This document shows positions 1 to 64,000 of a stretch of 64,000 bases of DNA, one piece after another. A model generated the notes under the pieces. It worked only from the letters and a program-made list of their open reading frames with translations, did not search any database and had not been told where the DNA came from. The stretch lies in the sequence record MW250785; one strand, 5' to 3'. A program made the position numbers and the translations under genes. This stretch comes from Escherichia phage UPEC03. Positions within the stretch are counted from its first letter, which is position 1; each line of letters opens with the position of its first letter.

Positions 1-1218
1 AAGGATAAAGACGAGAAGAAATTCAGCAAGAAAGTATTGTCTTTGCTGGGTGCAATCAAGGATAATACATCCGGTCTTCTGGCTCGCTTTATCGGTTATT
101 CTCTCGAAGCGCTGGCGAAGTTTGCAAAATGGACTCTGATTATCGGTAGTATCGTATTTGCGATCGACGTACTGAGTAAGGTTGTTCAGAAGTGGTTCCA
201 GGATATTCTTGCAGAGGGTGAAGCCTCGAAAGATTTGTTTGGTTCATACTTCGGGAATATCAAAACCCTTGCTGAGAAAATCAACGAAGGTCTGCAAAAC
301 TTTGATATGAGTAATTTGGGCGAATCGCTGAAAAACTTGTTCCTTGAACCGTTTAAGGTTCTGGGCGATACCATCAAAACCGCAATCACGGAAGGTATCG
401 GTAATCTGATTTACGCTCTGGGTGAATATACCGGATCTGAAACAATTACCAACGCCGGACGCGGAATGAAAGTATCAGCACTGCGCGACAAACAAAAATA
501 CGGTCTTGAAATTGATCCCGATGACCTGATTCTGCTGAAACAGCAGGAGATCCAGGATCAGAATGATAAAGTGGTTGAGGCACGTTCTAAGGTTGTCGAA
601 CAGGTTAAGGCTACCCAGGGCGCATTCTCATATAGTTTCGGACAGCAAACAGACGCACAGAAAGCATTGTCTAAGCAATTGGAACAGATGCGCGATCGTG
701 TGGCTATTGAAGAAAAGATCACCGAAGAGAAGAAGAAAGAACTGAAAGCATTGCAGGAAAACCCCGCACTGTTACAGGCTGAGGTTGATAAAGAGAATAC
801 CGCTAATCGTAAGCGCGTGGACGAAACCAAACAGATCGAAGCCGCGCAAGCGAAAGCGAAACCTAAAGCGGATAATGAATTCGATCAGGGCGATGAAATC
901 CTGAACAAAGACAATCTGACGGGCAACGATAAAAAGGTAATGGAAAAACTCATAGAATCGCTTGAAGAGAAAAACAACTCCAAGAAACTTGACGAAGACG
1001 ATAGCGAACGATTCCGCTCAATGCTTGACCAGTGGCAGAACAAGATCGCCGCAGTACCGGAAAGCAGTGCAAGTATTGACAAGCAACCGGAAGCAGTGAA
1101 AGCCCCTGTTCAGCCTACAACGCCTAACAGCGTTCAGGTCAACAACAAAACAGTAAACAACACGGTTCAGCATTCAGTACAACGAACTGACCGTAAATCA
1201 TTGATTGCATTAGCTTAA
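1..1218 (+). CDS. Baseplate hub / tail-associated protein, T4 gp29-like, 5'-partial (continues upstream of window)
   Basis: Frame is open from nt 1 (listed start at 37 is only a TTG); K/E/Q-rich coiled-coil-like sequence; sits directly upstream of gp48- and gp54-like genes as in T4 order 29-48-54. Confidence 0.5.
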   Translation, partial: KDKDEKKFSKKVLSLLGAIKDNTSGLLARFIGYSLEALAKFAKWTLIIGSIVFAIDVLSKVVQKWFQDILAEGEASKDLFGSYFGNIKTLAEKINEGLQNFDMSNLGESLKNLFLEPFKVLGDTIKTAITEGIGNLIYALGEYTGSETITNAGRGMKVSALRDKQKYGLEIDPDDLILLKQQEIQDQNDKVVEARSKVVEQVKATQGAFSYSFGQQTDAQKALSKQLEQMRDRVAIEEKITEEKKKELKALQENPALLQAEVDKENTANRKRVDETKQIEAAQAKAKPKADNEFDQGDEILNKDNLTGNDKKVMEKLIESLEEKNNSKKLDEDDSERFRSMLDQWQNKIAAVPESSASIDKQPEAVKAPVQPTTPNSVQVNNKTVNNTVQHSVQRTDRKSLIALA

Positions 1219-1229
1219 AGGAAATTTAA

Positions 1230-2315
1230 ATGAAAATTACAGTATTGCAAGACACTGTACAATCATTTGCTGAAATCAAAAATGCTGGCATCCCCTCTGG
1301 GGGTGCTGCAACAACTAAAAACGCGTTGACTCAACCGATCGTAACAGCGGAATTTCCTTCCCAACGTGCAGCAGGTATTGATAACGCTTATAATGCATCA
1401 AGCCTGTATAATAACGGCTTGCTGTTCACAGCATATGATTTCACGGGTGGACTTGCACCAGGCAGTAAAGACAACTACCGCTCATTACGTCAGGCAGCAC
1501 AGAACGCGCAACAGATCCTTAGTGCCAACACTGGGAACGTTCGATACAAACAGGTTTTGAATACCCGTACTATGGGTACACTTAACCCCATTTGTCAAAT
1601 ACTTTTACCGCGAAGCCTGAACGATAACGAAGTGAACTCACACCGTTATCAGGATGCAACCGATAGTATTGTTGCTAAAGGTTTATCCCGTGCGGTATCA
1701 AACGTTATCTGGGGCGCTGTAGAATCCGTTTCTGGTGGTATTCTGGCAGACCGTAGGGAAGCAATCGACATCGGTACGAAAGCAGCGTTTCAAGGCTCTG
1801 ATAAGCGCACAAAGATGTATTACAATACATTCGTTATCGAAAGCCGTTATGACCTGCTGGAACTGATTAAAATCTATTACCTGTTCACGGTGCTGGGTTA
1901 TGGTACTACTTCTGGCGGTACTCCAGCAGAATTAGCCGGACTGGTTAAACAAGCGTATAATTCCAGCGCTTCGAAGGTTGCAAACGTTTTTGCACCATCA
2001 ACAAACCAGACGACAGCAAGCGATTTCAACGGCAGCATCGGGGATCAGATTGTTGACTTCGTATCGAACGTTGAAGTTATTAAATCGCCTCCTGTGTGGT
2101 TTATTCGTGACTTCCAGACAGGTGACAGTTTGCGGTTCCCTCATTCCACGTTCGGGCCAGCAGGTATTACCAGCGTTCGTTTCGGGCGTACAATGGACAA
2201 CATTGTAAATACGTTGAGAGAATCACCGAACACCCCGATCGCAGTTGAAATCGAAATTCAGTTTATGGAACTGATCGATATGCGTCAGGATTCGATTTTT
2301 GATACGCAGTATTAA
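1230..2315 (+). CDS. 48: Baseplate tail tube cap protein (T4 gp48-like)
   Basis: 361 aa (T4 gp48 is of similar size); ATG shortly after previous stop; synteny 29-48-54. Confidence 0.55.
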   Translation: MKITVLQDTVQSFAEIKNAGIPSGGAATTKNALTQPIVTAEFPSQRAAGIDNAYNASSLYNNGLLFTAYDFTGGLAPGSKDNYRSLRQAAQNAQQILSANTGNVRYKQVLNTRTMGTLNPICQILLPRSLNDNEVNSHRYQDATDSIVAKGLSRAVSNVIWGAVESVSGGILADRREAIDIGTKAAFQGSDKRTKMYYNTFVIESRYDLLELIKIYYLFTVLGYGTTSGGTPAELAGLVKQAYNSSASKVANVFAPSTNQTTASDFNGSIGDQIVDFVSNVEVIKSPPVWFIRDFQTGDSLRFPHSTFGPAGITSVRFGRTMDNIVNTLRESPNTPIAVEIEIQFMELIDMRQDSIFDTQY

Positions 2316-2324
2316 GGGGGAACA

Positions 2325-3188
2325 ATGTTCTATAGCGTAGATGAATTTTTGTCAGGAATGGCAAATAGAGACTTTCAGCGAAGCAACCTGTTTAGTGTTG
2401 TATTCGCAACCAGTCCTGCATCACGCATTCTCGACAGCACGATCGGGAGTATCCGCGATACTTTAATAGATGGTACTATGAGTTCCATTAACGCGAATAA
2501 CCCGAACGAGTTCATGAACGCTATTACAGGGGGCGTAAGCAAGCTATTCAGCTATACAGTTGATAAAGCTATTATGTCCCTGAACAAAACAGGTTTCAGT
2601 AAAATCATGGGGGCGTTAAGCCCTCGTTTAATTACTTCCCTGTTTGGTGATAGTGTTTACGGACAGATGCTAACAGAATTCCGTGACAAAATGATGTATA
2701 ATATGGGGTTGAGCATCGTTGGTGTTCAGTTGCCTGGCAAAACGCTGGGTTATGAATACGTGTATAATGGCGGTGTACCCCAGATCCGATTCACCCGACC
2801 GGAGAATGGAGAATTATCACTAACGTTCCGTGTGGATTCAGAAGCGCGTAACCTGAAAGTATTCAACGAATGGTTATCGGCTATTCGCGATGATATTACA
2901 GGCCAGTTCGCATTCATTGATGAAGTATCAAGCGCGATCCAGGTAAACTTACACAATCGCGATGGTGTCCCGCACAGCACGTATGTATTCCAGAAGTGTT
3001 TGCCTGTTAAAGTCAGCAACCCAGAACTGAGTTATGAAAGCAATAACGAAATCTGGACATTCACTGTTGACTTTGCATATAAAACAGGCTGGCTTGTCGA
3101 AGCAGATAAAGAAGGTTGGGACGGATTCAAACAATCACTTATCGAAGGGGCAGCAATTGCCGTTCGTGGTGTGGTTACAGGACAATAA
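2325..3188 (+). CDS. 54: Baseplate tail tube initiator (T4 gp54-like)
   Basis: 287 aa, tightly coupled downstream of gp48-like gene; assignment by synteny and size only. Confidence 0.5.
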   Translation: MFYSVDEFLSGMANRDFQRSNLFSVVFATSPASRILDSTIGSIRDTLIDGTMSSINANNPNEFMNAITGGVSKLFSYTVDKAIMSLNKTGFSKIMGALSPRLITSLFGDSVYGQMLTEFRDKMMYNMGLSIVGVQLPGKTLGYEYVYNGGVPQIRFTRPENGELSLTFRVDSEARNLKVFNEWLSAIRDDITGQFAFIDEVSSAIQVNLHNRDGVPHSTYVFQKCLPVKVSNPELSYESNNEIWTFTVDFAYKTGWLVEADKEGWDGFKQSLIEGAAIAVRGVVTGQ

Positions 3189-3206
3189 GGGGCGAAAGCC
3201 CCTTTT
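3187..3206 (+). terminator. GC-rich hairpin with GAAA loop and short T-run, directly followed by SD GAGG
   Basis: AAGGGGC-GAAA-GCCCCTTTT; the identical ~25-nt element recurs at 61439-61463 upstream of gp13. Confidence 0.4.
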
Positions 3207-3215
3207 GAGGTTAAA

Positions 3216-3959
3216 ATGATTGACATAATCCGCGTAAAACTCCCAGGTGGAGTGAAGCGATTCCCTATGTTTACCGTGCGCGATCAATTGAGTTTCTTAC
3301 TCACAAGCGCGGACATGGAAGGGAAGACGCTCACAGAACAGCAAGAAATGCTGGATGAAATTTTAGATATTCTGTATCCGGGTTATTCCCGCACCGAACA
3401 GGAAAACATTTTCACTAAGGTGTATTGTGTATCGTTCGGTAAGAACGCAATCAAGATCCGAATCAAAGGCAGCAGCGGACAATCAGAAGCATTCATGCAT
3501 GTAACTGATTACGTTTTGCAAAATGAATATGCCCTTGATGATTCGCTTACTCTGGGATTCAAATTCCCGAAACATCGTAACAACAGTGAACAATTATTCC
3601 TTGAATGTATCCAGTATGTCAAGCAGGACGGCGAAAGATACGAATGGAATGCATTAGACGAGGATACAAAGAACGCGATCCTGGATCTGGTGTCTATTGA
3701 AGATATGGAAAATATCGTTAAACTGTTACGCAAGTCCTGTCATGTTACCGTGCGTGATATTGAGTTCAGCGACTTATTGACACTGTACAAAATCCTGTTC
3801 AACAAATCAGAACTGAATGAGTTCTTCAAAACCAACTATTTGTTAAATAAGAATACCGTACAGATTGAACCTATAATGAATGGAAGCCCGATGGAACGTT
3901 CAATTTACGTTGCATTGCTGGCAGAAGACTTGAAACGAAAAGAGAATGCAAATGCGTAA
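3216..3959 (+). CDS. Putative baseplate hub assembly protein (T4 gp51-like by size and position)
   Basis: 247 aa; ATG at 3216 preceded by GAGG; lies between gp54-like and gp25; no motif recognised, synteny and size only. Confidence 0.35.
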   Translation: MIDIIRVKLPGGVKRFPMFTVRDQLSFLLTSADMEGKTLTEQQEMLDEILDILYPGYSRTEQENIFTKVYCVSFGKNAIKIRIKGSSGQSEAFMHVTDYVLQNEYALDDSLTLGFKFPKHRNNSEQLFLECIQYVKQDGERYEWNALDEDTKNAILDLVSIEDMENIVKLLRKSCHVTVRDIEFSDLLTLYKILFNKSELNEFFKTNYLLNKNTVQIEPIMNGSPMERSIYVALLAEDLKRKENANA

Positions 3960-4509
3960 ACATACCCCCCGACATATCCCAAAATATAATGTGACTTATC
4001 GCCCGTTAACCATTGGCGATCTTGATGATACGGATAACTTCATCATTGAAGGTGATGTGTTCAGGCATCAGCGCGATTATGTTTACATTATGGCTCTGTT
4101 CGACAGTATCAACAAAGAGACTGTAGATCTCCAAATCAAATGCCCTGAATGCGGGGAACTGATTAAGTTTGTGCTCAACCGTCATCATATCATGGTGGAT
4201 GAATACGAAGAAAAGCTGTATGGCAATGAGATCAAGATTTCAGTTGAACCACGTCGCACCGGAAAGGAAGAGTTACCCGAACTGATTAAGTTTGTTGTCA
4301 TCGACGGTGAACAAATCTTATGGGATGACTGTAAAGAGTCAGAGAAAGAAGCCGTTCTGGATAGTATCGACTATCCGGTCTTTAAATCAATAAATAGCGC
4401 CCTGGATAAGCCAGCAATCGTTGCAAACATTCCGGTAAGGTGTTCGTGTGGCTACGAGCATATCGTTGCACTGAGAGGCTTAGAGGCGTTTCTAAAGGTG
4501 GTTGGATAA
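3946..4509 (+). CDS. Putative baseplate hub subunit (T4 gp26-like by size and position); Cys-rich
   Basis: 187 aa, overlaps upstream gene by 14 nt and gp25 start region; CPECG...CSCG cysteine pairs; assignment by synteny only. Confidence 0.35.
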   Translation: MQMRKHTPRHIPKYNVTYRPLTIGDLDDTDNFIIEGDVFRHQRDYVYIMALFDSINKETVDLQIKCPECGELIKFVLNRHHIMVDEYEEKLYGNEIKISVEPRRTGKEELPELIKFVVIDGEQILWDDCKESEKEAVLDSIDYPVFKSINSALDKPAIVANIPVRCSCGYEHIVALRGLEAFLKVVG

Positions 4510-4510
4510 A

Positions 4511-4903
4511 ATGGGTGTTAACCTTCGCTTACTGTATAGCGATATCGATCCCAACTTAACAAAAGACTGGAACAATGACGTAACCGCCTCGAAAGGGGCG
4601 GCAGCGGTAAAGAATAGTCTGATCGGTATCGTAACAACACAAAAAGGCACACGGCCTTTCGATAGCAACTTTGGTTGTGAGATCGGGGAACAGATTTTCG
4701 AGAACATGAACCCGCTAACAGCGGAAGCAGTAAGGACTTCGATTGTCTCCGCGATCCGCACATACGAACCCCGTGTTTACAATCTGGATGTTGAAGTGAT
4801 TCCGCAGTATGACGAAAACGCAATCACCGTGACGATTTACTACAGCATCATTGATGAACCGGAAGAAGTAGAAAGAATCAAACTCCAGCTATCATCCTCA
4901 TAA
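4511..4903 (+). CDS. 25: Baseplate wedge subunit gp25 (GPW/gp25 family)
   Basis: 130 aa from ATG at 4511 (SD AGGTGG upstream; the listed 4502 start is TTG); size and sequence character typical of T4 gp25. Confidence 0.75.
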   Translation: MGVNLRLLYSDIDPNLTKDWNNDVTASKGAAAVKNSLIGIVTTQKGTRPFDSNFGCEIGEQIFENMNPLTAEAVRTSIVSAIRTYEPRVYNLDVEVIPQYDENAITVTIYYSIIDEPEEVERIKLQLSSS

Positions 4904-4905
4904 CA

Positions 4906-4930
4906 AAAAGCCCCTTTCGGGGCTTTTCTT
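4906..4930. terminator. Bidirectional intrinsic terminator between convergent gp25 (+) and minus-strand block
   Basis: AAAAGCCCC-TTTC-GGGGCTTTTCTT; A-run before and T-run after the stem. Confidence 0.55.
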
Positions 4931-5426
4931 ATTCCATCACGATCCAGCCCATTAGCTGTTGATATCGCAATTCGAACGGGGTGATGAAAGAGCGGTTATT
5001 GATAACCTTCGTCCCGTTGTAGGACTTAATCACTTCTTCACCACGAAGTACATATTCGTATACTTCGTCCATAGTGTCGTAACGCACTTCTTCGACTTCG
5101 AAGCAGAAGTTGGAATATTCAATCATCCCGATCTTGTTCGCGTAACGACGTTCGATACAACCCTGTTTTTCAATCTGAGTAATCGCAGTATCAATGAACT
5201 GCGCAAGTGCTTGCATGAAATTACCACATTCGACTTCACGGCCCCCGCTTGAGATAGCCAGGTAAACGCGGTTCAATCCATCATTACCGATGTAGCCGAT
5301 GCAATCGCCACCGATATTAACAGCCCACACTTTACCCATTGGCCCCATACCCATTCTGTTCTCACTACGAGAAACACCTTTCAGTAACAGTGCCATGATA
5401 CCGCCGCGAACGTAATTCATTTTCAT
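4929..5426 (-). CDS. Hypothetical protein (165 aa)
   Basis: ORF with ATG start, last gene of the minus-strand block; Gly-rich motifs but no family recognised. Confidence 0.5.
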   Translation of the reverse strand: MKMNYVRGGIMALLLKGVSRSENRMGMGPMGKVWAVNIGGDCIGYIGNDGLNRVYLAISSGGREVECGNFMQALAQFIDTAITQIEKQGCIERRYANKIGMIEYSNFCFEVEEVRYDTMDEVYEYVLRGEEVIKSYNGTKVINNRSFITPFELRYQQLMGWIVME

Positions 5427-5436
5427 GATAAGCCCC

Positions 5437-5667
5437 TTATTTTTTCAGGTTGATTAACCAAGATGGTTGGGTTTCTAAACTAACCGCTTTCCAAGCATAT
5501 GCAACACTATAACCGGAATACGTCTGACATACAACAGCATTTTCATTTAAATATTTCACTTTGTGATTTGCCTCTTGTTCATCCAGGGCAGCACACACGA
5601 TATTCTTTTCATACACCCCGCCGTTTGGCTGGATAATGGTTTCTTCAATCAGATAAACGCTGTTCAT
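5437..5667 (-). CDS. Hypothetical protein (76 aa)
   Basis: ORF coupled (4-nt overlap) to upstream gene. Confidence 0.45.
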   Translation of the reverse strand: MNSVYLIEETIIQPNGGVYEKNIVCAALDEQEANHKVKYLNENAVVCQTYSGYSVAYAWKAVSLETQPSWLINLKK

Positions 5668-5879
5668 GCTAATTCCTTCTCGATTGCTTCGATGATGTGG
5701 AGAACGTAACCGTTCAGTTCTTTTGCTTTATCAGCGGCTTCAACCATACCGTAACGAGGAACTTCTAAAACGTTCGCACCTTCGAGCAGGTTGCTTTCGA
5801 TGTCTACGATTACGTAGCTCTCACCGATTACTGCGCCTTTTCTCCAGTCTTTTACGAACTTCATCATTTTAGCTTTCAT
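5664..5879 (-). CDS. Hypothetical protein (71 aa)
   Basis: Listed ORF starts with GTG inside the upstream hairpin; ATG at 5879 with AAGGA SD is the likely start. Confidence 0.5.
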   Translation of the reverse strand: MKAKMMKFVKDWRKGAVIGESYVIVDIESNLLEGANVLEVPRYGMVEAADKAKELNGYVLHIIEAIEKELA

Positions 5880-5958
5880 GTTCTCGTTCCTTTTGGCTGT
5901 TCCGTTTCGATATGTGTAATATAACAAAGCCCTCACCGAGAGGCAAGGGCTTTTTTGA
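5880..5958 (-). promoter_or_regulatory. Terminator-promoter-leader module (copy 1 of 6)
   Basis: Minus strand reads AAAAAAGCCC-TTGCCT-N17-TATATTA-CACATATCGAAAC: hairpin with embedded -35-like TTGCNN, extended -10-like TGTTATATT, conserved leader. Confidence 0.45.
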
Positions 5959-5959
5959 T

Positions 5960-6250
5960 TTAATGCATAAAAGATTTGACGTACTTCACGATTTCTTCAC
6001 GACACATATCGACCGGAGTATCCTCTGCAATAGCAGCATGACAGAAGATTTCACCATCCAGCCAGAACGATAGCATGTACTGAATATCCCGACCTTCGTT
6101 TTCTTTCTGGTGTTTCTTGATGCGATCAAATGCATCATCCATACTTTCGGTAGCTGTAAGCATTTCAGATTCACCCGCTACAGCAGCCATTTCCCCAGCT
6201 TCATCACTGAATTCGCTTTCCAGTTCTTCCCAGTATACTATCGTTATCAT
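5960..6250 (-). CDS. Hypothetical acidic protein (96 aa)
   Basis: ATG start; E/D-rich. Confidence 0.5.
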   Translation of the reverse strand: MITIVYWEELESEFSDEAGEMAAVAGESEMLTATESMDDAFDRIKKHQKENEGRDIQYMLSFWLDGEIFCHAAIAEDTPVDMCREEIVKYVKSFMH

Positions 6251-6383
6251 GGATTACCCCAAACAGATTTTACATTTACAGAGAGGACATTCCGCCTCTT
6301 TAACGCGCAAGCGCTTTGTTGCTGTTCGCTTCGCTGTGTTGTGATCATACACATGCAAACAGCGATAACAGATCACCAATCGT

Positions 6384-6857
6384 TTAGCCGTCATAACCAC
6401 CACCGCAACGAACATCACCTTCAATGAACAGTTCGCGGTTATCTCTCAGGAGATTGTATTTCTTTTCGAGTTCCGGCCCGAATGCGTCCGCGTCGTCATA
6501 CCAGTCATAGTTATAACTTCCGGTTTCCTCGTCGTATTCCGGTTCGTCGCCGCACTCATTGAAGTGAACGATTTTAACATCATCCAGATTCAGTTCTTTC
6601 AGCTTGTCCCAGATGCGGGTTATTTCGACGCTATTACATCCGAACGCTTCCAGTGTGATTGTACCGTCATCATGTACTTGAGGAACACCCCAGCGCGGAC
6701 GATGATGAATTTCGGTGATCATATCCATCAGCGATTCAACGTTTGACTCACCGTAAATCTTTGCAACTTCCTGTTCTTTACCAGGGCGGACAAGTCCTAT
6801 CCCGATAATGAAACTACTGCTTGAGCTATTGCTCACGAACCCAGAACGGATCTTCAT
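6384..6857 (-). CDS. Hypothetical protein, conserved-N-terminus family (MKIRSGFVSNSSSSSFI...), acidic/aromatic C-terminus
   Basis: N-terminal 17 aa identical to ORF 10292-10804 with only synonymous codon differences; C-terminus D/E/Y/W-rich. Confidence 0.55.
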   Translation of the reverse strand: MKIRSGFVSNSSSSSFIIGIGLVRPGKEQEVAKIYGESNVESLMDMITEIHHRPRWGVPQVHDDGTITLEAFGCNSVEITRIWDKLKELNLDDVKIVHFNECGDEPEYDEETGSYNYDWYDDADAFGPELEKKYNLLRDNRELFIEGDVRCGGGYDG

Positions 6858-7045
6858 CGCCTTGCCTCGTATTTCGCGTTATCTGCGATTTTCTCATGAT
6901 ACAGGTTGTATGACAACACCAGCGGGATACAAGCTACTATAAGCCCGATGATAGCCAGTTGATATTCGCGTTTATCGAACGCCATGAATGTAATCGTAGC
7001 GCCCAGAATAAACACACCTAACGCAATGATGAAGAATAATGTCAT
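6854..7045 (-). CDS. Small membrane protein (two predicted TM helices)
   Basis: 63 aa, two hydrophobic stretches; 4-nt overlaps with both neighbours. Confidence 0.45.
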   Translation of the reverse strand: MTLFFIIALGVFILGATITFMAFDKREYQLAIIGLIVACIPLVLSYNLYHEKIADNAKYEARR

Positions 7046-7668
7046 TTTGGCAGGGTATCCATTTCACGAGATTTTGCTTTCAGGATGTCAATCACAGTAG
7101 TCATCGCCTGTTCTACATCACCATCATAGTGAACCAGGAATGTTTTGTGAAGTCCCATGATCAGACGATTGATGATATAAGCCATTTCTGACGGTAACAG
7201 TTTACCATTCTGGCGATCGTACTTTCCAAACAAGCGGTAGAGTTCTGCGCTGTTGCCTGGCTTCTCAATGCTGAAATTATGCATCCCAGACAGAATACCA
7301 TCCAGATACAGAACAGTTTTGTTATCACTACGCAGGTGTCCGCCGACCTTGTAGTAGTTGCTGAATACATACGGTTTTTCGCGGATATCTTCGATATCGA
7401 AATCACCATGATCTTCGATGTTGCCAACATGGGCGAAGAAATGATGATCTTCCAGTTCGAGAAGGATTGCACCCTTTTTGTATGGGAATCCGACTAAATC
7501 GATCTGCCAGCCATTTTCACCGACAAAGACATCATCGACAACCACGAAATCCGGCAGCATAGGCGCGTATGCGTGGTTCTTTTCGTTGTTTTCACGATAG
7601 GCTTGTGGTTCGGACAGATACAGGATATCGCCTTTTACAACTTCACCCCAGAATACGTTACGTGACAT
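7042..7668 (-). CDS. Hypothetical protein (208 aa)
   Basis: ATG at 7668 preceded by GAGGA; the listed start at 7707 lies within the upstream terminator hairpin. Confidence 0.5.
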   Translation of the reverse strand: MSRNVFWGEVVKGDILYLSEPQAYRENNEKNHAYAPMLPDFVVVDDVFVGENGWQIDLVGFPYKKGAILLELEDHHFFAHVGNIEDHGDFDIEDIREKPYVFSNYYKVGGHLRSDNKTVLYLDGILSGMHNFSIEKPGNSAELYRLFGKYDRQNGKLLPSEMAYIINRLIMGLHKTFLVHYDGDVEQAMTTVIDILKAKSREMDTLPK

Positions 7669-7709
7669 ATTATTTTCCTCAATATGCCCCCTTTCGGGGG
7701 CGGTCATTG

Positions 7710-9956
7710 TTAGATTTTGACTTCTTTTTCTTCCAGGACGATTTCACATTCGAATGATGTGGTTTCCCAGACTTTCCAGAAATCGGATGGAATATTATCT
7801 TCTTTCGGAAGAATATCTTTTGCAGCGATAGAAACTTTGGTTTCTTCGAAGTCCAGATCCGCGAACCATGCATGGGCTACTACAACACCGTACATTACGC
7901 GACTTAAACGGGCATTCAGTTTACGGACTTCCTGAATCGTTGCCTTTGTCTGCTTATCAAGATACTCGACTACCTGATCTTTGTCAAGCGCATCCAGTTC
8001 AGATTTCACCTGATCGTAAGCCCACAGGATAATCAGGTCGCCGTTGTTCAGTTTCTTCTTACCTTCGTCACGTTTCGCGACGGTAGCCGCTACAGCAGGA
8101 AGGGAGGAAACACCCTTGACTTTCACGTTCAGTTCTTTCGACATGTAAACATCAGTCGATTCTGTGCGCTCAACCTTCGGAGAGAACCCGTAATCACGAA
8201 TATCCTGTTCAGACAGCCATTCACCCGCTGCATCACCAAAGCGCTGTTTCAGCCCTTCTGCGTTGCGCAGTCCGATCGCGTTGTCACGGAAGAACTTCAT
8301 AACCTTCTGACGGCCTTTCAGGATTTCCAGACGCACGTTATCAGTCACGAACTCTTTACCGCTTAACCCGCGAGTCATGCCACGGTTAACCAGAGGCAGA
8401 GAGGTAAAGTCTACCAGTACCGACATACGGTCATCACCGATTTTTTCCAGCGGCTTGATAGTCAGGCCAGAAGCGCGAAGGTTTTTCAGTGTCGGAATAT
8501 CAGTTTCCAGCGGCAGAACTTTCACGTTCACGATACCATCTTTAACGATGGTGAAGTTACGCACCTGCTTAGTTTCGATTTTTTCCGGCAGACCGAATTC
8601 TTTCTGTTTGCTTTCTGGGATAGTCACATACCCTTCCAGATCCGTGTTGATGGAAATGTTAGGACGGGAACTGTTACCCACCAGATGTTTAACCGATACT
8701 TTGGTTGTGGTCTGGGTAAATTTCGGTGTCCAGACTTCATGCGCTACCATTTGCGCCGCCAGTGCTTTACGTTCTTCTGGGATTGCAGCGTTTGCGATCT
8801 GTTCGGTCAGTTGATCCAGTGTATCATCTTCTTTCTGTACAGTCTGACGGCCTGTGCGGTTATACGCCCAGTGCTCAGAAGACAGGTCGATCACTGTGTC
8901 AGTTTGTGCCAGCAGTTCGAGCGCATCAACCAGAGTGAACGCGTTTTCGTCTGGAACCATGTTGTAATCAATACCATCAACGAAACGCTGTGATGGATCT
9001 ACAACAGCCTGTGCAATCAGGTCTTTCGCGTTGGAGTAGTCCTGTTTGGTAAAGCAGTTGTCATACGCCTTGATCAGACGGACATCACCCAGCTTTTGAA
9101 GCACTTTCCATGCCAGATCAGGGTTCATTGTGTGCAGTGCATGATAAAGCACGACATACAGAACTTGCTGTTCGCTGGCGATGTTCGGATCGAATCCGTC
9201 AACATCATTAATCGCGTTTTCACCCAGCGCCCAGATGTTTTTGATGTGTTCTGGAACTAGCACAACACCGTTTGCAGCGTTCAGGACATACACGCACCCT
9301 TCGTCCAGGTAGATCGCATGGGTAGCATCAGCAACTTTGACTTCGATACGCGCGGAAGTCTGCGCGGTGATGATTTCGTTAAATGCTGGTTCGTATGCGT
9401 CGAAACCTTCAACGAATTTGTGCAATGCGTTGGTTGCTTCTGCCATTTTTTCCAGCAGAGGACGGTTTACATAATAACCGTATTCCAGGAACGCGATACT
9501 GTTGAAAGTCAGTGGCAGAACCGCACACGCTTTCAGAATATCATCGGTACGCCAGCAGTTATCATAACCATCAGTCAGGAAGATCAGGCTGTTCAGGTTG
9601 CCGTTTTCAGATTGCAGATCGGTAGCGATTTCCGCAGCCAGATTCAACGGCTCAACAAAGCCAGTACAACCCGTAGGTTTCAGGTAACGGTCGATAGCCG
9701 CGCAGATGTTAGACAGGTCAGAGACATTGCTAACCTTCTCACCACGGAACACCGTGCCGTAATCGCCTTTGCTGGAGAAGTACAGGATCGAAACGGTGTC
9801 ATCCTGTTTAACCAGACTCGCCAGATTTGCTTTCAGGTGTTTACGGATCTTAGGCAGTTCGTTGTACATTGAACCGGATACGTCACACACGAAAACGTGG
9901 TTTGTCGGGGTTGGCTTCGATACAGCGTTTTTGAATTCGATATTTGTGATTGACAT
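7710..9956 (-). CDS. von Willebrand factor A (vWA) domain protein, 748 aa (CobT-like?)
   Basis: N-terminal MIDAS-like motif VFVCDVSGSM (DxSxS) and downstream FLTDGYDN; ATG start; followed by GC hairpin at about 7685-7705. Confidence 0.7.
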   Translation of the reverse strand: MSITNIEFKNAVSKPTPTNHVFVCDVSGSMYNELPKIRKHLKANLASLVKQDDTVSILYFSSKGDYGTVFRGEKVSNVSDLSNICAAIDRYLKPTGCTGFVEPLNLAAEIATDLQSENGNLNSLIFLTDGYDNCWRTDDILKACAVLPLTFNSIAFLEYGYYVNRPLLEKMAEATNALHKFVEGFDAYEPAFNEIITAQTSARIEVKVADATHAIYLDEGCVYVLNAANGVVLVPEHIKNIWALGENAINDVDGFDPNIASEQQVLYVVLYHALHTMNPDLAWKVLQKLGDVRLIKAYDNCFTKQDYSNAKDLIAQAVVDPSQRFVDGIDYNMVPDENAFTLVDALELLAQTDTVIDLSSEHWAYNRTGRQTVQKEDDTLDQLTEQIANAAIPEERKALAAQMVAHEVWTPKFTQTTTKVSVKHLVGNSSRPNISINTDLEGYVTIPESKQKEFGLPEKIETKQVRNFTIVKDGIVNVKVLPLETDIPTLKNLRASGLTIKPLEKIGDDRMSVLVDFTSLPLVNRGMTRGLSGKEFVTDNVRLEILKGRQKVMKFFRDNAIGLRNAEGLKQRFGDAAGEWLSEQDIRDYGFSPKVERTESTDVYMSKELNVKVKGVSSLPAVAATVAKRDEGKKKLNNGDLIILWAYDQVKSELDALDKDQVVEYLDKQTKATIQEVRKLNARLSRVMYGVVVAHAWFADLDFEETKVSIAAKDILPKEDNIPSDFWKVWETTSFECEIVLEEKEVKI

Positions 9957-10292
9957 TTAAATTTTCTCGTATTTGAATTTTTCTAAAATTTCGTTAACTT
10001 TATTGCTTACTGCTTCGACTGTACGATCACACCCGAACTTACGCGCCAGGAGTTCAACGTATTCATCCATCGTAGTGAGTTTGGATTCTGCAACGTCAAA
10101 CGCAAGCGCATACATTACTGGATTCAATACTCGAACGATTTGGAGAGTATACTCGTTCAGTTCAAAACGTTCAAGATATTTTCGCAGAGAAAATACATCA
10201 AACGGTGCGGGGCGATCCTGGCTAAAGGGGATCGACTCCCCTAATGCATAGCGAGGCATAACAACACAGACTTCGGTTTTTAACTTATCCAT
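9957..10292 (-). CDS. Hypothetical protein (111 aa)
   Basis: ORF immediately upstream of the vWA gene, adjacent stop/start. Confidence 0.45.
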   Translation of the reverse strand: MDKLKTEVCVVMPRYALGESIPFSQDRPAPFDVFSLRKYLERFELNEYTLQIVRVLNPVMYALAFDVAESKLTTMDEYVELLARKFGCDRTVEAVSNKVNEILEKFKYEKI

Positions 10293-10804
10293 CAGTGATG
10301 ACTCTTTGATGTGTGTTCAAGGTTACGGAAGATGTTTCCATGTTCCAGTTGAGTTCCGATCGGGCCGCATTCATCGGAGTACGTGAATTCATAGATAAAC
10401 ACGCCGTCCTGATTGCCATACTTCGTGTTGTACTCTTCATACAACCACATTTTGATCAGAGCGTCTTTCTCTTCTGTGTCCAGATCGTACCAGTCTCGCC
10501 CGTCATACGCAAGCGCAATTTGAGGGTTTGAACGGTAGCGGGTTTCTGCGCTTTCTTCGGTTTCCCAGTCATAGCGTTTATCGTCGTAGAACGATTCAAA
10601 GCTATTACCCAGATGACCGCCTAAGTCACGGTGAACATGATTGACCACTTCTTCCGCTGTTAACGGAGGATTGTAGTAACCGCAGTTCGGAACGCAATCA
10701 CCCATCATTTCGCGCAGGTTGTCGATATTAGTCGGATCTTTCGGGAACCGGACGATGAAACTACTTGATGAACTGTTGCTCACAAAACCAGAACGGATTT
10801 TCAT
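10292..10804 (-). CDS. Hypothetical protein, conserved-N-terminus family (MKIRSGFVSNSSSSSFI...)
   Basis: Paralog of 6384-6857 in the first 17 aa; divergent acidic/aromatic C-terminus. Confidence 0.55.
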   Translation of the reverse strand: MKIRSGFVSNSSSSSFIVRFPKDPTNIDNLREMMGDCVPNCGYYNPPLTAEEVVNHVHRDLGGHLGNSFESFYDDKRYDWETEESAETRYRSNPQIALAYDGRDWYDLDTEEKDALIKMWLYEEYNTKYGNQDGVFIYEFTYSDECGPIGTQLEHGNIFRNLEHTSKSHH

Positions 10805-11034
10805 TTTACATCCTCAAATTGTAAGTTTTCTTTGGTTGCGTTCGCAATGGCTTTTTCGTTGCTCAGTGTTACTATGCGCAGACGTTCTCCAGTAAAGCCG
10901 TCGCATTCAGTGATACTTACCCAGTCAAAAGGTTTAGCCATTTCAATCGCACGTTCCAGCGATACGGTAGAACCGACCAAATCACTAAATGTATAGTAAT
11001 CTTCGCTTAAACTTTCAACAGTATAAATTTTCAC
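10801..11034 (-). CDS. Hypothetical protein (77 aa)
   Basis: Coupled small ORF (4-nt overlap). Confidence 0.4.
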   Translation of the reverse strand: MKIYTVESLSEDYYTFSDLVGSTVSLERAIEMAKPFDWVSITECDGFTGERLRIVTLSNEKAIANATKENLQFEDVK

Positions 11035-11273
11035 GATACTTTACCTTTTGTTTCAGATTTCAGGACGATGTTACTGTAAGGATCTTTTGCTACCAGTTCC
11101 CACAGGTCGCCAGGATGTTCCCCGCTACGGTAGACGGATGAACGGATGATTTCGTTAAACTTGCTCAGGGCTTCGTCTATGTCGTCATACCCGCATTTGA
11201 GAGGCTTACGGTTGCAACGAATGAAGAACATTTCGTTGGTATTCTCCCAGCGTTCGGCGTTTTTAACCTTCAT
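11031..11273 (-). CDS. Hypothetical protein (80 aa)
   Basis: Coupled small ORF. Confidence 0.4.
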   Translation of the reverse strand: MKVKNAERWENTNEMFFIRCNRKPLKCGYDDIDEALSKFNEIIRSSVYRSGEHPGDLWELVAKDPYSNIVLKSETKGKVS

Positions 11274-11542
11274 ACCGCCTCCATTTTACCAATGACTTCT
11301 TCGTATGTCACAGGGTTAGGTTCATAGCCGTTAGCGCCTATTGTATCGCCTACTCTGTTTCCTACTAAAGAAGCAACCGCAACTTTCTTGCCGTCTTTCC
11401 ACGCAGTGAAATGCAGATTATCCGCAACATACGGGAAGGTTTCGTGATTGTTCACCGCGTCGATGCAGTCCATAACGGTATCAGACGCGCAGATCAGATT
11501 ACCAGGTTCATAATCAACCAAACATTCAACAGTGTAAATCAT
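11270..11542 (-). CDS. Hypothetical protein (90 aa)
   Basis: ATG preceded by GAGGA and an upstream hairpin (11553-11575). Confidence 0.45.
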   Translation of the reverse strand: MIYTVECLVDYEPGNLICASDTVMDCIDAVNNHETFPYVADNLHFTAWKDGKKVAVASLVGNRVGDTIGANGYEPNPVTYEEVIGKMEAV

Positions 11543-11584
11543 AATAATTTCCTCACGAAAAAGCCCCTTTCGGGGCTTGATTAA

Positions 11585-11863
11585 TCAGTGTCCGAACACA
11601 CCACGAATAGACTCTGCGAACGCGTACAGTTCAGGGTTTTTCGCTTTCACTGTTTCGATTTGTTCCAGGATGTAATCTGGTTTGTATTTCGCACCGAACC
11701 AGCAGTAAGAGAAAGAACGATCCCACATGAACACGTTGTAGTATTCACCGTTACGCACTTCAACCATCACGTAACCTGGATTAGAACCCAGCGGGTAATC
11801 TTTCAGTAGATTAAATTTCGCACCAGCGCCAGTACATCCGTTAAACAGGTCATTAAAAGTCAT
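11585..11863 (-). CDS. Hypothetical protein (92 aa)
   Basis: ORF with ATG start. Confidence 0.45.
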   Translation of the reverse strand: MTFNDLFNGCTGAGAKFNLLKDYPLGSNPGYVMVEVRNGEYYNVFMWDRSFSYCWFGAKYKPDYILEQIETVKAKNPELYAFAESIRGVFGH

Positions 11864-11916
11864 GGTATGTTCCTTTTCAGTTTCGTTTCGGTAAAGCTAA
11901 TGTATCACTATCCTGG

Positions 11917-12453
11917 TCAGTATGCAATGTTTAATTTTGCAAATTTACCAAAATGTTTTATCGCTTCCCGATCGTATGCTTTTGCAGCCTCGTATTCGTC
12001 ACGATAGGAACCGATATGTTTAACCTTGCCGTCAATCTTTATCTGTGCAATGTAACGTATTCCAGTAGGTTGATCACGTACACATACACCCTTGAATCGA
12101 CTGGTTGCTACTCTTCGTTTAGTCCGGTTCTGACAGTTTCGGGATTGATCCGCTTCACGCAAGTTATCAATCCCGTCGCCAGCCTCAACACCATTTTTAT
12201 GATCAATCACATCAGGCAGTTTTCCGGTTGCAACGTAGTAGATGATTCGATGACGTAGATATCCTTTGCTTTTGAAATAAACGCGGGTATATCCTCCTTT
12301 AATCTTCGAACCTACTTCCTTTCCGATCAAGTCAGAACGTTTGTGTGACGTTCGTATAATTGTCCCCGTTTGTATATCAACAGAAACAGTTTTAAGGAAT
12401 TCGTCAATTCCTTTCTGTTCTTCTTCGATTGTTCTTAGTCCGTTGTGTGACAT
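11917..12453 (-). CDS. HNH endonuclease with C-terminal AP2-like DNA-binding domain (homing-endonuclease-like)
   Basis: HNH-type motif ...VIDHKNGVEAGDGIDNLREA...; AP2-like FKGVCVRDQPTGIRYIAQIKIDGKVKHIGSYRDEYEAAKAYD; paralog at 26069-26593; overlaps Dcm stop by 19 nt. Confidence 0.75.
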   Translation of the reverse strand: MSHNGLRTIEEEQKGIDEFLKTVSVDIQTGTIIRTSHKRSDLIGKEVGSKIKGGYTRVYFKSKGYLRHRIIYYVATGKLPDVIDHKNGVEAGDGIDNLREADQSRNCQNRTKRRVATSRFKGVCVRDQPTGIRYIAQIKIDGKVKHIGSYRDEYEAAKAYDREAIKHFGKFAKLNIAY

Positions 12454-13358
12454 AACACCTTCTTGATTTGTTTTGCTATAGCCTCGATTACTGGTATTGA
12501 AACAGAATTACCTGCTTGTTTATACGCTTGCATCTTGCTTTTGTTGATAATAAACGAATCTGGGAAACCCTGCAAACGAAAACACTCACGGGGAGTAAGT
12601 CTTCGGGGGTTCTTTCCTTCCTGCAATACCAGACATTGAACACCATCTTTATAGTAATTTGCAGTGATAGTCCCAGTGTGCGTAGAATCGCTTGTGACGG
12701 CCTGATAACCGAAACCCTTACCGTTTGCCTTATTTCGTTCCTTACGCTCTCTAAAGCCCTTCCATGCGTTATCTGACAGGGTGAACGAATCATCAGCATC
12801 TTCGAGGATGTCGCCTACGCGTGTAGGGGTACGCGGGGGAACCGGAAACGAAAAGAATACATCATCCAGGAAGCAGACAATAAACACGCGTTCCCGTCTT
12901 TGGGGTAGTCCGAAATCCTTTGTGTTCAGGCGTTGATAGAATACGTTATATCCTTCGGCCTCCAGAAGCCCGTAAATCGTTTTAAACGTCTTCCCCTTGT
13001 CATGGGTTAGCAGTTCAGGCACGTTCTCAAAGAACAACACACGGGGCTTTTTAGCGCGTATAATGCGGAGGATTTCGAAGAACACCGTACCGCGTACATC
13101 ATCAAAGCCCAGTTTCAATCCGGCTTTACTGAACGCCTGACACGGGAACCCCGCGAGCAGGATATCATGATCAGGTACTTTGTTTTCATCAATGGCGAAT
13201 AGATCACCCTGTAGGTTATCATCGCCCCAGTTTTCGATATATGTTTGCTGTGCGAACTTGTCGATTTCAGACGTTAAAAGGCATTCGACACCGCCGAACG
13301 CCTTATCAAATCCTAATCGAACCCCGCCCACACCAGCGCAGAGGTCAATTATTTTCAT
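12435..13358 (-). CDS. DNA (cytosine-5)-methyltransferase, Dcm-type
   Basis: Motif I DLCAGVGG, motif IV GFPCQAFS, ENV motif FFENVPEL; 307 aa. Confidence 0.85.
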   Translation of the reverse strand: MKIIDLCAGVGGVRLGFDKAFGGVECLLTSEIDKFAQQTYIENWGDDNLQGDLFAIDENKVPDHDILLAGFPCQAFSKAGLKLGFDDVRGTVFFEILRIIRAKKPRVLFFENVPELLTHDKGKTFKTIYGLLEAEGYNVFYQRLNTKDFGLPQRRERVFIVCFLDDVFFSFPVPPRTPTRVGDILEDADDSFTLSDNAWKGFRERKERNKANGKGFGYQAVTSDSTHTGTITANYYKDGVQCLVLQEGKNPRRLTPRECFRLQGFPDSFIINKSKMQAYKQAGNSVSIPVIEAIAKQIKKVLCHTTD

Positions 13359-13624
13359 ACGTCAAAATCAATCTCGTCGATTTTGTATGAGTTTTCGTCA
13401 ATGTCCGCCCATAGGGTTACATTAACGTGTTTGCTATCTTCGTACAACTGGCGACCATCAATCCCGCCCGTGTAATTGCTTTCGGTACGTTCAGTAACTT
13501 CCAGTCGGAGGCTATCGCGCATGATCTGAACAACAGCCTGTTCCAGTGTAACTGCGTCTGGGTTTTTGGTATCGCCCAGTACAACATCTTTAACGTTCAA
13601 AATAATATCAGTCATTAGTGCCAC
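13355..13624 (-). CDS. Hypothetical protein (89 aa)
   Basis: Coupled ORF between nucleotidyltransferase and Dcm genes. Confidence 0.4.
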   Translation of the reverse strand: MALMTDIILNVKDVVLGDTKNPDAVTLEQAVVQIMRDSLRLEVTERTESNYTGGIDGRQLYEDSKHVNVTLWADIDENSYKIDEIDFDV

Positions 13625-13857
13625 TCCGTTTTAATACCATGTCGGTATGCGTCAATCCCCAGCGGGGTAATCAGCAACCATGCTTTCGAATTATCGTGAT
13701 AGCCCGTTACCCTTCGAGCGTAACCTTTTTGAATCAGGGCATCACGCCCTGATTTGCTGGGTACGTCATCGAAATCTAAGTCTAGCACCTTAGTTGCATA
13801 TCCGTAAAGTTTATACAGAACATCAATTTCAGCGCCGGACAATTTAGGATACATCAT
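13615..13857 (-). CDS. Hypothetical protein (80 aa)
   Basis: Coupled ORF, overlaps both neighbours by a few nt. Confidence 0.4.
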   Translation of the reverse strand: MMYPKLSGAEIDVLYKLYGYATKVLDLDFDDVPSKSGRDALIQKGYARRVTGYHDNSKAWLLITPLGIDAYRHGIKTEWH

Positions 13858-14855
13858 TTGTAATACCCCACAACATGATCGCGGTATACGCGTTCGATGA
13901 AATCGTTCCAGAATTCGCGGTCAACTTCTTTCGGATATGTTGAAATCGCTGCAAGCCGTTCGACTTCGCCCATGACTTCTTCCAGCTTTTCCTGTACGGT
14001 TGCGAACGGTACGCCGCCAGCTTTAACCAGTTTCAGGAATGCGCTATCAGGCAGAGGATAAACGATATCACCATCTTTGTAAATCTGGATCAACTGCATA
14101 CCACCGCGCAACGCGTGACTTAAAGCCTTCCAGTCGATGCCGTTGTTGGCTTCTGCTTGTCGTGCGCGTTCTCCGTATTCATCCCAGAGTTTGTACACTG
14201 ACTTACGCATTTCATCGGCTTTGATCGTGAACTGGAATTTACGCCCCAGCACTTCATAGAAGTCCTGACAACCAGATTTCATTGTCGTGTCGGTAACGAA
14301 TCGGCAGAACTCGTTTGTAGGGAAACGATTCTTGATGTCAGACACTTTCACTTCACGCGTATAGCGTTTCATATCTGGTGTGAATTCCTGAATACCACCG
14401 ATCGTTTCGGTTTCTTTCAGTACATCGACAACTTCGCGCAGTGCAGCCAGTCGGGAACCTTTCACACCATATTTTGCGGCTTGCTTGCGAACATAACCGA
14501 ACAGGCCAGTTAGTTCAGTGGTGTAAAAACGCCAGCGGTTAGCGCGGATATACTGCCAGATTTCAGAGTTAGCGATCAGCTTGTCATCCGAAGCGTGAAG
14601 CATATCGAGCGCTACGGTATCACCATCACACGCAAGGCTGATAAACTTAGTCAGACTATACAACTGACGATCAACGTCGTCTACGGTGTTTTTAGAGCTT
14701 TTATCGCCCGTGCTGGTGTCGATAGACTTCTTCGCAGTGCCTAACAGGATTTCGCGAGGATGAGGGAGATAGATCCCTTTGTAGTCTTTATCGCTTGTTG
14801 GTGTTTCCAGTCCGTAAAGATGGGATCCAAAAATCATTTCAGTAATCATTTTCAT
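13854..14855 (-). CDS. Pol-beta superfamily nucleotidyltransferase-domain protein, function unknown
   Basis: N-terminal GSHLYGLETPTSDKDYKGIY matches the G[GS]x9-13Dx[DE] NTase signature; ATG at 14855 (listed 14870 start is TTG) overlaps HNH stop as TAATG. Confidence 0.6.
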   Translation of the reverse strand: MKMITEMIFGSHLYGLETPTSDKDYKGIYLPHPREILLGTAKKSIDTSTGDKSSKNTVDDVDRQLYSLTKFISLACDGDTVALDMLHASDDKLIANSEIWQYIRANRWRFYTTELTGLFGYVRKQAAKYGVKGSRLAALREVVDVLKETETIGGIQEFTPDMKRYTREVKVSDIKNRFPTNEFCRFVTDTTMKSGCQDFYEVLGRKFQFTIKADEMRKSVYKLWDEYGERARQAEANNGIDWKALSHALRGGMQLIQIYKDGDIVYPLPDSAFLKLVKAGGVPFATVQEKLEEVMGEVERLAAISTYPKEVDREFWNDFIERVYRDHVVGYYK

Positions 14856-15613
14856 TATACAAATCTCCAATAAAACCCTTTATGAGTTTTTCTTTTACCG
14901 TTACAGCATGAACTTACATGCCCTTTGTTATACCCCATTTCAACGGCTTCCACAATACCACCATTTAAAATAGTTTCTCTTTCTGTTTTGATACATTTCA
15001 TAATCAAAGGTTTTATCAATTCCGTCTTCTTTTGTGAAATATTAGCTAATGCAATTACATTTCTGATATCAGATTCACTCATTAAATCAGAAATCTTCTT
15101 TCTTAACCATACATAGCCTTGACTTTTGGCAAGTTTGCCGGAGCAACATTCATGAATATGACTAGGGTTAAATCCACGCAATTTCATTTCTTGCCGACCG
15201 CCTAATATGATAATCTCGTCTCCTGTTTCAAGGTTGAATCCGACAACTGGAATTATTTGCCGTTCCGACATTTTCTTTCTCGCTTCTTTCGTGAATATTG
15301 TAAGAGATTTTAATTTTCTCGCGTCGCTCATTTGCGAAGATGTCGTTTTGTATTTCTTAGTATTATGAGACATACGGAAAAAAGCATATCTCATTTTATC
15401 ACCAGCATACTTAGCAAGTAGATGATGAGCAAGATAATGCTCTTTATATGTTAAATATACTAAATTTTCGGGTTCATCAGTACCACCTAATGACTTAGCA
15501 ACGATATGGTGTATATCATAACCGCGCTTTCTATACTTTTTCGAGTAACCTTTAGGTATATCTCTTCTTTTTGCCAATGTAATTAGTTGGTCGTAAATAC
15601 GCTTATAGTTCAT
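14855..15613 (-). CDS. HNH homing endonuclease-like protein
   Basis: GYDIHHIVAKSLGGTDEPENLVYLTYKEHYLAHH HNH motif; ATG at 15613 with AAAGGAGAG SD (listed start is GTG). Confidence 0.75.
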   Translation of the reverse strand: MNYKRIYDQLITLAKRRDIPKGYSKKYRKRGYDIHHIVAKSLGGTDEPENLVYLTYKEHYLAHHLLAKYAGDKMRYAFFRMSHNTKKYKTTSSQMSDARKLKSLTIFTKEARKKMSERQIIPVVGFNLETGDEIIILGGRQEMKLRGFNPSHIHECCSGKLAKSQGYVWLRKKISDLMSESDIRNVIALANISQKKTELIKPLIMKCIKTERETILNGGIVEAVEMGYNKGHVSSCCNGKRKTHKGFYWRFV

Positions 15614-15743
15614 ACACTCTCCTTTAGGCGTATTTATCACTTAAAATCCGAACACGGTTTCCATAATCATTTTCATCAGAATTCAACCTTTAATGTTTTT
15701 GCGATCCCGCGCAATTCCGCGGTAGTAATAACAGGGATCATAA

Positions 15744-16016
15744 TCATTTCCTCACAGTTTCAAATTCTTCGTCAGATTTCCAGTACACGTTAAAGTTACG
15801 GCAATCGTGGTCGGAAGTCAACGTATATTTTTCTTTTGTTTTCTCGTCGGTGATCACCATCGTTTCATTCTCGATCGAGTCCACACCATAGACGAATACT
15901 TTATCACCGCGTTTATTCAGGAACGCTTCACCTGTTTCAACCAACTGCCAGCAGTTGACGGGTAAACCACCCGCACAGATCGGACGGTTTACGAGGCAGT
16001 AAGGACGTTTAATCAT
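15744..16016 (-). CDS. Hypothetical protein (90 aa)
   Basis: ORF with ATG start. Confidence 0.4.
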   Translation of the reverse strand: MIKRPYCLVNRPICAGGLPVNCWQLVETGEAFLNKRGDKVFVYGVDSIENETMVITDEKTKEKYTLTSDHDCRNFNVYWKSDEEFETVRK

Positions 16017-16207
16017 TTAAATTCTTCCATTGCATAGGAAGTAAGATCTTTGAAATACCTTGCGGTGTTGCCTTCTGGGTTGTTTGTAATCTCCATCAGG
16101 ATAACAGCACCATCAACTCCTGCTTTCTTAGCCATGAATGAAATGGCTTCGGTAGCAATAATCGTTGCTTTCATAACATCAGCTTTAGAAACGTTGATCG
16201 TATTCAT
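16013..16207 (-). CDS. Hypothetical protein (64 aa)
   Basis: First gene downstream of module copy 2. Confidence 0.4.
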   Translation of the reverse strand: MNTINVSKADVMKATIIATEAISFMAKKAGVDGAVILMEITNNPEGNTARYFKDLTSYAMEEFK

Positions 16208-16285
16208 TTTTCTTCCTTTTCATTATTCATGCGGTATGTGTATATAATACAAAAGCCCTCACGCGAACGCAAGGGCTTTTTTAAT
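16208..16285 (-). promoter_or_regulatory. Terminator-promoter-leader module (copy 2 of 6)
   Basis: Minus strand AAAAAAGCCC-TTGCGT-N17-TATTAT after NatV stop; hairpin 16251-16282. Confidence 0.45.
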
Positions 16286-16291
16286 CTTTTA

Positions 16292-17348
16292 TCAGAGTCC
16301 CGTGAAAGCTACAACGATTTGATAGTGGTCATCGAAGAATTCCCCTTGTCGTTGTACGACCTCATGTAAGGGCATCCAGAACGCCTCTAACGCATCGTCA
16401 GAACCGCCCATAATGCGGGGCAGACTACCATCATTGTTAGGCTCTAACTTGATGTACTGCGCCACAGTCGGTTTTGAGAAGTGTACGGAACGCTTCGGAT
16501 GATCGAACAACATCGAATTGCGGATTGAACCACGGATAACCTTTTCAGGAACCTTGATCCGTACCTCTTCGAGCAGTTCGCGGATCGCACAATCCAGGAA
16601 CGTTTCATTTGCGTTTTTGTGTCCGCCGGGAAGGGCTAACGCGTCTTTACCTGGGGCGAACTTACGACGAATTACCAGCAGGTGATTGTTGCACACAACC
16701 ACACTATCACCCGTGCAACAGTTTAGCGCGTCGGGGTATGGGTAGTTTTTGAATTTCTCCAATTCGCTTTCCCATTTCTCGTATTCGTAGAATAAACGCC
16801 AGAACGTGTCTTCCATCATCCATTTGTCGATATAATCAACGGTTGCTTGAGGAACAAAGCGCAACAGTTTCTTATCCCACCCGTTTTTATGGTTAAAGAT
16901 AATCGGACGCAGATCGGTTGCTGATAGATCCTTGCCGTTAATCTGGACAGGTGGAACTGGTACGTGTGTCCATCCGAACGCTTTAAGCCAGTATGAACCT
17001 GCATCTTTTTCGTAACCGTAGATAGCGATTTTGTCGCCTTTGGTTTCCCTGATAGCAGTACGAACAGAGGTTTTCCATTTCTCTTCGTTGTAAAGATAAT
17101 CTGGAATGTGCTCAAACTGAACACGAACAACATCTTCGATCGGGAAGTTAGCGTTTAACCATGAGAAGATCATGGTTTGACGCTCACGCGCCGTCAGCGG
17201 GTTTAAAACGTTAGGGTAAGCATATGCTGAACCCAGAAGGATGTAAACGATCTTTGCTTCTCCGAGTGCTTTACGCACCATTGCTGCATGACCATTATGG
17301 AAGGGTTGGAATCTGCCAATTACGACAGCTTTATCAAATTGTTTCATA
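16292..17348 (-). CDS. natV: Bifunctional NMN adenylyltransferase / Nudix hydrolase (NatV-like)
   Basis: N-terminal cytidylyltransferase motif GRFQPFHNGH; C-terminal Nudix box GGHKNANETFLDCAIRELLEEV; ATG at 17348 with GGAG SD (listed start is GTG). Confidence 0.8.
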
Positions 17349-17520
17349 ACGTGCTCCACGTTTAAAGGTTAATCATAAAACAGACGCAATCACCAATACA
17401 CCAAGAAAACCGCCAATAAAGCCGAAGAATAGCGAAATGAAGATAGTAAGGATGATCTGTTTTATGTTCATTGTAGTATTCTCGTTCGGAGAAAGCCCCC
17501 GCTCTGGGGGCTTTAAACCC

Positions 17521-18447
17521 TTATTTACGAGAATCGAAAATCACTTTACCAGCGTAATCAGAACCCATGACAGTTTGAGGTACACCGCCCTGATATTTTT
17601 CCGCGATGGTCTGCTGAACATCAAGTTCTTTCCAGCGAATCATTTCTGGTGTAATGGTACGCTGCAACACGGCGTTCGCTTCGGCTTCTTTCTTAGCCGC
17701 ATACAGACGGGCATCAGCATCACGCTCGTTAGCCTGTGCAGCATTGCTACGGGCTTCTTTATCGGCAATTGCCTGAACAACTGCCTGTTGAGCGATTTGC
17801 TCTTTACGTGCCAGTTCTGCTTTCTCTGCGTTCACCTGTTCTTCACGAATTTTCGTGTTTTCAACCTGCTTCTTGATCGCTTCCGGCAGGTCGATATCCT
17901 GCAAGAATACCTGTTTCACGGTGTAACCGTAAGGGCGGGCATACTCTTCAACTTCCTGCTGGATCGCGATCTGTAGCTGGCTTTGAACTTCTGCATTATA
18001 CAGATCCTGTGCTTTCGGTACAGATTTACCGAACTCACGGACAGTTGACAGAAGTTTTTCAGTCACATATTTATCCAGCGCCTGATCCTGACTACCCGCA
18101 TTGATACGGTTGATCGGGGCTTTGCTACCATCGAACTGTAACATCACGGTCATATCCACAGTGGATTTGAATTTATCCTGGGACGGAACCTGCAATTTGT
18201 CAAACTTCATTGCGATGTCTTTGGTGTTGAACACCTCGAAATCAGCCAGTGGATTTACCAGGTGGAAACCAGGCAGAACAGGCTTCGGTGAAACTTTACC
18301 CATGAAGGTTTGAGTTTTTACCGTACCATCCTGAACGATAGTGTACGAGTTCGGAACCAGCCACAGAGCGGCGATTACGCCCAGAGCGATCAGTGTGGTT
18401 TTCTTCGGGTTGTTTACGATAGTGTTTAAGTTCATCATTATTTCCAT
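17521..18447 (-). CDS. SPFH / Band 7 (prohibitin, HflC/K-like) membrane protein
   Basis: N-terminal TM segment LIALGVIAALWLV, SPFH-like core, A/E/K/Q-rich coiled-coil C-terminus. Confidence 0.7.
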   Translation of the reverse strand: MEIMMNLNTIVNNPKKTTLIALGVIAALWLVPNSYTIVQDGTVKTQTFMGKVSPKPVLPGFHLVNPLADFEVFNTKDIAMKFDKLQVPSQDKFKSTVDMTVMLQFDGSKAPINRINAGSQDQALDKYVTEKLLSTVREFGKSVPKAQDLYNAEVQSQLQIAIQQEVEEYARPYGYTVKQVFLQDIDLPEAIKKQVENTKIREEQVNAEKAELARKEQIAQQAVVQAIADKEARSNAAQANERDADARLYAAKKEAEANAVLQRTITPEMIRWKELDVQQTIAEKYQGGVPQTVMGSDYAGKVIFDSRK

Positions 18448-18508
18448 TGGGTTTATGTTTCAATTCGATAGTTATTCTATCATCACTTTTTCGCTTGTCA
18501 AACTCTTT

Positions 18509-18898
18509 TTAAGAAAGTTTTGTCAGCTTGTAAATCGTTTGATAGCACAAGCCTTTGATCTCGTCCAGGACGTTCTTCAATGAACTATCTACTGAATCAT
18601 AGATTTCGTTGGCTTCATCGGCTATTTTACGGAGATACGCGACCGTGTCAAGCACATTTTCTGTTTTTAATACGGGTTTGTATCGACCAGTAATGCCTAT
18701 ATGGATTTCGGTGAATTTATCAACCAAATCCTGCATATCTTCGTAAAACCCTTCAAATGCTTTATGCTGTGAATATGAACCAGTCGCAAAATGTGCGCTG
18801 TGCATATAGGTTACAGACATTAAGCAAGTGCCAATAAAGGCATCAATTTTACTCGCGGTATCGCGTTCTGTTACTTCGTTAAACGTCTGCATCTTCAT
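18509..18898 (-). CDS. Ferritin/Dps-like protein (tentative)
   Basis: HSAHFATGSYSQHKAFEGFYEDMQD resembles the Dps ferroxidase-site helix (two His 12 residues apart, then FE..YE..D); shorter than typical Dps. Confidence 0.4.
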   Translation of the reverse strand: MKMQTFNEVTERDTASKIDAFIGTCLMSVTYMHSAHFATGSYSQHKAFEGFYEDMQDLVDKFTEIHIGITGRYKPVLKTENVLDTVAYLRKIADEANEIYDSVDSSLKNVLDEIKGLCYQTIYKLTKLS

Positions 18899-18901
18899 CC
18901 C

Positions 18902-19186
18902 TTATGAACGATGAATAGCGGCGAATTCACTTGCAACCCGTAGCCCTAAACGTTTACATTCGGGTTCGGATTTACATTGCTTCTGCTGCCATTTTCGTTC
19001 CATGTAATTATAGAATAGTTCACTGATATTTACGCTGGGAGGGATGGTGTCAAGATATACCTGTAGCGCCGCATTGATATAGTAATCGAACTCTTTGGCG
19101 ACTACTGACCTATCATCAGCATGTGATGACGGAGACAAGATTAACAAACCAAACATCAGCGCTTTAGATATGCGTTTAATGTTCAT
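18902..19186 (-). CDS. Periplasmic lysis-inhibition protein, rI-like antiholin (tentative)
   Basis: 94 aa from ATG at 19186; signal/SAR-like N-terminus LLILSPSSHA; C-terminal two-Cys region; resemblance to T4 RI is from memory; located near tk. Confidence 0.45.
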   Translation of the reverse strand: MNIKRISKALMFGLLILSPSSHADDRSVVAKEFDYYINAALQVYLDTIPPSVNISELFYNYMERKWQQKQCKSEPECKRLGLRVASEFAAIHRS

Positions 19187-19236
19187 AAGCAATTCTCTAC
19201 GTGCTTACGGATCAACAATAGATCCGTTCCTGTATA

Positions 19237-19244
19237 TATTTATA
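19237..19244 (-). promoter_or_regulatory. Candidate T4-type late promoter (TATAAATA on minus strand)
   Basis: Exact TATAAATA about 50 nt upstream of the rI-like ATG, just downstream of a terminator. Confidence 0.35.
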
Positions 19245-19272
19245 GCAAAAAAGGGGCGATTCGCCCCTTATG
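19245..19272 (-). terminator. Intrinsic terminator (minus-strand orientation)
   Basis: GGGGCGAATCGCCCC followed by a T-run on the minus strand, after the stop of gene 19294-19686. Confidence 0.5.
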
Positions 19273-19293
19273 TAAAATTAGTCTAAAAATACA

Positions 19294-19686
19294 TCAAGTT
19301 ATCTCATACCAGCATAAGCTACGCTCAAAAGCGCGGATCTTATTTGCGTTCTCGATATTTTCATCCCATCCAATCACGCCAGCTTTCATCCGGCGTAACT
19401 CCTGACGCATTTTAGCGCGTACTTTCGAATCAATCTTTTTGACTGCGATTGAAAGCATCGCGGAGATATCACGATGAGCTTTGTTACCGTCGCGATTCAG
19501 GTTTTTATCGAACCGGATATATGCACAACCTGATTTGTGTTTCCAGTTGGTTGAGTACCAACGAATACCATCAGGGCTTTCTCCGTGCTGTGCATAATAC
19601 TGTGAAAATGCTTTTGTCTCTTCGATTTGTTCGATAGAGGACTTATCACGGACTGGAACATATTTCTTACGGTAAGTACGGCTCAT
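19294..19686 (-). CDS. Hypothetical basic protein (130 aa)
   Basis: ORF with ATG start between tk and rI-like gene. Confidence 0.45.
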   Translation of the reverse strand: MSRTYRKKYVPVRDKSSIEQIEETKAFSQYYAQHGESPDGIRWYSTNWKHKSGCAYIRFDKNLNRDGNKAHRDISAMLSIAVKKIDSKVRAKMRQELRRMKAGVIGWDENIENANKIRAFERSLCWYEIT

Positions 19687-19716
19687 AGTGTTCTCCTTTG
19701 TTTGTCTGAATACACC

Positions 19717-20301
19717 TTAACAGTTCAGACCAACATTATCAAGAAGTTTTTCGTGATAATGTTTGCGACAGAGCGAAACGTATTTGTCTTCGGCTCCGAT
19801 CTCAACCTGCGCCCCTTCGGTTACGAAGTTGCCTTGTGCGTCGATACGTGCAACCGTAGTTGCTTTACGCCCACAGTGACACATTCCGCGCAGTTCTCGG
19901 ATCTCGTCTGCCCAGGCCAGCAACCAGTAAGAACCCTCGAACAGATTCAACTGAAAATCAGTACGCAGACCGTAAGCCATTACAGGGATTTCGAGTTCAT
20001 CAACAACGCGACATAGATCGAAAACGTTTTTCTTCGAAAGGAATTGCGCCTCGTCAACGAAGATGCAAGCAATTTTATTCCGGCGCTGAATGTCCCAGAA
20101 CAGATCCATATCAGGCGCAATCAATTCACACTTTTCGTTCAGCCCGATACGCGAACTCACTGTGTTTGATGTGCGGGTGTCGATTGCTGGCTTATAGATT
20201 ACAACTCGCATACCGCGCTCTTTGTAATTGTGCGCGTCCGTCAATAGTCGCGCACTTTTGCCAGCGTTCATGGATGCATAGTGATAATACAATTTAGCCA
20301 T
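19717..20301 (-). CDS. tk: Thymidine kinase
   Basis: MAKLYYHYASMNAGKSARLL (P-loop), VDEAQFL, C-terminal zinc ribbon CHCGRKAT...CRKHY; ATG at 20301 with GGAG SD; the listed ORF carries a 39-codon upstream extension. Confidence 0.9.
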   Translation of the reverse strand: MAKLYYHYASMNAGKSARLLTDAHNYKERGMRVVIYKPAIDTRTSNTVSSRIGLNEKCELIAPDMDLFWDIQRRNKIACIFVDEAQFLSKKNVFDLCRVVDELEIPVMAYGLRTDFQLNLFEGSYWLLAWADEIRELRGMCHCGRKATTVARIDAQGNFVTEGAQVEIGAEDKYVSLCRKHYHEKLLDNVGLNC

Positions 20302-20575
20302 TGACACGCTCCACAAACTTAATATGATTCTGGAATTTGCCCTCACCTTCATGGTTTTTGCATGTTTTGTTTGAACAGTATATCCACCAATCCCACTCGT
20401 CGTAAGGGGGTTTGTCAATGTTCATGACGCAAATCAAAGGAAAATGACAATCCCGACAACGAACTTTTTCTATAATGTGTGCGTTAGCCAATTGAAAACC
20501 ATCCTTTACCCATGAGTTTTTCATTATGTCGCGCAAGATGCTCTTTGATTTCCGGTATCTGGATAGCAATATCAT
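20294..20575 (-). CDS. Hypothetical Cys-rich protein (start uncertain)
   Basis: Overlaps tk start by 8 nt and the upstream ORF by about 90 nt; CRDCHF...CSNKTC cysteines. Confidence 0.35.
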   Translation of the reverse strand: MILLSRYRKSKSILRDIMKNSWVKDGFQLANAHIIEKVRCRDCHFPLICVMNIDKPPYDEWDWWIYCSNKTCKNHEGEGKFQNHIKFVERVNG

Positions 20576-20699
20576 ACTCTTCTTTCGTCATAGTATGATT
20601 TGCGCAACCCATACACCCGCACACCTGCGCGTTACACCAACGGAGTGTTCCGTATGTCGCAATCACCTTCATTGCTTTAGCTTTGATTTTGTCAGTCAT
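20484..20699 (-). CDS. Hypothetical Cys-rich protein (71 aa)
   Basis: CNAQVCGCMGCANH cluster; overlaps downstream ORF in another frame. Confidence 0.35.
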   Translation of the reverse strand: MTDKIKAKAMKVIATYGTLRWCNAQVCGCMGCANHTMTKEEYDIAIQIPEIKEHLARHNEKLMGKGWFSIG

Positions 20700-20904
20700 G
20701 ATTAGCTCGCTCCACCGCTACCGCATCACGAACAGCATCGGTGATTTCATTTTCAACGAAATCCAGGATATCCGCTGTAATATCGTCGATACAGGATTGA
20801 TTGTAGTTACGTGAATCAGGATCATCATCTTCGGCATAATCCTGATACGCTTCGCCCAGTTGTTTCAGCTTGTGTTTTAACAGCTTTTGTTCTTGCGGTC
20901 TCAT
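20692..20904 (-). CDS. Hypothetical acidic protein (70 aa)
   Basis: Coupled ORF downstream of macrodomain gene. Confidence 0.4.
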   Translation of the reverse strand: MRPQEQKLLKHKLKQLGEAYQDYAEDDDPDSRNYNQSCIDDITADILDFVENEITDAVRDAVAVERANHD

Positions 20905-21398
20905 GATAAATCCGCCTTATGTGGATCAACCGATGGATCGAAGTGAACAACGATGATTGGATAATCACCCGTACACTCGTCGATAATGGCGCTAATACGC
21001 AACCAATCGCCACCAGCAAGCCCCGCACCGATAAGAGGGGTAATGATAGGCAATTTTTCAGGAAACGCACTGGCGCGTTCTACGGCGCTCACAAAGCATG
21101 ATCGGATTGCGTCATAATCCACTTGCGGGCCAGTACCCCAGAATTTAAACTGAGTGTAGGCATTGAAGACAATCTGACCTTCTTCCGTCATGTAGATGGA
21201 GTTAGTGCCTAACTTACGCTGGTCTCCTTTCATCGTCAATGCATCAATTTTGAACGCACCAGGGATTTTGTGCTTCACTTCTTTAGCAATACCCGCACCC
21301 ATGTTGCAATAACAGTTACACCCATGAATCAAGTGTACTTTTCGTTTCAGGAACAACTCTACAGCGTTCCCTTTGATTTCTTTAATAATCATTTTCAT
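20901..21398 (-). CDS. Macrodomain protein, TARG1/DarG-like (putative ADP-ribosyl hydrolase)
   Basis: HLIHGCNCYCNMGAGIA and PLIGAGLAGGDW resemble the TARG1 (C6orf130)/DarG macrodomain motifs; ATG at 21398. Confidence 0.65.
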   Translation of the reverse strand: MKMIIKEIKGNAVELFLKRKVHLIHGCNCYCNMGAGIAKEVKHKIPGAFKIDALTMKGDQRKLGTNSIYMTEEGQIVFNAYTQFKFWGTGPQVDYDAIRSCFVSAVERASAFPEKLPIITPLIGAGLAGGDWLRISAIIDECTGDYPIIVVHFDPSVDPHKADLS

Positions 21399-21622
21399 CA
21401 CCTGTATAGTGGCGGTAAGCCAGCACAGCCAGCCCCGCGATCACAACAATAACACACATTAAGATATAACCTGTGTTCATTTAAATTGGTCATCCCATCT
21501 TTGCCACGCTTCCAACTCGTCATCATATACAGGGAACGAGCTTTCGTTTGGCTTTTTAACGTAATACCAGATAATGATTGCAGCAGCAATCACACACCCA
21601 TAAAAGATCACTAATCCCAACA

Positions 21623-21943
21623 TCAGTATAATCCTATACCAGCGTTATATTCTTCAACCAGGTAAGTACGGAGTTTTTCACAACGTTCCTTATTTGGCGC
21701 TTTGGTGCAGAGGTTCATCATCGGTTCAGACTGCAAAAACTCACGCTGTTTAACCAGCTTCTGACGCTTGAAGAGGTGCGCATTTTCTTCGCCCCATACA
21801 TAAGCCGCGTCCAGTTGTTCAGCGATTACCTGTTCACATACCGCAACGTCTTTAATGTCACGATTATTGCAGAGTTCAGCCAGTCGATCATCAGCATGAG
21901 CAAAGCCAGCAAACAGAGTGAGTAACAGCGCAAGTTTTTTCAT
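21623..21943 (-). CDS. Secreted/periplasmic Cys-containing protein (106 aa)
   Basis: Signal peptide MKKLALLLTLFAGFAHA; four Cys in the mature part. Confidence 0.5.
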   Translation of the reverse strand: MKKLALLLTLFAGFAHADDRLAELCNNRDIKDVAVCEQVIAEQLDAAYVWGEENAHLFKRQKLVKQREFLQSEPMMNLCTKAPNKERCEKLRTYLVEEYNAGIGLY

Positions 21944-21952
21944 CGTTTTACC

Positions 21953-22564
21953 TTAGTATGAATCGTTTTCGATAGGGGTATAATAATGGGTTTCGCAGAC
22001 ATAAGCAAGCACTGATCGCAAACTATCGCTTTCAAATTCTGGCTTTTGATTGAGTTCCAGACTCCAGCCAGTGAAGCACATCCAGCGTTCTTCTGCAACG
22101 TCAAAGGCTAACCAATACATGTTGAACTGTGAACATGTATGTTCGAAGATGTCGAATAGTAGTTTACCGCCGATCGGTTTCACATATGGTTTCACGCGTT
22201 GAAGCGATTTCAGGACTGTTTCGAGGTTACTGCGATCCTCATTCATCGCGATACGAAGAATATGCTGATTGGTTTCTGGGTTGTATCCATCAATCCCCAA
22301 CCCCATATCCTGGAAGAACTTAGTCGCATCATGGAAAATCTCTCGTCCGCTGTTCGGGGAATTGATGTAAAACTTAATGCGTTGTTTTGGAGTCATCGCG
22401 CGGACACGGGAAGCGGTTTTGTGATCGATCTCTTCTTTGATGTCTTTGCGAGCGTTCAGAAGTTTATTCAGCTTTTCCTGGTAAGGTTTCATTACCGCCC
22501 TGATCTCGTCGATACGTTCATCAACGATCGCTAACTGCTGTTCCGGTGTCAGTTTAGTTTCCAT
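21953..22564 (-). CDS. Hypothetical protein (203 aa)
   Basis: ORF with ATG start. Confidence 0.5.
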   Translation of the reverse strand: METKLTPEQQLAIVDERIDEIRAVMKPYQEKLNKLLNARKDIKEEIDHKTASRVRAMTPKQRIKFYINSPNSGREIFHDATKFFQDMGLGIDGYNPETNQHILRIAMNEDRSNLETVLKSLQRVKPYVKPIGGKLLFDIFEHTCSQFNMYWLAFDVAEERWMCFTGWSLELNQKPEFESDSLRSVLAYVCETHYYTPIENDSY

Positions 22565-22565
22565 G

Positions 22566-22970
22566 TTAAGCCCCTACGCACACAAAGCGATCTTCAATTG
22601 CATCATTAACACATTCGTAAATGCTAACGTCATTCGGGACGTGCTTACGAATACCCACTTTCACGATATCCATGATCTCTTTGTTGCTGCCCCACACGTT
22701 CAGGTTGAAGTAAACACCGCCGCTATGAATTGTGCTGTTGCCAACATCAAGATACGTATCTTGACTTTCGCAGATAAACAGTTTGCGTTTTTCTTCTCCG
22801 TATGCGAAGTAGATACTGAACGATTCCATACGATGACGATCGACCGTGATGGTTTCCACTTTAACCTTTGGATCTTTGTTCAGTTCATCTAACACACCCT
22901 GAATGATGTGCAGCATGTTCGGCTTGATGATAGTCGGATGACTGGTGATAACTCGATGTGATGTGCTCAT
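22566..22970 (-). CDS. Hypothetical protein (134 aa)
   Basis: First gene after module copy 3. Confidence 0.5.
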   Translation of the reverse strand: MSTSHRVITSHPTIIKPNMLHIIQGVLDELNKDPKVKVETITVDRHRMESFSIYFAYGEEKRKLFICESQDTYLDVGNSTIHSGGVYFNLNVWGSNKEIMDIVKVGIRKHVPNDVSIYECVNDAIEDRFVCVGA

Positions 22971-23037
22971 AATTTAATCCTCAATAGTTGGTACACACAT
23001 AATAAAAAAGCCCCTGCGAAAATGCAAGGGCTTTTTA
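22971..23037 (-). promoter_or_regulatory. Terminator-promoter module (copy 3 of 6, variant -10)
   Basis: Minus strand AAAAAGCCC-TTGCAT-N17-TATTAT; hairpin 23005-23036. Confidence 0.4.
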
Positions 23038-23685
23038 TCAGATAATGCGTTTTTCTTCTAACAGCTTCGCGGTATGGTTAACCATGCGAGCATAATCACG
23101 GGCTTCTTTCTTTGAATACTTGAACCCCGCGTTGTAACTCGCCAGCGCCTTTTTCAAGTCGCCTTTGTGGTAATCAAGCCAGTATTCCAGTTCGTGAAGT
23201 GCGTACTTGGAACCACCCCGAAGGGTTTCGAGCTTATTGATTACTACGCGTTTGGAATATGATTTATCCATTCGTGCGGACGCGCTACGGGCTGTTACTT
23301 GAAAACAACCATAAGCATGATGATTCTTTTTGCCTTTCCCTACGTTCTCACATGCGCGAGACTCGATCCAGGCAATAGCCGCTAAATGATATCCCAAACG
23401 TTTCGATGTTTCCGATTCAACTGGCTTTGCAGTTTTGAGATCGTATTCGTTACCGATCCTGAAAGCGTACTCCAAAACCTTTTTCTGCTTTGGTGTAATA
23501 TCATCCAATTCCTTAACATAGCTGAGGGCATTGGCTGGCGCTTTCTTCATTACTGTTGCTTGTTGTAGCGGTAAAGTTGACTTCACAGAAGGGAGTGTTT
23601 GGATAAACTCTCCTAACGGATCAGTCGCCGCGTTGCCAGAAAAAGAGCATAAGAAAATGCTGGCAGCAAAGATAATTTTCTTCAT
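23038..23685 (-). CDS. Lytic transglycosylase (SLT domain) with signal peptide
   Basis: MKKIIFAASIFLCSFSGNA signal; SLT motifs AIAWIESR, YGCFQV, YNAG; ATG at 23685 (listed start is TTG). Confidence 0.75.
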   Translation of the reverse strand: MKKIIFAASIFLCSFSGNAATDPLGEFIQTLPSVKSTLPLQQATVMKKAPANALSYVKELDDITPKQKKVLEYAFRIGNEYDLKTAKPVESETSKRLGYHLAAIAWIESRACENVGKGKKNHHAYGCFQVTARSASARMDKSYSKRVVINKLETLRGGSKYALHELEYWLDYHKGDLKKALASYNAGFKYSKKEARDYARMVNHTAKLLEEKRII

Positions 23686-23736
23686 TGTAATACCTATTTG
23701 TAACAAGAGAGGGCTATGATACCCTCGTCTTATTAT

Positions 23737-24306
23737 TTATGCAACGATTTTACGCTGTTTTGCTTCGGTCAGCTTTTTCTCGATGAATTCAGCAATGTTA
23801 TAGTTTGAAATTGACGCAATCGGATCGTACAGCGCTATGATTTCATCAAACGATACCCGAACCACATGTTTAAAGTAAACGCTCCAGCTTGTCGTAAAGA
23901 TTTCGCTGTGATCAAATCCACAATTAGGACTGAACAAGGCGCGGTATTGGTATCCGCTGTATTTGGTCAGACGGCTTGTGCTGTGCGCGTTACTGGTGAT
24001 GAGGAATTTCCCTGTGTGAGTCTCAACCACGAAGAAATAACCCAGACGTTCTTTGTTGTCCAGCATCGTTTCAAACTTACGATTGTTTTCTTCGCGCTCA
24101 ACACGGGTTTCGATCATCTTCCAGACCTGTTCATATTCAGGCCAATCATGCTCGACAACAACCCCTTTTATGGGTTCTTTGCCTTGCTCTTTACGATAGC
24201 GATCAATTTTATTCACTACCGCAGAGAGAAGCAGTTTGTCGCTATCACTTAACGCCGCATCAATATCCGCATATTTAAGCACTGCATAACGTTCTTCGCG
24301 TTTCAT
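23737..24306 (-). CDS. Hypothetical protein (189 aa)
   Basis: ORF with ATG start. Confidence 0.5.
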   Translation of the reverse strand: MKREERYAVLKYADIDAALSDSDKLLLSAVVNKIDRYRKEQGKEPIKGVVVEHDWPEYEQVWKMIETRVEREENNRKFETMLDNKERLGYFFVVETHTGKFLITSNAHSTSRLTKYSGYQYRALFSPNCGFDHSEIFTTSWSVYFKHVVRVSFDEIIALYDPIASISNYNIAEFIEKKLTEAKQRKIVA

Positions 24307-24473
24307 ACTACTACATCCTTATCACAGACTGGACACCGGATCACACGATACACATCACGACCGCCAGTGTAATCAGTAGATACCTTTTCTTTGACATCCT
24401 GCGCAGTGTATGACAGAACAGCACCACAACGACAGGCAGTTTGTTTTGGGGTAATGCTTACAACTTGAACCAT
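24303..24473 (-). CDS. Small zinc-ribbon protein (56 aa, not in ORF track)
   Basis: MVQVVSITPKQTACRCG...CPVCDK; ATGA overlap with downstream gene start at 24306. Confidence 0.35.
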   Translation of the reverse strand: MVQVVSITPKQTACRCGAVLSYTAQDVKEKVSTDYTGGRDVYRVIRCPVCDKDVVV

Positions 24474-24480
24474 AATAACC

Positions 24481-24675
24481 TCACAAAAATAGTTTCACTT
24501 CGCTACCGCATTTCGGGCAGACGATATGTTTTTTCACGATGTAATCAGCAGCACGGAAGAAACCGTTGTAGAACACTTCGTTTTTCTTCTGTACATCAGA
24601 CAATTCATACTCTAACCCACTTTTGCAGTTAGCGCAAACGGTAATTAGCTTTGGACTAACAATAACGCTGATCAT
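24481..24675 (-). CDS. Small zinc-ribbon protein (64 aa)
   Basis: CANCKSG...CPKCGSE; ATG at 24675 with GAGGT SD just after a hairpin. Confidence 0.4.
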   Translation of the reverse strand: MISVIVSPKLITVCANCKSGLEYELSDVQKKNEVFYNGFFRAADYIVKKHIVCPKCGSEVKLFL

Positions 24676-24677
24676 GT

Positions 24678-24706
24678 ATACCTCACGAAAAAGGGGGCCG
24701 AAGCCC
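24678..24706 (-). terminator. GC-rich hairpin after PhoH
   Basis: AAGGGGGC-CGAA-GCCCCCTT, T-run on minus strand. Confidence 0.45.
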
Positions 24707-24712
24707 CCTTGA

Positions 24713-26059
24713 TTAAAAGTTCTCTTCGACGAATGCAGCCAGTCGCCCACGATATACGGTATCCAGGATCACATGACTTGAATGACCGTACTCTTTAAGT
24801 TTTTCAACCGCATACACAAAGCCGTTGTTAACAGCAGTGTTGCGCGGGTTGTCAATCTGTTTAATGTTCCCGCATAGTATCAGAAGGGTGTTCTCACCGC
24901 AACGGGAAATGATGGATTTGATTTCGTGATTGCTCAAGTTTTGACATTCATCAACAATCAGAACCGAACCTTTACCCGGATCAGGATGCCCGATTGAGCG
25001 CCCACGGAAGTAATACAGGCTAGGGAACTGGACAACGTTTTTCTCCAGCAGCCCTTCTACGTATTTGTCAACTTCCGGTTGATCCTTAAACAGAATGTTC
25101 AGGCTCGTAATACATGGTTCTACAGCAGGACGCAGTTTTTCGCCAAGAGTACCAGGTAAGAACCCGATTTCGCCCGACAGAGGGCTATCTGCCTTGACAT
25201 ACATCAGGTTTGCGAAGTGTCCCGCGTTTACCATGTGCATTGCACCAGCAACAGCCAGCATGGTTTTACCTGAACCCGCCGCGCCCATGATGGTCACAAC
25301 GTCATTGTTTTTGTCCAGAATAGCATCAACGAATGACGCTTGCAGAGCATCGCGAGGCTGAATTGTTTTCATCAGCTTACGCTTTAACGCCTGTTCGTGC
25401 TTAATAGGCAACACTTCAAGCTGAAACTCTCCAGCATTCACCACACGCCCTACAATCTCACCACACGATAGAATGTATTGGTTAGGGTAGAAATCCGCGT
25501 CAGGAAGCGATGAATACGTTATAACGGCAACAGGCCCGACATACTCCAGGACTTCAACAGTTTCCCAGAACAGAGGCAGGTCGATATAACCTGAATACAA
25601 CACATCACTATCTTTCAGCGAGTCATCGCCAGTGTATTGAAGAACCGAACAACCTTTAGACATCGCGATCAACAGCATGTTAATGTCACGAGTCACCAGA
25701 GTTGCGCCCTGCTGAATACAAGTTGCAATGATCCGCGCATCCTGTTTATCCAGAGGGAATTCTTCGGTGCCGTCATAATCGACGATTTTCAGTGTTACGC
25801 TTTCCGGTACTGCTGGGTTCGATAAGTTTAACGAAACCCCTGTTTGGGTAATTGCTTCATAATTTTGTCCCAGGATTGCTTTGGACAAAAGCCGGATCGC
25901 CAGTCGTGCTTCATGAGCGGTTCGCTCTTTGCTTTTCAGGTGATCCAGTTCTTCCATCGTTGCAGCGGTGATAATGATTTCGCTGTCAGGTTCGATGTAA
26001 GAATAGATTGAATATGGGTTACTAATCAAAACATTGGTGTCTAATACGTATTTTGACAT
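24713..26059 (-). CDS. phoH: PhoH-like ATPase with N-terminal PIN domain
   Basis: N-terminal YVLDTNVLI (PIN-like); Walker A GAAGSGKT; Walker B LIVDEC. Confidence 0.8.
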   Translation of the reverse strand: MSKYVLDTNVLISNPYSIYSYIEPDSEIIITAATMEELDHLKSKERTAHEARLAIRLLSKAILGQNYEAITQTGVSLNLSNPAVPESVTLKIVDYDGTEEFPLDKQDARIIATCIQQGATLVTRDINMLLIAMSKGCSVLQYTGDDSLKDSDVLYSGYIDLPLFWETVEVLEYVGPVAVITYSSLPDADFYPNQYILSCGEIVGRVVNAGEFQLEVLPIKHEQALKRKLMKTIQPRDALQASFVDAILDKNNDVVTIMGAAGSGKTMLAVAGAMHMVNAGHFANLMYVKADSPLSGEIGFLPGTLGEKLRPAVEPCITSLNILFKDQPEVDKYVEGLLEKNVVQFPSLYYFRGRSIGHPDPGKGSVLIVDECQNLSNHEIKSIISRCGENTLLILCGNIKQIDNPRNTAVNNGFVYAVEKLKEYGHSSHVILDTVYRGRLAAFVEENF

Positions 26060-26068
26060 ACATTAACC

Positions 26069-26593
26069 TTATGTGGTTTCGTTAAAAAATGTGCCGAAAA
26101 CCTCTTTCGCTTTCCGGTCATAAACGGCTTTTGCTTCTTCTGGAGTGGTATAATACCCCAAAAATTTTCTTTTTCCATCTATGTTTATCTGCGCTTTATA
26201 CTTCCCATTTGCTTTGTGATAAGAAACACCTTTCAACCCCGTACTGCTGTTTGAATTACATTTCTTTTTCATCGCGTTTTGTTGGTTCGTCGCTTTCTGT
26301 AGATTTCTTGCTGTATCTCCATTTTCAACACCATACACATGATCTACGATAGGAGGAAGATAACCATTCTCAACGTAAAACACTATTCGGTGTCGCAAAT
26401 ACATAGAACCTTTAAAATGAATTTGGGAATACTCGTTCTTGCTTCCGGCTTCACTTCCAGGAGACATAGGGCCGCGCTGAATTTTCCAATACACTTTTCC
26501 CGTAGATGTATCAACATCTACATAACTCAGAAGAGACTCAATCCCTTGAATCTCTTCCTGTATGGTTCTTGATGAATAACCATGACTTTTCAT
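26069..26593 (-). CDS. HNH endonuclease with AP2-like domain (paralog of 11917-12453)
   Basis: MKSHGYSSRTIQEEIQGIESLL... parallels the other HNH-AP2 protein; AP2-like LKGVSYHKANGKYKAQINIDGKRKFLGYY; ATG at 26593 overlaps upstream stop by 1 nt. Confidence 0.7.
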   Translation of the reverse strand: MKSHGYSSRTIQEEIQGIESLLSYVDVDTSTGKVYWKIQRGPMSPGSEAGSKNEYSQIHFKGSMYLRHRIVFYVENGYLPPIVDHVYGVENGDTARNLQKATNQQNAMKKKCNSNSSTGLKGVSYHKANGKYKAQINIDGKRKFLGYYTTPEEAKAVYDRKAKEVFGTFFNETT

Positions 26594-27063
26594 TACATAC
26601 CCAAACGGATAATATGGATATATGGGAACGGGTGAAGATGACTTGAACGCATACACAAGGTCAGTGTTTTTGCCAGTTCAAACCGTTCGTCGATCGTCAT
26701 GTCGCATTCATCGAAAATCAGGTTGATTGCCTGATACTTGATCGTTTGTCCACGGAAAATGGTATTCAGATCTTGACGTTTCGACAGAATGAAAGACGAA
26801 TCAGCGCCCTTATCCATTCCATGTTCTGCCGCAGCACAAATACCCATTTGCTTTGTCGGCGCAACGTAGATATTCAGTGTCCCTTTCGACTGCTTGATGA
26901 TATCGAAAGCCGCTTTGGTTTTACCCGACATCCGGCCCATATCCAGCGCAGTTTCGAAAATAGACACACCGCCGCATTCTTGCCCCCAACGCCCATCAAT
27001 GATTCGCGCAAGGTGCAGGTTACGTGACTGCTTTACAGCGTCAACATAGAATTGTGAAATCAT
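26593..27063 (-). CDS. Hypothetical P-loop-like protein (156 aa)
   Basis: Deviant Walker A-like GRMSGKT and Walker B-like LIFDECD; directly upstream of the HNH gene. Confidence 0.4.
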   Translation of the reverse strand: MISQFYVDAVKQSRNLHLARIIDGRWGQECGGVSIFETALDMGRMSGKTKAAFDIIKQSKGTLNIYVAPTKQMGICAAAEHGMDKGADSSFILSKRQDLNTIFRGQTIKYQAINLIFDECDMTIDERFELAKTLTLCMRSSHLHPFPYIHIIRLGM

Positions 27064-27072
27064 GTTGTCGCC

Positions 27073-27468
27073 TTATGCAAGTTCAACGTGTGGTGCGTCG
27101 ATAAATTTCGTTTCAATAGGAAGATTTGGATCGTTCTTCCAGTTGATACCGTAACGCAGTTTTACACCCTGTTCACCAGCGGCTTGTTTCACTGCATTCA
27201 GGACAGGCAACCACACTTTCGGGTTAGTCTGCCAGCCAGCAGGGAGAACGCTAGGATACAGATCCACAGCATCACCAGTGATGTGTTTTGAGTTCATGGT
27301 CTGGGAAACACCCTTGCGGACGTTCTCGCGCTGTTGCTCTACGGTGCGCAGACCTTCGCGTACACCAAAATCAACAGGCGAGAGTTCCAAAGCACGTTTT
27401 ACCACCTTAACCAGTTCCGGCTTCACGCCTTGCAGGTTGTTCAGGCTTTTCTGACTAAATTTAAACAT
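27073..27468 (-). CDS. Endolysin, L-alanyl-D-glutamate peptidase (M15 family, T5 Lys-like)
   Basis: SKHITGDAVDL (SxHxxGxAxD) and C-terminal DAPHVELA; overall pattern resembles T5 endolysin; AGAGG SD. Confidence 0.8.
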   Translation of the reverse strand: MFKFSQKSLNNLQGVKPELVKVVKRALELSPVDFGVREGLRTVEQQRENVRKGVSQTMNSKHITGDAVDLYPSVLPAGWQTNPKVWLPVLNAVKQAAGEQGVKLRYGINWKNDPNLPIETKFIDAPHVELA

Positions 27469-27535
27469 ACATACCTCTTTATGAAAATACCCTATGGGCT
27501 ACACAGGGTATTTACGGTTTAAGAGGCGCAACGTT

Positions 27536-27961
27536 TTACATGTAACCCCAAATTGCATCTTCCGCGCGATCGCGTTTCCAGCGAATCGTCATTTCAACAC
27601 TCTCCTGTTTGTCATCAGGAGGAAGTTTATCATTATTGATTTGTTCAATATATGCTTGCGCATCTGCTTCGCTACGGAACAACGCATGGAAATTATAATG
27701 GTTGCGCCCAGTTACGTTACGATCATCCAGAGAGAATTGACCTTTATTTTCCCAATCATCATACACAGTGATTCCGTTAACAAACAGCCCCAGCCCACGA
27801 TGTTCACGCGGGAAGCCAGTGATGATATGTTTTCGACCCATCTGTGCCTTTTCACCAGTGATACTGATTACTTCGTACAGGATTGCGCCAGGTTTGATAT
27901 CTTTCAGGACAGCACGTTTTTCAAAAGCGTTCATAATGTATTCCTCACAATTAGTTTTCAT
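27536..27961 (-). CDS. Hypothetical protein (141 aa; start may be internal ATG)
   Basis: ORF with ATG start. Confidence 0.45.
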   Translation of the reverse strand: MKTNCEEYIMNAFEKRAVLKDIKPGAILYEVISITGEKAQMGRKHIITGFPREHRGLGLFVNGITVYDDWENKGQFSLDDRNVTGRNHYNFHALFRSEADAQAYIEQINNDKLPPDDKQESVEMTIRWKRDRAEDAIWGYM

Positions 27962-27989
27962 ATACAGATTACCACAATCTGTTTTGATG

Positions 27990-28310
27990 TCAACAAGGTC
28001 TATCGTTTTTATTTGGGAAAGTTAACTGGAACAGGCGATCGTGTAATCCCTCGATCCGCTCATACGCTTGTTTCAGGATCGTCTTATCTTCTGGGTTCGT
28101 TGTCTCGATACAGATCAGTTCGTCCGAGTCGATAGCGATCACATCATCCATCAGTGAAGCGAATACGTTCACGTCAGGGTGAGTCAATTCCTTTATCTCC
28201 GCTTCCATCCCGTCATGCTGGGATAACAGTTCGATGATATCGCGCTGTAGATCTCCCTGGTACGGGAATCCGGTTTGAAGATGGTTAATAATTCTTTCTG
28301 CTTTGGTCAT
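27990..28310 (-). CDS. Hypothetical acidic protein (106 aa)
   Basis: ATG preceded by AGGTG and a hairpin (28325-28345). Confidence 0.45.
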   Translation of the reverse strand: MTKAERIINHLQTGFPYQGDLQRDIIELLSQHDGMEAEIKELTHPDVNVFASLMDDVIAIDSDELICIETTNPEDKTILKQAYERIEGLHDRLFQLTFPNKNDRPC

Positions 28311-28347
28311 ATTTCACCTACAAAAAAAGCCCCTTTCGGGGCTGGGA

Positions 28348-28611
28348 TTAAATGTCTTTGCACTGGCAAACACCGTATTTGGTGAAAGGCTTGTCACCGC
28401 TCAGGTAAGACCAGAAATCGCAAGCCTGTTCAGCGGTTTCGAAGATTACAGCATCATAGAAGCCGTGTTCTTCGTTACCATCTTTATTGAGGAACACAGG
28501 AAGCCAGCTTTGCGGTTTGAAGCAGTCAGTAACAACTACCCAACCTTCTTTCGCTTTCATTGCTTCTTTGTTCGCTTCAACCATTTCCAGCATTTCGTTC
28601 AGTAAGTTCAT
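28348..28611 (-). CDS. Hypothetical protein (87 aa)
   Basis: ORF with ATG start. Confidence 0.45.
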   Translation of the reverse strand: MNLLNEMLEMVEANKEAMKAKEGWVVVTDCFKPQSWLPVFLNKDGNEEHGFYDAVIFETAEQACDFWSYLSGDKPFTKYGVCQCKDI

Positions 28612-28683
28612 TTCAATCCCCTTGTTTATCTGTTTCGTTGTCTACGAGAGAGATATTATCACAACGGGGATTAGTGTCAACAG

Positions 28684-28947
28684 TTATTCGAAACGAATTG
28701 TGCTATTTTTGAAAAACATTCCAGAGCACACAGATCCTTTGATCTGCTTGCCGTTCACACCAGTTGCTTCGAATCCGGTTGAGTATGTGTCTTTTTCAGA
28801 ACATGCAAACCACTTGTAACCCGTGAACTGGATGTTCGTATAACCCTGTGCTTCCAGGATACGCTGTGCCTCTTTCTCGTCAGTACAGCTTGACTGCAAG
28901 AACACAACAACGACAACCATCAAAATACACACAACAATTTTCCACAT
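28684..28947 (-). CDS. Small secreted/lipoprotein-like protein (87 aa)
   Basis: Hydrophobic N-terminus IVVCILMVVVVVFLQSSC with a lipobox-like Cys. Confidence 0.45.
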   Translation of the reverse strand: MWKIVVCILMVVVVVFLQSSCTDEKEAQRILEAQGYTNIQFTGYKWFACSEKDTYSTGFEATGVNGKQIKGSVCSGMFFKNSTIRFE

Positions 28948-28950
28948 AAT

Positions 28951-29379
28951 TTATACTCTTTTAAGGTTAGTTTTGCTGGCTTCGATCCAGCTTACTTGGT
29001 TAGATCCAATATCACCCAGACATACAGTTGTATGACTAAATGTGTTCGGTAAAGAAACACCATCAGGAGATAACAACAAATCATGTACACTTACGCTGGT
29101 TGCATACAAATAACCACCGGACGTATACAGTGTTTTTATGAAATCATATGAATCGTTGGGCCACTTGAAACGGTATTTCTGGTTCCAGAGTTCAACTTCA
29201 TGCACATCATATTCATCGAACAGGGGATCGTTGCCCTTTGTCGCTTCGTAAAGCGCACCGCGCCATTCAACTAAATCCGCTTCGATATCACTTACACAAA
29301 ACTCTTCTTTTGCGCTCAGTTTATCAAGCATCATTTCAATAGTGCGGATAGCCATGCTTAATTCACGATCGAGTTTCAT
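28951..29379 (-). CDS. Hypothetical protein (142 aa)
   Basis: Internal ATG at 29379 gives an ATGA overlap with the upstream gene. Confidence 0.45.
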   Translation of the reverse strand: MKLDRELSMAIRTIEMMLDKLSAKEEFCVSDIEADLVEWRGALYEATKGNDPLFDEYDVHEVELWNQKYRFKWPNDSYDFIKTLYTSGGYLYATSVSVHDLLLSPDGVSLPNTFSHTTVCLGDIGSNQVSWIEASKTNLKRV

Positions 29380-29738
29380 ACAATACCCTCTTCTTCGAGC
29401 ACTTCCCAGATCAGGCGATCCAGGTGCATCAGGTTCCACATAACGGAGTCATACGAACCCAGCGAGCGGGAGTAAATCACTCCCCATGAACGATAAGCCT
29501 TTTGGAATGATTCAGCACTGTTTTCATCGTGCGGCATATCGTCACCCGAAGCGATCAGCAGTTTCAGAACCATCAGGCTATTGAGTGCCTTTGGTGTGAA
29601 TTCCTGTTCGCTTAACTTCATCGCGTAGCGTTCGATGATCGCGATTGACTTCGGATCTTTAATACGCCCATCTGTACGGCGCGTTTTAAACGCTCTCATT
29701 AATTCATCAACTACGGCGGTACACTTCATATGCTTCAT
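29376..29738 (-). CDS. Hypothetical protein (about 120 aa)
   Basis: Start placed at internal ATG (29738 or 29729); still overlaps upstream gene by 23-32 nt. Confidence 0.4.
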   Translation of the reverse strand: MKHMKCTAVVDELMRAFKTRRTDGRIKDPKSIAIIERYAMKLSEQEFTPKALNSLMVLKLLIASGDDMPHDENSAESFQKAYRSWGVIYSRSLGSYDSVMWNLMHLDRLIWEVLEEEGIV

Positions 29739-30084
29739 CCTTTTCCTGTACAGACATCCGATTATAGCGGATCTCTTCGCGCTGTTCAACTTCTCTCACT
29801 GCTTCGGCTTTCTTTTCAGCGGTGAGTATGTGATGTACTACAGCGTTTCGGATTTCCCAGAGATATTCAATCATCTGCATATCTTCAACGGTGTGGTAGC
29901 CTTTCATATCACATTCAAATACAATTTCATCGCGTTCTGCCATTGCCACCTGTGCGGTAGAAGGACAAATAACCATTCCAGAGTATTTTTCAATCAACGA
30001 TTCCAGTGTACGCGGTTTTGCTGGAATGTCAATAGATACCGGAACCATTCGCATCGTTGAATCATTATGGGATTGGTAAATCAT
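29707..30084 (-). CDS. Hypothetical protein (125 aa)
   Basis: ORF coupled to upstream gene. Confidence 0.45.
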   Translation of the reverse strand: MIYQSHNDSTMRMVPVSIDIPAKPRTLESLIEKYSGMVICPSTAQVAMAERDEIVFECDMKGYHTVEDMQMIEYLWEIRNAVVHHILTAEKKAEAVREVEQREEIRYNRMSVQEKDEAYEVYRRS

Positions 30085-30377
30085 CAGAATGTGATCTCCG
30101 CAAACTGCATTCTACGCTCAATCGCATGGATAGCGTTATCACGCTGTTCTTTGTTTTCATATCCAGCCCAGGTAATCGGAGTTGAACAGATCAGGTGAAA
30201 AGTGATTGCTGGGTGTCTCTTCCCTTCAACAACGATTGTTGCATCATCTTCGATCCAGGTTACGTGATCCAGATTCACCGGATAGTTTCTTACGGTAACA
30301 GTTTCACCAACCATAGGCGACACGTCCAGAATATCACGATCACGAACGTATGATTTAATACGAGATACGATTAACAT
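30084..30377 (-). CDS. Hypothetical protein (97 aa)
   Basis: 1-nt overlap with the upstream large gene. Confidence 0.45.
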   Translation of the reverse strand: MLIVSRIKSYVRDRDILDVSPMVGETVTVRNYPVNLDHVTWIEDDATIVVEGKRHPAITFHLICSTPITWAGYENKEQRDNAIHAIERRMQFAEITF

Positions 30378-31531
30378 TATTTCAACTCCACTGCATATAC
30401 ATCGGTTTCAGGGGCTTTGTGTACGCGCATATCTTTACCACATACCGCATAAGCCGGACAGTTACGGCAACCGTTATGATCCTTGTTGCCCGTCAGTTCT
30501 TTACGGAACTGTTTTGTTTTCGGGTGTTCCCAGATATCCTTCACAAAATCTTCGGCTTCCAGAACATCCAGACCTTCTTCCCAGCCACCTTCAACCCAAC
30601 GTTCGGTAAACGAGCAAGGGAAGAACTGACCACGTTCATTAATGTAAGAGCTAAACATCGTCGCTTCACAGTCTTCGGCGTATTGCTTGTACTGTTCGAA
30701 GTTCGGGTGTCCCTCCATCGCTTCAACGAAAGCGGGGGCTGAACAGCTATCGAATCCAAATCCTACACCAGAATCGAGGCAATATTCAACAAGTTTTTTA
30801 TATTGTTCGCGGGTAACGGTGTCCCAGTTCTTACCGCGTCCTTTTTGTTTCAGTCCCAGGAACACGATCGCGTTGACTTGTTTCAGGCGCGGATCATTCT
30901 TCACGGCATCAACCACGTTAAACGCATCATCATAGGTTTTCGAGCTAACCATGAAGTGAAGGTTGATTTGCTGTTGTCCGGCTTCTGTCAGGTTCGCTAC
31001 TGAGTCGAAAGCGACATCAAAACCAGCGTGTTTATAAACCGATACCGCAACAGCCCCAGCAACCGCCGCTAAACGCGCTGCAACGTCTTTTGATACGTCA
31101 GCAATGGTAAGGTTCGGTACAATGCCTTTAGAACGCGCATACGCCATCATATCGAACATATCAGGGTTTGTTTGCCCCTGTGCATCAGCACCGAGTGCGC
31201 ATTGAGTCAGCCAGGGCATTTTGTCGATGATTTTTTTGAAGTTGGCAAGATCCATGTTGAACCCGTTAGGGTTATTGGACTTGTAGCAGAACCCGCAGAG
31301 TTTACCAGCGGGACCATTACATTTGGTAGTGATCTCAACATCCAAGATTTCTGGGAATGGGGCATAGGTAGGATCAGTTTCGAACGATGTTCCCCAGCGA
31401 GCAAACTCACCAGTTTTAACGTTGAAATTGTAGTTGTACCAATTAGAGCGAGCGAAGCGCATATTACCCTGCTGGTAAATCATTAGCGAAGGGGCTTTCA
31501 TTACAGTCTGTGCGCGGTCAATAATATCCAT
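30377..31531 (-). CDS. Cys-rich protein, radical-SAM/SPASM-like (tentative; non-canonical Cx7CxFC)
   Basis: N-terminal CNGPAGKLCGFCY (aromatic residue before the third Cys); C-terminal CRNCPAYAVCG cluster; 384 aa. Confidence 0.4.
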   Translation of the reverse strand: MDIIDRAQTVMKAPSLMIYQQGNMRFARSNWYNYNFNVKTGEFARWGTSFETDPTYAPFPEILDVEITTKCNGPAGKLCGFCYKSNNPNGFNMDLANFKKIIDKMPWLTQCALGADAQGQTNPDMFDMMAYARSKGIVPNLTIADVSKDVAARLAAVAGAVAVSVYKHAGFDVAFDSVANLTEAGQQQINLHFMVSSKTYDDAFNVVDAVKNDPRLKQVNAIVFLGLKQKGRGKNWDTVTREQYKKLVEYCLDSGVGFGFDSCSAPAFVEAMEGHPNFEQYKQYAEDCEATMFSSYINERGQFFPCSFTERWVEGGWEEGLDVLEAEDFVKDIWEHPKTKQFRKELTGNKDHNGCRNCPAYAVCGKDMRVHKAPETDVYAVELK

Positions 31532-31542
31532 GTATATAGTTC

Positions 31543-31749
31543 TCAGAATTTAATGTGGGATTGGAAAACAGCACGAGCAAGTGTTTCGCTATCGAACGGG
31601 ATTGATGTTCCCTGGTCTTTGCTGTCAATGTTAACGCGCCAGAACTCACTAGACCCGTTTTTGGTGGAGTAATGCATCAGCGTTACCGTCTTATTCTTTT
31701 CCAGGAAGGTGCGTTTATCAATCTCTGTTTTTATTTCGTGCTGCATCAT
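31543..31749 (-). CDS. Hypothetical protein (68 aa)
   Basis: Coupled small ORF; weak similarity to ORF 32073-32273. Confidence 0.4.
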   Translation of the reverse strand: MMQHEIKTEIDKRTFLEKNKTVTLMHYSTKNGSSEFWRVNIDSKDQGTSIPFDSETLARAVFQSHIKF

Positions 31750-32006
31750 TTTACACTCCGTTTCAGTTTACGTTCGTCAGCCAGTTCTTTTTTGTACGTT
31801 TTGATGTACTTCCCGTTAAGGATGCGAAGCTGTTGGAAAACTTTGTTGCACAAAGCACGTTTTGCTTTGTATTCCTGCGTATTACGGATTGATTCGACCG
31901 TCATACCCATTTCGTTTTTAGGGTACGCGCTCAACTCCCTGCCGATCTCTCTGTGCCAGTTGCTTAACTGATCACGCTGTGCTTTGTACTCTTCAAAAGT
32001 TAACAT
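31746..32006 (-). CDS. Hypothetical basic protein (86 aa)
   Basis: Coupled small ORF. Confidence 0.4.
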   Translation of the reverse strand: MLTFEEYKAQRDQLSNWHREIGRELSAYPKNEMGMTVESIRNTQEYKAKRALCNKVFQQLRILNGKYIKTYKKELADERKLKRSVK

Positions 32007-32072
32007 AACAATCTCCGGTTTCGTTTCTATGTGTGTAAGGTATCATTACCCTACACACAACGCAAGCGATTT

Positions 32073-32273
32073 TTATTTTCCGTAAAGAACACAATATTCT
32101 TTATATTTTTCACGGGCTTTTTCTTCATTACTAAAGGAAACTCCCATTCCAAAATCAGAACCTTCGAACGTAACATCCCACGATTCATACCCATCTTCCG
32201 AATAATAGGAAAGTGTTATTTTACGATCTTCAAGAACAAGTTGTTCAACAACAATATCAATTTCAGTAGTCAT
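32073..32273 (-). CDS. Hypothetical protein (66 aa)
   Basis: ATG overlaps upstream small ORF stop (ATGA). Confidence 0.4.
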   Translation of the reverse strand: MTTEIDIVVEQLVLEDRKITLSYYSEDGYESWDVTFEGSDFGMGVSFSNEEKAREKYKEYCVLYGK

Positions 32274-32416
32274 AGTTCATTTCCATAATCTTTTGCTGCA
32301 TCTTCGGGGGTTGCGTCCAGTCGGTAAAGCTCAACGGCTAACGGACTGGGTTTGATTTCGCGGTTCAGGATCTCACTGATACCGCGAAGGAATTCGATAT
32401 AAGGACGGAATCTCAT
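32270..32416 (-). CDS. Small ORF (48 aa, not in ORF track)
   Basis: MRFRPYIEFLRGISEILNREIK...; ATGA overlaps at both ends link it into the coupled chain. Confidence 0.35.
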   Translation of the reverse strand: MRFRPYIEFLRGISEILNREIKPSPLAVELYRLDATPEDAAKDYGNEL

Positions 32417-32664
32417 TTGATACGTACCGCGTTAAAAGCCTGGTTGCGCAGTTCATAAGCCTGTTCAAGCTGTTCTGTAGTGAACAGAGGACTATCGGTG
32501 TTAGTGGTGAAACTGCAAATGGTTTTGTTGTCGGCGTTAACTTCTTCAACAACGATTTCATAACCCCAGATCCCGCTGTACTCACATTTCACGTTACGGT
32601 ACTTGATGTAAACCGCAGCAACATCTTCTTTTTTGTAGTTCCGGCTTTTGTAGATGATTTCCAT
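32413..32664 (-). CDS. Hypothetical protein (84 aa)
   Basis: ATG at 32664 with AAGGAGGA SD; the listed ORF extends upstream through the conserved leader. Confidence 0.5.
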   Translation of the reverse strand: MEIIYKSRNYKKEDVAAVYIKYRNVKCEYSGIWGYEIVVEEVNADNKTICSFTTNTDSPLFTTEQLEQAYELRNQAFNAVRIK

Positions 32665-32730
32665 GATATCCTCCTTCGTTTCGATGTGTGTAATATAACA
32701 AAACCCCTCACCATAGACAAGGGGTTTCTT
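32665..32730 (-). promoter_or_regulatory. Terminator-promoter-leader module (copy 4 of 6)
   Basis: Minus strand AAACCCC-TTGTCT-N17-TATATTA-CACACATCGAAACGAAGGAGG-ATG. Confidence 0.5.
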
Positions 32731-32746
32731 TAACAAAAAGTGCTAT

Positions 32747-33349
32747 TTAATAGTATCCAGGATCTTTGAAGTGTGCTTTCATATATCGCAGAATTTCACG
32801 CAACATCTGGGTTTGCTCATGTCCACACTGTGAAGCCATATCGATCATGACGCGAGTCATTTCGACGTTCTCCAAGCTGGTTATACGCTGTTTTAAGGCT
32901 TTGTTTTCCTCTTCCAACTCAACCATACGGTCATATGCTTTGATGCGCTCCAAAGGCATATCAGGGCGCTGTTTGAGGACACGGGCGCGTGACACTTCGC
33001 ATTCGTGATTTGCTTTCCAGTGATCACGTTCACCAGCAATTTTATCATTCTCCTGGTGTAGACGTACAATCTCTTTAAGGAGGCGTTCAGTGGTATCGGG
33101 ATCAAACGAAACCATGTATTGCATCAGGGATTGCAACCACAGATCCTCTTGTACCGCCTGTAACGCTTTAGGCCCAATAATGGTAAACTCGCGTTTCTTC
33201 ATGTTGCTACCGCAACCGTAGTTAACGTTACCCGCAATCGAACCTGGTTGATTAGTACCATCCCATTTGTCACCGATAACAGGTTTTACTTGCTGAATAG
33301 CACGATTCAGCATTTCGAATTCTTCATCTAAAATCATTTCATATCCCAT
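32747..33349 (-). CDS. Hypothetical protein with coiled-coil region (200 aa)
   Basis: ORF with ATG start. Confidence 0.5.
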   Translation of the reverse strand: MGYEMILDEEFEMLNRAIQQVKPVIGDKWDGTNQPGSIAGNVNYGCGSNMKKREFTIIGPKALQAVQEDLWLQSLMQYMVSFDPDTTERLLKEIVRLHQENDKIAGERDHWKANHECEVSRARVLKQRPDMPLERIKAYDRMVELEEENKALKQRITSLENVEMTRVMIDMASQCGHEQTQMLREILRYMKAHFKDPGYY

Positions 33350-33738
33350 AATTCATATTGTGAGCGAAGGATAGCGTAAAGGCTACCGATATGGATTGTG
33401 TCTACCGGACACTGGAAAAGATCCCCGCGCATCATGTTAAACTCGATATCGTTACGTTCAACATAGTTACCGATCATTGATGTCCAACCCATCACCAGGT
33501 TATAACCATCTTCTGATAACCCATAAGCCAGCCTAACCATGATACAACGCTTATCAGCCAGTTCTACGCGCATATGGGTACTGGTATGAGTGACCTTGTT
33601 CGGGAATCTGCGAAACATTTTAGTAAGGAGTTTGGCGGTTTCAATATTGAACGCCAGTTCTTGATCCTTACTGGTCTGGTTGTCATGACGGCGATTCAGA
33701 TACTTTTCCATTTTTGGGTTGAGATTCACATGTTGCAT
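33334..33738 (-). CDS. Hypothetical protein (134 aa)
   Basis: ORF with ATG start. Confidence 0.45.
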   Translation of the reverse strand: MQHVNLNPKMEKYLNRRHDNQTSKDQELAFNIETAKLLTKMFRRFPNKVTHTSTHMRVELADKRCIMVRLAYGLSEDGYNLVMGWTSMIGNYVERNDIEFNMMRGDLFQCPVDTIHIGSLYAILRSQYELWDMK

Positions 33739-33944
33739 AATATATTCCTCACAGGTTTAAAGCGTTCTTTTCCGGTTCCATTACATGAACTGCATTTCGG
33801 AGATCGGTCGCTATCATATCGCCCAGATCCATTACATGCAACACATTTCCGTAATTTCCAGCCATACACGAACCGCATATAATCGGTTCGTGCGGCCTTG
33901 CGTTCGTGGAAGTTCATACTTTGTTGTAAACCTGAACAACCCAC
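33726..33944 (-). CDS. Small DnaJ-type zinc-finger protein (CxxCxGxG x2)
   Basis: CVACNGSG and CSSCNGTG repeats. Confidence 0.45.
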   Translation of the reverse strand: MGCSGLQQSMNFHERKAARTDYMRFVYGWKLRKCVACNGSGRYDSDRSPKCSSCNGTGKERFKPVRNILCNM

Positions 33945-34117
33945 ATTTCGATGTTCGGTGAGTAAGTAACGTTCACCATCGGCATAGTGCGGTATTTGTA
34001 TGCGGCTTTGTACGCATCGAGTTCAGTCGGAACACAGAAAGAGAAACCGTTGTCATAACGTTCTGCGTTAGAAACTTCACAACCAACTACAGAAGCAATG
34101 TTTTTGTTCATGTTCAT
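33914..34117 (-). CDS. Hypothetical protein (67 aa)
   Basis: ATG at 34117 downstream of module copy 5; the listed ORF extends through the leader. Confidence 0.45.
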   Translation of the reverse strand: MNMNKNIASVVGCEVSNAERYDNGFSFCVPTELDAYKAAYKYRTMPMVNVTYSPNIEMWVVQVYNKV

Positions 34118-34119
34118 GA

Positions 34120-34195
34120 TGTTTTCCTTTCTCTGTTTCGTTTCGATGTGTGTAATATAACAAAGCCCCTGCATTGCTGCAAGGGCTTTTTTCAC
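34120..34195 (-). promoter_or_regulatory. Terminator-promoter-leader module (copy 5 of 6)
   Basis: Minus strand AAAAAAGCCC-TTGCAG-N17-TATATTA-CACACATCGAAAC. Confidence 0.5.
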
Positions 34196-34196
34196 T

Positions 34197-34505
34197 TTAA
34201 TCGAATTTTTCTGGCAACTGGTCTACAAGTGCTTGAGTTTGATGAAGTTCTTCACTCAATTTATCACGATAATGAACCAATTCGCGGGTTCTTGATGCGG
34301 AATAGCTAATGAGTTTATCAGCGGTAGCGGTGTAACCGTAACCAGCACACGCGATTTCCAGTTTTGCGTTATCGCCGTTAGGTACGCGGATATGAGCATA
34401 CGCCAGCAAGTTTTTAACCGCTTGCAACAGTTCATGATCTTCTTTGCCGATGATAAACTGGTTTGGTTCTGCTGAATCCATATACAGTTCTTCGTCTTTG
34501 TTCAT
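34197..34505 (-). CDS. Hypothetical protein (102 aa)
   Basis: ORF with ATG start. Confidence 0.45.
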   Translation of the reverse strand: MNKDEELYMDSAEPNQFIIGKEDHELLQAVKNLLAYAHIRVPNGDNAKLEIACAGYGYTATADKLISYSASRTRELVHYRDKLSEELHQTQALVDQLPEKFD

Positions 34506-35035
34506 TTTGCAGCCTTATACATTTCCAGGACGCGGTTCATGTGATCTTGAGATTGAGGCACACCCGCGAAGTTCAGTTTGATGAAGAATTCCAGACGATC
34601 CTTTTTGGTGCATTCATCCAGCCCCAGGGCAGGTAATGAAATGTTTTCAAAGGCTCGTTGTTCGTGTCGTGGTATTTCGTCCCAGAACAAACGGGAACCG
34701 TCCGGCATAGGAATCCCAATTTCACCTTCGTAGACTTTGATAATCGTCGTCAGGCGTTGTTTGCCGTCGATCACTTCTACCCAATGGGTTTCGTTGAACT
34801 GACTATCAACCGCGATCGCAATGATACCGCAAGGGAAACCACTGATCAGGGTAGTCAGAAACGCATCTTGCTCTTTCTGCGTCCACACATAGGGGCGCTG
34901 GTAAGATGGATTCAGATCCAGATCTTTATTCTTCCACCAATGCAGATAACTCCCAACCATGATCGCGTGATCGCGACTGCGAAAAGTTAACTGATCGCGG
35001 ATACGGTTATGAACCGGAATATCATCTTTAGACAT
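34502..35035 (-). CDS. DUF262 / ParB-like (GmrSD N-terminal-type) domain protein
   Basis: YQRPYVWTQKEQDAFLTTLISGFPCGIIAI and VIDGKQRLTTI (DGQQR-like) signatures; 177 aa, no nuclease domain attached. Confidence 0.65.
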   Translation of the reverse strand: MSKDDIPVHNRIRDQLTFRSRDHAIMVGSYLHWWKNKDLDLNPSYQRPYVWTQKEQDAFLTTLISGFPCGIIAIAVDSQFNETHWVEVIDGKQRLTTIIKVYEGEIGIPMPDGSRLFWDEIPRHEQRAFENISLPALGLDECTKKDRLEFFIKLNFAGVPQSQDHMNRVLEMYKAAK

Positions 35036-35357
35036 GATTCACCACCCAGCCCAACAAACCAGTATTGATAGCCGCAACGGTAAGGCAAATCACCGCCAAC
35101 ACCCGCGCGTTATGAACTTTGGTTTTCAGTTCTGCGATCTCCTGATCATTTTCACTTTCGAACTCTTCACGGGTTCCATAGTAACCAGGATCAGCAGCGG
35201 TTGCCGGACGAACTGCATCTTTTTCAACGATGGTTGCATAACCGCTCGTTACTTTCGTTGCTCCGTACCAGTCACCGCGATCGTTATTGATGATCAGGTG
35301 ATCACCCTTCGCGTTATGCTTCGACTTACCAATGACAACTACACGTTCACCATTCAT
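35028..35357 (-). CDS. Hypothetical protein with C-terminal TM helix (109 aa)
   Basis: C-terminal LAVICLTVAAINTGLLGWVV. Confidence 0.45.
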   Translation of the reverse strand: MNGERVVVIGKSKHNAKGDHLIINNDRGDWYGATKVTSGYATIVEKDAVRPATAADPGYYGTREEFESENDQEIAELKTKVHNARVLAVICLTVAAINTGLLGWVVNHV

Positions 35358-35364
35358 AATATAA

Positions 35365-35625
35365 TCACTCTTTCACGTTTTGTTGTAAGAACTCTAACAG
35401 CTTTCCTTCGGCCTGTAAAGCATAAAGTTTATTCAGCTTTGCGATATTTTCAAAGTCTGATTTTTCGCTGAACGACCAGACCCCATCATCGGAAACCAGC
35501 GCACCGATTGATACGCCAGTTTCAGGATCACGCGTCAACGCCAGCCCCAGGGGATGCAGGATATCTTTATTGATTTTCCAAATCAGCCCCAATTGAGATA
35601 AGGTGTTGAAATCAACGTGACTCAT
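35365..35625 (-). CDS. Hypothetical protein (86 aa)
   Basis: ORF with ATG start. Confidence 0.4.
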   Translation of the reverse strand: MSHVDFNTLSQLGLIWKINKDILHPLGLALTRDPETGVSIGALVSDDGVWSFSEKSDFENIAKLNKLYALQAEGKLLEFLQQNVKE

Positions 35626-36008
35626 TTAGGCAATGCCCCGAAAGACAGCAGCCCCATACGATGATCGTTATCTGATTCACCAGTGCTGAATTCAAATTCT
35701 TCACCGCTGATACTGATAGCGCGGAAACCGTCTTTCAGGTATGGCAACAGATACAGAGGGATCAGCATCATGTTTGAATCGTCGCTCCACTTACGGAAGC
35801 CCAGATTTTTCATTTCTTCCAGCGTCAAATCATTCGGATCGACGGGTTCGAAATCAGGGGAAGCGTAAAGGCGTCCAGGCAGATCGCGAATATTTTTCAC
35901 GGTGAATGAATCACCCCAGGACTGATACACGGTAGGTTCAGCGGCGCGGGTTGCGGTAGCCAGGAGGATCATTTGACAGATTTGAAAAGTTGTTGCTTTT
36001 GGTTTCAT
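35622..36008 (-). CDS. Secreted protein (128 aa)
   Basis: Signal-peptide-like N-terminus ICQMILLATATRAA. Confidence 0.45.
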   Translation of the reverse strand: MKPKATTFQICQMILLATATRAAEPTVYQSWGDSFTVKNIRDLPGRLYASPDFEPVDPNDLTLEEMKNLGFRKWSDDSNMMLIPLYLLPYLKDGFRAISISGEEFEFSTGESDNDHRMGLLSFGALPK

Positions 36009-36418
36009 GATGTATATCCCACAAGTTTAGTCAGTAAATTCCCCATAGTCTTACGCGCATGATCGCGGATCTGGCTATACGGAACATATTTGAAGTCATC
36101 CATTTCAGTAATGGTTCGACCATTTTTAACGAAGGTTGAAGCACAAACACATTTTTCTGCTTCGGGGTAATTATTACCCACATATACGAATAACACAAGC
36201 TCTTTTTTACTCGTATAATCAATCAGACCCAGGCTCAACAGTTCGTGTTGTTCAACTACAACGCCCGTTTCCTCGAAGCATTCACGGATAGCAGCATTGA
36301 TCGGGGATTCGCCTTTTTCGATATGCCCCTTTGGGATGTCCCAATGAGGCGTTTCGGTTGCGTGGCCCATTAAAACGCTGCCGTTATTCAGGAAGAGAAT
36401 ACCAGCAGACCGTTCCAT
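36005..36418 (-). CDS. Nudix hydrolase
   Basis: Nudix box GHIEKGESPINAAIRECFEETGV. Confidence 0.75.
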   Translation of the reverse strand: MERSAGILFLNNGSVLMGHATETPHWDIPKGHIEKGESPINAAIRECFEETGVVVEQHELLSLGLIDYTSKKELVLFVYVGNNYPEAEKCVCASTFVKNGRTITEMDDFKYVPYSQIRDHARKTMGNLLTKLVGYTS

Positions 36419-36663
36419 TACTGTGCTCCGAACTTACGATCGTATGCTGCCAGCGCTTTATCTGCTGCATCAACTGCCTGAGTGTGTTTGTTAGCGGATT
36501 TCTCGCTGAACACTTCGCGGTAAATGGCAACCCAGAGGGATCGGCGGGTCTGTTCGCTTTCTTCATTGACGCGAGAAGCCGCAAAAGCGTTATGTTCTTT
36601 GATCAGTTGTGCGAATTCAGCATCATGATCAATGGTTTGTTGTTGAATAGCTGTAGAAGTCAT
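36418..36663 (-). CDS. Hypothetical protein (81 aa)
   Basis: Coupled ORF. Confidence 0.4.
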   Translation of the reverse strand: MTSTAIQQQTIDHDAEFAQLIKEHNAFAASRVNEESEQTRRSLWVAIYREVFSEKSANKHTQAVDAADKALAAYDRKFGAQ

Positions 36664-36938
36664 AATTCACCTATTTCTTTCAGTTCAGTTTTGAGTTTTT
36701 CGAGAGTCGATTGGTACTGAATGCCGTTTTCTGGATTTGGCAGACGGGCATAATACAGCGTACCAGTTTTGTTGATGTCTGACAACACCTCTTGATCGAG
36801 GGTAGCCGGATCGATGCCAAAAGCCATTTTAAACATGGTTTCCGCGTCTGGGGCGAATCCGTGAGAGAATGCAAACCCCAGCTTTTTATCAAACTGCATC
36901 AGGGATACTTTGTTACCCATTGATATCTTATTCCCCAT
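36660..36938 (-). CDS. Hypothetical protein (about 90 aa; start uncertain)
   Basis: Internal ATG chosen to limit overlap with the upstream gene. Confidence 0.4.
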   Translation of the reverse strand: MGNKISMGNKVSLMQFDKKLGFAFSHGFAPDAETMFKMAFGIDPATLDQEVLSDINKTGTLYYARLPNPENGIQYQSTLEKLKTELKEIGEL

Positions 36939-37224
36939 AATGTTCTTCGTAATCCTCGCATTCTGGGAGATAGGTTTCGCAGAACATACACAGCGTGAAG
37001 AATGTAGGCTGGCGAATTCCGATATTATCGGGTAAGTACATCCAGAACGTGTTAGCAAACACGATGAACGTTTTCAGGTTTTCAACGGTTACGGTACTGA
37101 CACCATCATAACCGGATTGAGCAATTGCGCGTTCCAGGGGAACAGGGTATTGCTCGCAGTAATCGACGTAATGATCGCTTGTTACAAGCGCATTAGCCGC
37201 TTTTACGAGATCGGTAATTTTCAT
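36928..37224 (-). CDS. Hypothetical protein (98 aa)
   Basis: ORF with ATG start. Confidence 0.4.
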   Translation of the reverse strand: MKITDLVKAANALVTSDHYVDYCEQYPVPLERAIAQSGYDGVSTVTVENLKTFIVFANTFWMYLPDNIGIRQPTFFTLCMFCETYLPECEDYEEHYGE

Positions 37225-37487
37225 TCAATATATCCCCAACGAATTTTTACGTTATCTTCTGACGCCGGACTTGTAGGAGTTGGGTATGGATAACTTTGCG
37301 CTTCCCACAGATAAACAATGGCGTGTTTTGTCAATTCTTCGATAACTTCATCGAAAGTACCGACACTGGTTTGTAAAGGCAACGAGAAAGGTTTATCGTT
37401 GGTTTCTACTTGAGCGATTGGCCCATCTACCAAGATAACACGAACCGTTGTGTGCTCAGACATATGAGCATAGATTTTGTTTTTCAT
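37221..37487 (-). CDS. Hypothetical protein (88 aa)
   Basis: Coupled ORF. Confidence 0.4.
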   Translation of the reverse strand: MKNKIYAHMSEHTTVRVILVDGPIAQVETNDKPFSLPLQTSVGTFDEVIEELTKHAIVYLWEAQSYPYPTPTSPASEDNVKIRWGYIE

Positions 37488-37822
37488 GCGGGTACATATT
37501 CCACTTTGACAGGTTTTGCAATAAGGCGTTCTTTGGTGAAGCCTTGCCCGTTACAGATATCACAAGTAACGTTGAAGTCTTCCATCTGATCAACCCAGCC
37601 AGAATCCGGTAAGCCAGAAGGATACGTGTTAACACGCACAACTTCGAACCCTTTACCATCGCATTTCGGGCATTTGTGCGGGTACTGGGATTTAACCATA
37701 CTCAGCAGTTGCCCCAGCGTTGTTGAACGATCGAAGCGTTCGACCAGTGCCATTACATCAGCAATACGAATCGAACCAGCATCAATAACGGTATACAGGT
37801 TTTTCGGTACATTTGAGCGCAT
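37484..37822 (-). CDS. Small DnaJ-type zinc-finger protein (CxxCxGxG x2)
   Basis: CPKCDGKG and CDICNGQG; ATG at 37822 (listed ORF has an implausible Cys/Ser-rich extension). Confidence 0.45.
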   Translation of the reverse strand: MRSNVPKNLYTVIDAGSIRIADVMALVERFDRSTTLGQLLSMVKSQYPHKCPKCDGKGFEVVRVNTYPSGLPDSGWVDQMEDFNVTCDICNGQGFTKERLIAKPVKVEYVPA

Positions 37823-38062
37823 AGTATATTTCTCACTTAAAAATTTTTTTGATGAAAGAGAGGAACAATCCACCACCGAACATGATCCAGTATCCCGCGC
37901 CGTCACCGTTAAACAGGACATACACAGCGACACCATAGCAAAAGATTTCCGCGATATTCAGTAAGTTTCTCATAACTCCCTCCTTTGTCTACACCAGGTA
38001 TTTTACCAGAAAGTAGATTACTGTCAACAACAAAGTTTTATCAACCCACTTATCACCAGTCA

Positions 38063-38203
38063 TTAGTAATCCCCTACAGGTTGAGAAGATGCAACGCTCA
38101 GTATACGGAAAGAGCATTCATTCCATTTGCAATAAGTTTTCGCACAGTGAACAGTGCCTTTCATTACAAACCCGTTTGAGAACACCAGCCAGTAAAGTTT
38201 CAT
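38063..38203 (-). CDS. Small hypothetical protein (46 aa)
   Basis: ATG at 38203 with AAAGGAGG SD downstream of module copy 6. Confidence 0.35.
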   Translation of the reverse strand: MKLYWLVFSNGFVMKGTVHCAKTYCKWNECSFRILSVASSQPVGDY

Positions 38204-38268
38204 GATTGCCTCCTTTGTTTCGACACCCCTAATATAACAAAAGCCCCTGCACGAATGCAAGGGCTTTT
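38204..38268 (-). promoter_or_regulatory. Terminator-promoter-leader module (copy 6 of 6)
   Basis: Minus strand AAAAAAGCCC-TTGCAT-N17/18-TATATTA-GGGGTGTCGAAAC. Confidence 0.45.
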
Positions 38269-38269
38269 T

Positions 38270-38827
38270 TCAAATATTTTTCAACATGTGTAGTTGAGGC
38301 GGACAATCTTTTGAAGCAATCAGGCGATCCAGGCGTGACATAACGCGTCTGTAGCCGTCATACTCGAACTTGATTTTAGGTGCGATGTAATTAACATGGA
38401 TCGCGTTTCGCGTGTTCAGGCTCAATGTATACTCAGGGATAACGGTTCGGAATCGTACAGCAATCACTGGCTTTTCGTGAGCAATAGAATCATCCATGTT
38501 TTCAAACATCTGGACGGTGAACGCACAGGCAAACACTTTGCCATTGATCCGGCGATATGCAATGACTTCCTGCATACCTTCGTTTTTCGCTTTCACCGCG
38601 TAATGCAGAACGTTACACGAATAATGTTTAGCGAGACTATTAAGAATTTCACTGTAGATCGCAAAGTCTTTTTTGACTGACGCGGAACGATCCAGGAATC
38701 GGTCTGCGATGTGATCTGTAGTCATTGAAACCTTTGTCACATACCAATCACTTAACGCTTTACTGAAATTTTGGTTAACTTCTCTGCGTAAGTTATTGAT
38801 AACATACATCAATCGTGCTCTGTTCAT
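38270..38827 (-). CDS. Hypothetical protein (185 aa)
   Basis: ORF with ATG start. Confidence 0.5.
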   Translation of the reverse strand: MNRARLMYVINNLRREVNQNFSKALSDWYVTKVSMTTDHIADRFLDRSASVKKDFAIYSEILNSLAKHYSCNVLHYAVKAKNEGMQEVIAYRRINGKVFACAFTVQMFENMDDSIAHEKPVIAVRFRTVIPEYTLSLNTRNAIHVNYIAPKIKFEYDGYRRVMSRLDRLIASKDCPPQLHMLKNI

Positions 38828-38830
38828 AAA

Positions 38831-39454
38831 TCACCCATTATGTTTGAAGTATTCGATCTGACGCAGACGTTTTTCTGCTGCCTCTTTCGAATCATATTCA
38901 CCAAGTTCTTTCGTGCGATCATGGTTCAGCACAACCCACTTATCGCCGCGATGTTCGATGTGCTCCGTGATGTCTTCAACTTTCTTATCAAGATCCAGCG
39001 GTTCAGCATCTTCCTCGATAATAGTCAAATCTACGGGCAGTGTCAACAGTCTTTTAACTCCGCTGATATCTTCGATGCGGGAATCATATGCGAGCGTTAC
39101 GTGTGGTTTGTAATCGTCATAATCGTATGTTGCTCCAGCATCCATTGCATCTTTGAAGCGGCTATGGAGATAATCAGATTCCAGAACGCCCACGATCGTA
39201 TTACCGTATTTCGTTTCCCACTTCTCCACGTCAACCAGTCGGGCAGGTTCAGAGATACCGGAGGCAGGGAACAGATCAACCGTCTTACGGCTATACACAA
39301 TCGTTGTATGCAGTTTTGCAGCGGAAACAGGATTCTCTACACCCAGAAGTTTTTGCACCTTCGCGAGCGCTTCACAGGAAGCCTGATCGAACTTCGCACA
39401 CATATAGATCCCCGGATCAACTACGGGTTTCGCTACTTCAATAAAACTTTTCAT
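38831..39454 (-). CDS. 2H phosphoesterase-like protein, candidate Acb1 (anti-CBASS) homolog with C-terminal extension
   Basis: Two H-x-T motifs (LHTTIVYS, PHVTLAYD) typical of the 2H/LigT fold; next to gp57A-like and gp1 genes, as 57B is next to gene 1 in T4. Confidence 0.5.
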   Translation of the reverse strand: MKSFIEVAKPVVDPGIYMCAKFDQASCEALAKVQKLLGVENPVSAAKLHTTIVYSRKTVDLFPASGISEPARLVDVEKWETKYGNTIVGVLESDYLHSRFKDAMDAGATYDYDDYKPHVTLAYDSRIEDISGVKRLLTLPVDLTIIEEDAEPLDLDKKVEDITEHIEHRGDKWVVLNHDRTKELGEYDSKEAAEKRLRQIEYFKHNG

Positions 39455-39512
39455 GTGTACTCCAAATGAAAAAGGGGCTTTCGCCCCCAGTGGTTAAACG
39501 CCTAAGCGTTAA

Positions 39513-39779
39513 TTATGCTTTTGATGCATCAATCGCTTCATTATCACCAGCGATTTCTACTGTTGCTGGCAGAAGTGCTTTGATCGCGCCGATCAGGGCA
39601 TCAGGGGATACACCCTGCGAACCGTCGATTTCCAGAAGACCGCAAATCTGGCCTACGAGTTGACGGTGATTTGCCAGTTCTTGTTCTTTACCCTGAATGA
39701 TTTCGTTCAGGTCGAATACACGGGCTTTCAGGATCAGGACATCGTTTTGAAGCTGTTGGGTTTGGTTTTGTTCAGTCAT
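39513..39779 (-). CDS. Tail fibre assembly chaperone gp57A-like
   Basis: 88-aa coiled-coil protein (...DVLILKARVFDL...IGAIKALL...); resemblance to T4 gp57A is from memory; adjacent to gene 1. Confidence 0.45.
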   Translation of the reverse strand: MTEQNQTQQLQNDVLILKARVFDLNEIIQGKEQELANHRQLVGQICGLLEIDGSQGVSPDALIGAIKALLPATVEIAGDNEAIDASKA

Positions 39780-39782
39780 TGT

Positions 39783-40451
39783 TTACACTCTTAAAAGATT
39801 GAATACATTAAGCACGTTGCGTTTCAAATCGTCTAACGTACCATTATTTAGGATTGTATAATCACTCAAGCCAGGTGTCAAACCTTTCTCCGTTGAATGA
39901 TTATCTTCAATACCAGTTTCACGTTCAAGGAACACAAAGCGAGTCCCGAACTTGCTCAGGTATTTATATTCGTGCGGTTGACGCACATCGGTAATGATAA
40001 AGTGATCCGCGTAGGATTTCAACATTTTTTGAAGCGCAATTGAAGTCCAGATAGACGGATCTACTTTACAAACAATATCAGTCCCGAACACCTGCATCAA
40101 ACGGCGAATCGTCCAGGGCTGGGTGTTTTCTTCGCAAATTTTATGAGCGATAACATCTGCGTTACTCATGAAGAACCCGCGAGAACTTAATTTTTTGATA
40201 CCGCTAGAAAACAGCGTGTATGCATCGTTATTGGACATCACCAGCGGGGCTTCACGATCACCCTCATAGAATGGGTTCTTCGCTGCCAGCGCTCGCAATT
40301 GCGTGTTATCGTGATGTTCCATAGAACGTTTCAGGATAGCTTTGATTTCGTCGGCTAACGCGATAACTTCAACATTGCGGAAGTTATGCACAACCATTTG
40401 AGCAACGGTATCTTTACCCGTTCGCTTTTTACCACAAATACCATAAATCAT
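39783..40451 (-). CDS. 1: Deoxynucleoside monophosphate kinase
   Basis: P-loop GICGKKRTGKDT; IRRLMQVFGTD, TDVRQPHE and HSTEKGL parallel T4 gp1 motifs. Confidence 0.85.
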   Translation of the reverse strand: MIYGICGKKRTGKDTVAQMVVHNFRNVEVIALADEIKAILKRSMEHHDNTQLRALAAKNPFYEGDREAPLVMSNNDAYTLFSSGIKKLSSRGFFMSNADVIAHKICEENTQPWTIRRLMQVFGTDIVCKVDPSIWTSIALQKMLKSYADHFIITDVRQPHEYKYLSKFGTRFVFLERETGIEDNHSTEKGLTPGLSDYTILNNGTLDDLKRNVLNVFNLLRV

Positions 40452-40999
40452 TTTTGCGTTTTCCGTGGAGTAGGCACGATCACCCGTCCGTCGATCTCAA
40501 TTTCCATGTGAGCGAAGTTGAACATCGTCATACAGGATACGGCTTCATCCGAATCATTGGTATACATAAGCTCAAGCTCTCCGAGGTTGGAGGGCCAAGC
40601 GCCATAGAAGCGAAATGTCGCTACAGTTTTTGACTGCGAGTTATCCAGGATATGCAAAGCCATTGCCTGTTGTGGTTCACTCCAACGCACGGAATCGAAG
40701 GTGTTAAAATCGACAGTACCGAGCATCCAAAGGTAAACCCCAAGATACGATCGCAGTTCTTCATCAACAGCAAAACGAATAGTCAGTGGATCGAACTCCA
40801 TTGCAGATCCTGGGATCTTCCCTCGAATCATTGGGTTCAGTGGGACATCCGTAATTGGAATGTTGATAGAAGGTAGTGTAACACCCTGAACTTGTAGTTT
40901 CAACCCTTTTACATAATCATTGTCAGGAATATCTAACATGAAGTTAGTAGGTGAAATCTGGTTCAGGATCATAGCAGTTGTATTCATGATGATCTCCAT
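40448..40999 (-). CDS. Tail completion / sheath stabiliser protein (gp3-like)
   Basis: 183 aa; 4-nt overlap with gene 1; T4 order 1-3-2-4. Confidence 0.45.
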   Translation of the reverse strand: MEIIMNTTAMILNQISPTNFMLDIPDNDYVKGLKLQVQGVTLPSINIPITDVPLNPMIRGKIPGSAMEFDPLTIRFAVDEELRSYLGVYLWMLGTVDFNTFDSVRWSEPQQAMALHILDNSQSKTVATFRFYGAWPSNLGELELMYTNDSDEAVSCMTMFNFAHMEIEIDGRVIVPTPRKTQK

Positions 41000-41025
41000 T
41001 TTATAGATATTTAGATCAAGACCGT

Positions 41026-41184
41026 GAGCGAAGCGAACACACGAACGAAGTGAGTGTTATGTACGATGTACTGTTTATAATATTTATATTTTATATATAG
41101 AGAAAACAGTACATTTCCGTATACTTTTTATACAATCGTTAACTATCCGTCTTCGCTTCGCTTGACGGAACTCGCTTCGCTCGC
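41026..41184. promoter_or_regulatory. Divergent intergenic region with nested inverted repeats
   Basis: GAGCGAAGCGAAC (41026-41038) vs TCGCTTCGC (41153-41161, 41172-41180); inner ATGTACTGTTT (41066-41076) vs AAACAGTACAT (41104-41114) around an AT-rich core holding minus-strand TATAAATA (41081-41088). Confidence 0.4.
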
Positions 41185-41210
41185 GATCTAATTTTTAGTT
41201 GATCTATTCA

Positions 41211-41217
41211 ATAAATA
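41211..41217 (+). promoter_or_regulatory. Candidate late promoter (ATAAATA) for gene 41256-42041
   Basis: caATAAATAgg about 39 nt upstream of the ATG; an overlapping sigma70-like TTGATC-N17-TATCAT is also present. Confidence 0.35.
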
Positions 41218-41255
41218 GGTATATCATACCTATACTTTCAAAAGAGATTGAAAAC

Positions 41256-42041
41256 ATGAAATCATTCAAAGAACTACTTTCTGAATCTGTTCAGAACAAA
41301 AAATTTGCTAAGACCGTTGATCTGGTTGACCGTGGTAACGCTGCAAAAGGTCAGATCGGTTTCCTGCATTTTGCACATGGTGCTGATTACGATGTGTATG
41401 CGCCGGACTCCCACGATCTCGCTTACTTCGGTAAAGGTGTTGTCCGCCTGAAAGGTAAAACCACTGGTAAGACTCAGGCAGCGTATATTGACTGGGCGAA
41501 AGGCACTGTTTCATTCTACAGCGGTGATCCTGCTGACGATCTGAAATTTGACAAGCCACTGAAATTCAAAGGCGCTTCCCTGTACAAAGAAGCCGAAGAA
41601 AACCTGGATCTGTACAATCAGTTGGCGGAAGATTTCGAGATTGATCTGCCTCTGGATGAAGCATTGGTGAAAGGAAAGGTGTACAAGCTCCCAAGTAACG
41701 ATATGTGCTTGCTGTATACCGGACGTACCAAAACCAAAGAAACAGGTGAATACGCCGTGTTTACGGTTGTAGATGCCTCTGGTAAGCCTCGTCTGGTATC
41801 GGGTAAACGCTTTACCCAGGAATACAAAGGTGATGTTCTGTCTAAACTGGTTCTAGCTGAATCAGAAGATTTGAACGAAGCCGCTAAAGATATTCGCGAA
41901 AAAGTTATTGCGGTGTTGGTGAAACGTGGGTTTAACGAAAAAGACGCAGAAAAGATGGTTGATAAAAACCTGAAAGATGCGATGAAGGTTCGACCTGGCG
42001 CAACCCCTGGCAAACTCGCGGAAATCGTGAGTATCCTGTAA
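41256..42041 (+). CDS. Hypothetical late protein (261 aa)
   Basis: ATG at 41256 (listed start at 41199 is TTG); visibly optimised codons (CGT, CTG, GGT, AAC); own promoter and strong terminator; inserted between gp3-like and gp2-like genes on the opposite strand. Confidence 0.6.
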   Translation: MKSFKELLSESVQNKKFAKTVDLVDRGNAAKGQIGFLHFAHGADYDVYAPDSHDLAYFGKGVVRLKGKTTGKTQAAYIDWAKGTVSFYSGDPADDLKFDKPLKFKGASLYKEAEENLDLYNQLAEDFEIDLPLDEALVKGKVYKLPSNDMCLLYTGRTKTKETGEYAVFTVVDASGKPRLVSGKRFTQEYKGDVLSKLVLAESEDLNEAAKDIREKVIAVLVKRGFNEKDAEKMVDKNLKDAMKVRPGATPGKLAEIVSIL

Positions 42042-42045
42042 AAAT

Positions 42046-42078
42046 AAAGCCCCTTCCTTTCGGTTGGGGCTTTTTTGT
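42046..42078. terminator. Intrinsic terminator between convergent genes
   Basis: AAAGCCCC-TTCCTTTCGGTT-GGGGCTTTTTTGTT. Confidence 0.6.
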
Positions 42079-42932
42079 TAATATCTGTTCCAAACTTTCT
42101 TCGCGCTGTATGGTTTTCCTTTGGACTGGAAAGCCTGTGTAGGCAACCAAACTGCTTTCGCCCAATCTTTTGGGGCGATCTCTGCAAGTGGTGAACGTAG
42201 ATGGGCTGGCAGATAGGCTTTGATCATTTGATCAGCCCCGCGCATTCCCTTCACGTTGTTCCAGTTGATTTTCAGTCTGGTTTTGTTAGAAAGTCGATCT
42301 GTTGATCCGTAGCCACGTTTCAGGAGTTCTTCTAAAAACTCTTGACGTGCTCGCGGTGGCGCATAGTGCAAGTTCAGCCCGTAAAGAACCAAGTTACCCG
42401 CTTTCGAACGTCCTGAACCCAGGAAAATGATCAGCGGGAACCGATCCCAGTATGGCAGGGTGTCTTTGTATTTCGCATCGTAGATGAACGTATACAAACG
42501 ACCCGTTGCTGGTTTCGCAACCCTGTGCGTCTTAATGCTGGTTTTGATGAAATCACCAAACCAATCGGTCGAATCTTTCTGACGTTTCGCAGCGGTTACA
42601 CCAACAGTCATTTTCTTCAAACTGTTGCGGAAATCGTTTACGATATCAACCGCGTGTTTTTTGCGATAATCATTACGTTTGCGTCGGGCTTCGGTTTCTG
42701 CTTTACGGCGTTCGATTTCATCATCAATCTGCTGCTTATAGCGGTGCATAGACTTTGTGAACGTTGCGTATGCAATCCCGTTTTCGTCCGCGAACTTTTT
42801 GGCTGTCATGCCTTTTAATTTTGCGCGTCGGAATTTGATACCAAGTTCAACCCATTCACCCAGCTTTCGCTTCGGTGGTGGTTTTGGCTTGTCTTCTTCT
42901 GCGATGATCTCGAACTCAAAAATAAAACTCAT
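42078..42932 (-). CDS. DNA end protector protein (gp2-like)
   Basis: 284-aa basic protein; strong SD GGAGGG; minus-strand AATAAATA late-promoter-like motif about 20 nt upstream (42951-42957); synteny 4-2-3-1. Confidence 0.45.
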   Translation of the reverse strand: MSFIFEFEIIAEEDKPKPPPKRKLGEWVELGIKFRRAKLKGMTAKKFADENGIAYATFTKSMHRYKQQIDDEIERRKAETEARRKRNDYRKKHAVDIVNDFRNSLKKMTVGVTAAKRQKDSTDWFGDFIKTSIKTHRVAKPATGRLYTFIYDAKYKDTLPYWDRFPLIIFLGSGRSKAGNLVLYGLNLHYAPPRARQEFLEELLKRGYGSTDRLSNKTRLKINWNNVKGMRGADQMIKAYLPAHLRSPLAEIAPKDWAKAVWLPTQAFQSKGKPYSAKKVWNRY

Positions 42933-42953
42933 AATTCCCTCCGTTTAGGGTAT

Positions 42954-43421
42954 TTATTGCCCTTTCCATCCGAACACACGTTTCAATGTGTCCTCTGTGA
43001 TGATCTTGAACTCCCAGCCCTTTTGTTTTGCTGCTGCATTCGCGGCTTTCCATTTGTCAATGTTTACTGCATACGTATACAGTGCATCAACGAATTTCTT
43101 TTTGTTGTGAACGTTGTTGTTCGCTGGCTTAGGTGGGGGCAACGTTTCTTTCATCGGTTTGACTTCCCAAAGGTAGGTCACTCCATTATCCATTTCGACA
43201 TAGAAATCCATGAAGTAACGCCGTCGCTTTCCGTCTGCGTTGCTGAAATAAGGGATCACAACGCATTCTGAATTCCACCTCTTTACGTGGGGATTTCGGT
43301 CTAACCAATTCATTATATATTTTTCCCATGAAGAACGATATGTTATTTTTCTGGGATCTCCTTTATACTTTTCTATCTGTTGTGGCATAAAGGAACCTTT
43401 GTATGTCTGTCTTCCAGTCAT
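42954..43421 (-). CDS. Head completion protein (gp4-like)
   Basis: 155 aa (T4 gp4 about 150 aa); position between gp2-like gene and the 53/5 block. Confidence 0.45.
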   Translation of the reverse strand: MTGRQTYKGSFMPQQIEKYKGDPRKITYRSSWEKYIMNWLDRNPHVKRWNSECVVIPYFSNADGKRRRYFMDFYVEMDNGVTYLWEVKPMKETLPPPKPANNNVHNKKKFVDALYTYAVNIDKWKAANAAAKQKGWEFKIITEDTLKRVFGWKGQ

Positions 43422-44089
43422 TATTTCACCTTACAATTATCAAAATGCCACCTATACATTGCTCTGGGGTTTCCTTCTTTTCCGCAATGTGGACATATTA
43501 CAGGTTTCGTGTTTTTAGCTGAGTCGCGCATCTTTTGTTTTGCTTCTTCGCTAATAATTCTTCCTGTTAACGAAGCGCTAAGGTTATCTCTATGCTCTTT
43601 AGAACGGTTTGACGCAACTCTACTCATTTTTTGTTTGAATTCATCACTTCTCTTTATTCCGGTCATCCCTTCGGAAATACTTTTCTTGTGTGCTTCTGAT
43701 AGCGGTTTCCCTTTTATTGATTCTCGTCTTTTTCGTTTCCAATCATCGCTACGTGGTGGGTGTTTAGTCCCTATAGAATTGATTCGATTTTGTTCGGCTA
43801 CTTTCTCTCTGATCCATCCGTAAGTTCGAGAAGTCATTCTTCCAGAATGAAATCTTGATGCCATTGACATCATCTTACACGCGTATATAAGTTTTCCGTT
43901 TGTTGGGTACATTTTGACGAGTAGTTGATGGGCGAGATAGTGTTCTTCGGCAGTGAGACAAACGATATTTTCGGGTTCGTCCATTCCTCCCATACACCGA
44001 GGGATGATGTGATGGTTTTCTGAATACCCGCTTATAGTTCTTGATTGTGCTCTTTTGATAAGAAGTTCATAGTGTTTGCGGTAATTCAT
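43421..44089 (-). CDS. HNH homing endonuclease-like protein with basic repeats and C-terminal zinc ribbon
   Basis: HHIIPRCMGGMDEPENIVCLTAEEHYLAHQ; C-terminal CPHCG...C; AT-rich; sits between gp4-like and gp53. Confidence 0.75.
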   Translation of the reverse strand: MNYRKHYELLIKRAQSRTISGYSENHHIIPRCMGGMDEPENIVCLTAEEHYLAHQLLVKMYPTNGKLIYACKMMSMASRFHSGRMTSRTYGWIREKVAEQNRINSIGTKHPPRSDDWKRKRRESIKGKPLSEAHKKSISEGMTGIKRSDEFKQKMSRVASNRSKEHRDNLSASLTGRIISEEAKQKMRDSAKNTKPVICPHCGKEGNPRAMYRWHFDNCKVK

Positions 44090-44098
44090 GCGTATTCC

Positions 44099-44105
44099 CT
44101 AAATA
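44099..44105 (+). promoter_or_regulatory. Candidate late promoter (CTAAATA) for gp53-gp5 operon
   Basis: ccCTAAATAgt about 32 nt upstream of the gp53 GTG, with AGGAGA SD between. Confidence 0.4.
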
Positions 44106-44136
44106 GTAGTAATATTCATATTTAGGAGAAGCCATC

Positions 44137-44691
44137 GTGTTGTTCTCATTCTTTCCACCAGTTGATTACAAAGGCACACCAACTACTGATATCTACCGCG
44201 ATTATCGTTTTTACTTTAACCGCGTGATCAGGAATTATAAGCCGCGTACATATCAACTGACAGGTTCATTAAGACCCGAACAATTAGCGGAAACGCTATA
44301 CGGAAACCAGCAATACTACTGGGTTATCCTGATGCTTAACGATAATTACGATCCGTTTTACGGATGGATTACCGATCAGGAAACGGCTTATCAATGCGCT
44401 ATCCAGCGTTATTCAAAAGCAGGTGGTGAACAGGTTCTTTATCATATGGATGGTAAGGGCAACCGTTATTACAATTTGGTTGAAGACCCTACGAATCCCG
44501 GTCATTGGTATGACAAAGGCGATAAGAACATGCGTTATTTGCAGTACCAGGGAACATTAGTCCCTGTAGATATTTATGAAGATGCGGTGCTTCAAAATGA
44601 AGCAAAACGAACCATCAAGATTATTAACCCCTCTGATATTCAATCATTTGTAAGTGATTATATCAAGGAAATGGAAAAGGCAAACCTATGA
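44137..44691 (+). CDS. 53: Baseplate wedge subunit gp53-like
   Basis: 184 aa, GTG start with AGGAGA SD; overlaps gp5 start (ATGA). Confidence 0.6.
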   Translation: MLFSFFPPVDYKGTPTTDIYRDYRFYFNRVIRNYKPRTYQLTGSLRPEQLAETLYGNQQYYWVILMLNDNYDPFYGWITDQETAYQCAIQRYSKAGGEQVLYHMDGKGNRYYNLVEDPTNPGHWYDKGDKNMRYLQYQGTLVPVDIYEDAVLQNEAKRTIKIINPSDIQSFVSDYIKEMEKANL

Positions 44692-46454
44692 AATACGGTG
44701 GAAATAAATACTCCCCTTTCTTTGAGGGGGTGGTCGAAGAAGTCGATGATCCTCGTCTATTGGGGCGTGTTCAGGTGCGTGTATTCGGTGAGCATCCGGC
44801 ACAGAAACAAAAATCTGAAACTATCGGTATTCCGGTTGAGGAATTGCCGTGGATGATGCCTATTCAGGATATTCGCAGCGCCGCTATTTCTGGTGTTGGT
44901 TTTTCCCCGACTGGTATCACGCGCGGTAGTTTCGTTATCGGTTACTGGCGCGATAAATGGCACCAGGACGGCGTTATACTGGGAACCTTTGCGGGTGAGT
45001 ACCGAGAGAAGCCGGACACCCAGAAAGGCTTCTGTGACCCGTTTGGTGAGTATCCTCGTTATGTAGGTAACGATGTCAACGTACTGGCTCGCGGTGGCGC
45101 AGAGGGGCGCGGTTCTTCAAGCGTGATTATTCGTGATGCTAACAGTTCGTTAGCTGTCAATCCAGATGATCGCCCACTTGACGAGATCCCAGAAGATAAC
45201 CGACCTGATACTGGTGGGTTTACGATAGAAAAAATGATCCGTGGTGATGAAGGTATTAGATTGACGTGGTATTATGATGTTAAAGGTTATACCATCGGGA
45301 TCGGGCACTTTTTCTTAACCGCACCACAAGGAACAGACCCAGCAGTTGTTAACGCTGCGTTATCTAAACAAATTGGCAGAACGGTTACTGGTGTTCCTGG
45401 ATCAATCACTGCTGATGAAGCGAGTGTTTTATTTCAGCAGGATTTAGCTAAAGTTCATAACGATATTCAGAATAATAGCAAAGTTCGCGAAGTGTATGTG
45501 ACGTTAAACCGTCCTCGTCAAATGGCTATTGAAAATATGTGCTTCCAGATGGGTGTTGGTGGTGTCGCCAAATTTACGAATGCTCTGGCTGCTATGAAGC
45601 GTCAGGACTGGCAAACCGCTTACAACGAACTGCGAAACTCTACATGGGCTAACCAGACGCCAGGACGTTCTTCACGCGTATCTAAAATCGTTCTGACGGG
45701 CAACCTTGAATCATACGGTGTTCAGGTTCCAGATCCAGAAGGGCGTTCATTGAGTGCTGCTTATAATGCGGTGGTTCTGCAAGCAAGCAACCCAGAAGAT
45801 CCTTTTGTTCCTGGTGATACCCGCGTAATGTTCGAGGAACCTAAATCGGCATACGCTGCTGCATATCCATACAACATGGTATTCGAATCCCGTTCTGGAC
45901 ACATTCAGGAATTCGACGACACCCCAGGCTTTGAGCGTTACAACCGCGTTCACCCAGCAGGATCATACGAAGAAATTCGTCCTGATGGAACCCGTGTTGT
46001 TAAAATCGTTGGTGATGATTATCAAATCGTCATGCAAGGCCGTAAATTAAACGTCAAGGGTAATTTGCAGGTTGTTATCGAGGGTGATGCGTTCATTTAC
46101 AATATGGGTAACGTTCAACAGACCGTTGATGGTAACGTGACCGAGTTCGTGCGCGGTAACGTGAATCAAACCGTTGAAGGTGAATATTTGGGGCTGATTA
46201 AAGGCAACGCAGAATTAACCGTTGAAAAAGATGCAACCGTAAACGTGAATCAGAATTTAATGGCTAACGTTAAACAGAATGCAACCGTTGCCGTAACTGA
46301 GGATGCAACAATTACCGCAAAAAATGCTCTGATTGATATTGAGCAAGATTTGGATATTGGCGCACGTAATATCAACATACGAGCATCGAATAATACTTTC
46401 ATTGATTCCGGCGCACTGACTAAGATCACTGGCGGAACAGTCCAGGTAGGTTAA
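44688..46454 (+). CDS. 5: Baseplate hub subunit and tail lysozyme gp5
   Basis: Central T4-lysozyme-like domain (DEGIRLTWYYDVKGYTIGIGH, MCFQMGVGGVAKFTNAL, WANQTPGRSSRV); C-terminal beta-helix repeats (VxGNxxxxV). Confidence 0.9.
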   Translation: MKYGGNKYSPFFEGVVEEVDDPRLLGRVQVRVFGEHPAQKQKSETIGIPVEELPWMMPIQDIRSAAISGVGFSPTGITRGSFVIGYWRDKWHQDGVILGTFAGEYREKPDTQKGFCDPFGEYPRYVGNDVNVLARGGAEGRGSSSVIIRDANSSLAVNPDDRPLDEIPEDNRPDTGGFTIEKMIRGDEGIRLTWYYDVKGYTIGIGHFFLTAPQGTDPAVVNAALSKQIGRTVTGVPGSITADEASVLFQQDLAKVHNDIQNNSKVREVYVTLNRPRQMAIENMCFQMGVGGVAKFTNALAAMKRQDWQTAYNELRNSTWANQTPGRSSRVSKIVLTGNLESYGVQVPDPEGRSLSAAYNAVVLQASNPEDPFVPGDTRVMFEEPKSAYAAAYPYNMVFESRSGHIQEFDDTPGFERYNRVHPAGSYEEIRPDGTRVVKIVGDDYQIVMQGRKLNVKGNLQVVIEGDAFIYNMGNVQQTVDGNVTEFVRGNVNQTVEGEYLGLIKGNAELTVEKDATVNVNQNLMANVKQNATVAVTEDATITAKNALIDIEQDLDIGARNINIRASNNTFIDSGALTKITGGTVQVG

Positions 46455-46456
46455 TC

Positions 46457-48547
46457 ATGATCATGGATTACGAAACCATCATTGATGGGATTATGCAAAA
46501 TTTTCAGCATCCTTGCGATGCTGAGATCCCCGCTGGATATTACCGACGCGTTATCTGGCAGGGACACACAGAAAATTACCCCGCTGTTGGGGTAGAATGG
46601 GCGACCGAAATCATCCCGATCGGAACTCACCTGTATACGAGTTCCCCTTTCGGGCAGAAAAGCGATCCGCTTCCGGTGGTGAACTCTCCAAACGTACCCA
46701 CAAACCCAGATGGAAGCCCTGGAGTTTCTACTGATATTCTGGTTACGAAGATTGGTTATTATTTCGCCAGTCAAGCGGATATTGATGCCTATATCACATC
46801 GATCGGGGCTACGAAGCTCGCGGGCAATGACTGGTACGGGGCTGATTTGTCAAAAGCGAATCTGTTCAAGAACCCTGGCGAACTCGCAATGTACAAGGCG
46901 GAAAACTCCGGTGGTTACTTGCTAACTTCCGGCCCCCGTTGCGATCAGCGAATCCGACAGGTATACAATCAGACTACAGGCGCATTTACCAGCATTGATT
47001 ATTACTGGAATGGCAATCGTATTGCTTACATGAAACACGACGAATCCCCAGCGCACCAGTGCAAGTATACAGGGATGTCAGTAAACACGAACGCAGATAC
47101 CAGTATTCCTCCGGTTCCTCCGGCTCTCCCGTCAACGTATGGGGCGCTACCGAGTGAGATCTCTTTGTTGCGTTCTGCTCGTTCTGGACTGGGTTGTATT
47201 CCGGCGACCGTAGGCTTTGCATACACTAACATTAGTGATGCTATGTTGTCCGCATGGAACGAGACTCGTAAAACGTTCAAGCTGGCTTTTGATATGCTGA
47301 CGGGTACGATTAAGAACGGTACGGGCATTGCGACGATGTTTGACGGGCTTTCGATCGGGATGGAAGAAATCACAGCGGGTGCTCTGGCATTGTCACAGCA
47401 AGCATGGCAAACCGCAATGAAGGTATTCCGACAGATCATTAGCTCTGCGTTTAACATCGTGGGCGGGGCGTGGGATTTGATCAAGAATTTCCTCCCGACT
47501 GTTGCGATCATGGGTGTTGCGATCAACATTTACGATCTGGTGTTTGGTGATAGTTCGGTTCAATCCCTGAAAGATTCTTTCCAGTCTCTGATTGATTCCG
47601 GCGCACAGACGTATGAAAGCGTCATAAACGCAATATACGGGGCTATAGGCAGTTCTTACAACTACGCCGTTGAATACGTCAAGGCTGGCGCTCGCGACCT
47701 TGTAGACGCGTGTAGCGCGTTATTTGACTGGTGTTTGACTATGTTCCAAAATGGTTGCGTTGCTTTGGTGGATTTGTACGGGCGTATGATGCAGATCTGG
47801 TCAATGCCTCCTGAAACACCAAACCCGCTTTGGTCTGCGGTGTTGGCTATCCGTAACATCATGCGGCAGATTAAACCACTTGATGTGATTCTGGGCGGTA
47901 ACTTCCCAGGGTTTACAGCAATGGATCTGTATCAGCAAGCACAGGTCAAGGTTAAAGCAGTTATCGATGCATCATATGCGCAGATCTCCGCATTGTATGA
48001 ACAGGCGCAAGAAGTTTACAAAACCTTGACTTCTCAGACTCAGGAAAGGGATTCGATTAAACGTAAGTTCGACCAGTACCTTAACTGGATGTGGGAACCT
48101 GTAACTGAAATGGCTACCGCTGCTTATCAGGCTTCACTCGATGCAGCAAACGCGGCTATTGCAGCGACTAAGGCAACATATGAGGGCATCAAGGCGCAGA
48201 TCGCATTGTTGCAGGATGGATTGAAAGACACCTACAGCATGGCGATGGATGAACTCAAGAAACTTCCTGTAATGGCTCAGATTAACCAGTTCTTAGGTTA
48301 CTGTGGGGTTGCATTCGATGACCTGTTAAAAACGTATGACAACGCACTGACGGGCGCTAAATCGCTATACAAAGACTTTGTTGACAGTTCCAGATCGTTT
48401 AAGGATACATGCAAAGTAATATATAACCAGATTTGTACGCTTGCCCTAAGTAAAGTGACTCAATATGTTAACAAGCTATTGTCTCTGATTGGACTTGCGA
48501 TCACTTTCGGTTCGATTAGTGTTTGCGTCCCTATGGTTCAATACTAA
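46457..48547 (+). CDS. Hypothetical 696-aa protein between gp5 and gp6 with hydrophobic helices
   Basis: ATG 2 nt after gp5 stop; hydrophobic segments (NFLPTVAIMGVAINIYDLVF; C-terminal LLSLIGLAITFGSISVCVPMV) and long helical A/Q-rich region; no PAAR motif seen. Confidence 0.6.
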   Translation: MIMDYETIIDGIMQNFQHPCDAEIPAGYYRRVIWQGHTENYPAVGVEWATEIIPIGTHLYTSSPFGQKSDPLPVVNSPNVPTNPDGSPGVSTDILVTKIGYYFASQADIDAYITSIGATKLAGNDWYGADLSKANLFKNPGELAMYKAENSGGYLLTSGPRCDQRIRQVYNQTTGAFTSIDYYWNGNRIAYMKHDESPAHQCKYTGMSVNTNADTSIPPVPPALPSTYGALPSEISLLRSARSGLGCIPATVGFAYTNISDAMLSAWNETRKTFKLAFDMLTGTIKNGTGIATMFDGLSIGMEEITAGALALSQQAWQTAMKVFRQIISSAFNIVGGAWDLIKNFLPTVAIMGVAINIYDLVFGDSSVQSLKDSFQSLIDSGAQTYESVINAIYGAIGSSYNYAVEYVKAGARDLVDACSALFDWCLTMFQNGCVALVDLYGRMMQIWSMPPETPNPLWSAVLAIRNIMRQIKPLDVILGGNFPGFTAMDLYQQAQVKVKAVIDASYAQISALYEQAQEVYKTLTSQTQERDSIKRKFDQYLNWMWEPVTEMATAAYQASLDAANAAIAATKATYEGIKAQIALLQDGLKDTYSMAMDELKKLPVMAQINQFLGYCGVAFDDLLKTYDNALTGAKSLYKDFVDSSRSFKDTCKVIYNQICTLALSKVTQYVNKLLSLIGLAITFGSISVCVPMVQY

Positions 48548-48551
48548 ATAC
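48545..48551 (+). promoter_or_regulatory. Candidate late promoter (CTAAATA) upstream of gp6
   Basis: aCTAAATAcc about 20 nt upstream of the gp6 ATG. Confidence 0.3.
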
Positions 48552-48570
48552 CCGATAAAGAGGGGTAATA

Positions 48571-50481
48571 ATGGCTACTTTAAAGAAACAAATTAATCAG
48601 ATCCCCGATATTTTTGTCGGGGCTACTTTCGAAGAAATCAAAGCGGACTTAATTAACTGGCTCCGTGGACAAGAAGAATTCAAAGACTACGATTTTTCAG
48701 GCTCGCGTATGAACGTGCTTGTGGATCTGCTGGGTTATGCTACTCTGTACATTCAACAGATGGGTAACACTGCACTGTTCGAATCGTTTATTCGTACTGC
48801 GGCGCTTCGTAGCTCTGTTGTGCAACACGCTCAAGATTTGGGCTATATGCCGGATTCCCGTACTGCTGCAAGCACTGCGATCATGGTTACTGCTAAAAAC
48901 CCACTGAACCCGACATCGATCCGTATTCCGCGCGGTACGAAATTCATCGGTACAGTAAAACAGACAAACAGTTTCCCGTTCGTCGTATCTGATGACGTGG
49001 TTATCGTTCGTGACAAAGACAACAACTATGTTTCTATGCTGAACATCGTTCAGGGGCGTTTAGTACGTACCGAAGTCATCTTCGACGGCTCTACTATCCT
49101 GATTCGAGATCCAAACATCGATCGTAGTCAGGTTCGCGTTACTGTTAACGGCGCACAATGGGATGACTGGACGAATGAAAGTATCGTAAACGCCACGGGC
49201 GCATCAACAATTTTCTATATGCGTGAAACTGTGGACGGACACACCGAAGTTTACTTTGGTGAAGGTGAAACAAGCCAACAAGTCGCGGGTGGTGCTCTGA
49301 CTGCTGATTATATCGGTGGTCTGAAACCAGCAAACGGATCAACTATCGTTATTGAATATATTTCGACGAACGGAGAAGATGCTAACGGTGCTGAAAACTT
49401 TGTTTACGTGGATACGCTGACAAACATTAGCATTACCAGCATCACCGAAAACCCTACAGATTCCTCTGATTATGTCGGTGCTGATGGTGGTGGCGAACCG
49501 GAGAATATTGAACGTATTCGTGAACTGGCTCCGATCATGCGTGAGACACAGCGACGTTGCGTTACTGCATCGGATTATGAATCGTTCTTGTCACACCGTT
49601 TCGGTTCTGTTATTCAGGCGGTTCAGTGTTTTACCGATAGCGAGAAACCTGGTTATGCATTCATTTCCGTTAAGCCTAAATCTGGTTTACGGTTGACTTC
49701 TGTACAAAAAGAAGACATGCAAAACTATCTTGCGAAGTATAATCTTGCGACGATCACGCCGTCTATTCTCGACCCGAACTACTTGTATATTGTACAAAGC
49801 ATCAAAGTAACGTATGATATCAGCAAACTCGTTGAGTCGGAAGAATGGTTGCGCGGTCAGGTAATCACAGCGATTGATAATTACTATACTGATAACGTTG
49901 AAATTTTCAACAAATCATTCAGTAAGTCCAAAATGTTAACCTATGTTGATAATGCGGACGTGTCGATCATTGGTTCCTCTGCTACGATTAGCCTGTTGCG
50001 TGAACTGGACAACTACTACAGCGCCCCAATGTCAGGTATTCACTTCCTGAACCAAGTAGCGCCGCGCAGTATTGTTTCGAACGGTTTCAAGTACACAAAC
50101 GCCGCTGGTGATTCGTATAACGTTCGTTATGCGTCAACCGCTGCCAACAGTTCTGGACGGGCAAAAATCGTGATTGGGCCTTTCAAAAACGGCGATATCG
50201 CTATTACTGCGTATACAGGAACCGATTTTAATAAATACCCAGGAGTCACGGATCGTACTAAATATTACGAAGTCGGATATGCGGAACACTACACTGATTT
50301 CATTAGTTTCGATCTGGGTGTGCTTAACGTCCCTGCTGAACGCTTTAGCGCTGCATACATCGAACTGACAGCAACACCGTTAGAAGAAACTATTTTCACC
50401 CGCGATGGTTCCTTGATTGTATTTGAAAACGATCTACGTCCTCAATATACAACGCTGACGATGAACCCGATCAGTCAATAA
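48571..50481 (+). CDS. 6: Baseplate wedge subunit gp6
   Basis: N-terminal IPDIFVGATFEEIKADLINWLRGQEEFKDYDFSGSRMNVLVDLLGYATLYIQQ closely parallels T4 gp6; 636 aa. Confidence 0.85.
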   Translation: MATLKKQINQIPDIFVGATFEEIKADLINWLRGQEEFKDYDFSGSRMNVLVDLLGYATLYIQQMGNTALFESFIRTAALRSSVVQHAQDLGYMPDSRTAASTAIMVTAKNPLNPTSIRIPRGTKFIGTVKQTNSFPFVVSDDVVIVRDKDNNYVSMLNIVQGRLVRTEVIFDGSTILIRDPNIDRSQVRVTVNGAQWDDWTNESIVNATGASTIFYMRETVDGHTEVYFGEGETSQQVAGGALTADYIGGLKPANGSTIVIEYISTNGEDANGAENFVYVDTLTNISITSITENPTDSSDYVGADGGGEPENIERIRELAPIMRETQRRCVTASDYESFLSHRFGSVIQAVQCFTDSEKPGYAFISVKPKSGLRLTSVQKEDMQNYLAKYNLATITPSILDPNYLYIVQSIKVTYDISKLVESEEWLRGQVITAIDNYYTDNVEIFNKSFSKSKMLTYVDNADVSIIGSSATISLLRELDNYYSAPMSGIHFLNQVAPRSIVSNGFKYTNAAGDSYNVRYASTAANSSGRAKIVIGPFKNGDIAITAYTGTDFNKYPGVTDRTKYYEVGYAEHYTDFISFDLGVLNVPAERFSAAYIELTATPLEETIFTRDGSLIVFENDLRPQYTTLTMNPISQ

Positions 50482-50485
50482 TTTC

Positions 50486-50517
50486 AACCCCTGTCATCCG
50501 GCAGGGGTTTTTTGTTT
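50486..50517 (+). terminator. Intrinsic terminator after gp6
   Basis: AACCCCTG-TCATCCGG-CAGGGGTTTTTTGTTT. Confidence 0.6.
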
Positions 50518-50518
50518 G

Positions 50519-50525
50519 CTAAATA
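50519..50525 (+). promoter_or_regulatory. Candidate late promoter (CTAAATA) upstream of gp7
   Basis: gCTAAATAtg about 36 nt upstream of the gp7 ATG, immediately after the terminator. Confidence 0.35.
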
Positions 50526-50561
50526 TGGGATATAAGTAAAACGCAAATTTGGAGAAACATA

Positions 50562-53500
50562 ATGATTAAAGCGCCGTCAATTACCAGTTTGCGCGTTGAT
50601 AAACTGGCTGCTAACTTCGTATATTTGAAGTGGGATAGCGTAGGCATGGATTTCTACTACGTGGTAGAAATGGCTGAAACTCGCGGTGCGGGTGGTGCTG
50701 TGGTTCCAGATGATGAACTTACCTGGTTTCAATTAGGTTACGCATATCAGAACGAATGGTTTTCTTCTGACGTACAGCCCAACAGCTATTACAAATATCG
50801 CGTCATGGTTACGCATAAAGGCTTTGACCCGTCTGACTGGGTTTATACAGAGGAACTCTGGACATTCGATCTCAACGCATACACATATTCGACTATGCGT
50901 GAATTCACACCAAGTGATGCATTCATAAACGAAAAATTTTCAAAGAATAACAGAAACTACGTGAATTTTGATTCTGATGTGGTAATGGCGGCTCTGATGA
51001 AAGAAGACTTTGTGTTTTCTCCATTATACACCGACGTTTCACAAATCAGTGATAAAATCCTTACTCAAGAAAACTATCATGAGATCCAGGATCATATCGA
51101 ACACGTTTGTAACGACATTAACAGAACTTTCCTGGTAGCGTCAAACGGTTTGCTTTATCTGTTTGAACGTTTTCAGAACATGGCGAAGGTATCAAACGAC
51201 AAAGGGCAAACATGGCATTACTACAAGGCGTTTAACGACCGCGTAGGAAACCCTGTATCGCGCTCTGTTGCGTATCAAAGCCGAAACACAACCTATGTAC
51301 TGGGTTACGATCGTATCTTCTACGGGCGCACCTCAACAGATATTCGCTGGTCTGCGGACGATGTGCGATTCTCTGCTGATGATGTTACGTTTGCCAAACT
51401 GGGGAACCAGACGGGCTTAGATTTCGATGTAGACTCATACAACACGTTTGCTAAATTGCCTGGTAACGTGGCGAAATATGCCGAAGCAATGGCCTGTTCT
51501 GATGGCTGGCTCTATGTTGCTGCTAAAAACGTCATGCGTCGTATCGCTCTGAAACAGACACCGATCGATACGAACCCAAGTTCACCAACGTTCGGGGAAA
51601 AGATTTTCGATACTGTTAGCTATACAATCGTACCTGGTAATGATAAGATTGTTGTTAAGAAAATGGATGTTATGGACGGCATTCTGTACGCGCTTGTAAC
51701 GGGTGAGGTGAAAACTGCTCTGTTAGATCCAACAAAACCTGCTAACGTTAAATCGTCTACTGCATCCGGTGTGTATCAGTGGCAAGAAGACACTAAAACT
51801 TTTGTACGCCTGTACGGGAACACGGAAAAAGAACGTTTCTTCATTGAACATCAATACACCAATATGTCAACAAACGGTACAGAAATTTTCATTTCTGTTG
51901 CAAACTACAAGTATCCTGGAACTTTACCAGATCCAGAACTGGTGGTGGAAAACCCAGCGTTGGTTGATGCGGTGAAATATGATCTGCGTCCTGGCTATAC
52001 CTCCAGCCTTGCGATCAACTTCACGACGATTCGCGCACACATCGACGATCCTACTGTGTGGAAATTTGGTGCTCAGGAATACTACAACGAGGCAAACTAT
52101 AGTTGGTTCTTCCGCGATTCTGTTCGCACATGGATTACCAATGATAACCGCCCTCTGGTGGTGTACCCGAAAATAACGTATACGCTAGTTACTGATAGTG
52201 CTGGCACGTCATCATCGCTTCGTGTTAACCGTGAAGTGTGGGATCGTGGTAATGTGAAAATCTATATCAACAACATCAAGTTTACTGGTTTTACCAAGTA
52301 CACTAACGGTGTGTTACTGTATAAGAGTTCAGGCGAAATCATCGGATTTTATGAGTTGAGTTATCGCGCCCGTGACAGTTTAACGATTTTCTGGAAACCA
52401 GACAATACTTTGTTGATTGCTAATCTGATTCAGCAGGAACGAGAAAAACCATATACGCCAGATCTGTCTCCTGGTTTGATTGACCCAGATTTAAGCCATA
52501 TGATTACGCGCTTTGCGCCTCAAAGCTATCTGGAACAGCAATATTTCGAGAAGTTCGGGGAATATTATTTGCAGTTCGTTTCATTGGGTGAAAATACCTA
52601 TTATAACAAACTGTTGAACCTGATCAGGAACAAATATCCTCGCGAACCAAACAGCGTTGAATATCTCTGGTCGGAAGTAAACCGCCGTAATATCTACCTG
52701 GATAAATCGAAACGTGATCAGGTTGTTCGGTTCTTCGAATCCCGTGCGAGTGACTTCTATTCGTCAAAGGGTATCGAAACCAGTTACAAATTCCTGTTCA
52801 AAATGCTGTATAACGAAGATGTTACCGTTGAAATCGAAAGTTCAAACACTCTCGAATATGATATTTTGGTATCGTCAACGAATATCAGCCAGGATATTGT
52901 AGGCCGGACGATTTACACACCAACAGCAAGAGCTAACGTGACGTATATCGAACGCAACTATGAAAACGGACAATTACGCTGGTCAATGACTCTGCATAAC
53001 GTGATAGGAAACTTCCTTGAAGGTCAGGTTGTCAAGTCAGAAAAAACTAACTTTACTGGAATGGTTCTGCGTGGTGTTCGTGGTAAACAAATGGCGAATA
53101 ACTCGATCGACTACTTCAACCGTGGACGTTCGTACTATGTGATGAAAATTCGTTCGAATCTACCAGCATCCCGTTATAAGGATGATGTTCTGCGATTCGT
53201 TCACCCTGTAGGCTTCGGTTTTATTGGAATCACGATGTTGACTGTTTTCATTAACTCTGGTTTGTCTATGACGCATAGCGAAACGATTATTGATATTCTT
53301 CGAAATTATCGCTATGACAGTGGTTATCCGAAGTATTGGCCTGATCGTGTAGCCCGTCTTGATGGTAACGGAAATCAGACATTCGACCTCGTAACAGGAG
53401 AAGCATTATATGATGCACATCCTAAAGCCGGACAGCTTTTTGATGTTCCTCCTGAATATGATGTTGATGAACAACCGCTGAATGGTGTTTTACCTTCTGC

Positions 53501-53645
53501 GCGTCGATTTGATCAAAGTCCACTGTTCGATAGCTCTGCGGTTAAATACTCTCAGTTCCGTAACTTAGTGGAAAAACGATTGAAAGATGACGCTGGTAAT
53601 CCACGCGATCCAAATCCACCGTCACAAAGAAAGGTAGGAAAATAA
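50562..53645 (+). CDS. 7: Baseplate wedge initiator gp7
   Basis: 1027 aa (T4 gp7 is of similar size); position between gp6 and gp8. Confidence 0.7.
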   Translation: MIKAPSITSLRVDKLAANFVYLKWDSVGMDFYYVVEMAETRGAGGAVVPDDELTWFQLGYAYQNEWFSSDVQPNSYYKYRVMVTHKGFDPSDWVYTEELWTFDLNAYTYSTMREFTPSDAFINEKFSKNNRNYVNFDSDVVMAALMKEDFVFSPLYTDVSQISDKILTQENYHEIQDHIEHVCNDINRTFLVASNGLLYLFERFQNMAKVSNDKGQTWHYYKAFNDRVGNPVSRSVAYQSRNTTYVLGYDRIFYGRTSTDIRWSADDVRFSADDVTFAKLGNQTGLDFDVDSYNTFAKLPGNVAKYAEAMACSDGWLYVAAKNVMRRIALKQTPIDTNPSSPTFGEKIFDTVSYTIVPGNDKIVVKKMDVMDGILYALVTGEVKTALLDPTKPANVKSSTASGVYQWQEDTKTFVRLYGNTEKERFFIEHQYTNMSTNGTEIFISVANYKYPGTLPDPELVVENPALVDAVKYDLRPGYTSSLAINFTTIRAHIDDPTVWKFGAQEYYNEANYSWFFRDSVRTWITNDNRPLVVYPKITYTLVTDSAGTSSSLRVNREVWDRGNVKIYINNIKFTGFTKYTNGVLLYKSSGEIIGFYELSYRARDSLTIFWKPDNTLLIANLIQQEREKPYTPDLSPGLIDPDLSHMITRFAPQSYLEQQYFEKFGEYYLQFVSLGENTYYNKLLNLIRNKYPREPNSVEYLWSEVNRRNIYLDKSKRDQVVRFFESRASDFYSSKGIETSYKFLFKMLYNEDVTVEIESSNTLEYDILVSSTNISQDIVGRTIYTPTARANVTYIERNYENGQLRWSMTLHNVIGNFLEGQVVKSEKTNFTGMVLRGVRGKQMANNSIDYFNRGRSYYVMKIRSNLPASRYKDDVLRFVHPVGFGFIGITMLTVFINSGLSMTHSETIIDILRNYRYDSGYPKYWPDRVARLDGNGNQTFDLVTGEALYDAHPKAGQLFDVPPEYDVDEQPLNGVLPSARRFDQSPLFDSSAVKYSQFRNLVEKRLKDDAGNPRDPNPPSQRKVGK

Positions 53646-54638
53646 ATGGCTCAACAAAACATTTACCGTGCGGTTGTAACTGGTAAGTTCCGCACGGAAA
53701 ACATGATGAACTTTCGCGAAATGATCGGGGATGCCTCCGATCATAACTCGATTTATATGTCGATCGGGAGAACTGAACAATGGGCGGATAATGAATCCGA
53801 CCCAGAATTCGCGCCCCCTTATCCTAACGATGATACAGATGGTATTGTCGATATGTGGACGCATATGATCGGGATGACTAAAGTTCCTGGCGAAATGATT
53901 GATGCGATCGTTCCCCGTAAAGACTGGGGCGATACACGATATCCGAACCCTAAAATCTTTTACGTTAATGATATTGTGGTTGTCAACTCCGCTCCTTATA
54001 ACCGTACTGACTACGGTAAAGGATGGATGGTATATCGCGTTGCTGACGTTCCTGATATCGGTTCTTGCTCTATCTCCAGCATCACGGGGAAAGTTGAATG
54101 TGTGCGTATTGGTGGCGTTTGGACACCTACACACGAATCGATCGAACCTCCACGCGGAGAAGCGAACGGTATTGATATGGGCGACGGTTATATCTGGGAA
54201 TATCTCTACACGATTCCACCAGATGTTGTGATCAACCGTTGCACAAACGAACATATCGTTGTTCCGTTCCCGAATGAACTCGAAGAAGATCCGGTTCGCT
54301 GGGGTTACGACAACGTAATCAAATGGTATCCAGATATGTATGATTTGGTTTACCGAATGAAGGTTCACTCAATGCGATTCCGTGCGTATATGGATTCGTT
54401 GTTCTTCCCGCAAGCCTCTTTACCTGGGAACCGTGGATTCCGTCAAGTAAGCGTTATTGTAAACCCGCTACTTAAAAAGGCGCAACCCTCAGACCCAGAA
54501 GTAAAAGCAACAGGCCAGTATTACACACGGAATCAACTTGAACTGGATTCAGGACAAATGATCTATATGGAAAACCGTCAACCGATTATTCGTTCTCCTG
54601 ATCAGACCGAAGAAGTCAGTATTATTTTCGAATTCTAA
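53646..54638 (+). CDS. 8: Baseplate wedge subunit gp8
   Basis: IYRAVVTGKFRTENMMNF...FAPPYPNDDTDGIVDMWTHMIGMTKV parallels T4 gp8; 330 aa. Confidence 0.8.
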   Translation: MAQQNIYRAVVTGKFRTENMMNFREMIGDASDHNSIYMSIGRTEQWADNESDPEFAPPYPNDDTDGIVDMWTHMIGMTKVPGEMIDAIVPRKDWGDTRYPNPKIFYVNDIVVVNSAPYNRTDYGKGWMVYRVADVPDIGSCSISSITGKVECVRIGGVWTPTHESIEPPRGEANGIDMGDGYIWEYLYTIPPDVVINRCTNEHIVVPFPNELEEDPVRWGYDNVIKWYPDMYDLVYRMKVHSMRFRAYMDSLFFPQASLPGNRGFRQVSVIVNPLLKKAQPSDPEVKATGQYYTRNQLELDSGQMIYMENRQPIIRSPDQTEEVSIIFEF

Positions 54639-54648
54639 GGAAACCATA

Positions 54649-55512
54649 ATGGCATATCAAACAGGTAAAAAATTGATTGACGTGGGGCAGATCGGCAACC
54701 CGTCAACTGGTGATCCGCTGTATGACGGCGGTGTTAAATTAAACGAAATGGTAACGAACATATACAACGCATTTGGTGATGTTCGTCTGCTTAGTGCTAA
54801 TAATGGCGTTGGTACAATGTTGCTTCACGCGACTGGTTATTATCAAAAGCTGCCTCGCACATATTATTCAGGGAACCCGATCGAATTGGGTTCTTTGCAT
54901 GATATGGATACTTCTACAGGGCCGATTACAGTTGTTCTCCCTACGGGTAAGTTAGGTGAAGGATGCTATTTCATAAATAGTAACGGTAGCGTTTCTGTTG
55001 ATCGCCCTATTGTTTTCCGTCCTCAAGTTGGCGATGGAATTACGGGAGTACAGGATCAGCTTTACGTGACCTCCCCGTATACCCGCGTTATGCTGTGGTG
55101 TACGAAGAAAGAGGGTTCAGTAACTACATGGGATTATTCAGTAGAATCAATGTTCGGTTCTAAAACAATGCCCGTTGACGCTACCAAACTAATTTTGAAA
55201 GCATCATCTACCGCAATACCGTTATTTGGTTACAGTGAGTTCAGCGGCGCGAAACTTCTCGTGTATGCTGAAAATATGAGAGGTACAGTCACTAAAATGG
55301 CTGAAATTCTGTTAGGCGTGGATCGTGTCGCTCGAAATGTGTATTCAACTGAATATGCAGTATTGAAAAACAGCGACGATGATATGTACACGCTAAACTT
55401 CACTGTTGGCGCTGGTGATGTGGTATATGCTAACGTTCAATCCAAACTCGAAGATCGTATTAAGTTTACGATTAAAGCGATTGACACCATTAAATCAGGG
55501 ATCGCAGCATGA
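54649..55512 (+). CDS. 9: Baseplate wedge / long tail fibre attachment protein gp9
   Basis: KKLIDVGQIGNPSTGDPLYDGGVKLNEMVTNIYNAFGD...HATGYYQK parallels T4 gp9; 287 aa. Confidence 0.8.
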   Translation: MAYQTGKKLIDVGQIGNPSTGDPLYDGGVKLNEMVTNIYNAFGDVRLLSANNGVGTMLLHATGYYQKLPRTYYSGNPIELGSLHDMDTSTGPITVVLPTGKLGEGCYFINSNGSVSVDRPIVFRPQVGDGITGVQDQLYVTSPYTRVMLWCTKKEGSVTTWDYSVESMFGSKTMPVDATKLILKASSTAIPLFGYSEFSGAKLLVYAENMRGTVTKMAEILLGVDRVARNVYSTEYAVLKNSDDDMYTLNFTVGAGDVVYANVQSKLEDRIKFTIKAIDTIKSGIAA

Positions 55513-57326
55513 AACAAGAAATTATTATTGGTAACGTGGTTGATGACGGCGCTGGCGATTACTTACGCCGTGGTGGTCAAAAGACAAACGCGAACTTTAC
55601 CGAACTTTACAACAAGCTGGGTGATGGGGAAATCCCTCACCCAGCGGGTGCATGGAAAACGCATTCAGCCCCTACGCTATCCCCTATTTTCGGTGATTCG
55701 TGGGCGCTGAATACAAGTAACAACCGTATTACTGTAAACCTCCCTAAAGGCGGCGTAAGCGATTATAACAAGGTTATTCGTCTACGTGACGTATGGAGTA
55801 AATGGGCTACCAACAACGTGCGTCTGATTCCTGCAAGCGGAGACACCATTAAAGGTTCCCCGACTTACAAAGAATTGTACAAAGATTTCATGGATGTTGA
55901 ATTGGTTTATTGTTCTCCTGGTCGCTGGGAATATGTCGAAAACAAACAGATCGACAAAATCACTACTTCGGATCTTGCAACCGTATCAAAAGAAACGTAT
56001 ATCGCTACACAGGGACAGACAGACTTTCCTAACGTATTTGGCCCTAATAACTCGTATAACGTCCGTGCTTTGGAAGTTTACTATCGCGGTAACTTGCTGT
56101 ACATCGACGACAAAAACGGCTTTGTAGAGGCAAACAGTGATTACGGTTCGCCTGGTGCTAGCGCCGGACAACTGGTAGATCTGGATGGGGTGAATATTCG
56201 CCTCAAACGTCCGTGTAACGCTGGTGACACGCTTCAATTCGTTACCTATCTGGATGGTATTGCCGCATGGCGTTCGACGTATGAGGCGCATACTATGCGC
56301 GTATACAACACAGGCGACACCGAACAGGTTAGTGTTCCTGGCGAAATCTGGGTTGGTGACTTGTCAACCAAACGCGAATTCACCAATGCCGAGTTCGGGA
56401 TCAGTCCTCGTATTCTGGTAAACCCTAACTCGTTTGAACTGCTGCTTAACGGTCGTCAACTGGTTAAAGCTGGTGATGCGGATCTCCCGACCTTTACGTG
56501 CGAAGGGGCACAAGGTTACGATGAATCAAGCTGTTTGGCTAACTCCGGTGCGTGGGTTCCCTCTGGACAGGACTACAGCCTAATTTTCGTTGATTCTATT
56601 GTAACTGGTATCAAATTCGCTCAACCTCTGGAAACTCGCGATGTCGTAACAATTCGTTGGTTCAACAATGATATCGGTACGGTGATGGAATGGGACGGTG
56701 TAGGCGGTATTAAAGAACATACTGATAAGATTTATCTGAACAACGAAGAAGAAGTTGTTCTGGTGAATCAGATTGAATATACCGATTACAACAACCCGAC
56801 ACAGAAAACCGCTCGAAAAGTAGCCGATACCTTTACTGGTCGTCTGCTGGATCTGCAAGCGTTCTTTGATGTGATTCACCCGATTGGGACAATCTACGAA
56901 AACGCACACAACGACGCGAACCCAGGCGATTATATGGGCTTTGGTATCTGGACACGTTATGCCGAAGGAATGTTCCTTGCTGGCTGGACTACCGATGAAG
57001 CCGATAGTGATTTTGGTCTGAATAATAACGATCTGGATGGTTCCGGTCAACCAACTCATACTTCTGGTGGCACTGGTGGCGAACGTGGTTACGAAATCAA
57101 ACCGATCAACGTTCCTCAAATTCAGTCAACCGATAAGGTTCTGATTAAAGACGCGAACGGGATCATTATTATCGGGGGCTGTCAGGTTGATCCTGATGCG
57201 AAGGGGCCAGGTTACACTAAATACCGCGAGGATGTAATTAAAGTAAATCAGGGTAACACTACCCCCGATAAACTTAGAACGCTCCCGCCATATATTACTG
57301 TTCATCGCTGGATAAGGGTAGCATAA
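55509..57326 (+). CDS. 10: Baseplate wedge / short tail fibre attachment protein gp10
   Basis: MKQEIIIGNVVDDGAGDYLRRGG...ELVYCSPGRWEYVENKQIDKIT...YITVHRWIRVA closely parallels T4 gp10; 605 aa. Confidence 0.9.
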   Translation: MKQEIIIGNVVDDGAGDYLRRGGQKTNANFTELYNKLGDGEIPHPAGAWKTHSAPTLSPIFGDSWALNTSNNRITVNLPKGGVSDYNKVIRLRDVWSKWATNNVRLIPASGDTIKGSPTYKELYKDFMDVELVYCSPGRWEYVENKQIDKITTSDLATVSKETYIATQGQTDFPNVFGPNNSYNVRALEVYYRGNLLYIDDKNGFVEANSDYGSPGASAGQLVDLDGVNIRLKRPCNAGDTLQFVTYLDGIAAWRSTYEAHTMRVYNTGDTEQVSVPGEIWVGDLSTKREFTNAEFGISPRILVNPNSFELLLNGRQLVKAGDADLPTFTCEGAQGYDESSCLANSGAWVPSGQDYSLIFVDSIVTGIKFAQPLETRDVVTIRWFNNDIGTVMEWDGVGGIKEHTDKIYLNNEEEVVLVNQIEYTDYNNPTQKTARKVADTFTGRLLDLQAFFDVIHPIGTIYENAHNDANPGDYMGFGIWTRYAEGMFLAGWTTDEADSDFGLNNNDLDGSGQPTHTSGGTGGERGYEIKPINVPQIQSTDKVLIKDANGIIIIGGCQVDPDAKGPGYTKYREDVIKVNQGNTTPDKLRTLPPYITVHRWIRVA

Positions 57327-57991
57327 TGAAACAACAATTTATTTCCAAAACAAGGGAGGGGGCGAAAGTCCCTTCCCGCGAAGCAGATTTTTTACAATAT
57401 GAAATGGGTACGAAAGACCCTTTGATTGGTGGTAAACGTACTATCGGCGGCGCTAACGTCGATCAGCTTCGCAAAGGGGTTGATTATCCTAACGTACAAT
57501 CAGCAATCGACGATCTATATTCTTTATCTCAGCAGATCCCGATTAACGGGGTGATTATGATGACCGAAGATAGTCCGCCGTCTGCTGTTCAGCAAGTAGA
57601 AACAATTAAGTTTGGCGGTGCGGTATTAAACCCAGACCCGGATCAGACAAAAGCAACTATTCACGTATACGGATTCCCATTTGTATTCGATAATACAACT
57701 AACGCATCAAGTGTGTGTGAAGAAGTATATAACACCTTTAACGATTTTGTTACCCATGAAAAATATTTCGATTTGGTGACTCGTAAAGGGCTTAACGGGG
57801 AAATGCTGGAAGTTCGTTTTATTGATGCAGTTCCGCATCCGGTAACTAATAAAACAGAAAACGGTATTTCTATGGTCGGTACGATCGACGTTCAGGCTAA
57901 ATCTGGTTATGGCACATGGTCGAAATTGGGTGAAGTTGATTTGGCAGTCACACCAACAATTCCGATCTACTATTTCCAGCGTATTGCATAA
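57326..57991 (+). CDS. 11: Baseplate wedge subunit gp11
   Basis: 221 aa (T4 gp11 is of similar size); position between gp10 and gp12. Confidence 0.65.
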   Translation: MKQQFISKTREGAKVPSREADFLQYEMGTKDPLIGGKRTIGGANVDQLRKGVDYPNVQSAIDDLYSLSQQIPINGVIMMTEDSPPSAVQQVETIKFGGAVLNPDPDQTKATIHVYGFPFVFDNTTNASSVCEEVYNTFNDFVTHEKYFDLVTRKGLNGEMLEVRFIDAVPHPVTNKTENGISMVGTIDVQAKSGYGTWSKLGEVDLAVTPTIPIYYFQRIA

Positions 57992-58000
57992 GGATAACAA

Positions 58001-59392
58001 ATGAGTAACAACACAATTAACCACGTAAGCGATGCGTCCGTTTACGTGACTTTTGATCCTACGGGTACGCAATGGCCTAGCACGTATAAAAACGTCCAAC
58101 AGGCTCTTTCTGTTATCGGTAGTTGGGCGCGTACTGATGTTGGCTTGCCTGTTGCTGCTCCTGGCTTCCGTGGTATAGCCGCTATCGCGACACAGGCGCA
58201 AATTGACGCTGGTACTGATAACACAACGATTGTTACCCCTGCATTGCTGCAATATCGTTTACAGAACCCTCATGCGTCACAAATCGTATGGGGGTACACT
58301 CGCTATGCAACTGATGCTGAATCGGTAACTGTTTCGAACGATCTGGTAACTATTACCCCTCGTTCGTTGAATTACGTGTTCAATAACAGAAAATCAACAG
58401 AAACCGTGTGGGGTTCTGCTAAACTGTCAACTACTGCTCAGGCAACGTCCGGCACTGATGACACAACCGCAATGACTCCGCTTAAAGTTAAACAGGCGAT
58501 CTCTGCTCTGGTTCCGGTACAATCCAACGCAACAGAAAGTTCGTTTGGTTTGGTTCAGTTGGCTACCGTCGCAGAAGTCCGCGCAGGTACAATCCGTGAT
58601 GGATTTGCGATTTCACCATACACGTTTATTCGTCTGACTGCAAGCGAAAGCGATTTAGGTTTACTCCGCATCGCTACCCAGGCAGAAGTAAACGCGGGTA
58701 CTGATAATACCAAAGTGATCACCCCGCAAAAACTTGCGGCTGTTAAGGGTTCCGGCTCTGCTTTCGGTATGGTTAAATTATCAACAGAAATCAATACTGG
58801 ATTAGCAAACACCGCGTTATCTGCTGGTGCAAACGTTGTTCCGAGTAACCGAAACAGTGCGATCACTGGCGGTGCATTGTATCAGGGTTCAATTACTGCT
58901 GACAATAAATACCAGACAAAGACTGATGTTGACGCAAATATCCCGATCGGATGCATGATGCTTGCTGCATTCAACTCCGATGCAGGAAACCTGTTTATCT
59001 GTAACGGTCGCTCATTAAGCACGACAACTTACGCAGATCTGTTTGCCCGTATCGGGTACACGTATGGTGGTTCAGGCGGTACTTTCAACCTCCCAGATAT
59101 GCGCGGTGTTGCTGCTCGCGGATTTGATGCTGGACGTGGTTTAGACCCAGGTCGCGGGTTTGGTACTTACCAGGAAGATATGTATGAATCTCACGGACAT
59201 GATCTGGAATTGATTTATAACAATGGTGGTAACATTCCAAGAAGTCAAGCGATTTACGAACTGAAAGGCGCAGAAAAGAATGACCAACGAGTTATTCATT
59301 TCGACAACCGCTATACCCGTGCGCTTCCTAATGGCGGCACAGAAACACGAATGAAAAACGTTGCGGTCAACTATGTAATTCGAGTACGATAA
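58001..59392 (+). CDS. 12: Short tail fibre protein gp12
   Basis: 463 aa; repetitive A/T/G-rich shaft; C-terminal NLPDMRGVAARG and HGH motif as in the gp12 receptor-binding domain. Confidence 0.7.
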   Translation: MSNNTINHVSDASVYVTFDPTGTQWPSTYKNVQQALSVIGSWARTDVGLPVAAPGFRGIAAIATQAQIDAGTDNTTIVTPALLQYRLQNPHASQIVWGYTRYATDAESVTVSNDLVTITPRSLNYVFNNRKSTETVWGSAKLSTTAQATSGTDDTTAMTPLKVKQAISALVPVQSNATESSFGLVQLATVAEVRAGTIRDGFAISPYTFIRLTASESDLGLLRIATQAEVNAGTDNTKVITPQKLAAVKGSGSAFGMVKLSTEINTGLANTALSAGANVVPSNRNSAITGGALYQGSITADNKYQTKTDVDANIPIGCMMLAAFNSDAGNLFICNGRSLSTTTYADLFARIGYTYGGSGGTFNLPDMRGVAARGFDAGRGLDPGRGFGTYQEDMYESHGHDLELIYNNGGNIPRSQAIYELKGAEKNDQRVIHFDNRYTRALPNGGTETRMKNVAVNYVIRVR

Positions 59393-59403
59393 AGGGGTTA
59401 TCC

Positions 59404-61434
59404 ATGATTTCAAAACTTAACCCGTTACCTAAGATCCCGTTTGTTGATGGAGTCCCTACGGACTCCACGCAAACAAAGATCCAATGGATTATTAACGGCG
59501 AAACTCTCAATGGTGCAAACACCAAAACCACTAATGAGGGTTCATTAAACAGAAGCGGTGTTATGGTTCAACAGAACGCCGTGCAACTGGAACAAAACAC
59601 AACTACACAGACATCGAAGATCAACGAAGTCATTGATCAGGTTAACCTCATTAGTGAAAACCTTGCCGCAATCTCTGATGAAAGTGTAATTGAAAAACTG
59701 GATCAGGTTGTTTCTGATGTAGCAGTTCTTAAAGTCGATATGACTGGTGTTCAGAGTACCTTAGCAGGTCAAGTGCTCAAAGTACAGGACATTGAAAAAG
59801 AAATTGGTGTATGGGATTCGACAACCGATCCTAAACACCGCACGATCCGTAAAGATATCATTTTCCTGAAAGGTGAAATGGGCGCGTATCCGGGCTTTAA
59901 CGAAAACGGTGATGTAGATCCTTCGTCTACTGGCTCCGGCATGAAATACAAAATCATGACGAACGCACAGGCTATTTCTATTCACGAAGGGCGTATTACC
60001 CGCCTCGAAGATGATTGGGCTAACTCAGACGTAGGACATCTAACCGATGAAGTGACCGATCTGCGTAACGAAATGGGGCCGAAACATTTGGCAACCTTCG
60101 AATCCGTATACGTGCGCTTAAATGGCATTGGGACGCGTTTAACTGGTATCGATAACGAACTGACAAGCATCAACCAGTATATCGGTCGTAGCGGTTCTGG
60201 TGGCACTGGTAGCATCGTTAACCGTATGAGTGTAGCAGAACAGAACATCGTTACTCTACAAACTCAGGTAAACGATCCTGTTGTTGGTGTTCTTCCTCGC
60301 GTGATCCTGCTCGAAAGTTCTGTTGGTAACTCTCAGGTTCCTGGCAGTATCCGTTATGATATCAGTACCATGAAGCGTGACATTGGCGATCTTAGTATGA
60401 TTGTTGGTGAATCAAGCGACGATGGACTGCGCGGAGAAATGGCGCAGGTATTGACGGATATCGGTACTGACGTACAGCCAACGAGCATAAAAGGCCGTAT
60501 TCTGAACCTGGAAAACACCCAGCGTGACGATCATCAATCACTCGTTGATGTTACTGCAATTGTTGGTAATACATCGTCTGGTCTGGTAGCTGCTAATATC
60601 GCGATGGGTAAAGCCGTCTACGGTGATGCAGCAAGTTCCGATCCGTTCCTGAAAGACGGTATTCAGAAAACTGCTCGCGATAGTAAAGCTGCAATCGGCG
60701 TGAACACTACTGGTTCTGAAACTGGTTTGTATAAACTGATTTCCGATCTGACTGCTCGCGTTGCTGCTCTTGAAGGTGGTTCTGGTGGTGATCTCGCGGC
60801 CCGTGTTACCGATCTGGAAAACAACAAAGCATCACATGATGACGTTGCGGCGGCTCTGGTTCCATATATCACAGAAGTTGAAGCAGACGCGAAATATGTT
60901 GCAAAAACTGTTCCTCTGGTGTTCGATCAGAACATTTCTGGAAACAGTAATTACACCGAAGGAAACACAATTTCGTTCAGCGTAGTTGTTTCAGGTGGCG
61001 CTACCCCTTACACTTACCAGTGGAAGAAAGATAACGTCAACGTAGGAACTGATAGCGCAACATTCTCTAAAGCTGGGGCAACCTCTGCTGATGATGGTGT
61101 GTACAAAGTTGTCGTGACTGACGCGGAAAATACTGTAATTACTTCCAACGAAGTGACTGTTACCGTTTATCCGGCGCTGACACTAAGCACTGATATTGCT
61201 GACGTTACTGTAACTACTGGTGATCCATTAACGCTTCATGTTGTGGCAACTGGTGGTAAAGCTCCATACGCGTATCAGTGGAATAAAGACGGTTCTGATT
61301 TGACTGGTGAAACTACAGATACTCTGACAGTAGCAACGGCGGCAAGCGAAAACGCTGGCGTGTACTTTGTTTCTGTTCTGGATGACCTGGGTAATTCCAT
61401 CGAATCAACTCACGCAACCGTTACGGTTCAATAA
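59404..61434 (+). CDS. wac: Fibritin (wac, neck whiskers) with two C-terminal Ig-like domains
   Basis: N-terminus LPKIPFVDGVPTDSTQTKIQWIINGETLNGANT parallels T4 fibritin; long coiled-coil; C-terminal tandem repeats GGATPYTYQWKKDNVNV / GGKAPYAYQWNKDGSDL. Confidence 0.75.
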   Translation: MISKLNPLPKIPFVDGVPTDSTQTKIQWIINGETLNGANTKTTNEGSLNRSGVMVQQNAVQLEQNTTTQTSKINEVIDQVNLISENLAAISDESVIEKLDQVVSDVAVLKVDMTGVQSTLAGQVLKVQDIEKEIGVWDSTTDPKHRTIRKDIIFLKGEMGAYPGFNENGDVDPSSTGSGMKYKIMTNAQAISIHEGRITRLEDDWANSDVGHLTDEVTDLRNEMGPKHLATFESVYVRLNGIGTRLTGIDNELTSINQYIGRSGSGGTGSIVNRMSVAEQNIVTLQTQVNDPVVGVLPRVILLESSVGNSQVPGSIRYDISTMKRDIGDLSMIVGESSDDGLRGEMAQVLTDIGTDVQPTSIKGRILNLENTQRDDHQSLVDVTAIVGNTSSGLVAANIAMGKAVYGDAASSDPFLKDGIQKTARDSKAAIGVNTTGSETGLYKLISDLTARVAALEGGSGGDLAARVTDLENNKASHDDVAAALVPYITEVEADAKYVAKTVPLVFDQNISGNSNYTEGNTISFSVVVSGGATPYTYQWKKDNVNVGTDSATFSKAGATSADDGVYKVVVTDAENTVITSNEVTVTVYPALTLSTDIADVTVTTGDPLTLHVVATGGKAPYAYQWNKDGSDLTGETTDTLTVATAASENAGVYFVSVLDDLGNSIESTHATVTVQ

Positions 61435-61439
61435 TTAAT

Positions 61440-61459
61440 AAGGGGCGAAAGCCCCTTTT
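61440..61459 (+). terminator. GC-rich GAAA-loop hairpin with T-run, followed by SD (repeat of element at 3187-3206)
   Basis: AAGGGGC-GAAA-GCCCCTTTTGAGG identical to 3187-3210. Confidence 0.4.
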
Positions 61460-61468
61460 GAGGATCAT

Positions 61469-62392
61469 ATGATTACTAACAACCCTGAACAACTGAAAGA
61501 TGAAATTCTTCGTCGTCTGGGCGCACCAATCATCAAAATCGAAATCACACAAGACCAGATTTATGACTGTATTCAACGTGCTCTCGATTTATACGCAGAA
61601 TATCATTACAACGGTACGAACAAAAGTTATATTATTCTGACACTGGGCGAAGATAACCCACGTAACGTTTTCGATTTGAGCAAAGAGCATATTTTCGCGA
61701 TCACAAAAGTATTGCGTACAAACATGGGTTCACTGACCACGATGGACGGTACAGCGGTTTATCCGTGGTTTACCGATTTCCTGATGGGGCTTACTGGTGG
61801 TTCTCTGGGCGGTCGCTGTGCATCAAGCGTGTACGGTATGAACGCATACGGGGCTGATATGGGTTACTTTACCCAGATGATGTCTTATCAGCGCTCAATG
61901 CAAGATCTGCTGGCTCCGCTGCCTGATTACTGGTTCAACGATGATACTGGTCAGTTCTGCGCGTGGGGGCAGGTGAACAACGGCGATATTCTTGTTCTCG
62001 AAGCGATGGTTCGTTCCTTCGTTGATGTTCCTAGCTCCGTAGGAAGCATCGCAGGATACGCTACGGCGGGTTCTAACGCAGTGGAAGACCAATCCATAGC
62101 CGACATCTACGATAACCCTTACAACAGCGTTGTGGGCGGTGTACGCGCGGGACAGGGTTCAACTGTTACGGGCGGAACGTCCGCATATAACAACCGCTGG
62201 GTAAAAGACTACTCTACAGCGCTGGTGAAAGAGATCAACGGACAAATTCTGGCTAAATTCCAGGGGATGCAATTGCCTGGCGGTGTTTCTCCAGATGGTA
62301 CGCGATTAATTCAGGAAGCAGAAACCAAACTGCAAAGTCTGCGCGATGAACTGATTTCGATGTCTGACGCAGTACCGATCATTATGGTGTAG
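61469..62392 (+). CDS. 13: Neck protein gp13
   Basis: 307 aa (T4 gp13 is of similar size); follows wac. Confidence 0.6.
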   Translation: MITNNPEQLKDEILRRLGAPIIKIEITQDQIYDCIQRALDLYAEYHYNGTNKSYIILTLGEDNPRNVFDLSKEHIFAITKVLRTNMGSLTTMDGTAVYPWFTDFLMGLTGGSLGGRCASSVYGMNAYGADMGYFTQMMSYQRSMQDLLAPLPDYWFNDDTGQFCAWGQVNNGDILVLEAMVRSFVDVPSSVGSIAGYATAGSNAVEDQSIADIYDNPYNSVVGGVRAGQGSTVTGGTSAYNNRWVKDYSTALVKEINGQILAKFQGMQLPGGVSPDGTRLIQEAETKLQSLRDELISMSDAVPIIMV

Positions 62393-62400
62393 GGGGAATA

Positions 62401-63147
62401 ATGCAAAACTGGGATGAAAGTTTATTCGCTCAGTTGTCTACGGGGGAAGGGGTTGATCGCAACTTAAAGGATCAGGTCACTAACCCGTATGTAAACTGGT
62501 ACAAATACAACCCGACACAACAGCTACACGATTCACTGACAGCAGAATCAATCCAGATGAAATCGCCTGATATGTATTACGTCCGGCGCGACTTCGTGAA
62601 TATTGATAAGATCCTGGGCGAAGACCGAGAATCCAAATTTACGAAGTCATGGAAAATTGCTGCATATATTGAATCGTATGCCAACTATGAAGGACAACGA
62701 GATTTCTTTAGTAAATTTGGTCTGAGTTCAAACGATGAAATGACGCTGGTAATTAACCCTCGTTTGTTCGCACATCAAACTGATGGTGGTATTCCTGTTC
62801 TGGGGGATCTGGTTTATTTCCCTATGGACAATAGCCTGTTTGAAATTACGTGGGTAGAAGCCGATCCGTTCTATCAGTTCGGTGATCGTCCTCAACGCAA
62901 AATCAACCTTGCGAAATTCATCTACACAGGTGAAGAACTGGCTCCTGAATTGCAGCGAAATGAAGGAATCCACATTGAACCTGATGCAGAACTGGATCTC
63001 GAACCGATTCGAAATCTTGACGGGCTGGCTGATATTAACATTGAACAGTACGAAGAAGACAAAGAATTTGAAAGAGAAGGTGATGAATTCATCGAATCTT
63101 TTGATGTTGTCAACGGACGCGGTTCACCGTTTGCAAGTCTGCCATAA
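62401..63147 (+). CDS. 14: Neck protein gp14
   Basis: 248 aa (T4 gp14 about 256 aa); follows gp13. Confidence 0.6.
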   Translation: MQNWDESLFAQLSTGEGVDRNLKDQVTNPYVNWYKYNPTQQLHDSLTAESIQMKSPDMYYVRRDFVNIDKILGEDRESKFTKSWKIAAYIESYANYEGQRDFFSKFGLSSNDEMTLVINPRLFAHQTDGGIPVLGDLVYFPMDNSLFEITWVEADPFYQFGDRPQRKINLAKFIYTGEELAPELQRNEGIHIEPDAELDLEPIRNLDGLADINIEQYEEDKEFEREGDEFIESFDVVNGRGSPFASLP

Positions 63148-63150
63148 ATA
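63144..63150 (+). promoter_or_regulatory. Candidate late promoter (ATAAATA)
   Basis: cATAAATAcg overlapping the gp14 stop, upstream of ORF 63157-63930. Confidence 0.3.
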
Positions 63151-63156
63151 CGTTAT

Positions 63157-63930
63157 ATGGGTATAGGCGGAAGTCTATACCCTCTTCGAAGAGGATTTTA
63201 TGATATGGTTGCAAAAATCTCTATAGAACAAAGAGAACATCAATTAAAAGAACGTTGTGCGGAATTAGAACTATCTTTTGATGGATGGGTAGACCAATCA
63301 GCGATCACAAAATATTCAAAGTTTTATGTTGTTTGCAGTAAAGGACATAGAACAGAAAAACAGATCAAACCATTTGTCAACAAAAGTCGTCCAAACGGAT
63401 GTTATTTGTGTTCCCCTAAGATGAAAATATCAAAGGAAAACAGAATCAAGGAAATCAAAACTCTTACAGATTCAATTGGATATACATTCATAGATTTCGT
63501 TGGGGTGTATAAAGATGCACACACAAAAATATCAATGGTTTGCGATAAAGGCCATAATTGGGATGTAAGTATAGTTGCTTTTCTCAATCAAGGTCATCGC
63601 TGTAAAAAATGCGCAACGTCTGGGTTCAATCCGAACAAACCAGCATACGTATACGTACAATCACTATCTGGAAAATTTCTGAAATTTGGGATAACCAACA
63701 GAACACCAAAGAAAAGAATGTGTGCGCAATCAAATAAATCCGTTTATAAACACGAACTGGTTTATCAAAAATTATTCGATAAAGGTATTGATGCAATGAG
63801 TATTGAACAGAAGATCAAACAATCTCTTATTTGTGGCGTAGTTGATAAATCAGATATGATGGATGGATATACAGAAACAACAGATATATCCAATTACGAT
63901 AAACTGTTGAATATTATAGAAGGAGTATAA
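63157..63930 (+). CDS. AT-rich zinc-finger protein, possible homing endonuclease (GIY-YIG-like motif in C-terminal half)
   Basis: CSKGH...CYLCS and CDKGHNW...CKKCATSG pairs; KPAYVYVQSLSGKFLKFGITNRTPKKR resembles GIY...YIG...R; codon usage unlike flanking neck genes; start may be internal ATG at 63205. Confidence 0.4.
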   Translation: MGIGGSLYPLRRGFYDMVAKISIEQREHQLKERCAELELSFDGWVDQSAITKYSKFYVVCSKGHRTEKQIKPFVNKSRPNGCYLCSPKMKISKENRIKEIKTLTDSIGYTFIDFVGVYKDAHTKISMVCDKGHNWDVSIVAFLNQGHRCKKCATSGFNPNKPAYVYVQSLSGKFLKFGITNRTPKKRMCAQSNKSVYKHELVYQKLFDKGIDAMSIEQKIKQSLICGVVDKSDMMDGYTETTDISNYDKLLNIIEGV

Positions 63931-64000
63931 AATTGTTTGGATACTGGTATAATAGTTCGCTGCGTAACTACATTGTTCTTATGGGACAATTGTTTAACCA

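Follow-up and report, generated by a model that had tools for sequence, protein, structure and literature searches.

The baseplate hub genes of Escherichia phage UPEC03 lie in an order that departs from that of T4, which raises the question of whether true T4 orthologues have been rearranged, how such a cluster would be expressed and which of the two orders came first. We analysed a 64,000-nt stretch of the UPEC03 record (MW250785; hereafter the window), in which the hub genes occupy positions 1–4903. The window DNA is 98% identical to that of Pseudotevenvirus phages, for example, Enterobacter phage Nando and Cronobacter phage leB, and positions 1–4903 constitute the distal two-thirds of the baseplate-hub/tail-tube-initiation cluster in a T4-related phage that is Pseudotevenvirus-like (RB43 group). 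Taken as a whole, the locus is very probably best explained as a set of true T4 orthologues in a lineage-fixed alternative order, which would likely form a single late operon from gene 28 to gene 25. Indels made leB coordinates unusable for the window beyond ~5 kb, and the window's own ORFs took their place. Neither Rfam nor tRNA scans of this DNA gave a match. The features are as follows:

1–1218, + strand: 3' part of gene 29 (baseplate hub/tail-length tape measure), C-terminal 405 codons, frame open from base 1
1230–2315, + strand: gene 48 (baseplate tail-tube cap)
2325–3188, + strand: gene 54 (baseplate-tail tube initiator)
3189–3206, + strand: intercistronic hairpin GGGGC-GAAA-GCCCC followed by UUUU, identified by folding and a conserved stem
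3207–3210, + strand: gene 51 Shine-Dalgarno sequence, GAGG
3216–3959, + strand: gene 51 (predicted hub assembly catalyst of the baseplate), PF12322 paralogue extended at its C-terminus
3952–4509, + strand: gene 26 (predicted baseplate hub subunit/assembly chaperone)
4511–4903, + strand: gene 25 (baseplate wedge/sheath-initiator protein)
4905–4927, no strand assigned: bidirectional intrinsic terminator between gene 25 and the convergent ORF, AAAAAGCCCC-UUUC-GGGGCUUUU
4929–5426, − strand: ORF convergent with gene 25

Identity of the hub and tube-initiation genes

The C-terminus of gp29 is colinear with the 580-amino-acid gp29 homologue of leB and matched the profiles phrog_7361 (3e-222) and phrog_1283 (3e-10), with a weak blastp match to T4 gp29 (7e-6). 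Gene 29 is unbroken in leB and open throughout the part within the window; the RB43 annotation splits it into two ORFs. It is followed by a tube-initiation pair, made up of a PF11091 protein and a gp19-fold gp54 orthologue. Thus, gp48 matched PF11091 (1e-62) and, over its full length, T4 gp48 (blastp, 5e-48, 30% identity), while gp54 matched PF06841 (6e-7), phrog_45 (8e-51) and T4 gp54 (blastp, 1.6e-46, 35% identity). At the other end of the cluster, gp25 belongs to the gp25/GPW family (PF04965, 1.8e-16), shares 56% identity with T4 gp25 (blastp, 6e-55) and resembles the solved T4 gp25 structure (PDB 5iv5_T, 1.6e-46). A further 16 records form an intermediate group in which gp25 shows 60–80% identity. 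A Shine-Dalgarno sequence, AAGGTGG, lies 9 nt upstream of the gene 25 start.

The original prediction had named the two ORFs between genes 54 and 25 as gp51 and gp26 on size and position only, and both names were upheld by Pfam, blastp and clade placement. The ORF at 3216–3959 matched PF12322 (5.4e-32) and phrog_150 (5e-53), and its residues 144–245 matched phrog_634 (‘baseplate hub assembly catalyst’, 1.7e-11), corresponding to the gp51-specific C-terminal extension. Its blastp match to T4 gp51 (3.7e-29) far exceeded that to T4 gp26 (0.002), and it falls within a gp51 clade with 100% neighbour-joining bootstrap support. By sequence comparison, this ORF is the gp51 orthologue. In T4, gp51 is needed for hub assembly yet is absent from the virion, a role known for T4 only (PMC3004832). 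The ORF at 3952–4509 also matched PF12322 (7.9e-34) and was the reciprocal best hit of T4 gp26 (blastp, 4.3e-9, compared with 0.002 for T4 gp51). Its cysteine pairs (CPEC...CSC) are conserved and align with the cysteines of T4 gp26. On these grounds, it is the gp26 orthologue. The ATG at 3952 was taken as the gene 26 start, as it has the better Shine-Dalgarno spacing and agrees with the RB43 and leB annotations; gene 26 then shares its first 8 nt with the end of gene 51 and is separated from gene 25 by 1 nt. A PDB sequence search with gp51 and gp26 found no relatives. Identity to the T4 proteins is low (25–27%), as would be expected were the ORFs at 3216–4509 positional look-alikes unrelated to gp51 and gp26, but this reading is refuted by the PF12322 matches (5e-32 and 8e-34), the reciprocal best BLAST hits and the placement in the gp51 and gp26 clades, and we give it practically no credence.

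Gene order relative to T4 and among relatives

On the + strand, the window order is 29-48-54-51-26-25. In T4 (NC_000866, 115.4–122.7 kb), genes 25 and 26 point leftwards and are followed by 51, 27, 28, 29, 48 and 54 pointing rightwards. The window therefore does not carry the T4-type hub order, as 51, 26 and 25 trail gene 54 on the same strand. The full cluster, as seen in relatives, consists of gene 27 pointing leftwards, followed by 28, 29, 48, 54, 51, 26 and 25 pointing rightwards; the one-strand 29-48-54-51-26-25 run and the contiguous 54/51 junction in the window are those of the RB43-type topology (the window does not reach genes 27 and 28). In every relative examined, including the 98%-identical leB, gene 27 is inverted and divergent from 28, with a ligase block upstream (outside the window).

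T4 and the window have the same genes, both PF12322 paralogues among them, and the internal runs 29-48-54 and 26-25 are alike. T4 has a bidirectional palindromic late promoter at a single divergent junction, as is predicted for the RB43-type cluster. In T4, this junction is 26/51 and gene 51 heads the rightward operon, whereas in RB43-type phages it is 27/28 and 51-26-25 trail gene 54. Accordingly, only 51 is co-oriented with 27–54 in T4, with 25 and 26 diverging, while in relatives of the window it is gene 27 that is inverted. T4-type gp51 carries CxxC...CC cysteines, which are missing from RB43-type gp51. Converting one order into the other requires a minimum of 3 reversals, or one inversion and one block move. 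A window-versus-T4 protein map showed that 18.5–63 kb of the window is colinear with 58.8–95.3 kb of T4, while the hub genes map, in permuted order, to T4 115.4–122.5 kb. The hub cluster thus lies on opposite sides of the main late-gene block (tk...3-2-4/53-5-6...) in the two phages, right of gene 24 in T4 and left of the rI/tk block in the window. In T4, uvsY and oriF come after gene 25; a search of the 64-kb window gave no uvsY homologue.

The ORF positions and the checked T4 layout bear out the predicted difference in gene order, and the T4 map, the maps of relatives and the protein map show that the baseplate module is indeed rearranged relative to T4. The T4 order given in that prediction, 25-26-51 upstream of 27-28-29-48-54, is correct as a map order but omits the opposite strand of 25 and 26. 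The synteny comparison that it had proposed with T4 and T4-like phages showed an order that differs from T4 and is the same throughout the RB43 group.

Using a 1-kb junction probe, we found the 54/51 junction contiguous, in a single alignment piece, in ~175 genome records, including RB16, KP15, Margaery and IME-CF2. The RB43-type order is annotated in leB, RB43, Slopekvirus Roth22 (KP15 group) and Morganella phage vB_Mm5, while T4, X20, RZ, an Acinetobacter phage, RB49 and 44RR were confirmed to have the T4-type order. RB43 and RB16 (Pseudotevenvirus; NC_007023 genes 27c, 28, 29, 48, 54, 51, 26 and 25) have an order and strands identical to those of the window, and RB43 shares its post-54 hairpin, its bidirectional terminator after gene 25 and its convergent downstream ORF. 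The window and RB43 differ at the sequence level only, for example, in the hairpin loop (GAAA in the window, GUAA in RB43). Across the junction, DNA identity is ~83% to RB16 and 98% to leB, Margaery and Nando. The KP15 group (Slopekvirus) and vB_Mm5 have the same divergent gene 27 and the same 28-29-48-54-51-26-25 run at ~75% DNA identity to the window, with which they form one clade (100% bootstrap). vB_Mm5 differs in its flanks: cd-pseT-rnlA lie after gene 25 there, instead of ahead of the ligase gene. These data show that the order is fixed throughout the RB43/KP15 group of phages. An origin in misassembly or in a recent rearrangement specific to the strain is refuted by the recovery of the junction in one piece from ~175 independently sequenced genomes of three lineages, and is so improbable that it can be discarded.

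The arrangement is already known: it corresponds to the RB43-type topology on record, and public annotations have shown it since 2005–2006. The RB43 GenBank record names 54, 51, 26 and 25 in the order of the window, rearrangements of RB43 have been noted (Nolan 2006), the phage being called ‘substantially rearranged’ in the literature, and an ‘RB43 type topology’ has been described (Petrov 2010), which is also seen in KP15. On the explicit local permutation of the hub genes, the literature offered general statements and supplementary tables only.

Transcription of the cluster

We propose that a bidirectional late promoter in the 27/28 gap would drive the seven genes from 28 to 25 as one late unit. 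This promoter, placed ~2.4 kb to the left of the window on the basis of the 98%-identical relatives, would also drive leftward transcription of gene 27. In the rightward direction, the polymerase would pass the short hairpin with its GNRA tetraloop behind gene 54 and be released at the bidirectional terminator that follows gene 25. The 8-nt overlap of 51 and 26 and the 1-nt gap between 26 and 25 suggest that these genes may be translationally coupled. The products would have the roles of their T4 orthologues: gp29, gp51 and gp26 would serve to assemble the hub, gp48 and gp54 to initiate the tube, and gp25 to initiate the wedge and sheath.

Several observations are relevant to the promoter. A motif search found neither TATAAATA, the T4 late promoter consensus, nor CTAAATA on the + strand of positions 1–5000, and TATAAATA occurs only three times across the 64 kb, as often as expected by chance. 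CTAAATA is found elsewhere in the window, just upstream of genes 53, 4, 6 and 7. The 27/28 gap of leB, RB43 and Roth22 contains a conserved palindrome, TATTTACTAAATAGTAAATA, and that of vB_Mm5 contains the T4-like TATTTATAAATA, a T4-consensus palindromic late promoter. In RB43, one late promoter was predicted for the cluster, at 60263 in the 27/28 gap, and none before 51, 26 or 25 (Nolan 2006). A simple sigma-70 and terminator scan showed no enrichment; its 5-T rule made it miss both real hairpins. A single late operon from 28 to 25, driven from a promoter in the 27/28 gap, is the likely organization judging from the motif scans and the RB43 predictions.

The hairpin after gene 54 allows for another arrangement, in which it is an efficient terminator and 51-26-25 form a separate unit served by unrecognized internal promoters; if the hairpin did terminate efficiently, these genes would need a promoter of their own. 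The hairpin is stable (centroid fold of −13 kcal/mol, z −3.1), has a U4 tract and keeps its stem in RB43 and Roth22, with GUAA and UACG loops. It is listed as the TransTerm terminator ‘54-->51’ of RB43 (Nolan 2006), and the annotators of KP15 and Margaery also label it a terminator. Moreover, TAAATA-containing octamers lie at conserved distances upstream of gene 26 (~110 nt) and gene 25 (~122 nt), and in vB_Mm5 an exact copy of TATAAATA precedes gene 26 by 93 nt. The TAAATA-containing octamers may act as weak internal late promoters, but their positions fall within conserved codons. However, there is no promoter-like motif within 1 kb upstream of gene 51, and the absence of predicted late promoters before 51, 26 and 25 in RB43 points the same way. 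The hairpin is only 9 nt from the gene 51 start codon, with just four U residues ahead of GAGG, and an identical 26-mer is also present within the wac-13 late operon. In vB_Mm5, the hairpin is missing, with genes 54 and 51 only 1 nt apart. We therefore regard a separate 51-26-25 unit as unlikely and favour the single late operon. The terminator at 4905–4927 folds on both strands (−14.1 kcal/mol on the + strand and −16.8 kcal/mol on the − strand; z −4.5 and −5.2), and its counterpart in RB43 is given as ‘25-><-RB43ORF110c’ (Nolan 2006).

We also considered the repeated hairpin cassette as a recombination breakpoint. This was not supported, as the order in vB_Mm5 is the same even though the hairpin is lacking, and T4 has hairpins at equivalent positions, including one immediately after gene 54, as in the window.

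Direction of change and implications

‘Rearranged’ holds relative to T4 only, and either order may be the older one. The T4-type and RB43-type phages form two sister clades, each monophyletic with respect to the other; as the two orders map onto these clades, the ingroup phylogeny does not polarize the change, and ingroup parsimony is neutral. The T4 order may nevertheless be the derived state. Under this scenario, the linkage found in the RB43-type 54-51-26 run would be the ancestral one, and the common forebear of T-evens, RB49, 44RR and Acinetobacter phages would have undergone an inversion pivoting on, or carrying, the palindromic bidirectional late promoter, together with one block move. 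T4 gp51 and gp26 are paralogues (both PF12322; hhalign probability of 99.7%), and tandem duplication gives adjacent, co-oriented copies, as in the 51-26 pair of the window, whereas the T4 copies are divergent. The monophyly of the gp51 clade (100% bootstrap) implies that this duplication is older than the split between the T4-type and RB43-type phages.

Distant T4-like phages also bear on this point. In four distant lineages, represented by the KVP40-like Vibrio D527, Aeromonas AS-zj (AS-zj/phiWae14), Sinorhizobium phiM7 and the cyanophage Prochlorococcus P-HM2, a single PF12322 gene comes directly after a gp54-like tube gene and lies on the same strand. These phages do not have a unified hub cluster: gene 25 is beside 6, 48 is beside 53, and 54-26 come after 4-2. 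Vibrio K476 and Stenotrophomonas Mendera, however, do not have the 54–PF12322 adjacency. Also weighing against a derived T4 order, six T4-type genera were sampled compared with three RB43-type lineages, the hairpin right after T4 gene 54 is consistent with 54 having been the ancestral end of the operon, and the tree is a neighbour-joining tree of two hub proteins only. On balance, we put the chances of a derived T4 order at somewhat below even.

The region itself matters little beyond its correct annotation. The 54/51 junction is a clean synapomorphy of the clade comprising Pseudotevenvirus, Slopekvirus and vB_Mm5, and T4 should not be taken as the ancestral reference for ‘rearrangements’ in Straboviridae. 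More broadly, conserved T4 morphogenetic genes tolerate varied order and orientation if each arm keeps a late promoter, tolerance of order and orientation being a point already made by Petrov et al. (2010).

Baseplate hub genes and their order

The first 4,903 nt of the window hold six co-oriented genes on the + strand, in the order 29-48-54-51-26-25 and with spacers nearly absent.

Genes of the baseplate hub cluster
1-1218, +, gene 29, 3′ part; frame open from base 1, matching the last 405 residues of the gp29 homologue in Cronobacter phage leB (580 aa)
1230-2315, +, gene 48; blastp to T4 gp48, 5e-48
2325-3188, +, gene 54; blastp to T4 gp54, 2e-46
3216-3959, +, gene 51; blastp to T4 gp51, 4e-29
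3952-4509, +, gene 26; blastp to T4 gp26, 4e-9
4511-4903, +, gene 25; blastp to T4 gp25, 6e-55

Pfam and PHROG assign these genes without ambiguity. The original prediction had named genes 51 and 26 from size and position only, and both names are borne out: each product and its T4 namesake are reciprocal best hits, and gp51 proteins from both phage groups form one clade in the family tree (100% neighbour-joining (NJ) bootstrap). Judged by sequence, gp51 and gp26 are paralogues of each other; T4 gp51 and T4 gp26 both match PF12322, and a gp51-gp26 profile-profile comparison gave 99.7% probability. In the gp51 alignment, the CxxC...CC cysteines found in all T4-type proteins are absent from the RB43-type clade, while gp26 keeps two Cys pairs in both clades and lacks an N-terminal segment of ~25 residues in the RB43 type. 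Gene 29, open throughout the window and a single 580-codon ORF in leB (14476-16218 of the leB stretch compared), is annotated as two ORFs in the RB43 record (5895-7626 of the RB43 stretch), which a frameshift or sequencing error in RB43 may explain.

In the T4 record, uvsY, 25 and 26 read leftward, 51-27-28-29-48-54 rightward, and alt and 30 leftward. The original prediction placed 25-26-51 upstream of 27-54 in T4, which holds as map order but leaves out the opposite strand of 25 and 26. Phages leB, RB43, Roth22 (a Slopekvirus) and vB_Mm5 carry 30 rightward and, further along, 27 leftward, 28-29-48-54-51-26-25 rightward, then early genes leftward. If the ligase flank and the 26-25 pair are kept in place, at least three reversals are needed to turn one order into the other, which amounts to an inversion and a block transposition. 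A map of the full window against T4 58-128 kb, drawn at the protein level, upheld the predicted rearrangement: window 18.5-63 kb runs colinear with, and in the same orientation as, T4 58.8-95.3 kb (rI.-1, rI, tk ... 57B, 1, 3, 2, 4, then 53, 5, 6 ... 14), whereas the hub genes correspond, in permuted order, to T4 115.4-122.5 kb and the window cluster lies on the opposite side of the colinear block. No homologue of uvsY, which adjoins gene 25 downstream in T4-type phages, was found in the window. Within the regions compared, T4 has no counterpart of a 13.6-kb block of - strand ORFs (4929-18500); one product of this block, of 748 aa (7710-9956), has an N-terminal vWA domain (PF13768/PF00092, ~1e-6) and is annotated as hypothetical or 'minor tail protein' in relatives.

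Distribution of the two orders

The arrangement is the already documented RB43 type. Nolan et al. 2006 had noted RB43 to be rearranged. The RB43 GenBank record names 27 (complement), 28, 48, 54, 51, 26 and 25 in this order, and Petrov et al. 2010 (PMC2993671) described a 'unique genome topology' for RB16 and RB43, common to KP15, concluding that core-gene modules work in varied orientations and neighbourhoods. Explicit wording of the local hub-gene permutation was not found in the literature; it is explicit in annotations and supplements.

Across the region, identity to Enterobacter, Klebsiella, Cronobacter and Citrobacter phages of Pseudotevenvirus (RB43 group) is 98.1-98.5%. A 1-kb probe spanning the 54/51 junction aligned in a single piece in ~175 phage records, including RB16, KP15, phiEap-3, Margaery and IME-CF2; likewise, ~175 of the 1880 records with a gp25 homologue encode a gp25 at least 80% identical to that of the window. 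Roughly 9% of sequenced T4-like genomes with a gp25 thus have the RB43-type arrangement. The T4-type order was confirmed in T4, Serratia X20, E. coli RZ, an Acinetobacter phage, RB49 and 44RR. In NJ trees of gp48 and gp54, with or without gp25, the two types are reciprocally monophyletic sister clades (100% bootstrap each), so gene order is a clade character, and this clade-wide distribution rules out a strain peculiarity or artefact.

The unclassified Morganella phage vB_Mm5 has the RB43 hub order with a cd-pseT-rnlA-denA block downstream of gene 25 on the - strand. This block lies beyond gene 54 in T4, a likeness to vB_Mm5, but upstream of the ligase gene in leB; vB_Mm5 may serve as an informative intermediate when the large-scale RB43-type rearrangements are reconstructed.

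Promoters, hairpins and proposed transcription

Neither T4-consensus TATAAATA nor CTAAATA late-promoter cores occur on the + strand of window 1-5000. All eight CTAAATA heptamers of the window lie between 39845 and 57223, within the late-gene region, with none in the 5-39 kb early block. Four of them precede genes 53, 6, 7 and (opposite strand) 4 by 27-43 nt. This suggests that the phage uses an Aeh1-like CTAAATA core rather than TATAAATA, but the heptamers are just as numerous as expected by chance, and only their placement is suggestive.

Relatives conserve a palindrome, TATTTACTAAATAGTAAATA, in the 27/28 gap, where vB_Mm5 has TATTTATAAATA. In T4, X20 and the Acinetobacter phage, this same overlapping pair of divergent late promoters is found at 26/51, the divergent junction of their clusters. 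Such palindromes lie at 4190-4210 of the vB_Mm5 stretch compared, 13850-13875 of the leB stretch and 8451-8462 of locus L002. Both types thus have one predicted bidirectional late promoter at a single divergent junction, and the architectures would then differ in the genes hung on each arm. In the RB43 type, the leftward arm would serve gene 27 alone and the rightward arm 28-29-48-54-51-26-25 as one run; the supplementary tables of Nolan et al. give the cluster only one late promoter (60263, in the 27/28 gap). The 8-nt overlap of genes 51 and 26 and the 1-nt gap between 26 and 25 are consistent with translational coupling. A predicted strong bidirectional terminator (4905-4927) would end the cluster, and the same tables give a bidirectional terminator '25-><-RB43ORF110c'. 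Its hairpin family, AAAGCCCCTTTCGGGGC, recurs in the window (4907-4926, 11560-11579, 28326-28345); after gene 25 the window and RB43 have a TTTC loop and leB a GAAA loop, flipped on the same stem.

The 27-nt 54/51 spacer contains a GGGGC-GAAA-GCCCC hairpin, then U4 and the gene 51 Shine-Dalgarno. The stem is kept in RB43 and Roth22, with the loop varying among stable tetraloops (GAAA, GUAA, UACG), and Nolan et al. list a terminator '54-->51' at 64595-64608 in RB43. Genes 51-26-25 might, less probably, form a separate unit under weak promoters, for which internal TAAATA motifs are candidates. However, neither space nor motif for a promoter was found before gene 51; the 26-mer ATAAGGGGCGAAAGCCCCTTTTGAGG (stop codon, GNRA-tetraloop hairpin, U4, Shine-Dalgarno) is identical at 54/51 (3185-3210) and between wac and 13 (61438-61463), inside another late operon; and vB_Mm5 has no hairpin at 54/51. 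On these grounds the hairpin probably does not end an operon but acts between cistrons as a leaky or stabilising element. T4 has hairpins at equivalent positions (after gene 54; wac/13) with different sequences. The 18-mer core of ATAAGGGGCGAAAGCCCCTTTTGAGG has a third copy (39470-39487, - strand) before ORF 38831-39454.

Polarity of the rearrangement

The two orders correspond to sister clades, in NJ trees of two or three hub proteins only, which leaves ingroup parsimony neutral. It is possible, although we lean slightly against it, that T4 rather than this phage carries the rearranged module and that the RB43-type junction is older. Tandem duplication gives adjacent, co-oriented paralogues, as 51 and 26 are here, whereas they lie back-to-back in T4; moreover, a gp54-like tube gene immediately precedes the single PF12322 gene on the same strand in Vibrio D527, Aeromonas AS-zj, Sinorhizobium phiM7 and Prochlorococcus P-HM2. 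This adjacency is, however, absent in Vibrio K476 and Stenotrophomonas Mendera, and T4 too has a hairpin directly 3′ of gene 54. In these distant T4-like phages, gene 25 adjoins gene 6 and gene 48 adjoins gene 53, so the unified hub cluster is itself derived in the group comprising both types.

Follow-up and report, generated by a model that had tools for sequence, protein, structure and literature searches.

A short N-terminal peptide shared by unrelated phage proteins is probably recognized and modified by a phage radical-SAM enzyme

The anaerobic sulfatase-maturating enzyme (anSME), of the radical-SAM/SPASM type, acts on folded proteins, in which it modifies a serine or a cysteine, and the capsid targeting sequence of T4 is a short conserved N-terminal peptide on otherwise unrelated phage proteins. 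The closest known counterparts of the system described here are the multi-precursor radical-SAM/SPASM maturases, the nearest being the triceptide synthases and FxsB/FxSxx-COOH. The defining feature of triceptides is a crosslink from an aromatic residue to a C-beta on motifs of the aromatic-X-X3 type, and an enzyme residue near X3 sets the specificity at that position (PMC11499958). Cyclophane formation has been reported for FxsB (PMC10114670). Conflict systems of the vWA-MoxR (VMAP) type can also carry modules of an FxSxx peptide and a radical-SAM-SPASM enzyme (Kaur et al. 2020, PMC7159879). In Klebsiella pneumoniae (S_15PV, IMG scaffold 2701097382), the Avs2 operon combines an antiviral STAND NTPase with Avap1, a radical-SAM protein with a non-nucleotide substrate, and the small protein Avap2, described as DUF6375-like (PMC11564622). 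For phage radical-SAM/SPASM systems, we found nothing relevant in the literature searched.

We analyzed a 64,000-nt stretch of Escherichia phage UPEC03 (MW250785), hereafter the window, in which two open reading frames, ORF-A and ORF-B, flank a vWA gene (Table 1). Their N-termini are identical at 17 of 17 residues (MKIRSGFVSNSSSSSFI), and across all six reading frames of the window this tag occurs nowhere else. The original prediction held that the two tags differ in DNA by synonymous changes alone, and this is confirmed: 9 of the 51 positions differ, in 7 codons, every one synonymously (AAG/AAA, GGG/GGT, TTC/TTT, AAT/AAC, AGC/AGT, AGC/TCA and ATT/ATC), with the AGC/TCA pair being a switch between both serine codon boxes. 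Identity in the 51 nt directly after the tag is only 39%. The shared start is not an artefact of start-codon choice, as a GAGG lies ~8-10 nt 5' of the ATG in both genes, the gene upstream of each ends 4 nt inside it, the ORF-B stop overlaps the start of the next gene (TGATG), and the tag begins at residue 1 in 186 of 218 distinct tagged ORFs that adjoin the enzyme gene introduced below.

Table 1. Positions of the tagged genes, the genes between them and the radical-SAM gene in the window
Feature	Position	Strand	Description
ORF-A	6384..6857	minus	157 aa; tagged, '...GDEPEYD...YNY...GGGYDG' subfamily (cluster 5); N-terminal tryptic peptide SGFVSNSSSSSFIIGIGLVRPGK
ORF-A tag	6807..6857	minus	codons 1-17, MKIRSGFVSNSSSSSFI
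ORF, probably membrane-spanning	6854-7045	minus	63 aa; between tagged ORFs
ORF	7042-7707	minus	221 aa; between tagged ORFs
vWA-domain protein, MIDAS motif DVSGS	7710..9956	minus	748 aa; Pfam VWA families; between tagged ORFs
ORF	9957..10292	minus	111 aa; start overlaps ORF-B stop (TGATG)
ORF-B	10292..10804	minus	170 aa; tagged, 'YSDExG...EHGNIFRN...SHH' subfamily (phrog_7397, cluster 0); N-terminal tryptic peptide SGFVSNSSSSSFIVR
ORF-B tag	10754..10804	minus	codons 1-17, MKIRSGFVSNSSSSSFI
Radical-SAM enzyme with SPASM/twitch auxiliary-cluster domain, inferred tag maturase	30377..31531	minus	384 aa; tblastn, Pfam SPASM, phrog_7293

The tag extends far beyond this phage. A profile search with the ORF-B family retrieved 9,589 protein clusters (50% identity), and the set assembled from phage contigs holds 243 distinct tagged proteins at 125 loci, with at least 75 unrelated cargo clusters and up to 13 tandem tagged copies in one phage. 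These counts bear out the earlier suggestion of a conserved N-terminal module on variable cargo in a polymorphic family. The 16-residue consensus is M-K-x-R-x-G-F-V-(S/T)-N-S-S-S-S-S-F, on proteins of 33-390 aa, with the F-V-S-N-S motif at residues 7-11; F7 is conserved at 98%, V8 at 95% and S9 at 99% (Thr in a second clade), while G6 is invariant in the homology-based alignment. The fetched loci contain 285 distinct genes headed by the tag peptide, and its sharing by ORF-A and ORF-B is not a matter of chance. In their tag codons, all six serine codons occur at every serine position, both arginine boxes are used and third positions are 47% identical. Because codon use is this diverse, selection acts on the tag peptide rather than on its DNA, as had been proposed, and synonymous differences near saturation across the family rule out a recent duplication or gene conversion of the tag. 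We found the tag family described neither in Pfam, NCBIfam or PHROGs nor in the papers searched, and the motif strings themselves had no match in that literature.

What follows the tag is highly variable. ORF-A and ORF-B gave no match in Pfam, NCBIfam, PADLOC or PDB sequences, and Pfam recognized just one real match among 18 representative cargo domains, a STAS-like DUF4325 in one protein; zinc ribbons also occur among the cargo bodies. Both window proteins are acidic (pI 4.49 and 4.77), as the family generally is (median pI 4.73). It had been suggested that the acidic C-termini could be DNA mimics. The strong acidity of the Ocr/ArdA type is present; however, fold searches found no match to any known mimic, and no sequence similarity to one was seen.

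The sole recurrent neighbour of tagged genes from outside the family is a radical-SAM/SPASM gene, found at 47 of 124 tag loci and at 33 of 58 loci in the genome collection. The reverse test also holds: tagged ORFs lie within 10 kb at 64 of 80 radical-SAM loci, and at 64 of 72 outside the T4-like group, leaving 8 of these 72 loci with no tagged ORF in that range (7 with a looser motif pattern). All 240 tagged ORFs at radical-SAM loci share the strand of the enzyme gene, and by the looser pattern the median distance to the nearest one is 449 bp, with 48 of 65 lying within 1 kb. Using 47 tag-linked radical-SAM genes as tblastn queries, we located the homolog in the window (E down to 1e-101), where it is not adjacent to ORF-A and ORF-B but ~20-24 kb from them. 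Co-occurrence is tight among 50,697 isolated phage records, with the enzyme in 173, ORF-A in 173 and ORF-B in 174, essentially the same genomes. The one distant isolate, Vibrio phage D479, carries the enzyme and five tagged ORFs. The two partners also covary: a divergent enzyme clade (26-27% identity) occurs with Thr9 tags only and all other enzymes with Ser9 tags only, a pattern that represents one phylogenetic split and not many independent events.

The enzyme family comprises at least 1,639 clusters. The window enzyme reaches 24.5 bits with Pfam SPASM (cut-off 21.5) and 24.6 bits with TIGR04085, slightly below the cut-off of 27; it also matches phrog_7293. The canonical radical-SAM three-cysteine motif is CxxxCxxC. 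Its counterparts C71, C79 and C82, which form the motif for the SAM-cleaving [4Fe-4S] cluster, are kept across 20 homologs, with the spacing being C-x7-C-x2-C in the window enzyme and ranging from the canonical x3 up to x17 in relatives. Further along, C288-x12-G301-x4-C306 is conserved and fits the auxiliary-cluster pattern CX9-15GX4C, while the second auxiliary-cluster motif of a full SPASM domain (CX2CX5CX3C) is missing. The only conserved cysteines in the C-terminal half are C263, C288, C306 and C358, and these four therefore suggest a single auxiliary cluster, i.e. a twitch-like domain. Weak profile matches are confined to peptide/protein maturases and BtrN, whose twitch domain is the sole solved structure matched (E 0.014). 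In an NCBIfam scan of 20 enzyme members, none matched FxsB, XyeB or anSME, 2 matched the WgkB model far below cut-off and no further cyclophane-synthase model was hit, and single members gave sub-threshold matches to NrdG.

The NrdG matches bear on a different role for the enzyme, as an activase that installs a glycyl radical on G6, with the tagged proteins acting as small radical carriers. The glycyl radical enzyme fingerprint is RVxG[FYW], which the R-x-G-F-V of the tag loosely resembles around its invariant glycine. We regard this as highly improbable: the arginine-glycine spacing is one residue shorter in the tag, the NrdG matches come from single members of the 20 and stay below threshold, known activases have no SPASM/twitch domain, and a tail as exposed as the one predicted below could not shield such a radical.

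Predicted structures bear on how accessible the tag is. In AF2 models of ORF-A and ORF-B, residues 1-10 or 1-11 have pLDDT below 50 and directly precede strand 1, which in both is built from the latter half of the tag, SSSSF and a pair of hydrophobic residues. In these models the tag tail looks accessible ahead of strand 1, although the low pLDDT of an invariant tag may come from a missing covariation signal and not from real disorder. A MIDAS-like reading of the tag as N-x-S-x-S was rejected, as the predicted strand begins after the asparagine and a vWA fold would need larger proteins. ORF-A and ORF-B are modelled with different folds, neither of which matches a known enzyme fold, and a Foldseek search against BFVD returned nothing at E 0.001 or better.

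That strand 1 includes half of the tag could also mean that the tag is part of a catalytic or ligand-binding core, made of serine-rich and acidic loops, in one very divergent superfamily, with the enzyme linked in another way, such as by making a cofactor or small molecule used by the tagged proteins. In agreement with this, a later strand leads into an acidic S/N-D-E-x-G motif in many subfamilies, which also have a Gly-rich C-terminus, and a profile-profile alignment (hhalign) of ORF-A and ORF-B covers 35 columns, from the tag through strand 1 into the first part of helix 1. The claim that the two proteins diverge completely after the tag is nearly correct: BLASTP aligns only 18 residues, and profiles extend this to the 35 columns. 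Past these 35 columns, however, nothing can be aligned, and neither the differing folds of the two models nor cargo as varied as zinc ribbons and a STAS-like domain fits one core. The enzyme is of the peptide/protein maturase type, and the Ser9/Thr9 covariation argues for direct contact between enzyme and tag. A shared core is, in our estimation, rather unlikely.

Collectively, because the tag family is almost always encoded beside the radical-SAM enzyme, we propose that the tag is probably the recognition and modification site of this enzyme. The first ~11 residues would form an exposed tail before the first beta-strand of each tagged protein, which the enzyme would bind and modify via the 5'-deoxyadenosyl radical. 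In this way a single enzyme might mature an entire set of small proteins, most of them acidic and with bodies unrelated to one another, namely ORF-A and ORF-B in this T4-like phage and up to 13 proteins in other large phages. That the tagged proteins are its substrates we infer from gene context alone. The modification would be centred on F7-V8-S/T9, and our leading guess is a change of -2 Da at these positions: a three-residue crosslink from the aromatic residue to a C-beta, as in triceptide/FxS systems, or else oxidation of the Ser/Thr. The near-invariant serine run S11-S15 is left unaccounted for by such a reaction at residues 7-9. The suggestion of a processing signal therefore stands in spirit, in that the tag co-occurs and covaries with a radical-SAM/SPASM maturase; the two forms originally offered for it, capsid targeting and secretion, are not supported.

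How does this arrangement compare with known maturation systems? As with the triceptides and FxsB, a radical-SAM enzyme with a SPASM-type domain is encoded beside its substrate or substrates, which have a short conserved motif in common, and the F-V-S-N-S of the tag follows the aromatic-X-X3 (FxSxx) pattern. The X3-specificity residue of triceptide enzymes also fits the Ser9/Thr9 covariation seen here. In contrast to those systems, the tagged proteins, taken here at 80-390 aa, are predicted to fold and carry the motif at the extreme N-terminus, rather than being short precursors that combine an N-terminal leader with a core at the C-terminus, and they did not match the NCBIfam FxSxx-COOH model. 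The enzyme falls outside the FxsB and XyeB models, is only weakly like WgkB, and has four C-terminal cysteines and one predicted auxiliary cluster; the host of the system is a virus. Classical RiPP clusters differ in the same respects, as no protease, transporter or exporter recurs near the enzyme and tag loci, which fits intracellular modification of a protein. The serine-rich tag, with Ser or Thr at position 9, and the weak match to the BtrN twitch domain recall the radical-SAM dehydrogenases anSME and BtrN, but the (C/S)-x-(P/A)-x-R sulfatase motif is absent from the tag and no anSME model matched the enzyme.

A constant N-terminal peptide on variable cargo would also be expected of a signal that directs proteins into the capsid, out of the cell or to a compartment, and one metagenomic tagged array (L004) adjoins a major-vault-protein-like gene and a vWA-like gene. 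Against this, the tag does not resemble the T4 capsid targeting sequence and has neither an acidic residue, nor the (L/I)xE cleavage site of the T4-type protease, nor the hydrophobic core of a signal peptide. ORF-A and ORF-B lie outside the late/structural module, in a dense block of minus-strand genes opposite those for the baseplate; middle promoters of KP15 are annotated solely in the minus-strand block that contains its enzyme gene; and tagged arrays in other phages adjoin nucleotide-metabolism genes, not structural genes. As targeting would also leave the linkage to the enzyme and the covariation unexplained, we consider it scarcely probable. A further argument on timing from promoters was dropped, as a consensus scan found 14 sites against 14.5 expected from shuffled sequence.

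The annotation of ORF-A as a head-tail adaptor, which has propagated in PP889464 and other GenBank records, is less credible still. In its favour is a match of residues 77-148 to phrog_132 ('head-tail adaptor', E 4.5e-9), but this match is partial, and no adaptor is found among the structural neighbours of ORF-A.

In our own proposal, the tagged proteins would be effectors directed at the host and made in the early or middle phase of infection. A rival reading is that such an exposed N-terminal peptide, basic and then polar, on many probably early or middle proteins could serve as a degron or bind a host machine (protease, chaperone or clamp), with the linkage to the enzyme being incidental. 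The hosts implied by tagged contigs are extremely diverse, including enterics, Vibrio, anaerobes and candidate-phylum bins, and an invariant host partner is therefore unlikely. Together with the adjacency at 64 of 72 loci and the covariation, neither of which it explains, this makes the idea very unlikely.

If modification of the tag by the radical-SAM enzyme is correct, then thousands of 'hypothetical' phage proteins, at the scale of the clusters given above for tag and enzyme, would be united by one modification from one uncharacterized enzyme family. It would place a rare RiPP-style logic, with one maturase and many substrates, on folded proteins inside a virus, and the tag could become a portable handle for enzymatic protein modification. 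The proposal is directly testable, as culturable phages carry the enzyme with two to five tagged proteins: RB43, RB16, KP15, the Karamvirus group and Vibrio phage D479.

Relatives of the pair also occur in bacteria. There, the enzyme (Pfam Radical_SAM, E 1e-14) and tag are found in a STAND operon (trypsin + NACHT, Avs2-like at E 1e-11) with an Avs1a/LmuA-like MBL protein, which links the tag to antiviral immunity. Such an operon of Lachnobacterium or Veillonella encodes the MBL protein, the trypsin-NACHT protein, a 143-aa protein, the tagged protein (137 aa), the radical-SAM enzyme and a 313-aa protein. The bacterial arrangement recalls the Avs2 operon, where a radical-SAM protein and a small protein also accompany a STAND protein, and the bacterial pair may be relevant to Avap1, the radical-SAM accessory protein there. 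The two differ in that tagged proteins do not match the DUF6375 Pfam family and in that the STAND protein near the bacterial pair carries a protease at its N-terminus instead of an Mrr nuclease. The STAND genes are absent from the window and from the phage loci. In a broader and unlikely, though not negligible, version of our proposal, a virus-wide radical modification, such as a Phe7-to-Ser/Thr9 cyclophane, would be placed on as many as a dozen unrelated effectors per phage, the same pair would be a working part of the bacterial Avs-like STAND immune operon, and, in an arms race over the modified tail, the expanded phage arrays would act as decoys or inhibitors or would be stolen parts.

The vWA gene between ORF-A and ORF-B invites comparison with the VMAP systems, which also bring together a vWA protein, a small, fast-diverging FxSxx protein and a radical-SAM-SPASM enzyme; here the vWA gene lies between the genes of two F-V-S-N-S proteins, with the enzyme also encoded by the phage. 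The motif is N-terminal in the tag and C-terminal in those systems, and Pfam finds no MoxR ATPase, metallopeptidase or AP-ATPase among the six ORFs at 6384-10804. The vWA cassette is not supported as the organizing feature of this locus. We find the 748-aa vWA gene beside the tag only in the RB43/Karamvirus/Slopekvirus group, with DUF2828 providing a vWA link near the tag in two other lineages, and we therefore do not regard vWA as a core partner of the tag. The vWA protein has an annotated MIDAS site in KP15, and the 63-aa and 221-aa ORFs between ORF-A and the vWA gene give PHROG matches to phrog_7160 and phrog_7309.

The window is part of a T4-like phage genome (RB43/Karamvirus group) and shares 98.6% identity with Enterobacter phage EC-W1 and with Cronobacter phages leE and leN. 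Two of its genes, ORF-A and ORF-B (see the table), were originally predicted to begin with the same peptide, encoded by DNA that differs by synonymous changes alone. The start codons of both are sound, because GAGG lies upstream of each ATG and the surrounding genes overlap, start to stop; thus, the identical start is real and not an artefact of start-codon choice. Between the two 51-nt segments encoding this tag, 7 codons contain 9 base differences; every change is synonymous, one of them an AGC/TCA swap of serine codon box, and identity drops to 39% over the next 51 nt. By six-frame scan, the tag peptide occurs at these two sites and nowhere else in the 64 kb.

Features of the window and of fetched loci (L numbers; positions are internal to each locus)
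Feature	Source	Position	Strand	Description
ORF-A	window	6384-6857	minus	157 aa; starts MKIRSGFVSNSSSSSFI
ORF-B	window	10292-10804	minus	170 aa; starts MKIRSGFVSNSSSSSFI
vWA gene	window	7710-9956		Pfam VWA, MIDAS site; between ORF-A and ORF-B
Radical-SAM homolog	window	30377-31531	minus	384 aa; tblastn E down to 1e-101, 35-48% identity
178-aa ORF	window	11917-12453		by eye, HNH/AP2-type homing endonuclease
Cytosine-5 DNA methyltransferase gene	window	12435-13358		annotated so in relatives
DUF2828 vWA-like gene, 390-aa tagged ORF, radical-SAM gene	L176/L178; also L026	6682-11053		in this order
Vault-like and vWA-like genes	L004	13589-14510 and 3636-5168		Vault_3, MVP_shoulder; DUF2828/DUF7788
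ThiF and ThiS genes	L002/L003	15771-16567		E1-like; ubiquitin-like
NAD-salvage-like ORFs	L138	5016-7550		near radical-SAM gene
Homing endonuclease gene	L207 (Vibrio phage D479)	13136-13864	opposite to radical-SAM gene	abuts its 3' end
Bacterial operon	L216 (Lachnobacterium bovis DSM 14045)	729-7500
Bacterial operon	L262 (Veillonella parvula SKV38)	2984-9586
Bacterial operon, further loci	L212, L219, L221, L249, L251, L253, L256
Operon MBL-fold protein				PADLOC LmuA/Avs1a-like, E 9e-62 and 7e-47
Operon STAND protein				~929 aa, trypsin + NACHT; Avs2-like, E 1e-11
Operon, two further small proteins				143 aa and 313 aa
Operon radical-SAM/SPASM enzyme				clade-2-like

Neither ORF matched Pfam, NCBIfam, PADLOC or, by sequence, a solved structure. 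ORF-B belongs to phrog_7397, a family without assigned function, which ORF-A matches over its first 20 residues only. Among ORF-B homologs, an insert that differs greatly in length is bracketed by the conserved N-terminus and a C-terminal signature (YSDExG...EHGNIFRN...SHH); ORF-A homologs retain the N-terminus and a '...GDEPEYD...YNY...GGGYDG' signature. AlphaFold models of the two are confident (pLDDT 84 and 85) except at residues 1-10 or 1-11, which sit directly ahead of a first beta-strand beginning at residue 12-13. In PP889464, PP889458 and PQ657798, automated PHROG-based annotation names the ORF-A homologs 'head-tail adaptor' and the vWA gene 'minor tail protein'. The former label is without support, as phrog_132, which bears it, matches ORF-A only partly, over the acidic C-terminal half; both labels look wrong.

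The tagged family is large. An ORF-B family profile run against 1.84 billion representative proteins gave 9,589 clusters at E <= 0.001, 622 of them at 1e-30 or better. Distant homologs occur as adjacent tagged genes, with four in one 188-kb phage contig and twelve inside 14.5 kb of another. At least 120 stretches of a viral-contig collection match a degenerate DNA pattern of the tag, mostly, among the matches listed, on contigs of 50-325 kb. From 125 loci we obtained 243 distinct complete tagged proteins (33-321 aa, median 131), all starting M-K-x-R-x-G-F-V-S/T-N-S-S-S-S-S-F followed by two hydrophobic residues. BLAST of the sequences without the tag separates them into at least 75 clusters, bearing out the prediction of a constant N-terminal module on variable cargo. 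These include zinc-ribbon types and many others with conserved signatures of their own. Among cargo representatives, Pfam detected no domain except one STAS-like DUF4325, and the sole PHROG match was to the N-terminus of phrog_7397. Across 285 distinct genes with the exact tag, every serine position uses all six serine codons, both arginine codon boxes are used, and third-position identity is 47%; therefore, selection acts on the tag peptide, as had been proposed.

When the ORFs neighboring 124 tag loci were clustered, a radical-SAM gene was by far the commonest neighbor outside the family (47 loci), the next commonest reaching nine loci at most. The window homolog exceeds the Pfam SPASM threshold and is assigned to phrog_7293, which has no assigned function; public names are equally generic ('radical SAM protein', 'SPASM domain-containing protein', or 'hypothetical' in KP15). 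An alignment of 20 homologs places its SAM-cluster cysteines at C71, C79 and C82, a C-x7-C-x2-C motif of non-canonical spacing, and across homologs the first spacer ranges from x3 to x17. The canonical first loop is x3, and such variation in length is unusual for the superfamily. Also conserved are a CX12GX4C auxiliary-cluster motif and, in the C-terminal part, no more than four cysteines, a pattern that fits a predicted single auxiliary cluster, that is, a twitch-like enzyme. Against NCBIfam, the 20 members gave sub-threshold matches only, to many maturases of peptides or cofactors (W-cofactor maturase, NirJ2, MftC, StsB, PqqE, WgkB, PapB), and none amounts to a family assignment. The sole solved relative by sequence was the twitch region of BtrN (E 0.014).

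As a reverse test, we fetched 80 viral loci from the enzyme, with 10-kb flanks. Tagged ORFs were present in 64 (240 in total, up to 13 per locus), and all 240 share the strand of the enzyme gene. The 16 loci without them include all 8 T4-like genomes, where, as in the window, the tagged genes lie about 20 kb from the enzyme gene. Under a looser motif pattern, 65 of 72 non-T4 loci carry tagged ORFs; for the nearest ORF, the median distance from its start to the enzyme gene is 449 bp (within 1 kb in 48 of the 65), and 214 of 259 tagged ORFs are downstream. A relaxed pattern, used in enzyme neighborhoods only, gave per-position conservation of 98% for F7, 95% for V8, 99% for S9, S11 and S12, 93% for S13, 83% for S14 (T/A tolerated), 97% for S15 and 96% for F16. 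Enzymes of one divergent clade, 26-27% identical to the window enzyme, were found with Thr9 tags only, and all others with Ser9 tags only. No protease, transporter or second enzyme recurred among the neighbors.

The enzyme (173 records), ORF-A (173) and ORF-B (174) occur in essentially the same genomes among 50,697 isolated-phage records. The one distant isolate with the enzyme, the 258-kb Vibrio phage D479, has five tagged ORFs inside 12 kb on the same strand, upstream of the radical-SAM gene; a homing endonuclease gene abuts the 3' end of that gene. Across 100,044 representative bacterial and archaeal genomes, 58 stretches match the tag pattern, mostly on metagenome-bin contigs, with the enzyme nearby in 33. 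Many of these contigs, 100-375 kb long, carry bin assignments to CPR bacteria, DPANN or Asgard archaea; large phages of anoxic habitats, wrongly binned, are their probable source.

Overall, a single SPASM/twitch radical-SAM gene precedes arrays of co-oriented genes whose products have nothing in common but an invariant, probably exposed N-terminal tail, and this tail covaries with enzyme clade. Such an arrangement is the genomic hallmark of a maturase with its substrates, and we consider it fairly likely that the enzyme and the tagged proteins are just that. The enzyme would mature many proteins via this tail. Two chemistries may serve as leads. anSME and BtrN are dehydrogenases that oxidise Ser/Thr-type positions, and the enzyme could do likewise. 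Alternatively, F7-V8-S9 matches the aromatic-X-X3 motif on which triceptide synthases form an aromatic-to-C-beta crosslink, with specificity governed by an enzyme residue near X3 (PMC11499958), and a similar crosslink might form here; cyclophane formation is also reported for FxsB, an FxSxx-system enzyme (PMC10114670). However, the enzyme matches neither the triceptide-synthase nor the anSME/BtrN families, and neither chemistry explains the invariant serine run S11-S15. Pfam, NCBIfam release 20, PHROGs, PADLOC and the literature searched yielded no account of the tag, of the tagged family or of the enzyme family. A radical-SAM maturase with several substrates is a known kind of system; new here are the folded proteins as putative substrates, the N-terminal tag, the viral arrays and the twitch-like enzyme clade.

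What might the tagged proteins do? Capsid targeting and secretion, both suggested in the original prediction, found no support. DNA mimicry by the acidic C-termini, also raised there, is a hypothetical role. The family is broadly acidic (median pI 4.73), ORF-A and ORF-B lie among closely packed minus-strand genes opposite the baseplate genes, and KP15 has annotated middle promoters in the minus-strand block that surrounds its enzyme gene. From these small acidic proteins and their setting, we infer host-directed effectors expressed early or middle in infection.

A conserved operon found in at least nine bacterial loci contains one tagged protein of 137 aa, starting MKIRKGFVTNSSSTSF, together with a clade-2-like form of the enzyme; isolates carrying it include L. 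bovis, V. parvula and Acetatifactor muris DSM 23669. An Abi_2 gene adjoins the operon in L. bovis, and the STAND gene was absent from all phage loci examined. The operon appears to be an Avs-type defence system not described before, with the enzyme-tag pair as a component. An experimentally validated Avs2 operon likewise depends on two accessories, the radical-SAM protein Avap1, whose substrate is not known, and the small binding protein Avap2 (PMC11564622), possible relatives of the enzyme-tag pair. Occurrence of the pair in this operon and in phage arrays hints that it may serve both sides of the phage-host conflict, a more speculative reading.

The vWA gene does lie between the two ORFs, as first noted; its association with the tag is limited to the RB43-like group. 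A gene of another vWA-like type, DUF2828, adjoins tagged ORFs in two other lineages, in one of them directly beside the enzyme-tag system (L176/L178/L026). As FxSxx peptides with radical-SAM-SPASM enzymes are described as attached to vWA-based conflict systems (Kaur et al.; PMC7159879), the link could carry meaning; here the vWA gene is at most a lineage-specific add-on.

Several other neighbors were seen. The metagenomic phage contig with 12 tagged ORFs combines a major-vault-protein-like gene with a vWA-like gene. In the 188-kb contig, ThiF and ThiS genes follow the last of its four tagged ORFs at a distance of ~6 kb and lie ~11 kb from the radical-SAM gene. ORFs named by eye as nicotinamide phosphoribosyltransferase and NMN adenylyltransferase/Nudix recur near the radical-SAM gene in several large phages. 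In the window, the putative homing endonuclease ORF overlaps the 3' end of the methyltransferase gene.

Follow-up and report, generated by a model that had tools for sequence, protein, structure and literature searches.

A widespread vWA protein of large myoviruses combines a conserved MIDAS site and a predicted ArnB/Sec23-24-like core with a phage-only C-terminal module

The 64,000-nt stretch of DNA analysed here (the window) belongs to an RB43-type T4-like phage (Pseudotevenvirus) and encodes a 748-aa protein in which a vWA domain with a conserved MIDAS is constantly fused to a C-terminal module of its own; it has neither an AAA+ ATPase partner nor a late promoter nearby. Our tentative explanation is that this protein, predicted to be soluble and cytoplasmic, acts as an ATPase-independent vWA clamp or adaptor, with a core of the ArnB class permanently fused to a phage-only module.

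The gene itself is not new: the protein is real and is the product of an ordinary, long-catalogued gene of a T4-like phage, whose family has carried the "vWA" label since 2006. Its significance lies in the contrast between a family that is very widespread, with a fully conserved MIDAS, and how little is known of its role. Many of the carriers are candidate agents for phage therapy or biocontrol (Klebsiella, Salmonella, Dickeya, Cronobacter), and a conserved 84-kDa protein that may travel in the virion of such phages is therefore worth resolving. The results also correct an annotation reflex, as a vWA domain alone does not imply a MoxR/CobS partner.

The gene and its phage-only family

The original prediction had placed a gene for a vWA protein here without naming a strand; we confirm the gene and find it on the minus strand, as an uninterrupted ORF (7710-9956) with an ATG start at 9956-9954 and a TAA stop at 7712-7710 (Table 1). 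The choice of this ATG is supported because aligned homologues share the same first methionine. The product has a mass of 83.7 kDa and a pI of 5.1, and sequence analysis describes it as acidic and soluble, with no signal peptide, transmembrane or hydrophobic segment. The gene adjoins the stop codon of the upstream ORF without a gap. Beyond its own stop codon, just ahead of the SD/ATG of the next gene (7668), lies a GC-rich hairpin, which is probably, judging by its sequence, an RNA-stabilising or partial terminator element.

Table 1. Features of the vWA gene, its product and the downstream hairpin
Feature	Position	Strand	Basis or remark
Complete 748-aa vWA gene	7710..9956	-	PHROG 2426 member; orthologue of RB43ORF119c and LIMEstone1 ORF108
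N-terminal β-strand, aa 3-7, ahead of the vWA domain	9936..9950	-	DSSP of model
vWA domain, aa 18-197, Rossmann-like α/β fold	9366..9905	-	Pfam, AlphaFold secondary structure, Foldseek
MIDAS motif D25-V-S27-G-S29	9870..9884	-	Sequence and homologue alignment
MIDAS threonine T98	9663..9665	-	Invariant in homologue alignments
MIDAS aspartate D129 and G130 (LTDGYDN)	9567..9572	-	Invariant in homologue alignments
Predicted β-sandwich domain of ArnB/Sec23-24 type, aa 198-247, five strands	9216..9365	-	
Helical domain, aa 248-352, after the sandwich; conserved G290-D291 and F302-x-K304-Q305	8901..9215	-	Model and alignments
Phage-specific C-terminal module, aa 353-748	7713..8900	-	α/β region, long helical hairpin, terminal β-sheet
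GC-rich hairpin GCCCCC-GAAA-GGGGGC	7686..7701	-	Read from sequence; 8 nt past the stop codon

The protein matches the PHROG 2426 HMM over its full length (E = 0, 1123.6 bits, residues 1-748 against profile positions 1-736 of 736), a family which, like RB43ORF119c, has been annotated as "hypothetical" or "vWA-containing" throughout those years. Dozens of deposited genomes carry near-identical copies of the gene; identity to the window is 98-99% for Enterobacter phage EC-W1 and Cronobacter phage leB. A profile search of the family returned 1,343 clusters at 50% identity, and members were found in 503 of 50,697 phage records. The carriers include RB43/KP15-type T4-likes, nearly all listed Ackermannviridae, and Rhizobium and Bacillus myoviruses, together with many metagenomic phage contigs of 300-450 kb. 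Identity to the window protein is 89% in RB16/Lw1 and 48-51% in Ackermannviridae. Members from phages that infect Enterobacteria, Vibrio, Shewanella and Aeromonas still align end to end at ~30% identity, and those from Rhizobium phages at ~23%; such retention argues for a conserved target, not a fast-evolving, host-specific one.

The family is very large and phage-only, and its C-terminal module of ~400 residues is confined to large myoviruses. Among the best 150 of the 1,343 clusters, every complete protein has this module joined to the ~200-aa N-terminal domain. Two matches holding the C-terminal module only (in the 480-611 aa range) were checked as candidate split versions and rejected, since both begin at contig ends and are thus truncations. 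We found no study in the literature that addresses the function of the family and nothing relevant on phage vWA anti-defence proteins, and the PADLOC defence library gave no match for the vWA protein.

Domain architecture and the MIDAS site

The original prediction had read an N-terminal vWA domain with a MIDAS (DVSGSM...TDG) from the letters and proposed structure prediction as a check. Pfam matches, the motif residues and homologue conservation all bear this out, and the vWA fold is present in the AlphaFold model, in which the full chain forms one compact body (pLDDT 89, pTM 0.80; ~90 for the pLDDT of the vWA region). VWA_3, VWA_2 and VWA of Pfam all match residues 21-176, each barely over its gathering cut-off. 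The sequence holds the full MIDAS set (D25-V-S27-G-S29-M30, T98 and T128-D129-G130), which is invariant or nearly so in 50 aligned homologues; among 251 homologues, D25, S27, S29, T98 and D129 are 98-100% conserved. Foldseek aligns the model to isolated vWA domains (e.g. ANTXR2/CMG2) with a TMt of 0.74-0.80, and to ITIH1 and ArnB with E values of 1e-11. A Rossmann-like fold with a complete DxSxS...T...D MIDAS places the protein in the vWA superfamily.

In the model, the vWA domain is confidently predicted to be set in a β-sandwich of ArnB/Sec23-24 type, followed by a helical domain. [quoted passage not shown] A β-sandwich joined to or split by the vWA domain is found, as in the cores of ArnB, Sec23-24 and YfbK, and it is to this structural class that the core, as modelled, belongs.

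The C-terminal module is also folded with confidence in the model. Its near-invariant polar residues include Y365, R431, N433, S435, R466, D473, N524, K551, D602, Y604 and S617, and conservation over 251 homologues gives at least 14 such residues in the C-terminal half of the protein. The long C-terminal region had been called uncharacterised, and this holds: residues ~200-748 have no match in Pfam, NCBIfam, PADLOC models or PDB sequences, and searches with the C-terminal part (PDB by single sequence and by profile, Pfam on 50 members, NCBIfam) returned vWA matches or noise only, with no family outside vWA. For the last ~400 residues no relative outside the family was found by sequence or by structure, in a structural comparison run without AFDB, so that the module may have structural relatives in cells.

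Genomic setting, virion evidence and a proposed role

The vWA gene is part of a block of small minus-strand ORFs that includes tk, nudix and NadR-type genes, and across carriers it usually stands among replication and nucleotide-metabolism genes. We surveyed ±10 kb around the gene at 82 loci from 31 lineages, and no neighbour recurs in more than five of the lineages; baseplate genes are the commonest, yet they reach this number only. An SPFH/Band-7 gene lies 4-8 kb away in the window, in ISTP3 and in VmeM-32. It was rejected as a partner, being present in only 4 of the 31 lineages, in variable order and with a different distribution among phages; T5-like phages have a 75%-identical SPFH, and none of them is among the vWA matches. 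Topoisomerase II, ClpX-like, classical AAA, acyl-carrier-protein and gp49/66-like neighbours were likewise rejected, each occurring in three to four related lineages, a restriction that points to synteny by descent.

The literal TATAAATA motif occurs at chance frequency in the window. Because TATAAATA was uninformative in this form, a local late motif, (C/A/T)TAAATA, was derived from known late genes. No late-promoter-like motif is present on the minus strand between the vWA gene and 15.6 kb, and the nearest intergenic one lies ~9.3 kb upstream of the gene; a T4-type late-promoter motif within 200 nt upstream was seen in only one of the 31 lineages. A scan for sigma-70 promoters was not above chance, and no transcriptome data for a carrier phage were found. 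The distribution of late motifs suggests that the vWA protein, whose gene the original prediction had placed in the early region, is probably made before the late genes.

We propose that the MIDAS would hold a divalent cation and that a partner protein would complete the coordination of this cation with the carboxylate of an Asp or Glu, while the rigid C-terminal module would present another surface for binding or for an effector function. The protein would thus work in stoichiometric amounts, as a clamp or adaptor on a single conserved target, which could be a component of the phage or a host protein of universal conservation, and not as a substrate handed to a MoxR/CobS motor. This is close to the suggestion, made in the original prediction, of a stand-alone metal-dependent adaptor, which fits all of the findings; from them we infer a ligand bound through the MIDAS, a role as adaptor and the kind of target. 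Three points speak against a clamp or adaptor: the near-invariant polar residues of the C-terminal half would suit an active or ligand site better than a passive scaffold, an orthologue is found in virions, and the timing is read from sequence motifs only.

The virion evidence comes chiefly from LIMEstone1 ORF108, which is 48.6% identical to the window protein and annotated as a "confirmed structural protein". Purified virions gave six unique peptides of ORF108 at 11.4% coverage (Adriaenssens 2012, Table 2), a level similar to that of gp54, gp14 and gp27, whereas the obvious contaminants ligase, PhoH, gp44 and rIIB gave one peptide each (Adriaenssens 2012). Such presence in virions is not expected of a purely intracellular early protein. 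Other MS-confirmed virion proteins of LIMEstone1 are encoded 2-7 kb from ORF108 in the same orientation. Two further orthologues have been detected, Thanatos TH1_124 in a virion preparation and Sajous1 gp185 by a single peptide among many non-structural proteins; the Thanatos sample held 104 proteins, ligase and lysis inhibitors among them, and was thus contaminated.

A virion-carried protein is thus a serious rival to the clamp or adaptor, if on the unlikely side. It would be packaged and then ejected together with the DNA to act as a first-minute effector, with a function comparable to that of T4 Alt and the internal proteins, or it would be a low-copy accessory of the tail or baseplate, and its MIDAS would bind a host or virion partner. 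Besides the peptides in LIMEstone1 and the detections in Thanatos and Sajous1, this is favored by the baseplate cluster 2.8 kb from the gene in the window and by the place of baseplate genes as its commonest neighbours. Against it stand the company of replication and nucleotide-metabolism genes, the lack of a nearby late-promoter motif in all but one of the 31 lineages and the quality of the Thanatos and Sajous1 data. A T4-type capsid-targeting peptide is also absent: the N-terminus (MSITNIEFK) shows on inspection no prohead-protease site of the (L/I)-x-E kind, and aa 3-7 are modelled as a structured strand, so that the protein shows neither the targeting peptide nor the late transcription of T4 Alt and the internal proteins.

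A broader reading, which we hold to be equally unlikely, is that of an early-made, partly virion-carried and ATPase-independent machine, in which an ArnB/Sec23-24-like hub would be combined with a module of unseen fold and a conserved polar site, acting on a target that large myoviruses, or their hosts, have in common; an injected first-minute effector and an organiser of a replication or assembly compartment would be examples. If true, this would make it a new functional class of vWA protein, within one of the largest uncharacterised families of large myoviruses.

We consider it rather improbable that the C-terminal ~400-500 residues form a new domain with enzymatic or ligand-binding activity, which the vWA/MIDAS part would only target or regulate. 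The near-invariance of D291, K304 and Q305, together with the residues of the module named above, is in keeping with such a domain, as are its confident fold, its lack of a structural relative (in the comparison without AFDB), and the constant length and architecture of the complete proteins among the best 150 of the 1,343 clusters.

ATPase partners and related systems

The original prediction had noted that no AAA+ partner is recognisable near the gene and had suggested looking for cobS or MoxR elsewhere in the genome. A scan of the window ORFs indeed found no MoxR/CobS-type AAA+ ATPase in the 64,000 nt, and the complete genome of the 98%-identical sister phage Taquito, checked by annotation tables, a Walker-A scan and Pfam on unassigned large ORFs, has no annotated CobS/MoxR gene; its Walker-A ORFs encode ordinary proteins of the replication, nucleotide-kinase and PhoH/zeta types, and the only AAA+ seen is the clamp loader gp44. 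In the neighbour survey, a MoxR-like gene occurs near the vWA gene in one of the 31 lineages (L076), 6 kb upstream; ClpX-like AAA+ genes occur 2-6 kb downstream in three lineages, all jumbo phages, and a classical AAA gene upstream in two. A MoxR-type (AAA_3/AAA_5) gene is thus neither adjacent nor co-inherited.

Many prokaryotic vWA proteins are MoxR cofactors, and the vWA protein might work with a host AAA+ (e.g. RavA/MoxR-type or ClpX) or with a distant ClpX- or MoxR-like protein of the phage, as the ATPases just listed could suggest. We regard this as improbable: the nearby ATPases are of three types, each in at most three of 31 lineages; none is present in the window or in the near-identical Taquito genome; phage MoxR-like ATPases are spread over phage groups differently from the vWA family; and VWA_CoxE/ViaA-type models match neither the query nor the family members. 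The premise that vWA proteins usually work with MoxR/CobS ATPases does not apply to the ArnB/Sec23-24 structural class; the nearest relatives (ArnB, Catenulispora 4fx5, ITIH1 and Sec23/24) are ATPase-independent.

A CobT/ChlD-like chelatase subunit with a CobS/ChlI partner elsewhere in the genome, as had also been suggested, can be dismissed almost entirely, although the vWA/MIDAS domain is shared and some T4-like cyanophages carry cobS: CobT and CobT_C of Pfam match neither the query (E ≤ 1) nor any of 50 family members (E ≤ 0.1), the vWA domain stands at the N-terminus here and at the C-terminus in CobT/ChlD, the C-terminal module bears no relation to chelatase subunits, and no CobS/ChlI-type ATPase was found in the Taquito genome.

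With the MoxR-vWA pairs (RavA-ViaA, ATV p618/p892, jumbo-phage MoxR with a peptidase-vWA), CobS-CobT and ChlI-ChlD, the protein has the vWA/MIDAS in common, and phage examples exist; those systems consist of two genes with the AAA+ adjacent, whereas beside the phage vWA gene, in the sister genome or conserved across lineages there is none. From its orthologues RB43ORF119c, LIMEstone1 ORF108, CBA120 orf143 and the other members of PHROG 2426, which align over the full length and have the same length, MIDAS and C-terminal module, the window copy differs in nothing of substance and is another member.

The best sequence matches of the vWA domain are the ITIH1, alpha2-delta and sortase-target vWA proteins (ITIH1 E 1.3e-5; TIGR03788 E 4e-6), in which ligand binding is MIDAS-dependent and needs no ATPase. 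ITIH1-type proteins are secreted or extracellular and have an upstream VIT, whereas the phage protein has no signal peptide, no VIT and another C-terminus.

In the core, the closest comparison is with ArnB, in which a vWA domain interrupts the sandwich and which has been related to the Sec23-24 class (PMC12852372). ArnB is 380 aa long and ends with a phospho-regulated four-helix bundle that is bound by the FHA/zinc-finger protein ArnA (PMC12852372). Sequence identity to ArnB/ArnE of the Sulfolobus archaellum regulatory network and to Catenulispora 4fx5 is 14-16%. The phage protein is extended by ~400 residues whose fold is unrelated, and no ArnA-like, FHA or kinase gene stands beside it, the flanking ORFs holding no FHA, zinc-finger or kinase domain (neighbours and large ORFs scanned). 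The likeness extends to Sec23/Sec24 of the COPII inner coat, with Foldseek alignments of 445-506 columns: a "trunk" (vWA), a β-barrel or sandwich and a helical domain follow one another in the same order.

The vWA gene, its family and its surroundings

The region around the vWA gene (window 7000-11000) is 98-99% identical to the Enterobacter phages EC-W1 and EBPL and the Cronobacter phages leB, leE and leN, in whose records the gene is labelled "hypothetical protein"; the relatives of the window phage belong to the Straboviridae, genus Pseudotevenvirus, which is the RB43 group among T4-like phages. The gene is no new element but a typical member of a family that has long been catalogued without being characterised: when five T4-like genomes were compared in 2006, its orthologues RB43ORF119c and Aeh1ORF154c already appeared among the "novel ORFs", each with a weak match to vWA (PMC1524935), and PHROGs places the whole 748-aa protein in phrog_2426, annotated "unknown function", and the flanking ORFs on either side in small PHROGs annotated without function. 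The TAA of an upstream 111-aa ORF directly abuts its ATG, while the SD and ATG (7668) of the next gene follow its 3' hairpin. GNRA-tetraloop hairpins of the GGGGC-GAAA-GCCCC type, in most cases with TTTT, GAGG and ATG downstream in that order, sit between many genes on both strands, and probably act as terminators or stabilisers plus SD cassettes.

Residues 21-176 match the Pfam models VWA_3, VWA_2 and VWA, all barely over the curated cut-off. Across 50 diverse homologues the MIDAS residues D25, S27, S29, T98 and D129 vary little or not at all, and in a set of 251 they are 98-100% conserved. For the remaining ~550 residues, neither the Pfam, NCBIfam and PADLOC models nor the PDB sequences gave any other match. 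The original prediction of a 748-aa ORF with an N-terminal MIDAS and a long uncharacterised C-terminal region is thus confirmed.

An exhaustive HMM search with a profile of the C-terminal module gave 1,343 clusters at 50% identity, 892 of them at E <= 1e-30. In complete proteins among the best 150 clusters the module starts at about residue 190-260 of 680-820, and the two short matches examined are both cut off by a contig boundary; vWA part and module therefore behave as one obligatorily fused unit. A word-indexed search yielded 269 homologues, nearly all of 700-780 aa and aligned end to end, from T4-like phages, Ackermannviridae, Vibrio phage VmeM-32, Shewanella phage Thanatos and metagenomic phage contigs; "bacterial" entries lie on phage-sized contigs of ~150 kb. 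By tblastn the gene is present in 503 of 50,697 phage records; among the matches listed, complete genomes are all 140-190 kb, and the labels are "hypothetical", "vWA-containing" and, in two records, "minor tail protein".

The gene's minus-strand block includes an Acb1 nuclease and so holds at least one known anti-defence gene. With the NadR-like/Nudix fusion of the window and the nicotinate phosphoribosyltransferase encoded by the sister genome, the phage carries an NAD-salvage set. At the positions corresponding to the HNH ORFs, the ORFs of leB and of Taquito (the complete sister genome) differ in length from those of the window, so it is chiefly in their mobile endonucleases that the window phage and its relatives differ.

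Coordinates of features in the window, in compared loci and in the vWA protein
Feature	Position	Strand	Remarks
vWA ORF	7710-9956	-	748 aa
Hairpin GCCCCC-GAAA-GGGGGC	7686-7701	-	8 nt past vWA stop codon
GNRA hairpin element	~3160-3215, ~61440-61468	+	
GNRA hairpin element	7686-7701, 11556-11574	-	
GNRA hairpin element, locus L007	upstream of neck and gp19 genes		
HNH homing-endonuclease-like ORF	11917-12453	-	HNH_3
Dcm C5-cytosine methylase	12435-13358		adjoins RlaP-type ORF, as do HNH endonucleases
RlaP 'RNA repair pathway DNA polymerase beta family' nucleotidyltransferase	13854-14870	-	338 aa; Pfam E 1.5e-11; PHROG 388
HNH homing-endonuclease-like ORF	14855-15640	-	HNH + NUMOD-like
NadR-like NMN adenylyltransferase + Nudix fusion	16292-17359	-	355 aa
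SPFH/Band-7 protein	17521-18447	-	
PIN (aa 4-142) + PhoH-like P-loop ATPase (aa 233-432) fusion	24713-26059	-	448 aa; Walker A GAAGSGKT
HNH homing-endonuclease-like ORF	26069-26656	-	AP2 + HNH_3
Radical-SAM/SPASM-domain protein	30377-31531	-	384 aa
Acb1 anti-CBASS nuclease	38831-39454	-	207 aa; strong Pfam PF23474 match, E 3.8e-49
Late-gene motif (C/A/T)TAAATA	upstream of 44137, 48571, 50562, 63157		
Late-gene motif, locus L007	upstream of gp18, gp19, gp20, gp22, gp24		
Acyl-carrier-protein-like gene, LIMEstone1	10245-10568		
Acyl-carrier-protein-like gene, ISTP3	10261-10572		
vWA protein, strand	aa 3-7		N-terminal plan
vWA protein, vWA domain	aa 18-197		N-terminal plan
vWA protein, strands	aa 203-244		N-terminal plan
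vWA protein, helices	aa 248-350		N-terminal plan

Possible roles and published virion proteomics

The MIDAS is complete and strongly conserved within an ArnB/Sec23-24-type core, there is no ATPase, and the phage-specific C-terminal module is conserved and, in the predicted structure, rigidly attached. We tentatively favour an adaptor model, in which the MIDAS cation would bind a carboxylate of a partner, the C-terminal module would hold or present that partner, and the protein would act stoichiometrically. The target may itself be conserved, because phages whose hosts differ widely still keep ~30% identity over the full length of the protein (~23% in Rhizobium phages).

The main rival, which we consider rather unlikely, is that the protein is a virion-carried effector or accessory; it is retained because of published proteomics. 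The orthologue ORF108 of phage LIMEstone1, labelled "confirmed structural protein" in its record, gave 6 unique peptides (11.4% coverage) from purified virions, compared with one each for ligase, PhoH, gp44 and rIIB (PMC3296691); the Thanatos orthologue was detected in an admittedly contaminated virion preparation (PMC7530303), and one peptide was found in a Vi01-like phage (PMC10892097). However, inspection of the protein, an acidic one (pI 5.1) without any hydrophobic segment, revealed no T4-type capsid-targeting peptide, and a late motif lies within 200 nt upstream of the gene in only one of 31 lineages. Known late genes of the window phage carry (C/A/T)TAAATA 20-50 nt upstream; the sole intergenic minus-strand copy (19237-19243) is 9.3 kb upstream of the vWA gene, with an intrinsic terminator at ~11556-11574 in between, and two further copies, at ~15.6 and ~18.1 kb, fall within ORFs. 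Judged by these signals, the vWA gene does not resemble a late gene. The late genes do not use T4's full TATAAATA; only three strict 8-mers are present in the 64 kb, as many as expected by chance, and none of them precedes plus-strand structural genes in the window.

Since numerous polar residues are invariant in the C-terminal half, the protein may also have a catalytic or ligand-binding role. A further rival, that it is a novel enzyme, we regard as improbable.

Candidate partners

The prediction had noted that no AAA+ partner lies nearby, and this holds: none is encoded by the 10 flanking ORFs (HNH endonucleases, Dcm methylase, RlaP-type nucleotidyltransferase, NadR/Nudix, SPFH) or by 10 further window ORFs, and the sole unassigned P-loop protein of the window, the PIN-PhoH fusion, is not AAA+/MoxR. 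In the complete, 98%-identical Taquito genome, a P-loop scan with Pfam on unassigned large ORFs gave Dda, gp41, gp46, PNK, Tk, UvsW, a PhoH-PIN fusion and a zeta-toxin-like protein; the clamp loader gp44 is the sole annotated AAA+. Across 82 loci from IMG/VR and reference phages (31 lineages grouped by vWA identity, +/-10 kb), no gene family adjoins the vWA gene in more than five lineages, and AAA+ neighbours are mixed (ClpX-like in 3, classical AAA in 2, clamp loader in 2, MoxR-like in 1). Relatives of that single phage MoxR are found chiefly in other groups of phages, among them ~72-kb, 135-150-kb and jumbo genomes, and neither the RB43 nor the Ackermannviridae group has any. It is thus very unlikely that the vWA protein has a dedicated phage ATPase partner; that it is instead a client of a host AAA+ appears more doubtful still than an enzymatic role. 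The suggestion of a CobT-like protein with its partner elsewhere can be rejected almost outright, since CobT, CobT_C and VWA_CoxE match neither the query nor 50 family members in Pfam, and no CobS-type ATPase was found in Taquito.

Three loci of two lineages, mostly jumbo-phage contigs of 83-452 kb (L041, 6446-15260; L078; L082), have AAA+ genes on both sides: a classical AAA (~520 aa) 2-4 kb upstream and a ClpX-like AAA+ (~410 aa, with the ClpX zinc finger) 2-5 kb downstream, with a CN-hydrolase gene between the two in L041. Either common synteny or a functional link particular to these lineages could account for the arrangement.

Three distant phages carry an SPFH gene within 4-8 kb of the vWA gene. 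We reject it as partner: only 4 of the 31 lineages show the linkage, gene order varies among them, and the distributions differ, SPFH occurring in 743 records that include T5-like phages of ~105-124 kb, which were not seen among the vWA matches. At the protein level the window's SPFH/Band-7 product shares 74-77% identity with the SPFH 'lipoprotein' of such T5-like siphoviruses and 54% with its Aeromonas T4-like counterpart, which points to a recent exchange between phage groups that are not related. Topoisomerase, acyl-carrier-protein and gp49/66-like neighbours are each confined to certain lineages. At 19 Ackermannviridae loci the vWA gene is followed ~40 nt downstream by a small gene of acyl-carrier-protein type (PP-binding, weak Pfam match); none is seen at that position in the window phage.

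Structural class

What is added here to the catalogued family is its ArnB/Sec23-24-like, as opposed to MoxR/CobT-like, structural class; a C-terminal module always fused to the vWA core; the documented absence of any ATPase partner; and the tie to virion proteomics.

The AlphaFold2 model from a 50-sequence alignment is compact and confident (mean pLDDT 89.2, pTM 0.80). Foldseek against the PDB returned vWA-containing proteins only, the best being ITIH1, the ArnB/ArnAB complex, Catenulispora 4fx5, ArnE, ANTXR2, alpha2-delta and Sec24; the family profile against PDB sequences gave the same top two (ITIH1, E 1.3e-5; ArnB, E 1.4e-4; query 9-230). In BFVD only four clusters matched, all family members or fragments. 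[quoted passage not shown] According to the model, the phage protein would share this N-terminal plan with ArnB and Sec23-24, and it then adds ~400 C-terminal residues without detectable relative.
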